Below, piece by piece: positions 1 to 48,541 of a stretch of 48,541 nt of DNA (positions within the stretch are counted from its first letter, which is position 1; every line of letters starts with the position of its first letter). A model generated the notes under the pieces. The model ran no database searches. It saw only the letters and a list, made by a program, of their open reading frames with translations, and was not told the DNA's origin. Made by a program: the position numbers and the translations under genes. This DNA comes from an uncultured beta proteobacterium (GTDB taxonomy: Bacteria > Pseudomonadota > Gammaproteobacteria > Burkholderiales > Burkholderiaceae_C): assembly GCA_903954045.1 (NCBI GenBank), contig CAJBMJ010000292.1, positions 1-48,541 on the forward strand, given 5' to 3'.

Positions 1-2
1 AG

Positions 3-3000
3 AAATTGGGTTTCCTTGCTCATGCTAGATACCAGTTTGGCATACCGCTCGGTGTTGGCGTCATCCAAAGGCGCATCCACTTCGTCCAGCAAGCAAAACG
101 GGGCCGGGTTGAGCTGGAAAATGGCAAACACCAAAGCGATGGCAGTAAGCGCCTTTTCACCGCCAGAAAGCAAGTGGATGGTCTGGTTCTTTTTGCCAGG
201 TGGCTGAGCAATCACCTGTACCCCGGAATCCAGAATTTCGTCGCCGGTAATCACCAGGCGGGCGTTGCCACCGCCAAACAGCTCCGGGAACATGCGACCA
301 AAGTGCAGATTGACCTGCTCGAAGGTGCCTGAAAGCAGCTCGCGCGTTTCGGCATCGATCTTGCGGATGGCATCTTCCAGGGTATTCATGGCCTGCGTCA
401 GGTCCACATTCTGGGCGTCCAGGAAGGTTTTGCGCTCGCGGGCAGCACCCAGTTCGTCCAGTGCAGCCAGATTGACCGCTCCCAAAGCTGCAATTTCGCG
501 GTGAAGGCGGTCAATATCGCCCTGCATGCCAAACAGACGCACATTGCCTTGCTGGATGCTTTGCTCAATGGCTGCCAGATCGGCCTTGGCGTCCTGCAAC
601 TGCTGCTCAAACTGTTCAAACCCCAGGCGAGCAGCCTGCTCCTTGAGCTGGAATTCCGTAATGCGCTGGCGCAGTGGCTCCAGTTCGCGCTCCAGTTGCA
701 TGCGTCGCTCGTCACTGGCGCGCAACTTGGCTGTCAGATCATCGTATTCGCTGCGCTTGGCTCCCAGCGATTGCTCACGCTCCATCTTGAGTGCAAGGGC
801 ATTTTGCAAACCGGCTTGTGCTGCGGCGTCGGTCAAACGGGCCAGCTCTTCGAGCGCCCGCTGCTCATCTGCATGAATGGACTGGGTTTGCTGGGCTGCA
901 GTCTCAATGGCCCTGGACAACTCCGCCGTGCGCGCTTGCAAGCTGCGCCGTGCAAACTCTGCCTCCTGTGCCTGGCGCTCCAGGGTTCGCTGCTGCTCGC
1001 GGCATTGCGTCAGCTTGCGCTGCCCATCAATCACCCGCTCTTCCAACTGGGCATGGCGCTCCTGACTGTCGGCCAACTGCATGTCCAGAGACTCGAAGCG
1101 CCCTTCAGCCTCCACCCGCCGCTCCTGCAAGTCGTCGAGCTGGGCAATCACTTCTGCAATATCCGATTCGATCTGGGCACTGCGCGCGCGAGTTTGCTCC
1201 AGCAACTGGGACAGTCGCAGCGTTTCCACCTGCAATTCATGGGCGCGACTCTGGGTTTCTGTGGCTTCCCGTCGCACACCGACCAGTCGCTGGGCGCTTT
1301 CGGCGTAAGTGCTCTCGGCGCGCCCCAAAGCAACACGAGATTCGTCTGCGATCAGCACCTGCGCACGCAATTGCTTTTCCAGATTTTCAATCTCCTGGGC
1401 CCGCTGCAACAACCCTGCCTGTTCGGAGTCCTGCGCATAGAAGCTGACGCTATGACCGGTTACCGCATGGCCGGACTTCACATAAATGCACTCACCGGCT
1501 TGCAACTGGCTGCGTTGGGCTAAGGCCTCTTCAAAGCTGGACGCAGTAAAACAACCGCGCAACCATTCGGACAGTACTGCCTTTTGTCCGGCATCGTTCA
1601 CACGCAGTAGGTCCTCCAACCGGGGCAAGCCAGTTGCACGCTCCTGGGTCGAGACAGAAGGTGGACTAAAGAAAGAAAGTTTGGCTGGCGGGGCATCGTT
1701 GGCAAATGCACGCAGCATGTCGAGTCGGGACACTTCCAGCGCGCCCAGGCGTTCGCGCAATGCGCCTTCGAGTGCGTTTTCCCAGCCCTGCTCAATATGA
1801 ATTCGGCTCCACAAGCCCTGCAGGTGGTCCAGGCCATGCCTGGCCAGCCAGGGTTGCAACTTGCCATCGGTCTTTACTTTTTCCTGCAAGGCTTTCAGAG
1901 CCTCCAGACGGGCAGAAAGATCGGCCTGGCGGGACGATTCGGTGTTGACAGCCTGCTGCTTTTCGCGCCGGGCATCGTCGAGCAGCGGAACCGCATCCTG
2001 CAGCTCGTGCAGGCGGGCATCCGCCACCTGGCTAGCTTCCTGGGCTGCCTCCAACTGTTCTTGCAGGCTGAGCAGTCGCGCCTCGTCGGGGGCGGAAAGT
2101 CCATTGCGGTCGGCGGACAAGCGGTCATGGCGGGTGCTGAGCTGGCGGCTTTGCTCCTCAATATTGCGCTGCTCTGCCGCCAAGACCTGAATTTGCTGCT
2201 GCACCAGCGAAACATCGCCGCGCTGCGCGTTGGCCGAGGCCTGGGCTTTCGCAACAGCCTCTTCCAGATCAGGCAACTGCTGCCCCTGCTCTTCCACCTG
2301 TGCGGCCAGCAATTCGGTTTGCTCGTCGCCCAGCAAGGCCAGCTCAGCCAGGCGCTCAATTTCAGCTTGTGCGTCGTCCCTGCGCACTGCCCATTGGCCC
2401 ACCTGTTCTTTCAGGCTGACCAAACGCTGCTCAACCCGCTGGCGTCCTTCCACTACAAAACGAATCTCTGCCTCCAGCCGTCCGACGTCGGTACTTGCCT
2501 CATAGAGCAGGCCCTGTGCCTGATTGACCTGATCACCCGCCGCGTAATGCGCTTGGCGCACAGTTTCAAGGTCAGCTTCTACATGACGCAGATCGGCCAT
2601 GCGGGCTTCCAAAGCGTTTACCGCTCCAAGGCCTTCGGTCTGTACTTTGCTTTGGTCTGCCAGGGCTTCCGACCGTTTGAGAAACCACTGCTGGTGCTGC
2701 TTGAGCGTGACTTCAGCCTGAAATGCGTTGTATTTCTGGGCCACCTCGGCCTGCTTTTCCAGCTTTTCCAGGTTGGCGTTGAGCTCGCGCAGGATGTCAT
2801 CCACGCGGGTCAGGTTCTCCCGGGTGTCCGACAGGCGATTCTCGGTTTCGCGGCGGCGCTCCTTGTATTTGGAAACACCGGCTGCTTCTTCCAGAAAGAG
2901 CCGAAGTTCTTCGGGCTTGGATTCAATGATCCGGCTGATCGTGCCCTGACCAATGATGGCGTAAGCCCTGGGGCCTAAACCGGTGCCCAGGAAAACATCC

Positions 3001-3383
3001 TGCACATCGCGGCGACGCACTGGCTGGTTGTTGATGAAATAGCTGCTGGTGCCATCACGCGTCAGCACCCGCTTGACAGCAATTTCACCAAATTGTCCCC
3101 ACTGGCCACCCGCACGGTGGTCGGCGTTGTCAAAAACAAGTTCTACGCTGGCCCGGCTGGCCGGTTTGCGCGTGTTGGTGCCATTGAAGATGACATCCTG
3201 CATGGATTCGCCGCGCAGCTCACTGGCGCGGCTTTCTCCCAAAACCCAGCGCACAGCGTCCATGATGTTGGATTTGCCACAACCGTTGGGCCCCACCACG
3301 CCGACCAGTTGGCCGGGGAGCAGGAAGTTGGTGGGTTCAGCGAAGGACTTGAAGCCCGATAACTTGATGGAATTGAGGCGCAC
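3..3383 (-). CDS. smc: Chromosome segregation protein SMC (3' end beyond the left edge of the window)
   Basis: Reverse strand from GTG at 3383 reads MRLNSIKLSGFKSFAEPTNF...VVGPNGCGKSNIMDAVRWVLGE (Walker A), then coiled coil. Near the left edge it reads LLSGGEKALT (signature) and FCLLDEVDAPLD (Walker B). It is absent from the ORF track, consistent with having no stop codon in the window. Confidence 0.96.
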   Translation of the reverse strand, partial: MRLNSIKLSGFKSFAEPTNFLLPGQLVGVVGPNGCGKSNIMDAVRWVLGESRASELRGESMQDVIFNGTNTRKPASRASVELVFDNADHRAGGQWGQFGEIAVKRVLTRDGTSSYFINNQPVRRRDVQDVFLGTGLGPRAYAIIGQGTISRIIESKPEELRLFLEEAAGVSKYKERRRETENRLSDTRENLTRVDDILRELNANLEKLEKQAEVAQKYNAFQAEVTLKQHQQWFLKRSEALADQSKVQTEGLGAVNALEARMADLRHVEADLETVRQAHYAAGDQVNQAQGLLYEASTDVGRLEAEIRFVVEGRQRVEQRLVSLKEQVGQWAVRRDDAQAEIERLAELALLGDEQTELLAAQVEEQGQQLPDLEEAVAKAQASANAQRGDVSLVQQQIQVLAAEQRNIEEQSRQLSTRHDRLSADRNGLSAPDEARLLSLQEQLEAAQEASQVADARLHELQDAVPLLDDARREKQQAVNTESSRQADLSARLEALKALQEKVKTDGKLQPWLARHGLDHLQGLWSRIHIEQGWENALEGALRERLGALEVSRLDMLRAFANDAPPAKLSFFSPPSVSTQERATGLPRLEDLLRVNDAGQKAVLSEWLRGCFTASSFEEALAQRSQLQAGECIYVKSGHAVTGHSVSFYAQDSEQAGLLQRAQEIENLEKQLRAQVLIADESRVALGRAESTYAESAQRLVGVRREATETQSRAHELQVETLRLSQLLEQTRARSAQIESDIAEVIAQLDDLQERRVEAEGRFESLDMQLADSQERHAQLEERVIDGQRKLTQCREQQRTLERQAQEAEFARRSLQARTAELSRAIETAAQQTQSIHADEQRALEELARLTDAAAQAGLQNALALKMEREQSLGAKRSEYDDLTAKLRASDERRMQLERELEPLRQRITEFQLKEQAARLGFEQFEQQLQDAKADLAAIEQSIQQGNVRLFGMQGDIDRLHREIAALGAVNLAALDELGAARERKTFLDAQNVDLTQAMNTLEDAIRKIDAETRELLSGTFEQVNLHFGRMFPELFGGGNARLVITGDEILDSGVQVIAQPPGKKNQTIHLLSGGEKALTAIALVFAIFQLNPAPFCLLDEVDAPLDDANTERYAKLVSSMSKETQF

Positions 3384-3475
3384 AGGCTTACAGGGGCAAA
3401 AACTTAGCCTTCAATGATACCGCGCCACCCCTTTTGACCCGCTTGGTTGGCACAGGCAGCGACCTTTGGGGAGAA

Positions 3476-3859
3476 TCAGCGCAATGCGTTTTCGATCTTG
3501 ACGGACAAGGCTGCCAGATTGGGCGGTTTGACCAGGTAACCGGAGACCCCCAGGGGGACAGCTTCGCCAACGGTAGCAGAACTGGAGTCTGCACTGAGAA
3601 AAATCACAGGGATATTGCTAATCTGGTTGTTAGGTAGCGAGCGCAACTGCCGGACGAACTCTATGCCACCCACTGGCTCCATGTGCACGTCGGTGATGAT
3701 CAGGTCCGGCTTGAGCTTGATCACTTCCTTGAGTGCAGTGGCGCCATCTTCGAAGGCAAACAAATCCAGAATGCCCAACCTTCGCAGGCTGGTCAATATG
3801 AAGGTGCTCATGATCTTTTCGTCTTCGACCACTACCACACGCGCTCTCTTGATATCCAT
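3476..3859 (-). CDS. Single-domain response regulator (CheY-like receiver)
   Basis: Acidic pocket VVEDE, phospho-acceptor in DLIITDVHMEPVGG, FLSA, and YLVKP. Confidence 0.9.
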   Translation of the reverse strand: MDIKRARVVVVEDEKIMSTFILTSLRRLGILDLFAFEDGATALKEVIKLKPDLIITDVHMEPVGGIEFVRQLRSLPNNQISNIPVIFLSADSSSATVGEAVPLGVSGYLVKPPNLAALSVKIENALR

Positions 3860-3899
3860 CGTTTCCTTTCAAGCCTTGCACTTATCGCGGCAGCGCGCT

Positions 3900-4265
3900 T
3901 CAGTCGGCGTTCAGGTAAGCGGAAACTTCCGCCAGCAGCACATCCAGCTCGGGACGCAATTCACCGTAAGCCGCTGCCACTGAAGCGCAGGACCCGTTCT
4001 TGCTCAGTAACTCGACCCGCGCCACATCAGAGCATAGGGCTTCGCCGCAAAAAATGGGCAAAAAACCCTTGAGCGGGTGCAGCAATCGATTTGCGGATAA
4101 CAAATCTCCACTGGAAAGCAGGCTGGAAATCTGCGGTATATCGCGTTGCAGGGTCTCTTCCAGCATGGTCAGCATACCTTGCATAGTGACAACGTCACCG
4201 ATTTGGGCGACTGCAAGTTCGGTATCCAGATAGATGGGTGGCGGGTCCTCGTGCAGAGAAGACAT
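3900..4265 (-). CDS. Hpt (histidine phosphotransfer) domain protein
   Basis: LLHPLKG matches the HxLKG Hpt motif in a ~120-aa helical protein. Start moved to ATG 4265 (MSSLHED...) because AGGAG lies just upstream. Confidence 0.75.
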   Translation of the reverse strand: MSSLHEDPPPIYLDTELAVAQIGDVVTMQGMLTMLEETLQRDIPQISSLLSSGDLLSANRLLHPLKGFLPIFCGEALCSDVARVELLSKNGSCASVAAAYGELRPELDVLLAEVSAYLNAD

Positions 4266-4320
4266 AGGCGGCTCCTGTTTTGCGAGGAGTGTATCGCCTG
4301 CTCGGGGATAATGACTCCCC

Positions 4321-5535
4321 ATGAACCCGAATTTGTTGCAGTTGCAGGCCTACCCATTCGAGAGGCTGCGCAAGCTTTTTGCCTCCGTGACGCCCAACCC
4401 GGACTTTCGTCCCATCAGTCTGGGCATTGGGGAGCCCCGCCACCCCACCTCTGAACTGATTAAGCAAGCTTATGCCAAAGCGGTCATGGATCCGGACGGT
4501 GGCCTGTCGGCCTACCCAGCCACCACCGGTGATATCACGCTGCGGTCATCGATAGCCCGCTGGCTGCAGCGCCGCTATGCTTTGAATCTGGACGTTGCCA
4601 CGCAAATACTGCCCATCAACGGTTCGCGTGAGGCGCTTTTTGCCTTTGCCCAAACCGTTGTTAATCCAGGCCAGAACCCATCCCTGGGCCAGGCTTTGGT
4701 GGTATGCCCCAATCCCTTCTACCAAATCTATGAAGGGGCGGCCTATTTATCCGGTGCACACCCCTATTTTGTGGCATCGGATCCTGAACGAAATTTTGCC
4801 CAGGATTGGGACAGTGTTCCTGCAGAGGTATGGGCCCGCACACAATTGCTGTTCGTTTGTTCGCCCGGCAACCCGGCCGGAGCCGTCATGCCTCTGTCGG
4901 AGTGGAAAAAGCTGTTTGAACTCAGCGACCGCTACGGCTTTGTCATCGCCTCTGACGAGTGCTACAGCGAAATCTACTTCCGCGACGAGCCACCTTTGGG
5001 TGGACTGGAAGCAGCCGCGCAATTGGGACGCTCGGACTTCAAGAACCTGATGGCTTTCACCAGCCTGTCCAAACGCAGCAATGTTCCGGGTATGCGCAGT
5101 GGCTTTTGCGCCGGAGATGCCAATCTGATCAAGCAGTTCTTGCTTTACCGCACCTACCACGGCAGTGCCATGAGCCTGGTGGTGCAGGCGGCCAGCGTTG
5201 CTGCCTGGGACGACGAACGGCACGTCGTGGAAAACCGTGCGAAGTACCGCGCCAAGTTTGCCCAGGTAACGCCCATGCTTTCGGCGGTGCTGGATGTCGC
5301 GTTGCCGGATGCAGGCTTTTACCTTTGGGCCAGGGTAGACGGAAGTGACACCGACTTCGCCCGAGACCTTCTGGCCCAATACAATGTGACCGTGTTGCCG
5401 GGCAGCTACCTGGCCCGGGAATCGCAAGGCTACAACCCTGGTGCCGGGCGAATTCGCATGGCGCTGGTGGCCGAGACCGAAGAATGTGTCGAAGCAGCCC
5501 GGCGAATTGTCCAGTTTGTGCAATCCCGAAAATAG
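4321..5535 (+). CDS. dapC: N-succinyldiaminopimelate aminotransferase
   Basis: YPFERL N-terminus, SDECYSEIY, PLP lysine motif SLSKRSNVPGMRSG; adjacent to dapD. Confidence 0.93.
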   Translation: MNPNLLQLQAYPFERLRKLFASVTPNPDFRPISLGIGEPRHPTSELIKQAYAKAVMDPDGGLSAYPATTGDITLRSSIARWLQRRYALNLDVATQILPINGSREALFAFAQTVVNPGQNPSLGQALVVCPNPFYQIYEGAAYLSGAHPYFVASDPERNFAQDWDSVPAEVWARTQLLFVCSPGNPAGAVMPLSEWKKLFELSDRYGFVIASDECYSEIYFRDEPPLGGLEAAAQLGRSDFKNLMAFTSLSKRSNVPGMRSGFCAGDANLIKQFLLYRTYHGSAMSLVVQAASVAAWDDERHVVENRAKYRAKFAQVTPMLSAVLDVALPDAGFYLWARVDGSDTDFARDLLAQYNVTVLPGSYLARESQGYNPGAGRIRMALVAETEECVEAARRIVQFVQSRK

Positions 5536-5595
5536 TTTCCGGACAGACAAGCCCCCAGGGCTTCGTCTGCCAAAGCCCTCCACAGAAAGACCCTC

Positions 5596-6420
5596 ATGAG
5601 CCAGCAACTTCAAAATATCCTCGATGCAGCGTGGGAAGACCGCGCCAACATCTCCGTGGCCTCTGCTTCTGTCGAAGTGCGCGATGCTGTAGAACATGTG
5701 CTTAACGAACTGGACGCCGGTCGGCTTCGGGTAGCAACCCGCGAGTCCGTGGGACAGTGGACAACCCACCAGTGGATCAAGAAGGCTGTGCTTTTGAGCT
5801 TTCGTCTGAAGGACAACGAAATCATTCAGGCAGGCGCCCTGGGCTTTTACGACAAGGTAGCCACCAAGTTTTCAGGCATGAGTGAAGCTGAACTCAAGGC
5901 GACCGGTGTACGCGTTGTGCCGCCCGCAGTTGCAAGGCGCGGCAGTTTCCAGGGCAAGGGAGTCATCCTGATGCCGTCTTACGTGAACATTGGCGCGTAT
6001 GTGGATGAAGGCACCATGGTGGACACCTGGGCGACCGTGGGTTCCTGCGTACAAATCGGCAAGAACGTTCACCTCAGCGGCGGCGTGGGCATTGGCGGCG
6101 TGCTCGAACCCATGCAAGCAGGCCCCACCATCATTGAAGACAACTGCTTCATCGGCGCCCGCTCCGAAGTGGTTGAAGGCGTGATCATTGAAGAAAACTC
6201 GGTGATTTCCATGGGTGTGTACATTGGCCAAAGCACCAAAATTTATGACCGTGCAACCGGTTCGGTCACCTATGGACGCGTTCCAGCAGGATCCGTCGTG
6301 GTGTCCGGCAACCTTCCCAGTGCCGACGGGAAATACAGCCTGTATTGCGCCGTGATCGTCAAGCGCGTCGATGCCCAGACCCGAGCCAAGACATCACTCA
6401 ACGATTTGCTGCGCGACTGA
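5596..6420 (+). CDS. dapD: Tetrahydrodipicolinate N-succinyltransferase
   Basis: [38 protein letters not shown], hexapeptide repeats. Confidence 0.98.
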
Positions 6421-6443
6421 ATTCCCTGAACTGGAGGTTCAAG

Positions 6444-7604
6444 ATGGCCACGACCGAAAACACCGGAACCATGGAGCGCATCCTGCGCATCATGGGTGAG
6501 AAAAAAGCCTCGGACGTCTATCTCTCCGCCCATTCACCCGCGCTCATCCGGATCAACGGGCAATGTGTGCCTATCAACAACCAGGCCTTGCCCGCCAATG
6601 CACCGAAGAACCTGCTGGCAGAAATACTGCCCCCTGAGCGGATTGCCGAGCTCGAAGCCGAGGGTGAACTCAATATGGGTTTTCCGCTGGACGGCGTGGG
6701 ACGCTTCCGGGTCAGCGCCATGCGCCAGCGGGGCACCTACGCCGCCGTCATTCGCTACATCAGTGTCGACGTGCCTACCCTTCAGACACTCGCGGTCCCC
6801 ATGATGCTGGGAGACCTGATGCTGGAAAAGCGCGGCTTGCTACTCATGGTGGGATCCACAGGTGCGGGCAAAAGCACCACGCTGGCGTCCATGCTGGACC
6901 ATCGCAATGAGCGCACCTCGGGCCACATCCTGACCATTGAAGACCCGATTGAATTTTTGTTCAAGAACAAAAAATCTGTCGTGAACCAAAGGGAGGTGGG
7001 ATCCGACACTGCGTCACTGGAAATTGCACTCAAGAACGCTTTGCGCCAGGCGCCCGATGTCATCATGATTGGGGAAATTCGTGACCGCGAGACCATGTCT
7101 GCAGCCATAGCCTACTCCCAGTCGGGCCACTTGTGTCTTGCCACCATGCACGCCAACAACAGCTACCAGGCCCTCAACCGTATCCTGAGTTTTTATCCGG
7201 TGGAAGTGCGCCCCACCATGCTGGGCGACCTGTCCAGCGCCCTCAAAGCCGTCGTTTCCCAACGCCTGCTGCGCACCACTACCGGTGCCCGCACCCCGGC
7301 AGTGGAAGTGTTGCTCAACACCAAACTAGTAGCCGAAATGATTGAAAAAGGCGACTTCTCTGGCGTGAAAGAGGCGATGGAAAAGTCGATGGCCGAAGGT
7401 TCACAGTCGTTTGAGCACGACATTGCCCGACTGATCGTCGGCGGCCTGGTAGACCGCAAGGAAGGCCTGGCCCACGCCGATTCACCGACCAACCTGATGT
7501 GGCGGCTGCAAAACGACTTCACCAAAGCCGGCCCGAGCGTATCGGTGATGGATGACGACGAAGGCGCTTCGTTTACTGAAATCACGCTGGATGTGAAACA
7601 TTGA
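6444..7604 (+). CDS. PilT/PilU family type IV pilus ATPase (PilU-like)
   Basis: ASDVYL, Walker [32 protein letters not shown], His box [14 protein letters not shown] 6444 follows GGAGG. Confidence 0.9.
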
Positions 7605-8761
7605 TGAATGAAACCCTGACCCTGACCGAGCAACTCCTCAAGTTGGAGTCGGTCACCCCCAACGACGGAACGTGCCAGAAACTGATAGCCCAGCGGCTTA
7701 CCGCTTGCGGGTTTACCTGCGAAACGATGGTGAGCGGCCCCACCAGTTTCTCCGTCACCAATTTGTGGGCCCACCGTAAAACCTCGGGCACTGCCAAAAC
7801 CCTGGTGTTTGCTGGCCATACCGACGTGGTACCTACAGGCCCGCTCTCCGAATGGACGACTCCGCCCTTCACCCCCAGCCACCGGGATGGCAAGTTGTAT
7901 GGCCGGGGTGCGAGCGACATGAAAACTTCGCTGGCGGCCTTCGTGGTGGCCATTGAAGAGTTTCTGGCCGCTACACCCTCACCCCAGCTGAACATCGCCT
8001 TGCTGCTCACCAGCGACGAGGAAGGTCCCGGCGTGGATGGCACGGTCATCGTCTGCAATGCGCTCAAGGCACGGGGCGAAGTTCTGGACTACTGCATTGT
8101 GGGTGAGCCCACCTCTGTGCATCGCACCGGCGACATGATCAAGAATGGCCGCCGCGGCACCATGAGCGGTAAATTGACCGTCAAAGGTGTGCAGGGGCAC
8201 ATTGCCTACCCGCATATGGCCAAGAACCCCATTCACTTGGTGGCGCCTGCGCTGGCCGAACTGGTCGGAATTCAGTGGGATTGCGGTAACGACTTCTTTC
8301 CGCCCACCACTTGGCAGATCAGCAACATCCATGGCGGAACAGGTGCCAGCAACGTCATTCCCGGAACCGTGGTTGTGGATTTCAACTTCCGTTTTTCCAC
8401 AGAGTCGACACCCCAATCCCTACAAGCAGGCCTGATTGGCGTGCTCAAAAAGCACGGTCTGGAATATGACCTGGCCTGGACCATTGGCGGCTTGCCCTTC
8501 CTCACCACGCCCGGGACGCTGGTCGATGCTGTGCGCGACGCAATCACTGCAGAAACGGGCTTGACCGCAGAACTTTCAACCACCGGCGGTACCAGCGACG
8601 GACGTTTCATTGCCCAAATTTGCCCCCAGGTCATTGAACTGGGACCACCCAATGCCAGCATCCACAAAATCAACGAGTACGTGAATGTGGCGGATATTGA
8701 GCCTCTCAAGAACATTTACCGGCGAACCCTGGAAATCCTGCACCATCAGGCCAGCGCATGA
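7604..8761 (+). CDS. dapE: Succinyl-diaminopimelate desuccinylase
   Basis: [40 protein letters not shown]. Start overlaps the upstream stop (TGATG). Confidence 0.97.
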
Positions 8762-9663
8762 CCCTGCTGGAATTGATCGAGTCCTGCGCTCAACAGCTCA
8801 CCGACGCCCAGGTCGCTTTTGGTCACGGCACGACCAACGCCTTTGATGAAGCCGCCTGGCTGGTGTTGCACAGCTTGGGGATGCCCCTGGATACGCCGGT
8901 TCGTGGTCAGGATTCTGAAGAAAAAAGACCTGTAACGCCCGCAGAATCAGCGCAAGCAGCTACGCTTTTAGGAGCGCGCATTTCCTCCCGCAAACCCGCT
9001 GCCTACCTCACCCAGGAGGCCTGGCTACAAGGCGTTGCGTTTTTTGTGGACGAGCGGGTGATCGTTCCCAGGTCTTTGATTGCGGAGTTGCTGGCGGACG
9101 GTGGTATTGACTATTGGCTCACTGAATCCACCCGACGGGTACTGGATTTGTGCACCGGCAATGGCAGCCTGGCGGTAATCGCCGCCATGGTGTATCCGGA
9201 CGTAGAGGTAGAAGGAGCCGACATCTCGATAGACGCTTTAGATGTGGCGGCTATCAACGTGGCAAAACACCAGCTCGGTGAACGTATTGCCCTGATGCAC
9301 TCAGATGGTCTGGGTAACGTGCGTGAACCGTACGATCTGATTTTGTGCAACCCGCCGTATGTCAACGCCCAAAGCATGTCTAAGCTGCCTGCCGAATACC
9401 TTGCAGAGCCCGCCATTGCGCTGGACGGTAACCAGAGCGGCGGAAAAGACGGCATGGATTTCATCCGCAAGCTGCTGCGCGATGCCCCGCTGCACATGAA
9501 CGCCAATGGGGTATTGGTACTGGAAATTGGCAACGAACGCACCCATTTTGAAGCTGCCTTTCCTTCGCTGGAAGTGGTCTGGCTGGAAACCAGTGCCGGG
9601 GAGGACCAGGTGTTGCTGGTTGTGCGTGAGGCTCTGTTAACGCTTTTGCATGCGCCGAAGTGA
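8758..9663 (+). CDS. prmB: 50S ribosomal protein L3 N(5)-glutamine methyltransferase
   Basis: [37 protein letters not shown] overlap with dapE. Confidence 0.95.
8927..8975 (+). repeat. Intragenic ~49-bp repeat, copy 1 (inside prmB, encodes [17 protein letters not shown])
   Basis: GACCTGTAACGCCCGCAGAATCAGCGCAAGCAGCTACGCTTTTAGGAGC. Ungapped 37/49 identity to copy 2 and 31/49 to copy 3 (counted by hand). Confidence 0.8.
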
Positions 9664-9901
9664 GATGGGCTGGATGAGTGACTTCGTTCGTGTCCCCCGC
9701 CCTTCGGGCTCCTCCTTTACCTCACTGCGCCACTCACCCAGCCCACCTCACTTCTCCGAGGGACGACTTACGCTGTTTTTCTGCAAGTGCACCACCAACC
9801 GCCGCAAGGCGGGAGGCTGGGGTACTGCGAAGCGCAGGTAAAGGATGATCCCGCACAGCGGGCGGGGGACACGGAGCTTCGCAGTACCCCAGCCTCCCGC
9901 C
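9657..9901. repeat. Composite REP/REPIN- or MITE-like element: two long hairpins with inverted shared cores
   Basis: 26-bp inverted repeat 9657-9682/9729-9754 (3 mismatches) and perfect 26-bp inverted repeat 9808-9833/9876-9901. The loops share CGTGTCCCCCGCCC...TCCTTTACCT in opposite orientations. Confidence 0.8.
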
Positions 9902-9941
9902 CCCCACTACCGACCGAACTGATTAACAAGCTATAGAACAA

Positions 9942-11897
9942 ATGATTACCCTGAAAAACGTCACCCTACGCCGCAGCGCTAAGGTACTCCTGGAAGGCGC
10001 TTCCGTCACCCTCAACCCCGGCGAAAAGATCGGTTTGGTCGGGCGCAATGGGGCTGGTAAATCGTCGTTGTTTGCACTGCTCAACGGCAACCTGCACGAA
10101 GACGCTGGGGAATACTACATTCCGGCCCAGTGGCGCATGGGCCAGGTCGCGCAGGACATGCCCGAGACGGACCAAAGCGCTACCGACTTTGTGGTGGAAG
10201 GAGACACGGCCCTGAACGCGGCGCGCGAAGAAGTCACTGCTGCTGAGGCTACCGACGATTACGACCGCATGGCCCATGCCTATATGGCATTGCACGATGC
10301 TGGCGAGCACGACGCCCCGGCCCGGGCGCAAGCCTTGATATTGGGTCTGGGCTTCAAGACCAGTGAGCTCGAGAACCCGGTCAACAGTTTCTCAGGCGGC
10401 TGGCGCATGCGATTGCAACTGGCCCGCGCATTAATGTGCCCCAGCGACCTGCTGCTGCTTGACGAACCCACCAACCATCTGGACTTGGATGCCCTGGTGT
10501 GGCTGGAAGCGTGGCTCAAGAAATACGAAGGCACCATGGTGGTGATCAGCCATGACCGGGAGTTTCTGGATGCGGTCACCAATGTCACCCTGCACATCGA
10601 CGCGGGCAAGTTGGTGCGCTACGGCGGTAACTACAGCAAGTTTGAGGACATGCGCGCCGAGCAGATGGAGTTGCAGCAGAACGCCTATTCCAAGCAGCAG
10701 GACAAGATTGCCCACCTGCAAAAGTTCATCGCCCGCTTCAAGGCCAAGGCCAGCAAGGCCAAACAGGCCCAAAGCCGAGTGAAGGCGCTGGACCGCATGG
10801 AAAAGATTGCGCCGCTGCTCTCCGAGGCGGACTTCAGCTTCGAGTTCAAGGAACCTGCCAATCTGCCCAACCCCATGCTATCTATGAGTGGCGTGAGCTT
10901 TGGCTACCCGCCGCCAGAAGACGCAGTGGCTGGTACACCGCCCACGGTGATCGTTCAGAACGTCAACAAATCGGTTTTGGCGGGCCAACGCATCGGCATT
11001 CTGGGTGCCAACGGACAGGGTAAGTCCACCTTGGTAAAGACAGTCGCTCGCGCCCTACAGCCTCTGGGTGGTGAAGTAACCGAGGGCAAGGGCCTGAACA
11101 TTGGCTACTTTGCCCAGCAGGAGCTGGACGTGCTGCGCCCGGCAGATACGCCTTTGGAGCACATGATCCGGCTGGTCAAAGAGCTCACGGCGGCCGGAAA
11201 GATTGCGGGGCAGGCAACGCGCGAGCAGGATCTGCGCAGCTTTTTAGGCACTTTCAATTTCAGCGGCGACATGGTCAAGCAGGCCGTGGGCAGCATGAGC
11301 GGCGGCGAAAAAGCCCGACTGGTGCTGTGCATGATCGTCTGGCAGCGCCCCAACCTGCTGCTGCTCGACGAGCCCACCAACCATCTGGACCTCGCCACCC
11401 GCGAGGCACTGTCCATGGCGCTCAACGAATTTGAAGGTACCGTGATGCTGGTGAGCCACGACCGAGCGCTGTTGCGAGCCGTGTGTGATGAGTTCTGGAT
11501 GGTGTCGCGCGGTGGCGTGGAGCCGTTTGATGGTGACCTGGATGATTACCAGCGCTACCTGCTGGATGAAGCCAAGCGCCAGCGTGAACTGGCCAAAGCC
11601 AGCACCAAGGCTGAAACGCCAGTGGCCGAGAAGAAACCGGCAGTTGCAGCAGCCGCTGGCGTGCAAAAAACAGGGGCAGCGCCAGAGCTGGTTCGCAAAT
11701 GGAAAAAGGAATTGGGGCAGGTCGAAACACGCTTGAAGGCCCTGAATGACGAAGGCGCGGTACTGGAAGGAAAACTCTCCACAAACCCGCACCCTTCCGA
11801 AATTGCAGAGGCGTGCAAGCGGCTTAAGGCGGTCAACGAAGAACTCAAGACACTGGAAGACCAGTGGCTGGAATTGACCACGCTGCTGGAGGTCTGA
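9942..11897 (+). CDS. ABC-F family ATPase (YheS-like)
   Basis: Two ABC domains (GRNGAGKSS/FSGGW/LLLDEPTNHLD and GANGQGKST/MSGGE/LLLDEPTNHLD), KASKAKQAQSR linker, C-terminal coiled coil, no membrane domain. Confidence 0.95.
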   Translation: MITLKNVTLRRSAKVLLEGASVTLNPGEKIGLVGRNGAGKSSLFALLNGNLHEDAGEYYIPAQWRMGQVAQDMPETDQSATDFVVEGDTALNAAREEVTAAEATDDYDRMAHAYMALHDAGEHDAPARAQALILGLGFKTSELENPVNSFSGGWRMRLQLARALMCPSDLLLLDEPTNHLDLDALVWLEAWLKKYEGTMVVISHDREFLDAVTNVTLHIDAGKLVRYGGNYSKFEDMRAEQMELQQNAYSKQQDKIAHLQKFIARFKAKASKAKQAQSRVKALDRMEKIAPLLSEADFSFEFKEPANLPNPMLSMSGVSFGYPPPEDAVAGTPPTVIVQNVNKSVLAGQRIGILGANGQGKSTLVKTVARALQPLGGEVTEGKGLNIGYFAQQELDVLRPADTPLEHMIRLVKELTAAGKIAGQATREQDLRSFLGTFNFSGDMVKQAVGSMSGGEKARLVLCMIVWQRPNLLLLDEPTNHLDLATREALSMALNEFEGTVMLVSHDRALLRAVCDEFWMVSRGGVEPFDGDLDDYQRYLLDEAKRQRELAKASTKAETPVAEKKPAVAAAAGVQKTGAAPELVRKWKKELGQVETRLKALNDEGAVLEGKLSTNPHPSEIAEACKRLKAVNEELKTLEDQWLELTTLLEV

Positions 11898-11900
11898 ACC

Positions 11901-12467
11901 ATGACTGCTGCTTCGGGCCCTATCGTTGAAGCTGTGTTGTCGGCGGTGTCCCGCATACCCGACACCAGTCAGCACAGAGAGGTTTCGCCCCTGTTGGCGG
12001 CGCAGGCGCTCACCAGAGCGGCGGCAACCAAAGCCGCGCTGACCTCGGGGTCGCTGGCACTGGCACCGGGGCCCATTGGCCTGTTGACGCTGCTGCCCGA
12101 CCTGATTGCCGTCTGGAAAATTCAGTCCCAACTGGTATCGGACATTGCTGCGGTGTACGGACGAAAGGCTGAGCTCACCCGCGAACACATGCTGTACTGC
12201 CTTTTCAAACACACGGCAAGCCAGGCTCTGCGGGACCTGATGGTGCGTGCGGGGGAGCGCTATGTGTTCAAACGCGCCTCCCTGGCTGCACTGGAAAAGA
12301 TTGCAAAGAAGATCGGCCTGGTTACCACCAAAAAGCTGATGGGTTCAGCAGGTTCCCGTTTTCTGCCCTTGGTTGGAGCGGTCGGGGTTGGTGCTTATGC
12401 GTATTACGACACGGTCAAAGTAGCCGCCACAGCGATCGCGCTGTTTGAAAAAGACCTCAGTCCCTGA
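11901..12467 (+). CDS. Hypothetical protein, EcsC-like
   Basis: 188-aa ORF; LLPDLIAVWKIQ..IAAVYG and RFLPLVGAVGVG resemble EcsC-family segments. Confidence 0.6.
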   Translation: MTAASGPIVEAVLSAVSRIPDTSQHREVSPLLAAQALTRAAATKAALTSGSLALAPGPIGLLTLLPDLIAVWKIQSQLVSDIAAVYGRKAELTREHMLYCLFKHTASQALRDLMVRAGERYVFKRASLAALEKIAKKIGLVTTKKLMGSAGSRFLPLVGAVGVGAYAYYDTVKVAATAIALFEKDLSP

Positions 12468-12489
12468 GTAATCCAGTCGGGATTCAATT

Positions 12490-12533
12490 TCCCCCAAACG
12501 GGGGATAGCACTTTTTTCTGCGCGTCCTACACT
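12490..12533 (+). promoter_or_regulatory. Palindromic operator (TCCCCC-AAAC-GGGGGA) plus TACACT -10-like box upstream of a small ORF
   Basis: Perfect 6-4-6 palindrome at 12490-12505 and TACACT at 12528-12533. Confidence 0.45.
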
Positions 12534-12563
12534 GACATTTCCAAATACAAACAGGGAGTGATC

Positions 12564-12839
12564 ATGGGTATGGCAGCATTTGACTCGGGCGGATGGCGCA
12601 AGATTTGTCAGCGCACAGCTGTGCAGTGTGACAACAGTGCTATGACGCCCATGCATTACACGTTTTTGTACGGGCAACAGATTGATGACGCCCTGGGAGC
12701 CATTGAATCTCAGTTTGCGTTCGAGGCCATTGAAGTTGCGCGCGAATTTGGCTACGACACACCCACCGAACGGCATGAGTTGCGCACCTGGGTTACGCAG
12801 AGGGCACGGGAAGCTGCTACCGCCGTCGGTTGCAGATGA
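12564..12839 (+). CDS. Small hypothetical protein (91 aa)
   Basis: AGGGAG ribosome-binding site before ATG 12564; fills the gap between neighbouring genes and converges on the DUF4149 gene. Confidence 0.6.
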   Translation: MGMAAFDSGGWRKICQRTAVQCDNSAMTPMHYTFLYGQQIDDALGAIESQFAFEAIEVAREFGYDTPTERHELRTWVTQRAREAATAVGCR

Positions 12840-12844
12840 AAGTT

Positions 12845-13273
12845 CTATTCCTGTGAGGCTCGGCCGGACGCTGAACCGGCCAGCTTTCCGAATACCACCA
12901 GTGCGCAGGCCCACTGCGCAAAGTACATGGCGCTTCCCACGCGGTGCCACAACGCCAAGTTGTCGCGCGCCACAATTCTGGGAGCCACCGCAATCTCAAC
13001 CAACAAAGCCAACAGCAGCCCGGACACTACAAAAAGTGTAGCTGCTTGTGCAGTAAGGGCGGGCGTTAGAGGTCGATTCGACCTGAAGGCGGCCAGCAGG
13101 CCCACGGCGCACACGGCCGAAATACCAGTTTGCACGCCAAATAACTTGGCTGCCATGGTTCCGGCCATGGCTGGGGTCGACAAGTGGACAAACAACATGG
13201 GCACCACAAACAAACCCAAGGTGCTAAGGCTGCCCACCCAGACAGCCGCCAACCACAGGGGCAAGGTGCGCAT
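12845..13273 (-). CDS. DUF4149-like small membrane protein
   Basis: Four hydrophobic helices, FVVPMLF..L..PAMAGTMAAKLF, WHRVGS; lies downstream of greA. Confidence 0.75.
   Translation of the reverse strand: MRTLPLWLAAVWVGSLSTLGLFVVPMLFVHLSTPAMAGTMAAKLFGVQTGISAVCAVGLLAAFRSNRPLTPALTAQAATLFVVSGLLLALLVEIAVAPRIVARDNLALWHRVGSAMYFAQWACALVVFGKLAGSASGRASQE
13026..13074 (-). repeat. Intragenic ~49-bp repeat, copy 2 (inside the DUF4149 gene, encodes RPLTPALTAQAATLFVV)
   Basis: Minus strand GACCTCTAACGCCCGCCCTTACTGCACAAGCAGCTACACTTTTTGTAGT, colinear with copies 1 and 3. Confidence 0.8.
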
Positions 13274-13284
13274 GAAAGGATCTG

Positions 13285-13761
13285 TTAAATGTAGGAGACG
13301 GCAACCACCTCATAGGCTCGCTCGCCGCCCGGGGCCAGCACCACGGCTGTGTCACCTGCTTCTTTGCCAATGAGCGCGCGCGCAATAGGTGAGCTGATAT
13401 TGATCAGTCCCTGCTTGAGATCGGCTTCATCTTCGCCCACGATCTGGTACTTGACCAGGTCGCCGGATTCTTCGTCCTCCAGTTCCACGGTGGAGCCAAA
13501 CACCACCCTGCCCTCTGCTTGAATGGACGACGGGTCGATGACCTGGGCAATGGACAGCTTGCCTTCGATTTCCTGGATTCGCCCTTCAATAAAGCCCTGG
13601 CGCTCTTTAGCGGCATCGTAGTCTGCGTTCTCGCTCAAATCGCCTTGGGCACGCGCCTCTGCAATCGCCTGGATAACCGACGGACGCTCGACTGTCTTGA
13701 GCTTGTGCAGTTCGGCCTTGAGCATTTCAGCGCCGCGTTTGGTAATAGGAAAAGTTGCCAT
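13285..13761 (-). CDS. greA: Transcription elongation factor GreA
   Basis: [17 protein letters not shown] and [12 protein letters not shown]. Confidence 0.98.
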
Positions 13762-13794
13762 GGTCTCTATTGGTTTTTGGAGAGCTGAAAGTAC

Positions 13795-13830
13795 AAGGAC
13801 AGTGCTGCACTTGCGCGCAGCACTGTCCTT
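13795..13830 (-). terminator. Strong hairpin between carB and greA (terminator/attenuator or RNA-stabilising stem)
   Basis: Perfect 14-bp stem AAGGACAGTGCTGC/GCAGCACTGTCCTT with an 8-nt loop; only a weak U-tract (TTGTACTTT) on the transcribed strand. Confidence 0.55.
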
Positions 13831-13855
13831 CGTTGCAGGGAGCGATTATGCCAAG

Positions 13856-17110
<3,255 letters not shown>

Positions 17111-17162
17111 TTAGAAACTCGTGCTTTTAAGGCTCTTTACTATTCAATGAATTCAGACTTGT

Positions 17163-17831
17163 TCAGTTCAGGCTCGCAGTGGCCAGCTTGGCCCCAAACC
17201 ACATAAACAGACCGCCCACAGCGCTCGACAGACTGGCCGACAGACGCTTGCGCCGGCTAAATCCTTGCGCCAGCCGGGCTCCCGCAAAAATCAGGGCGGA
17301 CAAATAGACGGCACTCAAGCCCATGATGATGCTTCCCAGAATCAGGAAGGGAACGGCGGGCGTAGCGTAGGCGGGGTCAATGAACTGCACAAAGAACGAC
17401 AGCAAAAACAAAATCGCCTTCGGGTTCAAAAGACTGATGACGAGCGCGCGCTTGAACGGTTGCTGCATATGGGTAACCATTTGCGAAACTGCGGCATCCG
17501 TGTCCGGCTCAACCGTTTTGGACGAGCGCCACTTGGCGATCGCGCCGCGAACCAGGTTGATGCCTACCCACGTCAGGTAGGCAGCCCCCACATACTTCAC
17601 CACCATGAACAGCGCAGGGTAAGTACGCAGCAGGCCAGCGGCACCCAAGGCAGTGAGTGTCAGCAAAATGGTGTCCCCTACAAACACGCCAAACGCGCCT
17701 TGGTAGCCAGCGCGCACACCGCGCGAGGTCGCTACCGACAGCACGTACAGCGAGTTCGGACCGGGCAGCAAAATAATGCCGATCGCACCGATCAGGTAAG
17801 TCCAGATGTCAGTGACGCCGTAAAAGCTCAT
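17163..17831 (-). CDS. leuE: Leucine efflux protein, LysE/RhtB family
   Basis: [30 protein letters not shown]; multiple membrane helices. Confidence 0.85.
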
Positions 17832-18994
17832 GCACGCTTTTCCATCAATCCTATGAAGCGGTCGAACAGGTAACCGATGTCATGCGGGCCTGGCGAGGCT
17901 TCCGGGTGTCCCTGGAAGCAGAACGCGGGCTTGTCGGTGCGCTCCAACCCTTGCAGCGTGTTGTCAAACAGGCTGATGTGCGTGGGGCGCAAGTTGGCTG
18001 GCAAGGTACGCTCGTCCACCGCAAAGCCATGGTTCTGGCTGGTGATGGACACACGGCCGCTGTCGAGATCTTTCACCGGGTGGTTGGCACCATGGTGGCC
18101 GAACTTCATCTTGAAGGTCTTGGCGCCCGAGGCAAGAGCCATGATCTGGTGGCCCAGGCAAATACCGAAGGTTGGAATGCCGGTTTCAATCAGTTCCTTG
18201 GCCGCCGCAATGGCATAGTCACATGGCTGGGGATCGCCAGGGCCATTGGAAAGGAAAATGCCACTGGGCTCGTACCTGAGCACCTCAGAGGCAGGGGTTT
18301 GCGCTGGCACTACAGTGACCTTGCAGCCACGCTCGGCCAGCATACGCAGGATGTTCTTCTTGACCCCAAAGTCGTAAGCCACGACATGGAACCTGGGTTC
18401 GGTTTGTGCGCCGTAGCCCTCGCCCAAAGTCCACTCAGACTCGGTCCAGCCATAGCTGCTGGCACTCGTCACCACTTTGGCCAAGTCCAATCCGGACATA
18501 CTGGGTGCACATTTGGCGGCGGCTACGGCCTTTTCGATAGCTTCTTTGGTAACTGCTTCACCAGCGGCCAGCGCCAGAATGCAGCCGTTTTGCGCGCCTT
18601 GGGTGCGCAGTTGGCGGGTCAACTGGCGGGTGTCAATATTGGCAATAGCTACCGTTCCTTCGGTCACCAGATACTGTGACAGCGTCTGTGTGGAGCGAAA
18701 GTTGGAGGCCAGCAGTGGCAAATCCTTAATGATCAGACCCGCTGCCTGGACCTTGTCCGACTCGACGTCTTCCGGGTTGATGCCGTAGCTGCCAATATGA
18801 GGGTAGGTCAACGTGACGATCTGCTGGCAATAACTGGGATCGGTGAGGATCTCCTGGTAGCCGGTCATGGACGTGTTGAACACGACTTCGCCGACGGTGG
18901 AGCCAATGGCTCCAATGGAATTGCCAATGTAGACCGTGCCGTCTGCGAGCGCCAGAATGGCGGGTGGGGTAGTTCCCTTAAGAGACAAAAGCAC
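17828..18994 (-). CDS. carA: Carbamoyl-phosphate synthase small subunit
   Basis: [50 protein letters not shown] 18994 follows GGAGA. Confidence 0.98.
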
Positions 18995-19123
18995 TGGTTT
19001 CTCCGAATGGGTTACGGTTACGCCCAAACGCGCTCAAGAATCGCTCTTGGCGGATGCTTCTGTGAGGGGAGATTGCTTGAAATACGCTTGGGACAGCTGT
19101 TTTCTGGAAAGCCTCCCATTATA
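18995..19123 (-). promoter_or_regulatory. carA promoter (-10 TATAAT) and long structured 5' leader
   Basis: TATAAT on the minus strand at 19118-19123, about 120 nt before the start codon, with nested stems between. Confidence 0.5.
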
Positions 19124-19132
19124 GCCGAGGAC

Positions 19133-22100
19133 CTAAGCTTTAACCTCCCCCTCGACTTCGCCAGGGACCACTGTTTGCCAGGCGTTTTCGGGCTTCCAGA
19201 TCGCAACCCAATTTGGAATTTGCTCCCCAGGCATGGGCCTGGCAATGCCATACCCCTGTGCCAAATAGCAGCCCAATTGCAGCAGGGCCAGGCCATGGGC
19301 ATTGGTTTCCACGCCCTCTGCAATCACGTTGCGCCTGAAAGCAGCCGCCAGCCCCACGATGCCCTTGAGAATGGCCAAATCGTCAGCGTCGTCGAGCATG
19401 TCCCGCACAAAACTTTGGTCAATTTTGAGCGTCTTCACCGGCAAACGTTTAAGGTAAGTCAGTGAGGAATATCCAGTACCAAAATCATCCAGTGCAAAGT
19501 GGACCCCCATGGATGCGCACTGGGCAATGACACTGGAGATACCAGATATGTCCTCCAACGCACTGGTTTCAAGCACTTCCAGTTCCAGCATGTGCGGTGA
19601 AACGTCTGCAAACTGACCCAGCAACTCAGCCAGGCGCTGCACAAACTCCGGCTGCTGGAGTTGCATCGCTCCCATATTGACGCTCACTGGCATCTCGAGC
19701 CCGACGGTTTTCCACTGACGAATCTGCTGCAAGGCGGATCGAATAACCCACTCACCAACGTCCACGGAAAGTGGATGATTTTCCAGATCCGGCAAAAACG
19801 CGGAGGGCGGCAATAAACCGCGCTGAGGATGCTGCCAACGAATCAAGGCCTCGACGCCTATCACAAGCCCTGTGTACATATTGACTTTGGGCTGGTAGTG
19901 GAGCTCAAACTCCTGGTCGATCAGCGCCTGTTGCAGGCGTTCGATGTTCTCATGATGCCCACGCACACTGCGGTCGTGCTCGGCATCAAACACGTGATAA
20001 CGGTTCTTTCCAGAGACTTTGGCCTGGTACATGGCCTGATCGGCCTGTCGCTGCAATTGGTCTGCGTCTATGGAATCTGCTTGGGGGTAGAAAGTAACCC
20101 CCAGACTGGCCGAAACCTGCACCACCTGCCCGTCCAGATTGAATGGCTGTGACGTGGCCGAAAGCAGCCGCTTGAGCAGGGGGACGCAAGATGACACATC
20201 CGGCAAGTCTGCCAATACTGCGACGAACTCGTCTCCGCCAATGCGCGCCAGGGTATCGCCCTCACGCAGGGTGGCCTTCATGTGCCTGGCTGCACCGGCA
20301 AGGACCTGATCACCTGCATCGTGCCCCAGTGTGTCATTGATATGTTTGAAGCCATCCAGGTCCAGGTACACCACGGCAAGTAGCTGATTGCGTCTCTGCA
20401 CCGTAAGCATGGCCTGTTGCAGACGGTCGGCAAGCAACACACGATTGGGCAGACCGGTGAGCGGGTCGAAGTGGGCCATGCGCTCCATCTCCTGCTGGTG
20501 CTCTTTCTGCGCAGTGATATCCGAAAACAAGGACACGTAATGCCGTGGTTCACCACGCTCATTTCGTACCAGACTGACCGTCTGAAGCTCTGCATACAGC
20601 TGGCCGTCCTTGCGCCGATTCCAGATCTCACCCACCCAGTGGCCCTGCTCCCGCACGTCTTTCCACATATCGGTGTAAAAGTCCAGGGAATGGCGCCCAG
20701 ATTTGAGGATTCGTGGATTGGCGCCAATCACTTCCTCCCTGGAAAATCCGGTAATCCGGCTGAAGGCATCGTTGACTGTAACGATCGTTCCATCGAGCTC
20801 AGTGATCATGATTCCTTCACGGGCGAAGGTGAACACACTGGCTGCCAGCAGGATTTTTTGTTCAGCAGATTTGCGCTCGCTGATGTCGGTCACCACCGAT
20901 ATGAGGTAACCCGCATTGGGGTCGTCTTCCTGCACCACCTGCTCAGCCACGCTGACCCACACCAGCGATTGGTTCGAGCGCACATAAGGTTGCTCAACCG
21001 CATAGTTTTGAAGCTTGGCAGACTGCAGATCCTGAGACCTCTGAAGGTCCCCACCAGTTTTCGGTGGCAGGATTTGGGCCAGGGTTACCTGTCCGGAAAT
21101 CAGCATCTCACGGGAATAACCCAGCAAGTCGCAGTATTGCTGGTTGACTTGCAGGAAACGGCCATCGAGCGACAACTGCGCCATGCCAACCGCTGCGTTT
21201 TCGAAAACCGCCCGGAACAGTGCCTCGCGCTGGGAAAGGGCCTGGTTTTTCTCCTGAAGGTCGGCATGGTACCGGTCGAACAGGCTGGCCAACCAGCGTG
21301 CAAACCAGAGTGAGGCCAAAGAACCGATGGCCAGTGCCAACGCAAGCGCGACGATCCAGCTGCGCCAACTCGATTCGCCCAGGATGGCTTGGTGCACACG
21401 TTCCTGTTGCAACGCCGCACCCATATCATCATCAGCGACGCTGGCCACGACCACCCAACCCCAGGGCTCAAACAAGGTCACCAGCGCCGTTTTTTCCAAC
21501 GCACTGGAAGCATTGGAGGCCCTCCAGAGATACTTCACTTCCCCTCCGCCTGAAAGCGCTTTGGTGTACAAGGCCTCCACGGCTGCGCGTGGTTCAGACG
21601 GCATGTCCTTGAAATGAAGGCCCTCTACCCCTGAATTGGAGGGCGACATGATGGAATGCCCGGTCTTGCCAATGAGGCCGATGGTGCCACTGGCGCCAAA
21701 CCGGATTCCGCGCAAGCGGGCAATGGCCTCCTTTTGCTGTCGCTCCTCCCAGACTTCCACATATTCGCCAGTGCCAATCAGCCAGTCAAATGGCGCGAAA
21801 TGACGCACATAGGCCAGTTTGTCCGACATGACCTTGTTGTTGCCAGGAGAGTACCAGCGGTATTCAGAGAAACCCTCGCCTGGGGGCTTGGTGGCGGCCT
21901 CAATCAGCCCCCGCATGATGAAGTGCCCCCTGTCATCCCGGTTGTCCAGAATGGTTTTGCCTTCCAGTTGCGGCGCAGTGGGCAGCAAAATGAACTGGCC
22001 CTGCATGCTATCGATGAAGAAGTAGCCACGACCGTCAAAAAAGCGCATCGGACGAAGGGCTTCAATGATGAGTTTTTTCACCTCTGCGGGACTACGACGG

Positions 22101-22438
22101 GGCGACTCCCGGTCGTAAATGCTTTGTGCCATCTGCATGACTGCGTCGACTTGCTCGCGCAAACTCTGACGCAGAACCGCATCGGTGCGCTTGCGGGTGA
22201 ATTCAAGATATCCCACCGCCGAATCCAGCTCCGCCTGGAGATGCGACTTCTGCTGATCGACCACCGACTTCTCGAGCCTGGCCAGCGATTCGCGGTGCTC
22301 GATCTGGCTGCGCCAGACAAAAAAAGCACCCAGGACCAGCGTGAGTACCACCACCAGCAGCAAGGTGCCAATCATGTGCAGCCGCGACAAACGGCGGCCG
22401 TCCTGCACTGTGGCGTCAGGGATGGCGAATCTATTCAT
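19133..22438 (-). CDS. Membrane Cache-Cache-PAS-PAS-GGDEF-EAL protein (diguanylate cyclase/phosphodiesterase)
   Basis: Two transmembrane helices flank a Cache region (GRGYFFID..DKLAYVRHFAPFDWLIGTG). Two PAS domains follow, then intact RIGGDEF, EALIRW and DDFGTGYSSL motifs. Confidence 0.93.
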   Translation of the reverse strand: MNRFAIPDATVQDGRRLSRLHMIGTLLLVVVLTLVLGAFFVWRSQIEHRESLARLEKSVVDQQKSHLQAELDSAVGYLEFTRKRTDAVLRQSLREQVDAVMQMAQSIYDRESPRRSPAEVKKLIIEALRPMRFFDGRGYFFIDSMQGQFILLPTAPQLEGKTILDNRDDRGHFIMRGLIEAATKPPGEGFSEYRWYSPGNNKVMSDKLAYVRHFAPFDWLIGTGEYVEVWEERQQKEAIARLRGIRFGASGTIGLIGKTGHSIMSPSNSGVEGLHFKDMPSEPRAAVEALYTKALSGGGEVKYLWRASNASSALEKTALVTLFEPWGWVVVASVADDDMGAALQQERVHQAILGESSWRSWIVALALALAIGSLASLWFARWLASLFDRYHADLQEKNQALSQREALFRAVFENAAVGMAQLSLDGRFLQVNQQYCDLLGYSREMLISGQVTLAQILPPKTGGDLQRSQDLQSAKLQNYAVEQPYVRSNQSLVWVSVAEQVVQEDDPNAGYLISVVTDISERKSAEQKILLAASVFTFAREGIMITELDGTIVTVNDAFSRITGFSREEVIGANPRILKSGRHSLDFYTDMWKDVREQGHWVGEIWNRRKDGQLYAELQTVSLVRNERGEPRHYVSLFSDITAQKEHQQEMERMAHFDPLTGLPNRVLLADRLQQAMLTVQRRNQLLAVVYLDLDGFKHINDTLGHDAGDQVLAGAARHMKATLREGDTLARIGGDEFVAVLADLPDVSSCVPLLKRLLSATSQPFNLDGQVVQVSASLGVTFYPQADSIDADQLQRQADQAMYQAKVSGKNRYHVFDAEHDRSVRGHHENIERLQQALIDQEFELHYQPKVNMYTGLVIGVEALIRWQHPQRGLLPPSAFLPDLENHPLSVDVGEWVIRSALQQIRQWKTVGLEMPVSVNMGAMQLQQPEFVQRLAELLGQFADVSPHMLELEVLETSALEDISGISSVIAQCASMGVHFALDDFGTGYSSLTYLKRLPVKTLKIDQSFVRDMLDDADDLAILKGIVGLAAAFRRNVIAEGVETNAHGLALLQLGCYLAQGYGIARPMPGEQIPNWVAIWKPENAWQTVVPGEVEGEVKA

Positions 22439-22502
22439 TTAAGTGGATTGTTGGGCCATTGGGGTGTTGCTGGCAACAAAAGATTGTTGCCCCCTTCCCT
22501 TC

Positions 22503-23270
22503 TTAAGCCCCAACAGAACTTGCGTGAAGGCAAATGGCCGCGGCCGCAGCCACATTCAGCGACTCTTCGCCTCCCGGCTGGCCAATGCGCGCGAAGAAAT
22601 TCGCCTTGGCCATCAGCTCGGCGCATACGCCTTGCCCTTCGTGCCCCATAGCCCAGGCGCAGGGGTTGGGTAGTTTCAGGTTTTGGAGCAGTTCACCTTG
22701 ATGGGAACTGGTCACCACGACCGGCACCTTCAACGCGTCTAGCACTTCTGGCGACAAACCTTCTATCAAGGTCAGACCAAAGTGCGCACCCATTCCTGCG
22801 CGTAACACCTTGGGACTCCAAAGCGCCGCTGTTCCCTTGAGTGCGACAACTTGGCGAAACCCAAACGCGCCCGCACTGCGCAAAATGGAGCCCACATTTC
22901 CTGCATCCTGCACACGATCAAGAATAACCGTGGCAACGCCCGGCTGAATTGCTGCTTCGGTGGGCAAATCAATCAGAAATCCCACATGGCCGGGGGACTC
23001 CAAACCACTGATTTCACTGAAATAGACACTAGAAATCACTACATTTTTTATAGCTGCCCGCGCATACTCTACGGGCGCTACAGGCCAAAAAGCCTCTGAA
23101 TAAACGGCTACAGCCGGCAACAGACCTCGCTGCAAGGCGGCACTGCACAAATGCTCCCCCTCTACCCAGAATTGCCCCTCTTTCCGGTATGCGGTGTTTT
23201 CGCTACCAAGCCTTCGCAGGACTTTGAGTAGTGCGTTATCGCGCGAAGTCAGGAAGATCGGTTCAACCAT
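22503..23270 (-). CDS. TrmH/SpoU family RNA methyltransferase
   Basis: LDRVQDAGNVGSILRS, MGHEGQG and ESLNVAAA SPOUT motifs. Confidence 0.92.
   Translation of the reverse strand: MVEPIFLTSRDNALLKVLRRLGSENTAYRKEGQFWVEGEHLCSAALQRGLLPAVAVYSEAFWPVAPVEYARAAIKNVVISSVYFSEISGLESPGHVGFLIDLPTEAAIQPGVATVILDRVQDAGNVGSILRSAGAFGFRQVVALKGTAALWSPKVLRAGMGAHFGLTLIEGLSPEVLDALKVPVVVTSSHQGELLQNLKLPNPCAWAMGHEGQGVCAELMAKANFFARIGQPGGEESLNVAAAAAICLHASSVGA
23038..23086 (-). repeat. Intragenic ~49-bp repeat, copy 3 (inside the TrmH gene, encodes WPVAPVEYARAAIKNVV)
   Basis: Minus strand GGCCTGTAGCGCCCGTAGAGTATGCGCGGGCAGCTATAAAAAATGTAGT; 28/36 identity to copy 1 over the first 36 nt, no gaps. Confidence 0.75.
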
Positions 23271-23291
23271 GGTGGATACGGAGCCGAACAG

Positions 23292-23924
23292 TCAAGACAA
23301 CACCTGCGCCACCGGCGCAAAGGTTTTTCGATGCTGGGGGCAGGCGCCATGCTCCCTCAAGGCCGCCAGGTGCGCCGCCGTTCCATATCCTTTGTGCCCT
23401 GCGAAACCGTACTGCGGATAACGCGCATCGAGTTCAGCGCACCAACGATCGCGTGTCACTTTGGCCAAAATCGAGGCCGCGGAGATGGCCGGCACTGTGG
23501 CATCACCCTTGACGATAGCCTCTGCCAGAACGTCGAGAACAGGAAGACAGTTGCCATCTACCAGCACTTTGGCAGGCTTGAGCCGCAAACCCTCCACAGC
23601 CCTGCGCATGGCCAGCATGGTGGCCTGCAGAATGTTGATTTGGTCAATTTCTTCGACACTGGCCTGGGCCACCGAGCAACACAGGGCCTTGGCACGAATT
23701 TCGTCGTAAAGCCTGTCGCGGCGCAATGCGGTCAATTTCTTGGAGTCATTCAGCCCTTGAATCGGGTTGCGGTCGTCAAGAATGACAGCTGCTGCAACCA
23801 CAGGTCCCGCCAATGGCCCCCTGCCCGCCTCATCCACGCCGGCAACCAGGCCCAGGAACTCCCACTCGAAGGCAGCCTGCTGGGCAGACAGTAAATTAGG
23901 TTTGGAGGACTTTTTGGATCGCAT
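23292..23924 (-). CDS. rnhB: Ribonuclease HII
   Basis: [31 protein letters not shown]. Confidence 0.98.
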
Positions 23925-25065
23925 CGGCAGCTATTGTCGCGGTGTCTCGCTGCAACTCCCGGTGCAGGTTCTCAAATTTTTGCGTTAGTGCTTCTAGTTT
24001 CCCGGAGCCATTGGTTCGGGCATCCAGCCAATCCAGTGTTGAGTGGGCCAAAGCCTGCGCTGTGGCGGCATCCTGAATGAATTCGGGCACCACAAAGTCA
24101 GAACACAAAATGTTGGGTAGACCCACCCAGGGCTGCAACTGTTTGCCACGCATCAAACGCCAGGACAACCAGCCCATGTTGTAGGCAATGACCATAGGTC
24201 GCTTGAACAAGGCAGCCTCCAGCGTCGCTGTGCCACTGGCAATCAGGGTCACATCGCATGCGGCAAGTACGGTGTGCGACTGCCCCGCCACGATCTGTAT
24301 CAGGTGCTGCATTCCGCTTTGAATAGCCAATGCCTGCAGTCGCTCTTGCAAACCAGGCGCCGCTGGAACTATGAATTTAATAGCGGCATCTGCAGCATGC
24401 ATATGCGCTGCAGCCTGAAAGAACCGCATCGCCAGATGCTCCACTTCGCCTCGACGACTGCCCGGCAACAACGCTACTACGGTATCGCTTGCGGTCAGGC
24501 CCAATGCCATTCGCGCAGCACCTCGATCGGGCACCATGGGAATCAGGTTGGCTATAGGATGCCCCACGTAGGTGGCCGCGATGCCATGGCTGGCCAGCAA
24601 CTGGGGCTCAAATGGAAAAATGCAAAGCACATGGTCTACGCTTCGGCGTATCTTCTCTACACGCTCGGCGCGCCACGCCCAAATGGAGGGACAGACAAAA
24701 TGTACCGTCTTGATGCCTGCGGCCTTGAGATCAGCCTCCAGGTCCAGATTGAAATCAGGTGCATCCACACCCACAAAGACGTCTGGTCGCTGGTCCAGCA
24801 GTTTTGCACGCAACTGCTTACGAATGCCTACGATCTCGCGGTAGCGCCGCAGCAGTTCCCAACTGAAACCGTGGACAGACAATTTGTGATGCGGCCACCA
24901 TGCCAAGAACCCGTGCTGCGCCATCTGAGGCCCGCCGATACCATGCGAATCAAGATCCGGCCAGCGCTTTTTCATTCCACCCAAAAGCAGGCCTGCGAGC
25001 AGGTCACCCGACGTTTCGCCAGCGACCATGGCAATCCGCGGGGCCACGCTCACGTCTTGGGACAT
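23896..25065 (-). CDS. lpxB: Lipid-A-disaccharide synthase
   Basis: AGETSGD, DAPDFN, PSIWAWR, LLPGSR, SGTATLE. Confidence 0.97.
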
Positions 25066-25071
25066 GGGAAG

Positions 25072-25866
25072 CTAACGAACAATTCCACGCTGTGCAGTGG
25101 TTTGCTCCAGAAATGAGAGCATCATGGTCACATCTGGCTCGGACTCCGGCTGCGTTTTAGCCAGTTCAGCAATACGCCCCTTGGCATGCTCTAGCGTCAA
25201 ACCTTCGCGGTAAAGCAGCTTGTGAATGGTCTTGACCCCTGAAATGCGCTCCGGCGTCCAGCCTCGGCGACGTAAACCTTCAAAGTTCATGGACCGCGCT
25301 GAAGCGGGTTGGCCCTGACACATCACAAAGGGCGGTAAATCAGCGACTAGCATCGAGCACAAGGCTGTCATGCAGTGAGCTCCGACGTGCACGAACTGAT
25401 GCACGACCGTGAAGCCCCCCAAAATGGCCCAATCGCCGATATGTACATGACCGGCCAACTGTGCGTTGTTGGCAAATATGGTGTGGTTGCCCACCTTGCA
25501 ATCGTGCGCAAGATGCACATAGGCCATGATCCAGTTGTCATTTCCGAGTTGAGTCACTCCACCATCGCCGGGCGAACCGATGTTGAAAGTACAAAATTCC
25601 CGTATGGTGTTGCGGTCTCCAATGACCAGCTCGCAAGGCTCGCCCGCATATTTTTTGTCCTGCGGAATAGCACCCAGGGAGTTGAACTGGAAAATTCGGT
25701 TGTCTCGGCCTATGGTGGTGTGGCCTTCAATGACGCAGTGGGGTCCCACTGTGGTACCGGCAGCAATACGCACATGCGGCCCGATGACGGTGTAGGGACC
25801 AACGGTCACCGAATCATCCAACTGCGCTGCCGGGTCGACAATGGCTGTAGGGTGGATAGCGCTCAC
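25072..25866 (-). CDS. lpxA: UDP-N-acetylglucosamine acyltransferase
   Basis: IHPTAIV, PQDKKY, HLAHDC, hexapeptide repeats. GTG 25866 chosen to avoid overlap with fabZ. Confidence 0.97.
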
Positions 25867-25880
25867 AGTTCTGTGGCCTT

Positions 25881-26321
25881 TCAAGCAACCGTGCGCATGG
25901 TGCACATCAATTCGGCTTCGCAAACCACATTGCCATCAACCCGGGCGACACCCTTGAACTTGAAAATGCCTGACTTCACACGTTCAAGGGTCACATCCAT
26001 GATCAACTGGTCCCCTGGTTCAACCGGCCGCTTGAAGCGCGCTGAGTCGATACCGGCAAAGTAATACACAGTGTTCTCGTCCGGGCGCTTGCCCATGTTG
26101 TCGAATGCCAATAGCGCAGCGGCCTGAGCCATGGCCTCAAGCATCAGCACCCCGGGCATCACTGGACGGTTGGGGAAGTGGCCACCAAAAAATGGCTCGT
26201 TGATCGTCACGTTTTTGATTGCCTGAATGGACTTGCCTTTTTCGAACGCCAGTACCCTGTCCACCAAAATAAAGGGGTAGCGATGGGGCAAAAGTTTCAG
26301 AATTTCGTGGATATCCATCAT
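25881..26321 (-). CDS. fabZ: 3-hydroxyacyl-ACP dehydratase
   Basis: [33 protein letters not shown]. Confidence 0.98.
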
Positions 26322-27295
26322 GGTTTGCTCTTTTCTTTTTCCAGAATCTTGATGCGTTCGCGCAGTTTATGAAGTTGCTTGAGAGTCGCCGCGTTACGTT
26401 CCCAGACCGCGTTTTCATCGATAGGGAACATCCCGGTGTAGTGTCCTGGCTTGGTAATGGTTCTGCTCACTACGCTGGCGGCGGAAACATGCACCCCTTC
26501 ACCCACCTTCAGGTGACCAAGAATGATGGCACCTCCGCCCACAGTGCAGTTGGGGCCAATGGTGGCACTGCCGGCTACGCCAGCGCACCCTGCCATGGCA
26601 GTGTTTCTTCCAATGTGCACGTTGTGCCCGATTTGAATGAGGTTGTCGAGTTTGACACCATCCTCTATCACGGTATCTTGCAAAGCTCCCCGGTCAATGC
26701 AGGTGTTGGCGCCTATTTCGACGTCGTTACCTATTCTGACTGCACCGAGTTGCTCAATTTTTTCCCAGCGCTCCCCATCGGGGGCAAAACCAAAACCGTC
26801 CGCCCCGACGACTACGCCAGAGTGCAAGATGCAGCGCTCACCCACCATGCAGCGCTCACCAATGGTAACCTGGGCTCGCAAAATGGTCTCGGCGCCAATG
26901 CGCGCGCCCCGCTCAACGACACACAGGGCTCCGACCGACGCAGAGGGGTGTACCCAAGCCGTAGGGTGAATAACCGCACTGGCATGTACACCAGTCTGCA
27001 CAGCATCTTCACCCAAACGCTTCCACAACTGCGTTAGCTTGGCAAAGTAAAGATAGGGGTTTTCAGTCGCAATATACGGACCGCGGAGCCTGGCCACTTC
27101 TCGCATTTCCATGCCCACAATGACACAGGCTGCCCGACAGGATTGCAATTGGGACTGGTATCTGGGGTTACTGAGAAAGCTGAGGTCACTTGGGCCAGCA
27201 GTCTCCAGCGTAGTGATACCGCCAATTTCGGTGCTGCCAGAACCCCACAACTCCCCACCCAATGTCTGGACTATCGCATCCAAGGAGAGTTTCAT
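26318..27295 (-). CDS. lpxD: UDP-3-O-(3-hydroxyacyl)glucosamine N-acyltransferase
   Basis: [29 protein letters not shown]. Confidence 0.97.
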
Positions 27296-27320
27296 ACCCG
27301 TTTCCTGACGAGACCGAAAC

Positions 27321-27830
27321 TTACTTGGAGCCAGCGTTCAGTATCTTCAGAACCTTGTCTGTTATGTCAATCTTGGGGTTGATGTACACCGCTTCTTGAA
27401 CGACCAGATCGTATTTTTCTGTATCGGCCAACTGTTTGATCGCTTTGGTAGCCTTGTCAAGAACCTGTTGCAACTCTTCGTTACGTCGACCGTTCAGGTC
27501 TTCCTGAAATTCTCGCTGCCTGCGCTGGAAGTCGCGGTTGAGATCAGCAAACTCTTTTTGACGGGAAGTACGCTGACTTTCGGTCAGTGTGGGGGCATCC
27601 CGATCAAATTTTTCACCAAAAGACTTGAGAGAGGCTTGCGAATCCGTCAAGTCTTTTTGACGTTTGGAAAACTCCTGCTCCAGTTTGGTTTGCGCTGCCT
27701 TGGCGGGACTGGACTCGGAAGTAATGCGCTGCGTGTTCACATAACCAATTTTTGAATCCTGCGCAACAGCGCCCAGTGAACATGCTGCTAGCAGCACGGC
27801 TACGGTCAAACGTGTATTCAAGGTCTTCAT
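27321..27830 (-). CDS. skp: OmpH/Skp periplasmic chaperone
   Basis: Signal peptide, KIGYVN, coiled coil, DITDKVL; between bamA and lpxD. Confidence 0.93.
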
Positions 27831-30127
27831 TAGAAAGTGGTTCCGATTTGAAATTGCATGCTCTGAATTTTATCGCTATCGAATTTACTGAGTGGTCGGG
27901 CAAAAGCAAGCCGCAGAGGCCCGACCGGAGAAATCCAACTGATACCTATGCCAATAGAGGACCGGAAATCACCTACCCGAATGCTTTCATTCGCATCAAA
28001 AATGCCACCTGTGTCCAGAAATCCGTACATGCGCAGTGTCCGGTCATTGCCGCCACCAGGCAAAGGAGACAGCAACTCCATATTCAGGTTGATCTTTTTG
28101 GCGCCGCCCGTAGTCACAACTCCGGTATCCCTTTGGGAGCCTGTAGTCAAACTTCCTTGTTCAAATCCACGGATAGAACCCAAGCCACCCGAGTAGTAGT
28201 TCTTGAAAATGGGGAACGCCTGATTGGAGGTGCCAGCACCGAGTGAAAGGTCCCCGTTAATGGCAAAAGTCACCTTCTTCGAAACAGGAAAGAACTGCTG
28301 ATACTGCCCCGTGCCACGTACGTAGCGCATGTCTCCCGCCACACTCCACTCCGCATTAGCCCGCATAACCTTGCCGGTACTTGGAACCAAGGCACTGTCG
28401 CGAGTGTCACGCGACCAGCCCACAGTCAGGGGAACAGCGTTGTTACTGTAGCCGAACTGTTTTGCAAAATCATCGTACGCCGTGGGCAGCAAATTACCCG
28501 GAACGATGGTTGTTCGGTCCACTCCAATACCGAAAAACACAGTGTCGGTGTCTGTGAAAGGCACACCAAATCGCACACTGCCGCCAGCTGTTTCCAGGGC
28601 GTAGCTGTTGACATCAACATAGGGGCGCGTTACTTTTTGGTAGACATCAATGGTTCTGGAGACGCCATCTTCAGTGAAATAGGGGTTCGTGGTATTAATC
28701 ACCACCGCCCGGTTGAACTTACTTGTATTGAGTTCCAGACCCAATGAACTGCCGGAGCCAAAGGCGTTCTCCTGCTTGAATCCGAAAGACACACCAAAAC
28801 CATCGGCACTGGACACACCGGCTCCGAGGCTCAGACTTCCCGTCGGCTTCTCTGAGACCGTGACCATCAAATCCACCTGGTCCGGAGATCCCGGTACCTC
28901 TTGCGTCTCAAGGTTCACTTCCTTGAAGAAACCCAAACGATCGACACGATTTCTGGACTGTCGAATCTTCTCGCCGTCGTACCAAGAGGCTTCCATTTGC
29001 CTGAACTCACGGCGAATCACTTCGTCGCGTGTGCGATCATTTCCCGCGACATTGATGCGGCGGACATAGGCCCGACGGGAGGGCTCGGATGCCAGGGTAA
29101 TTTCTACCTGATTGGTGGCACGGTCGATTTCTGTTCGCGCCTCAGCCCGCGCAAAGGCAAAGCCGAAATTACTGAAGTAATCCGTAAATGCCTTGGTTGT
29201 TTGAGTTACCTGATCCACGTTGTAGGGCTCACCGGGACGAATGGCAATAAGGGACTGGAATTCAGCATCCTTACCAAGGTAATTGCCAGCCAATTTGACC
29301 TTCGAGACAACAAAACGCTCCCCCTCAGTCACATTGATAGTGATGCCCATGCTCTGCTTGTCGGCAGAGATAGCTACCTGGGTAGAGTCCACCTTGAACT
29401 CCAGAAAACCGCGCGTTAAATAGTAGGACCGCAGTGTTTCAATATCTGCATTCAGTTTGGTACGCGAATAACGGTCCGACTTGGTGTACCAACTCAGCCA
29501 TCCTCCAGTGTCCTGGTCGAACAATCCCAACAAAGTGGCCTCTGGGAACGACTTATTGCCCACAAGGCGGATTTCCTTGATGCGTGCAGTGTCACCCTCG
29601 ACCACAGCAAAACTCAAATTGACGCGATTGCGTTCAATGGGTGTCACGGTCGTGATCACTTCAGTGGCGTACATGCTACGGCTGATGTACTGGCGTTTGA
29701 GTTCTTGCTCGGCACGATCAAGCAATGCCTTGTCATAGGGTCTGCCGTCGGCCAAACCGATGTCACGCAAAGCCTTTTTCAGAACTTCCTTGTCAAACTC
29801 CTTGGTGCCGGAAAACTCCACATCGGCAACCGTGGGGCGCTCTTCCACGATCACAACCAAAACACCGTCTTTGGCTTCAATGCGGACATCCTTGAACAAG
29901 CCCAGACCGAATAGGGCTCGAATAGATGCAGCGGCTTTGTCATCCCCATAGGTATCACCAACTTTTACCGGCATAGAGGCAAATACGGTCCCTGGCTCCA
30001 CCCGCTGCAAACCCTCAACGCGGATATCACGCACCAAAAACGGATCCAGAGCCAAAGCAGCCTGGGTACAAAAACCGACTGCAAAAACAGCCAGCAGACG
30101 AGGTAAAGAACTAAATGTGATGTGCAT
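27830..30127 (-). CDS. bamA: Outer membrane protein assembly factor BamA
   Basis: DIRVEGLQRV, POTRA repeats, IRGF motif, C-terminal FQIGTTF. Confidence 0.98.
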   Translation of the reverse strand: MHITFSSLPRLLAVFAVGFCTQAALALDPFLVRDIRVEGLQRVEPGTVFASMPVKVGDTYGDDKAAASIRALFGLGLFKDVRIEAKDGVLVVIVEERPTVADVEFSGTKEFDKEVLKKALRDIGLADGRPYDKALLDRAEQELKRQYISRSMYATEVITTVTPIERNRVNLSFAVVEGDTARIKEIRLVGNKSFPEATLLGLFDQDTGGWLSWYTKSDRYSRTKLNADIETLRSYYLTRGFLEFKVDSTQVAISADKQSMGITINVTEGERFVVSKVKLAGNYLGKDAEFQSLIAIRPGEPYNVDQVTQTTKAFTDYFSNFGFAFARAEARTEIDRATNQVEITLASEPSRRAYVRRINVAGNDRTRDEVIRREFRQMEASWYDGEKIRQSRNRVDRLGFFKEVNLETQEVPGSPDQVDLMVTVSEKPTGSLSLGAGVSSADGFGVSFGFKQENAFGSGSSLGLELNTSKFNRAVVINTTNPYFTEDGVSRTIDVYQKVTRPYVDVNSYALETAGGSVRFGVPFTDTDTVFFGIGVDRTTIVPGNLLPTAYDDFAKQFGYSNNAVPLTVGWSRDTRDSALVPSTGKVMRANAEWSVAGDMRYVRGTGQYQQFFPVSKKVTFAINGDLSLGAGTSNQAFPIFKNYYSGGLGSIRGFEQGSLTTGSQRDTGVVTTGGAKKINLNMELLSPLPGGGNDRTLRMYGFLDTGGIFDANESIRVGDFRSSIGIGISWISPVGPLRLAFARPLSKFDSDKIQSMQFQIGTTF

Positions 30128-30167
30128 GATTTACCAAAGAAACGGCTCGAAGCCCGAACTACGAATG

Positions 30168-31526
30168 TCAACCAATTAGTCGTGCAATGTCGTTGTACAC
30201 GGCTATCGACATCATCAATACCAATGCCGCCACACCGACACGCTGCAACCTGTCCATCCAACTCTCGGTTACCGGCTTGCCTGTCAACGACTCCCAAAGA
30301 TAATACATCAGGTGCCCTCCGTCGAGTACCGGCAGCGGAAGCAGGTTTAGAACGCCTAGACTGATGCTGATCAATGCCAGGAACATGGCGAATTGAATGA
30401 CACCCATGGCCGCCGATTTACCAGCATAGTCCGCAATGGTGATGGGGCCACTCAGGTTTTTCAGAGAAGCCTCTCCGATCAGAATCTGACCCATCATTTT
30501 CAGGGACAAAACCGAAACTTCCCAGGTGCGCTGCAGGGACTTGGATACACCCTCGAAAAGGCCATATCGAACGGTCACCATTTCCGGAGGAGCACCTACA
30601 ACGGCTCCAATTCTTCCCAAATATTGACCTGCCTCTTGAACCAATTTGGGAGTAACAGCGATGCGTGTTGACACACCTTGGCGTTCAACCACCCATTGCT
30701 GGGTTTTTACCTGACCCTCTCGGCCAGAAACGCGAATGAGGCTGCGCAATTGTCCCGCTTCGGTGATAGTTTTCTGGTCCACACTCAGCACCAGATCCCC
30801 CGACTTCAAACCAGCCATTTGCGCTGCGCTGTTTGGGGCAATATCACCCAGCAAGGGCGCACTGAAAGGACCCAAAATGCCAATGGTTTGAAACAGGTTA
30901 CTGTCGGTATATTGGGTGTCTACCTGACTTAAGCGCAACAGAACAGATTGGGTTGCGGAGCCTTCCTTTGTGAAGCGCACCTCTAAATCGCGCTTGGCCA
31001 AAGCCGTACGCGTCAGCCACCAACGAAAATCTTCAAAAGACACGATGTCTACGGGATCTTCACCGGGAACGGCGACAGACAGCACCTTTTCACCACCCCG
31101 CAGGTCAGCGCGCTGCGCTATGGAGCCCGCCACTGGTTGCCCCAGTACGGCTGATGGCTGCTCAACGCCGTACCAATTGAGACAGGCATATATGCAGATG
31201 GCAAACAGGAGATTGGCTGCCGGACCCGCTGCAACAATGGCAGAACGCTGAGCAACTGATTTGTTGTTGAACGCTAAAGGGCGCAATGACGAACTCACGG
31301 CACCTTCCCGCTCATCCAGCATTTTGACGTAGCCGCCAAACGGCAGCACACCAACCACATACTCTGTTCCCGAGTCCCGTGATGTCCAGCCAAAAAGTCG
31401 TGGCCCAAAACCCACCGAAAAACGCAATACGCGCACTCCGCAGGCCCTGGCTATGGCGAAATGCCCCCACTCGTGCACGGCGACAAGCAAGCCTATTGCG
31501 AAAATGAAGGCTGCAACCGTTAGCAT
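30168..31526 (-). CDS. rseP: RIP metalloprotease RseP
   Basis: HEWGH, two PDZ domains, NLLPLPVLDGG. Confidence 0.96.
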   Translation of the reverse strand: MLTVAAFIFAIGLLVAVHEWGHFAIARACGVRVLRFSVGFGPRLFGWTSRDSGTEYVVGVLPFGGYVKMLDEREGAVSSSLRPLAFNNKSVAQRSAIVAAGPAANLLFAICIYACLNWYGVEQPSAVLGQPVAGSIAQRADLRGGEKVLSVAVPGEDPVDIVSFEDFRWWLTRTALAKRDLEVRFTKEGSATQSVLLRLSQVDTQYTDSNLFQTIGILGPFSAPLLGDIAPNSAAQMAGLKSGDLVLSVDQKTITEAGQLRSLIRVSGREGQVKTQQWVVERQGVSTRIAVTPKLVQEAGQYLGRIGAVVGAPPEMVTVRYGLFEGVSKSLQRTWEVSVLSLKMMGQILIGEASLKNLSGPITIADYAGKSAAMGVIQFAMFLALISISLGVLNLLPLPVLDGGHLMYYLWESLTGKPVTESWMDRLQRVGVAALVLMMSIAVYNDIARLIG

Positions 31527-31548
31527 GAAGTGATGAGTCTGAAGAAGT

Positions 31549-32748
31549 TCAAAGAGAAAGTCGCGTCACTTCTGATTCGGCAAATTGCCTGGCCTGAGAG
31601 TCCAGAGACAGCAAATCCTCAAGCCCAAGAAGTTTGCCAGGCAAAACCCGCGCAAGTGTCTCTAAATTGATGGAGTGAATTTGATCGTATCGAACACGGC
31701 CGTTCAGAAAAGCTTCAACCGCAACTTCATTGGCAGCATTCAATACAACTGGACTACCTTCCACAGCCCTGAGTACATCCCATGCAAGGGAAATGCCGGG
31801 ATAGCGCTCCTTGTGGCCCGCGGCTTCAAAAGTCTCGAAGGTGAGCGACGTCATAGTTGAAAAATCCAGTGCAGCGGCACCGGAGTGAACCCTTTGTGGC
31901 CACGAAAGCCCATAGGCAATTGGTCCTCGCATGTCCGGCGTACCCAACTGCGCAACTACAGAATGGTCCACAAATTGAACCATGGAATGAATAACACTTT
32001 GGGGATGTATGAGCACTTCAATCTTCTCAGGCGGGAAACCAAAAAGAAAGCGTGCTTCAATGACCTCCAGCGCCTTATTCATCATCGTGGCTGAGTCAAC
32101 AGATATTTTTCTGCCCATGACCCAGTTGGGGTGAGCGCAAGCCTGCTGCGGTGTCACGTCCTTTAGTGTCTTTGGAGCCCTGGTCCGGAAAGGGCCGCCA
32201 GAAGCAGTCAAAATGATCTTATCTACACTCTCATCCCAGGTTCTGGCATCTTCAGGCAGAGACTGAAAAATAGCCGAGTGTTCGCTATCGATCGGCAGCA
32301 AGGTCGCACCACCTTTAGCCACCGCGTTCATAAAAATTTGGCCTCCAACGACCAGAGCCTCTTTGTTTGCCAAGAGCAGTCGTTTGCCCGAGTTGGCTGC
32401 TGCCAAGCAAGGCGCCAGTCCAGCTGCACCGACAATGGCCGCCATCACGGTATCAGCCTCTTCGTGGCCAGCAACCATGACCAGTGCCTCTGGGCCCCAC
32501 AGTACTTGGGTTGGCAGACCTGCAGCTGCACATTGATCACGCAGGCGCCGCCCGTGCTCTTCGTTTGCCATCACGGCATAAACCGGCCGGTGCTTGACAC
32601 ACTGGGCAAATATCGACTCCACGCGAGTAGACGCAGTAAGTGCAAACGCCTGGTAGCGATCGGGGTGCTTTTCCATGACATCCAGCGTGTTCACACCGAT
32701 GGATCCGGTGGAACCCAGTACAACGACCCGCTGGAGATTGCCTGTCAT
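31549..32748 (-). CDS. dxr: 1-deoxy-D-xylulose-5-phosphate reductoisomerase
   Basis: LGSTGSIG, LANKE, LPIDSEHSAIFQ, HPNWVMGRKISVDSA. Confidence 0.98.
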   Translation of the reverse strand: MTGNLQRVVVLGSTGSIGVNTLDVMEKHPDRYQAFALTASTRVESIFAQCVKHRPVYAVMANEEHGRRLRDQCAAAGLPTQVLWGPEALVMVAGHEEADTVMAAIVGAAGLAPCLAAANSGKRLLLANKEALVVGGQIFMNAVAKGGATLLPIDSEHSAIFQSLPEDARTWDESVDKIILTASGGPFRTRAPKTLKDVTPQQACAHPNWVMGRKISVDSATMMNKALEVIEARFLFGFPPEKIEVLIHPQSVIHSMVQFVDHSVVAQLGTPDMRGPIAYGLSWPQRVHSGAAALDFSTMTSLTFETFEAAGHKERYPGISLAWDVLRAVEGSPVVLNAANEVAVEAFLNGRVRYDQIHSINLETLARVLPGKLLGLEDLLSLDSQARQFAESEVTRLSL

Positions 32749-33590
32749 ATGGATGTCAACATCATGGCCAAAGGCAGGACCGGGAGCAACGCATCGACGC
32801 GGTCTAGAACCCCGCCATGCCCTGGCAGCAATCCACTGCTGTCCTTCACTCCTGCGCTACGTTTGAACAACGACTCCGCCAGGTCACCCACAACACTCAT
32901 GGCAGTCAAAAACACAACGGCAACCAGAAACACAACCCCGCCCTTTGAAAGCAATCGGCTGTATAGGCTCAAGGAGTCGACCGCGAAAGTACGATCTGCC
33001 CAGCACCACAAGAGTGCGATCAAAACAACGCCCAATAGACCACCCAAAGCACCCTCCCAGGTTTTTCCGGGACTGATGGTTGGCGCCAACTTTCGCTTGA
33101 ATAAGCGGCTTCCAAATGCACGTCCAAAGAAGTAGGCAAAAACGTCTGCGGCCCACACCAGAAACAACACCGAGAACAAGAAATTGATGCCCATTTTGCG
33201 AGCTTGCACCACAGCCAGCCATGCGGCCCAAAGGGCAATTAGTCCACCCGACAACCGTATGCTCCGATGCAATTGGTTCCAAGCGGGGACGCCTTTGCTC
33301 AAAAGCCATACCGACATCAGAACCCACGCAGCACCCAATGTGGTCCACATCACTACAAACTGATCGTCAACCCTTCCAGCTGCCCATGTCAAGTAACAAG
33401 CCACTGCGCAAAAAACACCTATCCAGCGGGCCGGCGTCTCACCTATCTGGTTTAGTCGAGCCCATTCCCATGCACCGGCCGAAATAAGTACCAGTGTCAC
33501 CAGAATAAATGCAACAGGATCACGATAAAAAACCGCTGGCACCAAAATCGCCAACATCAGCAAAGCGGTAATGATTCGCTGCCTTAACAT
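32745..33590 (-). CDS. cdsA: Phosphatidate cytidylyltransferase
   Basis: ISPGKTWEG, GDLAESLFKR, PGHGGVLDRVD. Confidence 0.97.
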   Translation of the reverse strand: MLRQRIITALLMLAILVPAVFYRDPVAFILVTLVLISAGAWEWARLNQIGETPARWIGVFCAVACYLTWAAGRVDDQFVVMWTTLGAAWVLMSVWLLSKGVPAWNQLHRSIRLSGGLIALWAAWLAVVQARKMGINFLFSVLFLVWAADVFAYFFGRAFGSRLFKRKLAPTISPGKTWEGALGGLLGVVLIALLWCWADRTFAVDSLSLYSRLLSKGGVVFLVAVVFLTAMSVVGDLAESLFKRSAGVKDSSGLLPGHGGVLDRVDALLPVLPLAMMLTSI

Positions 33591-33602
33591 CTTGGCTTCA
33601 AG

Positions 33603-34328
33603 CTAAAGCACACTGGCTTTTCCTGACTCAACCTGGGCAGAGGTCAAGCCAAATCGACGCTCACGCGAAGCGAAATCTTCCATGGCATTGTCCAGCGCTT
33701 CTTCATCAAAATCAGGCCACAGCCTGTCACTGAAATGAAGCTCTGCGTAGGCCGCTTGCCAGAGGAGAAAATTACTCAATCGGCGTTCCCCTCCAGTGCG
33801 AATGATCAGATCGGGGTCGCCACAGTGCGATGTGACCAAAGCAGACGATACATTGGCTTCGGTAACCGGAAGACCAGAGGCTATCACTCGCGATACAGCA
33901 TTGCAAATGTCCCAACGTCCGCCATAGCTAAAGCACACATTGAGAAGCAATCTATCATTGCCTGCGGTAACTGCCTCAGCATCGTCAAAACCTTTCTTCA
34001 CTCTCTCAGAAAGGCCCTCTCGAGCGCCAACAAACCGCAAACGGACACCATCCTTCGATAACTGAGGAACTTCCTTGGATAAGGCCAAGGCCAACAGTTC
34101 CATCAGGCCAGAAACCTCCTCTACCGGACGGTTCCAGTTTTCTGATGAAAAAGCAAATACTGTGAGTACTGCCACGCCCCGGTCTGCGGCCGCTTTGACC
34201 AGGCGCTTAAGACTTTCGACGCCTTGTCGGTGACCAGCTATCCTTGGCAAAAACCGCTTCGATGCCCAGCGGCCATTACCATCCATGACAACTGCAATAT
34301 GCCGGGGGATTTCTGAATGAGGAGACAT
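33603..34328 (-). CDS. uppS: Undecaprenyl (polyprenyl) diphosphate synthase
   Basis: HIAVVMDGNGRWA, FSSENW, RTGGERRLSNFLLWQ. Confidence 0.98.
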   Translation of the reverse strand: MSPHSEIPRHIAVVMDGNGRWASKRFLPRIAGHRQGVESLKRLVKAAADRGVAVLTVFAFSSENWNRPVEEVSGLMELLALALSKEVPQLSKDGVRLRFVGAREGLSERVKKGFDDAEAVTAGNDRLLLNVCFSYGGRWDICNAVSRVIASGLPVTEANVSSALVTSHCGDPDLIIRTGGERRLSNFLLWQAAYAELHFSDRLWPDFDEEALDNAMEDFASRERRFGLTSAQVESGKASVL

Positions 34329-34355
34329 GGCCAGTAGCGTTGATCAGAAGTCTGA

Positions 34356-34916
34356 TCAAACCGCCATGATGTCTTGTTCTTTGGATGCAACCAAACGGTC
34401 CACCTCAGCGATATGCCTGTCAGTCAGCTTTTGAATCTCCGATTCCGATCTCTTCTGGTCATCTTCAGAGGCCAGTTTGTCTTTGACAAGCTTCTTTACA
34501 GCCTCGTTGGCATCGCGTCTGAGATTGCGAATAGCTACTTTGGCACCCTCGCCCTCACCTCTTACCACCTTGGCGAGTTCTTTACGTCGCTCCTCTGTCA
34601 TCACGGGCATAGGAACTCGAATCAGCTCACCCATGCTGGAAGGGTTGAGCCCCAGATCGCTGTCACGAATCGCCTTTTCAATTTTGGCACCCATTCCCTT
34701 TTCCCATGGCTGAATACCGATGGTCCGCGAGTCGAGTAGCGAAAGATTGGCAACTTGACTAATAGGCAACATGGACCCGTAATAGTCGACCTGGACCGTA
34801 TCCAGCAATGCCGGATTGGCACGACCGGTCCGAATTTTCATCAGATTATTTTTGAAAGAATCGATGGACAGATCCATCTTGTTCTCCAGATTTGTTTTGA
34901 TTTCGTCAATTGCCAT
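34356..34916 (-). CDS. frr: Ribosome recycling factor
   Basis: [28 protein letters not shown] 34916 gives 186 aa. Confidence 0.98.
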
Positions 34917-34957
34917 AGAAACACCCCAAAGCCTTGAGAAACTAACCATCCACTAAT

Positions 34958-35680
34958 TTAAACGTGCACCAGTGTGCCTTCATCCTGGCCCAGGACAACG
35001 CGCTTCAGTGCACCATGCTTGAAAATTGAAAACACTTTGATTGGGAGTTTTTGATCCCGGCAAAGTGCAAAAGCTGCAGCGTCCATGATCCCCAGGTTCT
35101 GCGACATAGCTTCATCAAATGTGATCTTTGCATAACGCTTTGCCTTAGGATCTTTCTTGGGATCGGCACTGTAAACGCCATCGACTTTCGTGGCCTTCAG
35201 CACGATCTGGGCACCAATTTCAGCACCCCGCAATGCAGCAGCAGTATCGGTAGTGAAAAATGGATTGCCTGTGCCTGCCGCAAAGATGACCACCTTGCCT
35301 TCTTCGAGATATTGAAGGGCTTTCGGGCGCACGTAAGGCTCAACCACCTGTTCAATTCCGATGGCAGACATCACTCGGGCAGTCAGTCCCGCCTTGTTCA
35401 TGGTGTCGCCTAAAGCGAGGGCATTCATCACTGTCGCAAGCATGCCCATGTAATCGGCCGTGGCACGGTCCATACCAACAGAACCACCAGCTACTCCACG
35501 GAATATGTTTCCACCGCCGATGACGACAGCCACCTCCACACCCAACCGGGTTACTTCGGCAACCTCATCTACCATGCGAACAATAGTGTCGCGATTGATG
35601 CCAAATTGATCGTCACCCATCAAGGCCTCACCTGAAAGCTTCAACAAAATTCGCTTGTAGGCGGGCTTTTCTTTTTTCAT
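34958..35680 (-). CDS. pyrH: UMP kinase
   Basis: [25 protein letters not shown]. Confidence 0.98.
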
Positions 35681-35727
35681 GGGTGATTCACCGAGTTAAG
35701 CACAGGAGATGACAGAAGTTCGACAAC

Positions 35728-36651
35728 TCAGCTGGATTGTTTGGCAGCCGCCACCTGCGCAGCGACCTCGGCGGCGAAGTCGTCAACTTTCTTTTCAATG
35801 CCCTCGCCCACCACGTACAAGGTGAAAGCCTTGACAGTAGTGCTTGAAGCTTTCAACATTTGCTCGACAGTTTGCTTGTCATTCTTGACAAAGGGCTGAT
35901 TGAACAAAGAGACCTCTTTGAGGTATTTTTGCACACCACCTTCAATGCGCTTGGCAACGATTTCTGCACTCTGCACTGGCTTTCCAGCCGCAACCGCTAC
36001 CGCAGCGTCCTCAGCAGCCTTGGCAGCAGCCACTGAACGCTCCCGCTCCACCAGATCAGCAGGAACGTCACCACTCGACAGAGCCACAGGTTTCATGGCA
36101 GCGACATGCATAGCCACGTCTTTGGCAGCAACATCATCACCATCAAATTCGACAACAACACCAATGCGGGTGCCATGCAAATAGGTCGCCAACTTGGCTC
36201 CACTGGAAAAACGCTTGAAGCGACGGAATGTCATGTTCTCGCCAATTTTTCCAATCAAACCCTTGCGGACATCTTCAAGGGTGGGTCCGAAACCATCCTG
36301 TGAATAGGCCAAGGCGCCAAGCGCTGATACATCTGCGGGATTGTGTTGCGCGACCAGTGCGGCAGCGGTCTTCGCCAAAGCCAGGAAGCTGTCGTTCTTG
36401 GTTACAAAGTCTGTCTCACAGTTTACTTCGATCATTGAACCAACGACGCCGTCCACCGAAACAGCTACGACGCCTTCAGCGGTAACCCGAGCAGCAGCTT
36501 TTCCAGCTTTGCTGCCCAGCTTCACTCGTAGCAATTCTTCCGCCTTCACCATATCTCCATCAGCCTCAGTCAGTGCCTTCTTGCACTCCATCATGGGGGC
36601 ATCAGTTTTTCCACGCAGTTCTGCGACCATGCTTGCGGTAATTGCAGCCAT
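35728..36651 (-). CDS. tsf: Elongation factor Ts
   Basis: [30 protein letters not shown]. Confidence 0.98.
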
Positions 36652-36695
36652 TTCAATACTCCGAATTTAGTTAATTAGTTTACGCAAATGCAGCT

Positions 36696-36725
36696 AAAAA
36701 AAAAGGGCCACACAGCCCCTTTTTT
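36696..36725 (-). terminator. Intrinsic terminator/attenuator between rpsB and tsf
   Basis: A9-GGGC-CACACA-GCCC-C-T6. A GC stem followed by a U9 run on the transcribed strand. Confidence 0.7.
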
Positions 36726-36739
36726 AGAAGAAGGCCCAA

Positions 36740-37492
36740 TCAGGCGGCTGCCTCATTGACCTCTACGAATTCATCCTCGTTCTCGGCGGCGACTGCCTTG
36801 ACCACATCATCCACGGCGTTTGCACGCCCTTCCAAAATGGCGTCTGCGATACCGCGGGCATACAAGGTCACAGCCTTGGATGAATCATCATTTCCGGGAA
36901 TGACATAGTCGATGCCCTCTGGCGAGTGGTTGGAATCCACAACACCGATCAATGGAATGCCCAACTTGCGAGCCTCTGCAATCGCAATTTTGTGGTAACC
37001 CACATCAATCACAAAAATAGCATCAGGCAAGGAGGCCATGTCCTGAATACCGCCAATGTCTTTTTCCAGTTTTTCAAGTTCACGAGCAAACATCAATTGC
37101 TCTTTCTTGCTCATGCTGTCCAGACCAGCCTCTTGCTGCACTTTCATGTCTTTCAAGCGCTTGATGGAAGTTTTGACGGTCTTGAAATTCGTGAGCATGC
37201 CGCCCAACCAACGCTGGTCGACGAAAGGAACACCAGCGCGCTGAGCTTCGGCCGCAACTGTCTCGCGGGCTTGACGCTTTGTACCGACCATCAAAATAGT
37301 CCCGCGCTTGGCTGACAGCTGTCGAACGAACTTAGCTGCATCTTGAAACATCGGAAGTGATTTTTCAAGGTTGATGATATGAATTTTGTTGCGATGGCCA
37401 AAAATGAACGGGGCCATTTTGGGATTCCAGAAGCGGGTTTGGTGTCCAAAATGAACGCCGGCTTCCAGCATTTCGCGCATTGTTACTGCCAT
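36740..37492 (-). CDS. rpsB: 30S ribosomal protein S2
   Basis: [32 protein letters not shown] 37492 follows GGAG. Confidence 0.99.
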
Positions 37493-37649
37493 GTATATCT
37501 CCAAAGGTTAGGTCTTGAATTCAGCCCATTTATTGCATGTGCCACGCAAAAAGCTGGCTTGCAACACCTTGTTTGGACCGATTCGGTATTTCTCTACGCC
37601 AAGACACAACACCATGAAGTGCCCCTAGTAAAGCCTGTCGAGTATAGCA
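37493..37649 (-). promoter_or_regulatory. rpsB extended -10 promoter (TG-C-TATACT) and long 5' leader (probable S2 autoregulatory element)
   Basis: TGCTATACT on the minus strand at 37641-37649 and a ~140-nt leader containing GGTGT. S2 autoregulation through a structured leader is established in E. coli. Confidence 0.55.
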
Positions 37650-37782
37650 CTTCGTCGATCGAAATCGTGCTTAGCAAGCATCACCTTGACTAAGGGGCAA
37701 ATAGTCTTTCTTGGCGAAAAAAGTGTCTGCAACCGCCCGGTACTGACACAATAGGCGCTAACAAACCAACCCATTTCGCACC

Positions 37783-38625
37783 ATGAGTCCCGAGCTTTCG
37801 CAAAAACTCGCAGCCGCCGTAGATGGCATGCCGGCATTTCCAAAGAGCGTACAACGCATTCTGGACCTCACTCGCGATGTCAACAGTACCCCAAAAGACC
37901 TGGTTGAAGTCATTGACAAGGACCCCGTGGTGACGGTCAAGGTGCTCAAGGTCGTCAACTCTGCCTACTACAGCCTTCCAAAGCAGATCACATCCATTGG
38001 GCATGCGGTGGTCTACCTTGGCTTCAATACGATCAAGAATTTGGCTTTGAGCATTGCAGCCATTGGCATGCTTCCCAAAGACAACGCTGCGGGATTTGAT
38101 GTTGATCAATATTTGCTGCATTCCCTGGCTACCGCGGGCATTGCAAAACAACTTGCATTACGTACTGACAATGCCGATCCGATGGACTGCTTCATTGCTG
38201 GTTTATTGCACGACTTCGGCAAAGTGGTTTTTGCGCAGTTCATGCCGCAGGAGTTCAAAGCCGCTTTGGATGTGAGCAAGAATAGCGCTGGATCTCTGCA
38301 CAGTGCAATGCATGAAGCCATCGGAGTGGACCATGTCATTGTGGGGGCCATGCTGGCAGAGAAGTGGCGATTTGCCCCACATCTGATTGAGACTATTCGG
38401 CATCAGCATGTTTCAGACCTGAAAGATACCGACATGATTGCCTGCGTCTTCGCAGGCAATCAAATCAGCAAGAAATTAAAGTTCGGTTTTGGGGGAAATC
38501 CTTGTTTTGATGAATTTCCACCTCAAATTCAGAAACGCTTGGGAGGTGACATGGATGCCGTCATTGGCTCTCTGGGTGACCTGAATGCATTGTTTGACGA
38601 AGCACAACTGTTCGCGAGTCTTTAA
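37783..38625 (+). CDS. HDOD domain protein
   Basis: MPAFP, DPVVTVKVLKVVNSAYY, ITSIGHAVVYLG, AGLLHDFGK, DHVIVGAMLAEKW. Confidence 0.9.
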   Translation: MSPELSQKLAAAVDGMPAFPKSVQRILDLTRDVNSTPKDLVEVIDKDPVVTVKVLKVVNSAYYSLPKQITSIGHAVVYLGFNTIKNLALSIAAIGMLPKDNAAGFDVDQYLLHSLATAGIAKQLALRTDNADPMDCFIAGLLHDFGKVVFAQFMPQEFKAALDVSKNSAGSLHSAMHEAIGVDHVIVGAMLAEKWRFAPHLIETIRHQHVSDLKDTDMIACVFAGNQISKKLKFGFGGNPCFDEFPPQIQKRLGGDMDAVIGSLGDLNALFDEAQLFASL

Positions 38626-38634
38626 GGTGAGCAC

Positions 38635-39522
38635 ATGAGAGTGAAGTTTTGGGGGGTGCGAGGTTCTATTCCCTGTCCGGGACCGAATACGGTGCGTTAT
38701 GGGGGAAATACGACCTGCATTGAAGTCAGGACAGACGACAACGAACTGATCGTTCTCGATGCAGGCACGGGCATCTACCAGCTATCACAAGCTTTGCTGA
38801 AAGAGTTGCCGGTGACCGCGAATATTCTCATTACGCACACCCACTGGGATCACATTCAGGGACTGCCACTCTTCATACCCAATTTCATTCCTGGAAACAC
38901 ATTGCGGTTACATGGGGGCTTTGATCCTGTTTCCGGACGTGGGGTCGAACAAGTGATGGCCGTTCAGTTGCAGTACAGTTTTTTTCCTGTTCGCGAAGTA
39001 GAAATGAAAGCGCGAATGGAATACGTCACACTCTCTCCGAACGAGTCAGTTCAAATCGGATCTGCAAAGGTGACGCCCTGCCTTTTAAATCATCCGGTCG
39101 TCGACTTTGGATATCGAATTGAATGCAATGGCAAATCCATATTCTTCACGGGCGACCATGAGCCTCCTTACAACATTTACGAGCCTGATGATGACGGATA
39201 TTCTGACTATCAAACCTTTGTAGATGAAAAAAACGAAAGCATTCTGAATGCCATGCGAGGCGTGGACGTATTGATTGCCGACTGCTCCTATACAGATGCC
39301 GAATACTCCGGGAAGAAAGGTTGGGGCCACGGGACATTTGGTACGTCTATAGCAACGGCCAAAGCAGTCGGTGCCAAGGTTCTCTATTGCACGCACCATG
39401 AACCCACCCGAACTGACGATGCACTGGACGCAGTTTTTGCGAAGGTGTTGGCAGACCACGCAGACCAACTTGGCGGGCTGGAGGTTCGATTAGCGAAAGA
39501 AGGTGATGCCATCGACTTCTGA
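38635..39522 (+). CDS. MBL-fold metallo-hydrolase (RNase Z/phosphodiesterase-like)
   Basis: FWGVRGSIP..YGGNTTC, LDAGTG, THTHWDH (HxHxDH), GDHE, GWGH, HHEP. Confidence 0.9.
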   Translation: MRVKFWGVRGSIPCPGPNTVRYGGNTTCIEVRTDDNELIVLDAGTGIYQLSQALLKELPVTANILITHTHWDHIQGLPLFIPNFIPGNTLRLHGGFDPVSGRGVEQVMAVQLQYSFFPVREVEMKARMEYVTLSPNESVQIGSAKVTPCLLNHPVVDFGYRIECNGKSIFFTGDHEPPYNIYEPDDDGYSDYQTFVDEKNESILNAMRGVDVLIADCSYTDAEYSGKKGWGHGTFGTSIATAKAVGAKVLYCTHHEPTRTDDALDAVFAKVLADHADQLGGLEVRLAKEGDAIDF

Positions 39523-40957
39523 ACATATTCTGGGCGCTTTGGGTCCATCTTCGGGAAAGTCCTATCCCCTGCACGACATTCAATCGACGCGCGTGCTGGA
39601 GGGCTACGAGGATGCCAGCCTGGAAAATGACACTCTCATGCAAAGGGCCGGAAAAGCAACGGCAAGTTTGGCGCTTGCGGTATGTCCATTTGCCAAAGTT
39701 TTTTGGGTAGCTTGTGGCCCGGGGAATAATGGTGGCGATGGCTATGAGGCAGCTGTCTGGTTGAAGCACTGGGGCAAAGCAGTAGAAATTACCGATTGCA
39801 GTGACGCGCATTCGAGGTCTGGTGAAGCCATCAAGGCGGTGAATGCCGCAAGTTATCTGGGCATTCCCGTAAGCCCAATCGCTCCAGAGAAGTTTGACGT
39901 CTGTATCGATGCAATATTTGGAATTGGAAAAGTTCGCGCATTTAACTCCACACACGCCGAATGGATACAGCGTATCAACGCTAGCGGAAAGCCTGTGATT
40001 TCAGTGGACGTTCCCACTGGATTGAACGCCGATACAGGCGACGCGAATCCATTGCATATACGTGCGAATCACACCCTAAGCCTACTCACTCTGAAGCCTG
40101 GTCTTTTTACAGGAAATGGGCGCGATGCATGCGGGGAAATTTGGTTCAATGACTTGGGTATTGATTCAGACGTAGGACCATGTGCGCGACTTTCAGGCGC
40201 ACCCAAACTAACACAGCGCAACCATGCCAGCCACAAAGGCAGCTATGGCGACGTTTGTATCGTTGGAGGAGCAAATGGTATGCGAGGTGCCGCCTACTTG
40301 GCGGGTACGGCTGCACTGAGTGGCGGAGCAGGCCGCACTTACCTTAGCCTGCTTTCGCAAGCCAGCGAAGACGGATCAGCTTATCCAGAACTGATGCGAA
40401 AAAACTATGCTTCACTTGATTTGACACGCACTACGGTGGTTGCAGGATGCGGAGGGGGCACATCAATCGCAGAAGCACTACCAGGCTTGATTGAAGGGTC
40501 TGCCAATCTGGTGTTGGATGCGGATGCACTCAACCAGATAGCAAGAACCCCTGAATTGCGGAAGTTGATGAAAAGACGAGACCCGGGACGTACTGTACTT
40601 ACCCCTCATCCGCTGGAAGCCGCCAGACTCATTGGCTCTGAAGTTTCGGAAGTGCAATCAAACAGGTTAATCACTGCACAAAAGATAGCCCACGAACTTC
40701 AATGCGCAGTAGTTCTCAAGGGTTCTGGGACAGTAATTGCTTCACCAACAGAGATACCCGCAATCAACCCGACCGGCAATGCCTGTTTGGCGACTGCTGG
40801 AACTGGCGATGTGCTGGCGGGGCTGGTAGGCGCAAAAATGGCAGCTGGCACTTCTGCCTTTGAAGCAGCCCGAACCGCCGCTTATCAGCATGGTATGACG
40901 GCTGACCGTTGGCATGGAAGTACTCTCACTGCAAGGGCATTGGCCCAGTCGTTCTAA
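39503..40957 (+). CDS. nnr: Bifunctional NAD(P)H-hydrate epimerase/dehydratase
   Basis: CGPGNNGGDG, DAIFGIG, DVPTG, HKGSYG, LTPHPLEAARL, LATAGTGDVLAG. Start is GTG 39503 or ATG 39506. Confidence 0.93.
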   Translation: MMPSTSEHILGALGPSSGKSYPLHDIQSTRVLEGYEDASLENDTLMQRAGKATASLALAVCPFAKVFWVACGPGNNGGDGYEAAVWLKHWGKAVEITDCSDAHSRSGEAIKAVNAASYLGIPVSPIAPEKFDVCIDAIFGIGKVRAFNSTHAEWIQRINASGKPVISVDVPTGLNADTGDANPLHIRANHTLSLLTLKPGLFTGNGRDACGEIWFNDLGIDSDVGPCARLSGAPKLTQRNHASHKGSYGDVCIVGGANGMRGAAYLAGTAALSGGAGRTYLSLLSQASEDGSAYPELMRKNYASLDLTRTTVVAGCGGGTSIAEALPGLIEGSANLVLDADALNQIARTPELRKLMKRRDPGRTVLTPHPLEAARLIGSEVSEVQSNRLITAQKIAHELQCAVVLKGSGTVIASPTEIPAINPTGNACLATAGTGDVLAGLVGAKMAAGTSAFEAARTAAYQHGMTADRWHGSTLTARALAQSF

Positions 40958-40961
40958 TTTT

Positions 40962-43166
40962 TTAGCGGCGCTTCTTCGCTACGCTGGTTCGCTTGCTCTT
41001 TTCCGGGAAACCACTGGATCGTACCGATTTGCTGGAAGAGCGTGAGCGCATTTCAGACTTTTGCGCTGCCTTGTCTCTGGCGGAAAGCGATTCAAAGTGC
41101 TCTGGCTTGGCAAGTAGTGCATCGTTGTCATGAACCAAGCGAAAGTCTATTTTCCGTCCATCCAAGTCCACCCGACTTACCTGGATTCGCACGCGCGTCC
41201 CGATTGAGTAACGGGTACCGGTTCGTTCGCCCCGCAACTCTTGACGCATTTCATCAAATCGGAAATATTCACCACCTAGCTCGGTGATGTGGACCAGTCC
41301 CTCCACATACATCGCATCCAATGTGACGAACAAACCGAAACTTGTCGCAGATGTAACAACTCCCCCATATTCCTCGCCCAAATGCTCACGCATATATTTG
41401 CATTTCAGCCAGGCCTCCACATCCCTGCTAGCCTCGTCCGCCCGCCTCTCGTTGGCACTGCAATGCAATCCAGCGGCTTGCCAAGCCATGCCTTCCGCAT
41501 TTGATTTGCTGGGTAAAGGCGATTGAGTGGATTTAAATGCCTGGCCCTTTTCAAGTCGTCGGGCCAGCTTGGCATGGGCTTCCCCAGGTGTCGGCAGGGC
41601 TGGCAATTGGTATTTGGATTTCGCCAGAATGGCCTTGATCACCCTGTGCACCAGCAAATCTGGATAGCGACGAATGGGGCTGGTGAAATGGGTATAGGCA
41701 TCAAAGGCAAGACCAAAATGCCCACTATTGATCGGCGTATATATTGCTTGCTGCATGGAGCGCAGCAACATGGAGTGAATTTGCTGAGCGTCTGGTCGGT
41801 CTTTTGTGGCAAGTGCAATTGCTTGAAACTCACCGGGACTGGGGTCATCGCTGATACTCAATCCGATACCCGTTGCCTTCAAATAGTTGCGCAGGATCTC
41901 TTTTTTTTCAGGTGTCGGCCCTTCATGCACGCGAAACAAACCAGGGTGCTTGCCCTGTGAAATGAATTCCGCACTACACACGTTAGCGGCCAGCATGGCC
42001 TCCTCAATCATCCGATGCGCCACGTTTCGGGTACGGGGAACAATTTTTTCAATTCGCCCATTGTCATCACACACAATCTGCGTTTCAGTTGTTTCAAAAT
42101 CAACTGCTCCCCGTTTTTGACGGGCCTTCAGCAACGCCTGAAACACTCCGTGCAAATGCAACAGGTCGTCCACCCTAGCCTTTCGTTTGCTTGCTTCTGG
42201 ACCACGGGTGTTGCTCAGAATGGCTGCCACTTCCGTGTAGGTGAAGCGTGCGTGACTCCACATCAGTGCAGGGTAAAACTGATAGGCCTCTACCGCTCCC
42301 TCCTGGGAAATGAGCATGTCGCAAACCATGCACAAGCGCTCCACCTCCGGATTGAGTGAACAAAGTCCATTAGAGAGCTTCTCCGGGAGCATGGGTATCA
42401 CTCTGCGCGGGAAGTAAACGCTGGTCGCCCGGTCATAGGCGTCTACATCAATGGCAGATCCGGTTTGCACGTAGTGACTGACATCAGCAATGGCCACCAA
42501 CAACCGCCAGCCCTTTACCGCAGCCTTACCTCGCCCCTTGCTGACAGGCTCACAGTAAACCGCATCGTCAAAATCGCGTGCGTCTTCGCCGTCGATAGTC
42601 ACCAAGGGTATGTCCGTAAGGTCTACACGGTCCACTCGGTCCTGGGGCCGCACTTTCTCAGGCAAAGTTCTGGCCAGCGCAACACAAGACTCCGAAAACT
42701 CGTGCGGGACAGAATACTTGCGCACGGCAATTTCAATCTCCATTCCGGGATCGTCCACCTCACCAAGAACTTCTTTGATGCGACCCACAGGCTGCCCAAA
42801 AAGTGCCGGTGGCTCGACCAGTTCTACGACTACTACCTGACCTGGTTTAGCGACACTGGTAGCTCCCTTGGGGATGAGGACATCCTGCCCGTAGCGCTTG
42901 TCCTCCGGTGCGACCAACCACACACCACTTTCTTGCAAAAGACGACCAATAATGGGTTGCGCAGATCGCTCCACAATCTCAGCAACACGTCCTTCGGGAC
43001 GCCCTTTGCGGTCGCTGCGAACAATGCGCACTTTTACGCGATCTTTGTGCAATACCGCCCGCATTTCATTCGGAGGCAAATAGATGTCTGGCGCACCATC
43101 GTCGCGCGATACAAATCCATGGCCATCGCGATGACCCTGAACTATTCCTTCAACTTCGTCCAGCAA
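40962..43166 (-). CDS. rnr: Ribonuclease R (start uncertain)
   Basis: GHRDGHGF cold-shock domain, TIDGEDARDFDDA, HFTSPIRRYPD, S1 domain, basic tail. TTG 43166 chosen because the longer ORF runs into the tRNA. Confidence 0.93.
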   Translation of the reverse strand: MLDEVEGIVQGHRDGHGFVSRDDGAPDIYLPPNEMRAVLHKDRVKVRIVRSDRKGRPEGRVAEIVERSAQPIIGRLLQESGVWLVAPEDKRYGQDVLIPKGATSVAKPGQVVVVELVEPPALFGQPVGRIKEVLGEVDDPGMEIEIAVRKYSVPHEFSESCVALARTLPEKVRPQDRVDRVDLTDIPLVTIDGEDARDFDDAVYCEPVSKGRGKAAVKGWRLLVAIADVSHYVQTGSAIDVDAYDRATSVYFPRRVIPMLPEKLSNGLCSLNPEVERLCMVCDMLISQEGAVEAYQFYPALMWSHARFTYTEVAAILSNTRGPEASKRKARVDDLLHLHGVFQALLKARQKRGAVDFETTETQIVCDDNGRIEKIVPRTRNVAHRMIEEAMLAANVCSAEFISQGKHPGLFRVHEGPTPEKKEILRNYLKATGIGLSISDDPSPGEFQAIALATKDRPDAQQIHSMLLRSMQQAIYTPINSGHFGLAFDAYTHFTSPIRRYPDLLVHRVIKAILAKSKYQLPALPTPGEAHAKLARRLEKGQAFKSTQSPLPSKSNAEGMAWQAAGLHCSANERRADEASRDVEAWLKCKYMREHLGEEYGGVVTSATSFGLFVTLDAMYVEGLVHITELGGEYFRFDEMRQELRGERTGTRYSIGTRVRIQVSRVDLDGRKIDFRLVHDNDALLAKPEHFESLSARDKAAQKSEMRSRSSSKSVRSSGFPEKSKRTSVAKKRR

Positions 43167-43216
43167 GCCGCTGGGTTGGCCTAAATGTTTGATATACTTT
43201 CTCTCTTTCCTGAGAT

Positions 43217-43301
<85 letters not shown>

Positions 43302-43322
43302 ACAATGGTAATGTAGATATTG

Positions 43323-43351
43323 AAAGCCGCTTGTTTCTAGCGGCTTTTTTT
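43323..43351. terminator. Intrinsic terminator after tRNA-Leu (possibly bidirectional with rimO)
   Basis: AAAGCCGCT-TGTTTCT-AGCGGCTTTTTTT. Confidence 0.85.
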
Positions 43352-43392
43352 ATTTGTTTTCGTGATTGGGAGAACCTGAAACAACAAAACAT

Positions 43393-44793
43393 TCAGATGG
43401 GCAAAGCTACCAAGTCGTGTCCATTCGCACTCAATACGCGCGCCTTGGTGAAATCACCCACCTTAAGTGTCTTGCTGATTTTTTCTGGTGGCAAAAGTCT
43501 GACCACACCGTCTATTTCGGGCGCATCTGCATAGCTTCTGCCAACACCCCCCTTTTTGCCCATGCCGGGCGCAGAATCCACCAACACCTGCATGATCGAC
43601 CCAACGCGACGCTGAAGTCTGATGGACGAAACTTCTTCCGTAACTGCCATGAACCTCGCACGTCTCTCTTCTCTCAATTCGATAGGCAACATGCCTGGAA
43701 GACTGTTGGCCGTCGCACCATCAACTGCGCTGTAGGCAAAACAACCTGCCCGGTCGATTTGTGCCTCTCGTACAAAGTCCAGCAAATGGGCAAATTCGTC
43801 TTCAGTTTCGCCAGGGAAACCCGCAATAAACGTACTTCGAATGACGAGCTCGGGGCAGGCATCACGCCAGGCCTGAATGCGCTCGAGGTGACGTTCACCG
43901 CTGGCTGGGCGTTTCATACGCCTGAGTACATCTGGGTGACTGTGCTGCAGAGGAACGTCCAGATAAGGCAGGACCCGTCCTGTGGCCATCAGAGGAATGA
44001 TTTCGTCCACACTAGGGTACGGGTATACATAGTGCAAACGCACCCAGGCTCCATAGGGTTCTGCCAAATCCCCAAGCTGTTGAACCAACTCCAGCATTCT
44101 GGTTTTTACCGGCTTTCCGTCCCAAAAGCCGATGCGATATTTCACATCTACCCCATAGGCCGACGTATCCTGACTTATCACTAATAGTTCTTTAACTCCA
44201 CCTTCGAACAAGGCTTTTGCTTCAGTCAGCACGTCACCAATAGAGCGGGAAACCAGATCACCGCGCATGGAAGGAATAATGCAAAAGGTACAGCGATGGT
44301 TGCATCCCTCGCTGATCTTCAGGTACGCGTAGTGCCGTGGCGTGAGTTTGATTCCGGCCACCCCAAAGCCGTTGGGTACCAAGTCAACGAAAGGATCGTG
44401 TGGTTTAGGAAGGTTGAGGTGCACTGCATCCATCACTTCCTGCGTCGCATGGGGCCCGGTTACAGCCAGCACTTTCGGGTGCATTTTCCTGACCAGATTC
44501 CCACCGCCTTCTGCGGATTTGGCCCCAAGGCACCCCGTAACGATGACTCGACCGTTTTCGGCAAGGGCCTCACCAATGGTGTCCAGACTTTCTTTCACTG
44601 CATCGTCAATGAATCCGCAGGTGTTCACGATGACCAGGTCTGCACCCTCAAAGGTTTTGGACGTCCTGTATCCCTCTGCACTGAGCTGAGTCAATATCAA
44701 CTCTGAATCTGTGAGCGCCTTGGGACAACCTAAAGAGACGAAGCCCACCTTGGGTGCGTCAGGCGCAACGGCGCGAGCATTCGCTTCACTCAT
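43393..44793 (-). CDS. rimO: Ribosomal protein S12 methylthiotransferase
   Basis: [19 protein letters not shown], radical-SAM [20 protein letters not shown] domain. Confidence 0.97.
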
Positions 44794-44835
44794 AAATTGA
44801 ACTCCCCAATTCCCAAAGTGTGCAGTTGGGATGAA

Positions 44836-45285
44836 TTAACGCTTGATGCCAAAAGTACCTAAAAATTGCTCCGTTTGCTTCTGCATATGCTCCTGCATTT
44901 GCTGAAAAACGTTATTCCCCATCACACCTTGCACCACTGGCACTTGCAAATCCATGAGCGCTTGAATGTTCTTCTCGAGGTACCCTCCCATCATTCCCTG
45001 CATCGCGTGCCCATAAAAGCGAATGATGTTGGAAAGCACCGGCGCAGTAAACATCGGAGAACCATGCGCCTCCTCCTCAAGAATGATTTGCAGCAAAATG
45101 CTTCGGGTCAGGTCATCGCCAGTCTTTGCATCCCGCACCGCAAACTTTTCACTGTCCATGACCAACTGCTTGATTTCAGACAGAGTGATATAGCTGGACG
45201 TATCGGTGTCATACAGGCGACGGTTAGGATACTTTTTGATGACCCGTTCGGTCGGTTTTCCGTCTTTGGAATGGGATTTTTGCAT
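44836..45285 (-). CDS. phaR: Polyhydroxyalkanoate synthesis repressor
   Basis: IKKYPNRRLYDT..SSYITL and DLTRSILLQIILEEE. Confidence 0.95.
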   Translation of the reverse strand: MQKSHSKDGKPTERVIKKYPNRRLYDTDTSSYITLSEIKQLVMDSEKFAVRDAKTGDDLTRSILLQIILEEEAHGSPMFTAPVLSNIIRFYGHAMQGMMGGYLEKNIQALMDLQVPVVQGVMGNNVFQQMQEHMQKQTEQFLGTFGIKR

Positions 45286-45399
45286 TGCGGCGGATTCTGG
45301 ACGAAGTACTCGACCAAGATAGTATTGCGGTGCAGCAGATTGTAGGTTTGAACCGCAGAGGTGGCCCGTAGGTTAACCCTAGGATGATTCGAATGAGTT

Positions 45400-45476
45400 T
45401 GGTAGGCGCAATTGGACTCGAACCAACGACCCCCACCATGTCAAGGTGGTGCTCTAACCAGCTGAGCTATGCGCCT
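45400..45476 (-). tRNA. tRNA-Val(GAC)
   Basis: Minus strand AGGCGCATAGCTCAGCTGGTTAGAGCACCACCTTGACATGGTGGGGGTCGTTGGTTCGAGTCCAATTGCGCCTACCA; 77 nt. Confidence 0.97.
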
Positions 45477-45529
45477 ACATATTCGAGTCCGCTATTGTAG
45501 CAGTTATCAAACTGAAATTCCCTTTGAAC

Positions 45530-45970
45530 TCAGTCGGCCAGGCTCAGCAGATCACGAATTTCAAACAATTCCCTGCGAACTCGGACAAGTTGGGCTAAAC
45601 CATCGCCGCTCTCAAAAGATTCATCAGGAAATATGCTGTCACTATCTTCCAGCTCAATGACCTCGACACCTTCCAGCATGACTTCACCATTGCGCTTCTT
45701 ATCGCGCTCCAGTTGAAGCAGTTCCTGCATCTTGTTGCGAGCTCCGCTAATCGTGAAGCCTTGGTCGTAAAGCAAATCACGGATTCGCCGAATCATTAGC
45801 ACTTCGTGATGCTGGTAATAGCGCCGGTTTCCACGCCGTTTCATGGGGCGCAACTGCGTGAACTCCTGCTCCCAATAGCGCAGCACATGAGGCTTTACAC
45901 CACACAGGTCACCCACTTCACCAATAGTGAAATAGCGCTTGGCGGGAATGGGAGGGAGAGGTTTCTCCAT
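45530..45970 (-). CDS. MerR family transcriptional regulator
   Basis: KRYFTIGEV..VKPHVLRYWEQEF..RRGNRRYY; usual position after ihfA. Confidence 0.93.
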   Translation of the reverse strand: MEKPLPPIPAKRYFTIGEVGDLCGVKPHVLRYWEQEFTQLRPMKRRGNRRYYQHHEVLMIRRIRDLLYDQGFTISGARNKMQELLQLERDKKRNGEVMLEGVEVIELEDSDSIFPDESFESGDGLAQLVRVRRELFEIRDLLSLAD

Positions 45971-46071
45971 TGAAATCAATGCAGTAGGAAACAAAGCGCA
46001 GAGATTACTCTAACTTTACCTTCAGTGCAAAGGCCTAAGGCAAACCGCAGAAAATATGCAACAACAACGCC

Positions 46072-46407
46072 CTAGTCTGCGACGCTGGACTCGCCATCAT
46101 CCTGAATTTGCTCTTTGAGTTTGTGACTGGCATGAAAGGTAACGACCCTTCTCGCCTGGATGGGGATGGCCTCACCAGTGCGGGGGTTGCGCCCGGGGCG
46201 CGGCGCCTTGGTCCGAATCTGGAAATTTCCAAATCCGGAAATTTTGACATCCGTTCCGTCCACCAGGCTTTGGGCCACAAGATCGAAAAAGGAGTCGATC
46301 ATGTCTTTGGACTCTCGTTTGTTCAAGCCGATTTGAACAAATAGCAATTCGGCCAACTGAGCCTTCGTCAGCGCAGGGGTTTCAAGACTACCAACAGGAA
46401 AATCCAT
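46072..46407 (-). CDS. ihfA: Integration host factor subunit alpha
   Basis: ALTKAQLAE, VKISGFGNF, RPGRNPRTGE; follows pheT. Confidence 0.96.
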   Translation of the reverse strand: MDFPVGSLETPALTKAQLAELLFVQIGLNKRESKDMIDSFFDLVAQSLVDGTDVKISGFGNFQIRTKAPRPGRNPRTGEAIPIQARRVVTFHASHKLKEQIQDDGESSVAD

Positions 46408-46440
46408 GACTACTCAATTCTGCTTTGAAGAAACACCGCA

Positions 46441-48540
46441 CTAAACGCGTTGCCTTGCACCAAGCTTTTCAACCAGTTGGTCCACAACCGCCTTGGTTGC
46501 GGATTCGATTTGCTCCTCAGTCAGTGTTGCATCTTCACTGTTGAGCGTCAAGCGCACTGCCAAACTTCGATCATCTGCGCCTTCGACCACCATGGCCTCC
46601 TTGGGAACTTTCGGGCGATAGACATCAAACAACTTGGCATCGCGCAAAAGACCCTTGGTAGGGGCGCTCCAAACCGCCTGCATCAGTGCGGCGTGGCTCA
46701 CGGAATCATCGACGACCACAGCAATATCCCGCTGCACGTCCTGAAATTTGGCAACCAATTTGAACGACGGAATCAATCTAGCAAGAACCGGATCAAGCTC
46801 CAACTCAAAAAGCACAGGAGCAACTGGCAATTCATAACTCTGACGCCACTGTGGATGCAGTTCCCCTATATACCCAATGGGACTCCCATCCAGCAACACT
46901 TGCGCACACCGGCCGGGATGCATAGCAGGATGGGTAGCAACCACAAACTCGGCTTGTAAAGGTGCCAACAAGGCCTGTACATCGCCCTTGACGTGAAAGA
47001 AGTCCACGCCCTGCTCTTTGCTCCCCCACTGCAGCGCATTGGCACTGCCACTGGCCAAACCAGCCAGACGCATGGGCTGGTGAAATCCTTCGACCGTAGT
47101 GTCTGTATTCCCTACAGAACTATCCCGTAAGAACACCCGACCCAACTCGAAGACTCGAACGCGAGATGCCTTGCGGGCGAGATTGAACTTCAAAACTTGT
47201 AGCAAGGAACCCAGCAGGGACGAGCGCATAACACTCATCTGACTTGCTATTGGGTTAAGCAGTTTGATGGGATTGCTGTTGCCAGCCAGCTCCTTTTCCC
47301 ATCTTTCTTCTACAAAACTGAAGTTGATGGTCTCCTGGTATCCCAGGCCGGCCATAGTGCGGCGCACTGCAAACGCGCTGCGCTGCGCTTCTGACCGGAT
47401 CTTGGCAGTGATAGGTGCCAGAGGTGGTGTATGAGGCAACTGGTTGTAACCCACCATCCGGGCCACCTCCTCTATCAGATCCTCTTCAATCTGCAAATCG
47501 AACCGGAATGAGGGAGGCTGAACGGTAATGTTGCCATCGGCTTGGGTGATCGCAAGCCCGAGACGCTGCAATGCGTCTGCGCACTGTGCCTGTCCCAACG
47601 GCATGCCAATAATTTTGGCGGCACGCGCAACCCGCAGTGTGACAGGAGCATGTAATGGCATGTTGGGCTGCTGGTCGTCCATGGGGCCGCAGGTGGTTTG
47701 ATCTGTTCCGCAGATTTGCAGAACCAATTCGGTGATGCGCTCAATGTGCTCCACCGTCAATTGCGGGTCCACACCACGCTCAAAACGATGACCTGCATCA
47801 GTGGAGAAGTTGAAACGACGCGAACGTCCGGCAATCGCCTTCGGGTACCAGAAGGCAGCCTCCACATAAATATGCTTGGTGTCATCCGATACTGCGGTGG
47901 CATCTCCACCCATGATGCCAGCCAGTGACTCTACCTGCGCGTCGTCTGCAATCACGCCAACCTGTTCATCCACCGTCACCGTAGTGCCGTTGAGCAGCTT
48001 GATCTGCTCGCCTGCTTTGCCCCAACGCACATCCAGATTGCCGTGAATTTTGTCAAGGTCGAAAATGTGCGAAGGACGGCCCAATTCAAACATCACGTAG
48101 TTGGAGATGTCCACCAAGGCGGTCACGCTGCGCTGGCCACAGCGGGCCAGGCGGTCCACCATCCACTGGGGTGTGCGGGCCTGGGTGTTGACGTTGCGGA
48201 TGACCCGCCCCGAAAACCGGCCACACAAATCAGGTGCGCTGATCTTCACCGGCACACGGTCCGAGTTTCCAACCACGTTGGTCGGAAACACGGGCGTCTT
48301 GAGCGGGGCTCCAGTCAACGCAGCCACCTCGCGCGCCACACCATAGACGCTCAAACAATGTGCAAGATTCGGCGTGAGCTTGAGTGTAAACAGCGTGTCA
48401 TCCAGATCCAGATATTGGCGAATATCCTGACCCACTGGAGCGTGCAAGGGTAACTCCAGAAGTCCACCATGGTCCTCGGACAACTTCAATTCACGCGCCG
48501 AGCACAGCATGCCCTGGCTTTCCACGCCGCGCAGTTTTCC
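46441..48540 (-). CDS. pheT: Phenylalanine--tRNA ligase beta subunit (5' end beyond the right edge)
   Basis: RGVESQGMLCS, LTPN, RFERGVD, DLIEEVARMVGY, RDIAVVV..LFDVY anticodon-binding domain. Confidence 0.98.
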   Translation of the reverse strand, partial: GKLRGVESQGMLCSARELKLSEDHGGLLELPLHAPVGQDIRQYLDLDDTLFTLKLTPNLAHCLSVYGVAREVAALTGAPLKTPVFPTNVVGNSDRVPVKISAPDLCGRFSGRVIRNVNTQARTPQWMVDRLARCGQRSVTALVDISNYVMFELGRPSHIFDLDKIHGNLDVRWGKAGEQIKLLNGTTVTVDEQVGVIADDAQVESLAGIMGGDATAVSDDTKHIYVEAAFWYPKAIAGRSRRFNFSTDAGHRFERGVDPQLTVEHIERITELVLQICGTDQTTCGPMDDQQPNMPLHAPVTLRVARAAKIIGMPLGQAQCADALQRLGLAITQADGNITVQPPSFRFDLQIEEDLIEEVARMVGYNQLPHTPPLAPITAKIRSEAQRSAFAVRRTMAGLGYQETINFSFVEERWEKELAGNSNPIKLLNPIASQMSVMRSSLLGSLLQVLKFNLARKASRVRVFELGRVFLRDSSVGNTDTTVEGFHQPMRLAGLASGSANALQWGSKEQGVDFFHVKGDVQALLAPLQAEFVVATHPAMHPGRCAQVLLDGSPIGYIGELHPQWRQSYELPVAPVLFELELDPVLARLIPSFKLVAKFQDVQRDIAVVVDDSVSHAALMQAVWSAPTKGLLRDAKLFDVYRPKVPKEAMVVEGADDRSLAVRLTLNSEDATLTEEQIESATKAVVDQLVEKLGARQRV

Positions 48541-48541
48541 C

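Follow-up and report, generated by a model that had tools for sequence, protein, structure and literature searches.

A dispersed 65-bp motif written into core genes of Comamonadaceae: a probable protein-read duplex site and possible DNA uptake signal

The 48,541-nucleotide stretch of DNA from an uncultured beta proteobacterium that we analyzed (the window) carries four copies of a 65-bp motif that occurs at 497 sites in the genome, and we consider it probable (roughly 0.85) that the motif is a duplex site read by a protein and kept by selection or drive. It may more specifically be an uptake signal that marks "self-DNA" during DNA uptake, a reading drawn by analogy with known systems, which we hold tentatively and at a little under even odds.

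The initial annotation had described three matches of about 49 bp in three unrelated genes of the window. The three 49-mers are present where they were placed, and their pairwise identities (37, 31, and 30 of 49) and encoded peptides, including PVAPVEYARAAIKNV, were reproduced. A matrix seeded on these copies identified 497 sites at a cut-off of at least 16 bits and none in the reversed genome, confirming a high-copy motif of Comamonadaceae; the true length, however, is 65 bp, with 14 more bases at the 5′ end and two more at the 3′ end. Spacing within the motif is rigid, the left and right halves having an offset of 0 in 404 cases and of ±1 in three. The most conserved block is a core dyad, GCTAY-N7-RTAGC, at model positions 33–49, with an A/T-rich spacer; a spacer of k = 7 accounts for 235 genomic occurrences of GCTAY-Nk-RTAGC, compared to 3–15 for each other k from 0 to 15. 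A/T tracts are phased approximately every 10–11 bp beside G/C cores. Copies are solitary and divergent (median nearest-neighbor identity 0.68), exact matches fall on the two strands in a ratio of 55/54 and thus in both orientations, and there are four back-to-back double copies, each sharing one dyad. Synonymous recoding of all predicted genes left only 10–13 of 266 matches, and at none of the four copies in the window did any of 2000 recodings score as high as the actual sequence. The three window matches are therefore far beyond chance.

Copy 1 (8913..8977, plus strand, 45.9 bits; core dyad at 8959..8975) lies in frame in an MTS-type methyltransferase gene (8758–9663), presumably prmB; copy 2 (13024..13088, minus strand, 48.3 bits) in a DUF4149 gene (12845–13273); and copy 3 (23036..23100, minus strand, 56.1 bits) in a SpoU methylase gene (22503–23270) that we take to be trmH. 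Pfam assignments (MTS/PrmA-type methyltransferase, DUF4149, and SpoU methylase) agree with the host classes proposed from the sequence. A fourth copy (24366..24430, minus strand, 34.5 bits), which had been missed, is in frame in lpxB (23896–25065). The shared orientation and reading frame noted earlier hold within the window but not genome-wide: the 259 genic copies, about half of the 497, occupy two stop-free frames on either strand, 114 in the frame of the window copies and 94 in one antisense frame, so the common orientation of the window copies is a local accident. The only Rfam matches in the window were tRNAs.

Comparison with related loci revealed how the window copies sit in their hosts. 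The left edge of copy 1 falls within a variable-length loop and its remainder replaces a helix without indels, the site being present at this codon in 33 of 80 related loci. Copy 2 leaves the length of its gene unchanged relative to a congener that lacks the motif (G643), and 10 of 11 loci in congeners have two sites that match copies 3 and 4. A second lake allele of prmB differs by 13 changes in a 75-bp patch, one end of which lies within the motif; its flanks are near-identical, and it retains the copy 1 site with a score higher by 0.8 bit. We count this patch in favor of uptake; that it is a single case, with none at the other three window sites, weighs against. Orthologous codons carry the motif in different genera of Comamonadaceae, in motif-rich genomes only (sharing was seen at four genes), and its distribution is patchy within genera, with 0 to 588 exact matches among relatives and no exact match in 22 of 80 congeners.

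That the genic sites arose by substitution is indicated by comparison with the motif-less congener. Net length change was zero at 73 of 111 genic sites, and only three had at least 15 extra residues; 18 had at least five, compared to 0.9% of control windows, indicating that some sites did gain length. At 62 ungapped sites, identity to the ancestral gene at unconstrained motif positions falling on codon positions 1 and 2 was 0.72 (313/437), as against 0.82 in the flanks and 0.28 for another motif copy. The unchanged lengths and the ancestral match at free positions lead us to conclude that sites were built by substitution, unlike the inserted Rickettsia elements to which the initial annotation had likened them, along with RAYT-type repeats. 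Conversely, where conserved motif positions fall on third codon positions, identity drops to 0.22 (84/390) versus 0.49 in the flanks. These forced positions, and the loss of matches on recoding, bear out the earlier proposal that the constraint acts on nucleic acid, and that the motif colonizes coding DNA and reshapes proteins is evident from local protein identity of 50%, versus 80% in control windows.

The nucleic acid concerned appears to be duplex rather than a hairpin. Covariation across the dyad is absent, with Watson–Crick pairing at all nine dyad pairs being at or below expectation or within 0.01 of it (at pair 37–45, for example, 0.44 was observed and 0.48 expected), and the mean fold z was −0.58 (60 copies). 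The palindrome that had been viewed as a feature of the RPE or REP type thus shows no compensatory pairing between its arms.

Coding DNA is under-represented among the sites, with 259 copies in 3.87 Mb of coding sequence versus 238 in the other 0.54 Mb. Orientation in gaps between tandem genes is balanced (82 vs. 81), and convergent gaps are enriched (44 copies in 51.8 kb) relative to divergent gaps (20 in 108 kb). Copies are spaced more evenly than random and avoid one another within approximately 1 kb: two pairs were less than 400 bp apart (24.6 simulated) and 33 less than 1 kb apart (54.7 simulated), a value as low being reached in none of 500 simulations. Density was 15.6 per 100,000 residues in genes without a detected orthologue versus 32.3 otherwise, based on a sample of half of G643. 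A run of 49 plus-strand matches had suggested replichore polarity; the full list and a skew test show none, 249 of 497 copies being on the skew-leading strand (KOPS control, 248:92). On a relative's one-contig chromosome (G655) copies number 53 on the plus and 44 on the minus strand, the strands are interleaved, and no gradient from ori to ter is visible.

Under the uptake reading, the site, created within genes by point substitution, would be recognized in duplex form by a protein that serves natural transformation, and motif-bearing DNA would be preferentially taken up and recombined, an uptake bias that would spread the site. Its anatomy suggests that a dimeric reader may grip the GCTAY-N7-RTAGC dyad, with more contacts extending to one side, and that the phased A/T tracts may bend the DNA. 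The reading draws on traits shared with the uptake sequences of Pasteurellaceae (USS) and Neisseriaceae (DUS), and the earlier analogy with these fits: like them, the motif appears to originate by mutation and recombination and not by insertion, and it has both orientations, even spacing, under-representation in coding DNA, frame bias, and scarcity in accessory genes or those without an orthologue (for the trait list, see the sections of Findlay and Redfield consulted, PMC2817400). A further likeness to USS, in the part of the source consulted, is the helical phasing of A/T tracts next to G/C cores (PMC3458573). Unlike USS and DUS, the motif is patchy within genera and no cognate receptor was found. 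Its 65 bp and 44 bits compare with 10–12 bp or 29–32 bp for the known signals, making it twice the length of USS, and only 14 bits would be needed for locating it, an excess that we count against uptake. A dyad at the center is a feature more often associated with cytoplasmic dimers, which weighs in the same direction. By the account of Findlay and Redfield, as far as consulted, USS and DUS are not palindromic, and occur at 0.8–0.9 per kb, whereas the density of the motif here, 0.11 per kb, is lower by a factor of about seven (PMC2817400).

We compared 30 motif-rich with 30 motif-poor genomes and found no reader of the motif and no candidate that tracks it. ComEC is encoded in 59 of the 60 genomes, both classes alike (29 of 30 motif-rich relatives), and dprA, comM, and a ComEA-type HHH domain (HHH_3) were identified in all five motif-rich genomes searched, including this one. 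Pilins with the ComP-like domain PF16732 occur in 58 of 60 genomes, motif-rich and motif-poor alike, the single match here being in an operon of the fimU-pilV-pilW-pilX-pilY1-pilE type; GspH/FimT pilins are likewise in 58 of 60, with a GRxR tail in 9 of 14 versus 8 of 15. Minor-pilin operons are fewer in the motif-rich genomes. Synteny subtraction against 2.8 of the 5.5 Mb of G643 left 109 genes absent there, with no dedicated reader evident by eye. To our knowledge, Verminephrobacter eiseniae is the sole relative with reported sequence-biased uptake. Its only pair in the table of Tong, Schliekelman and Mrazek (2017), in the part of that study consulted, is GGCAG-N45-CTGCC, which is unrelated and counts against uptake (PMC5217627), and VeiPR1 of this species is called unique to it in the portion of its report consulted (PMC3975124). 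Natural transformability is described for Acidovorax temperans and A. facilis in the section of the source consulted (PMC4212676).

A factor that acts inside the cell in recombination or repair, and that would protect or nick motif-bearing DNA or load recombinase on it in the manner of Chi, would exert the same drive after DNA entry, and would account for the substitution origin and the spacing equally well. The dyad spacer fixed at 7 bp is consistent with the core site of a recombinase with a 7-bp overlap, the divergent allele patch ends within the prmB copy, and at four loci (C174, C456, C420, and C251) near-identical direct copies enclose small cargo genes (identity 0.74–0.86 vs. 0.52 for random pairs), neighbor pairs being direct in 17 cases and inverted in seven. 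However, the orientation of Chi and KOPS follows replication and that of the motif does not. Integron integrases occur in 13/30 motif-poor genomes and 15/30 motif-rich ones, and none was found in this genome at E ≤ 1e-60; the tyrosine recombinase genes, except for two XerC/XerD-like ones, look mobile, and none adjoins a copy. Another model is the Neisseria SsnA nuclease with its NTS repeats (SRMs), whose hundreds of dispersed copies are linked to natural transformation (Chenal et al., 2025, PMC11893778). Those repeats, however, form hairpins that are cleaved in single-stranded form, and they lie on either side of a small GIY-YIG gene (PMC11893778), and neither was found here: the sole GIY-YIG match in this genome lies in a 669-residue frame. 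On balance we think such a factor unlikely.

We regard as similarly unlikely a chromosome-organizer site, bound by a nucleoid protein, a LysR-like tetramer, or an SMC or topoisomerase loader and maintained every few kb by selection. A T-N11-A dyad with an extension of approximately 45 bp on one side resembles the footprint of LysR-type proteins, and the phased A/T tracts, the four doubles that share a dyad, the even spacing, and the excess of convergent over divergent gaps are consistent with such a role. Against it are the flat ori–ter distribution on G655 and the many complete relatives without the motif (22/80 congeners have no exact match). The stepwise building of 44-bit sites in core genes, at a cost to the protein, would also be easier to explain by drive than by weak selection on chromosome structure.

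Inserted, hairpin-forming copies are characteristic of Rickettsia palindromic elements, and an old mobile repeat of this, the REP, or the MITE type, with ancient insertions that were later trimmed or domesticated, would explain the excess information, the near full-length insertions at 3/111 genic sites, the 18/111 with at least five extra residues, and the range of 0 to 588 matches between relatives. Such elements and REP/REPIN-RAYT systems share with the motif hundreds of copies, some in frame, and a palindromic part. In contrast to them, most sites here add no residues, free positions still match the ancestor of the host gene, copies are solitary and divergent, the arms do not covary, and no RAYT tracks the motif. 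A co-distributed transposase, as the initial annotation had envisaged, was not seen: both Y1 transposase genes here have their own ends with no copy nearby, and Y1 genes occur in 21/30 motif-rich versus 18/30 motif-poor genomes (E ≤ 1e-8). The main text of Di Nocera (2013) names none of these genera (PMC3733652). A mobile repeat is thus highly unlikely overall, and for the genic sites it is largely refuted.

The motif is also present in integron cassettes. Each of 13 DUF1010-type cassettes scanned (gcuD/gcuF, i.e., orfD/orfF; seven plasmid records) contains one copy of 30–43 bits, and the annotated DUF1010 frame spans the motif and extends into attC. As the two are separate, the motif is not an attC site, and an attC followed genomic copies in only one doubtful match in 497. 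The cassettes have been described as of unknown function, and the genomic copies here differ in lacking attC. A search with the DUF1010 family gave no matches in five genomes and likewise none in controls, and so does not indicate absence. For gcuF1, the nearest relative is that of Acidovorax JS42, according to the part of its description consulted (PMC3375312). There is very little chance that the motif acts as a promoter or terminator or at the RNA level: although all 13 cassette copies read TTG, 19 bases, T(A/C)TnnT in the array direction and one passes a sigma-70 scan, the cassettes share ancestry and are not 13 independent cases, the last T is in only 22% of genomic copies, copies have no orientation preference relative to transcription and are depleted in divergent gaps, Rfam gave no match over the motif in eight viral loci, no RNA was listed among the carriers of the motif, and gcuF1 lowered downstream transcript tenfold, as described in the part consulted (PMC3375312).

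The motif itself is partly known. Among spaced pairs reported in Rhodoferax ferrireducens T118 (140 pairs, the most of all genomes), Polaromonas naphthalenivorans CJ2, and Acidovorax ebreus TPSY (Tong, Schliekelman and Mrazek, 2017, PMC5217627), CTAGC-N22-GCTAT, CAAAT-N33-GCTAT, and GCTAT-N8-TAGCA have spacings identical to those in the 65-bp matrix, and are thus the same object in pieces. In the parts of that study consulted they are separate "potential novel motifs," with neither the whole motif nor a function given, no analysis of orthologues or indels, and no link to cassettes (PMC5217627). No description of the full motif was found in the literature searched, most subscription papers being outside its scope, and PMC2755013 and PMC3318438 hold nothing bearing on it.

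A possible, if doubtful, extension of the uptake reading is that Comamonadaceae possess a third system for recognizing self-DNA, of independent origin and with a much longer signal. This 65-bp signal would spread into core proteins by its own drive, and lineages would gain or lose it together with its reader; "signal-only" gcuD/gcuF (DUF1010) cassettes, and copies around small selfish modules, would be captured forms of it that tag foreign DNA as self. We know of only two bacterial families in which sequence-specific DNA uptake is established; if the motif is an uptake signal, it would be a third case, of very different size, in a dominant freshwater and wastewater family, and is directly testable in naturally transformable Acidovorax. 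For DUF1010 and the common gcuD/gcuF cassettes we offer a reading at the DNA level, under which they would carry a Comamonadaceae signature. Whatever its reader, a non-coding signal rewrites approximately 20 residues in each of about 250 core proteins per genome, which affects phylogenies and tests of selection in Comamonadaceae.

On recheck, the three 49-mers of the window reproduced the identities (37, 31 and 30 of 49) and peptides of the initial annotation; their hosts were an MTS-type methyltransferase, a DUF4149 protein and a SpoU methylase, and the first of these genes (prmB) has its closest relatives in Rhodoferax, Polaromonas, Acidovorax and other Comamonadaceae. A weight matrix seeded with these copies, then iterated over the genome until convergence, identified 497 sites of at least 16 bits in the assembly holding the window (G000; 4.4 Mb, 57% GC, 605 contigs, numbered C here, the window being C292) and none in the reversed genome, in line with the high copy number initially proposed, and located a fourth window copy in lpxB. 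The motif is a real, family-restricted 65-bp DNA signal, and we read it, at somewhat less than even odds (roughly 0.45), as a possible uptake-type signal. The literature searched held no account of the whole motif; pentamer pairs of the same spacing in R. ferrireducens, P. naphthalenivorans and A. ebreus are called potential novel motifs, with no function given, in the relevant portion of Tong et al. (2017, PMC5217627).

With base 1 set at the first base of the original 49-mer, the information spans -13 to 51 and comprises TT (-13, -12), AAAT (-4 to -1), TAGCSC (7–12), TGCRY (23–27) and the dyad GCTAY-N7-RTAGC (33–49), whose spacer is A/T-rich. Eleven positions are almost free, A/T-rich patches repeat at ~10–11 bp intervals, and the total of 44 bits compares with the 14 that are enough for locating 497 sites. 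The two halves are rigidly spaced (404 left halves at offset 0, three at ±1), dependencies among positions are strongest for near neighbors, no covariation of the dyad arms was seen across the copies, and folding of the copies is ordinary (mean z -0.58; 8 of 60 below -2). From rigid spacing without covariation we infer a candidate duplex protein site; the system in the part of Chenal et al. (2025, PMC11893778) that bears on this is, unlike the 65-bp motif, hairpin-based. Copies diverge from each other (median nearest neighbor 0.68) and are solitary, except for one close pair and four back-to-back doubles that each share a single dyad (C370:513-622, C85:6838-6947, C325:8786-8895, and C518:3995-4104), in which the extension is present on both sides of that dyad.

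An exact 27-base pattern occurred in 58 of 80 congeners, with counts mostly of 0–1 or 60–320; across the family, 91 of 300 genomes had it (maximum 588), and at the order level any match was found in 4 of 300 genomes, with at most three. The dyad alone numbers at most eight per genome in 200 class genomes, a tally that includes an unpublished genome (G836) never used as sole support, vs. 171 in the window's genome. Full copies were also found in forty viral stretches. Of 80 related loci, 33 have the prmB site at the identical codon; 50 of the 80, whose kin are non-independent, were counted, and among these the site is present in 21 of 25 genomes with at least five exact matches and in 2 of 25 below that number. 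A quick tree, built from the 68 rows for which dapE was also present, requires 11 changes at the site, seven forced by well-supported branches; losses or gains in repeated events, or an exchange of alleles, may explain these equally well. The trmH and lpxB sites are present in 10 of 11 congener loci (~72% DNA identity), and a dapE site, lacking from the window, was found in 26 loci.

A plasmid search using the trmH copy matched class 1 integrons. In seven records, all 13 DUF1010-type cassettes scanned have one copy of 30–43 bits, always in the array direction; as the records were chosen by similarity to one cassette, this is not a survey. LC623924.1 (5990-7850) has six consecutive ~319-bp cassettes in one integron, mostly unannotated, with one copy each, and related cases occur in six further plasmid records (L236, L237, and L239–L242). 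The annotated DUF1010 frame continues across the motif into attC; DUF1010 itself has the look of an open frame read across the motif and attC, not of a protein family. The relevant part of Hocquet (2012, PMC3375312) relates gcuF1 to orfD and an Acidovorax JS42 cassette.

A signal for recombination within the cell is an unlikely alternative, for which two sets of observations are to be weighed. Small cargo genes, several of which we take by eye to be toxin-antitoxin-like, lie between near-identical direct copies (0.74–0.86) at C174:5916-7505, C456:3318-6400, C420:254-1215 and C251:860-1409, and the likeness can reach into the flanks; overall, genes adjoining non-genic copies are not smaller (120 of 465 below 150 residues, vs. 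1022 of 4270). A second prmB allele, in lake metagenome contigs from two studies (one maybe the window's own source), has 13 clustered changes at window 8875-8949, ending inside the motif, and two more in ~800 flanking bases; invariant motif positions are unchanged and the score shifts by a net +0.8 bit. Other contigs have further divergent patches at 8985-9119, and no such allele patch was seen at the three other window sites.

A chromosome-organizing site we hold to be just as doubtful. Matches in the one-contig chromosome G655 (53 plus, 44 minus) interleave from origin to terminus, and replication polarity is absent from the window's genome (249 of 497 copies on the skew-leading strand; control KOPS 248:92). 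Copies avoid one another at short range, with two pairs closer than 400 bp vs. 24.6 simulated, 33 vs. 54.7 below 1 kb, and 74 vs. 91.8 below 2 kb; at 4 kb the observed and simulated numbers no longer differ. Density climbs with contig GC, from 3.8 to 16–25 per 100 kb, and is doubled in genes whose orthologue lies in the sampled half of the congener G643: these make up 27% of residues and contain 113 of the 259 genic sites. The window is copy-free at 24430-48541, a 24-kb run of envelope and translation genes from lpxA to pheT, including rpsB and tsf; four other motif-free stretches of the assembly are longer. At the window's left end lies smc (3-3383, minus strand), truncated at the contig boundary; plus-strand frames at 501-2978 gave no Pfam match.

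The initial annotation placed the motif in coding DNA. By the approximate calls of a hexamer-based gene finder of our own, which gave 4270 genes and 88% coding DNA, this held for 259 copies, whereas 74 lie across gene ends and 164 are intergenic; among genic copies two frames predominate, one sense (114) and one antisense (94), both of them among those less interrupted by stops. The peptides on either side point to further copies in what we take to be ligA, dnaE, polA and mutL.

That the motif is a domesticated repeat is improbable, and the comparison with G643 (no exact matches; five weak matrix matches in 2.8 Mb) speaks to both sides. Net length change at the 111 of 259 genic sites with an aligned orthologue is zero in 73 and within two residues in 85; 18 are longer by at least five residues (three by at least 15) and three shorter by at least three. 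In control windows (first 1.2-Mb sample) 92% are unchanged and 0.9% longer by at least five, and local amino-acid identity falls from 80% in controls to 50% at sites. The DUF4149, trmH and lpxB sites have the same length as in G643; at prmB the helix is colinear with motif-less orthologues and a loop at the left edge varies in length. Since a minority gained length, substitution alone does not account for all sites. At 62 ungapped sites from a 2.0-Mb sample, those free motif positions that fall on codon positions 1–2 agree with the orthologue at 0.72, compared with 0.82 in flanks, 0.28 for another copy in the same frame and 0.64 among the 16 strongest sites; conserved positions on third codon positions match at 0.22 vs. 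0.49 in flanks. Judged from these alignments, the motif segment is therefore a descendant of the host gene, driven toward the motif base by base. The earlier view that constraint acts on the nucleic acid was upheld by a synonymous recoding control, which 10–13 of 266 sites survived. A transcription element is very improbable: non-genic copies show no orientation preference relative to transcription (82 vs. 81), and their density is highest between convergent genes (44 in 51.8 kb, vs. 163 in 257 kb of tandem and 20 in 108 kb of divergent gaps).

To return to the uptake-type signal, a protein recognizing the motif was sought in 30 motif-rich vs. 30 motif-poor genomes. Neither comEC (59 of 60 genomes), PF16732 pilins or GspH/FimT (58 of 60 each), nor the integron integrase (15 vs. 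13) discriminated, nor did the Y1 transposase, for which a check of co-distribution had been proposed (21 vs. 18). Y1 genes of similar size to one 236-residue example (L002:694-1497), whose own 29-bp inverted repeats are unrelated to the motif, occur once in many relatives. One lead is the number of PilE-type paralogues: at least two in 5 of 30 motif-rich vs. 23 of 30 motif-poor genomes, and within genus in 3 of 20 vs. 9 of 15 (statistics that ignore kinship), with a single pilin in 24 of the motif-rich and two to four in 23 of the motif-poor. In G000 the PilE-type locus lies at C250:17705-26116. Its FimU/FimT-like pilin ends in GRLR, a type of tail linked to DNA binding in the pertinent section of PMC8897410; pilins of motif-poor genomes end likewise, and the tail was rejected as motif-specific. 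DprA, comM and an HHH_3 domain are present in five of five motif-rich genomes, and dprA of G000 (C182:26334-27497) has its own copy.

Counted against uptake are the motif's length, dyad and low density, the finding of no receptor in the 30 vs. 30 screen, and V. eiseniae, which is without the pentamer pairs in the table of Tong et al. (PMC5217627). The relevant part of PMC4212676 describes Acidovorax temperans and A. facilis as transformable. Build-up in core genes, both orientations and little gain below 1 kb form the pattern of biased uptake plus recombination, processes that yield such patterns for USS and DUS in the sections of PMC2817400 and PMC3458573 that treat them. By this analogy the motif works like an uptake sequence, a candidate function that its size does not fit. 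It would be read as a duplex by a protein, a second copy within ~1 kb would bring little gain, and biased uptake with homologous recombination would build the site in core genes despite the cost to the protein.
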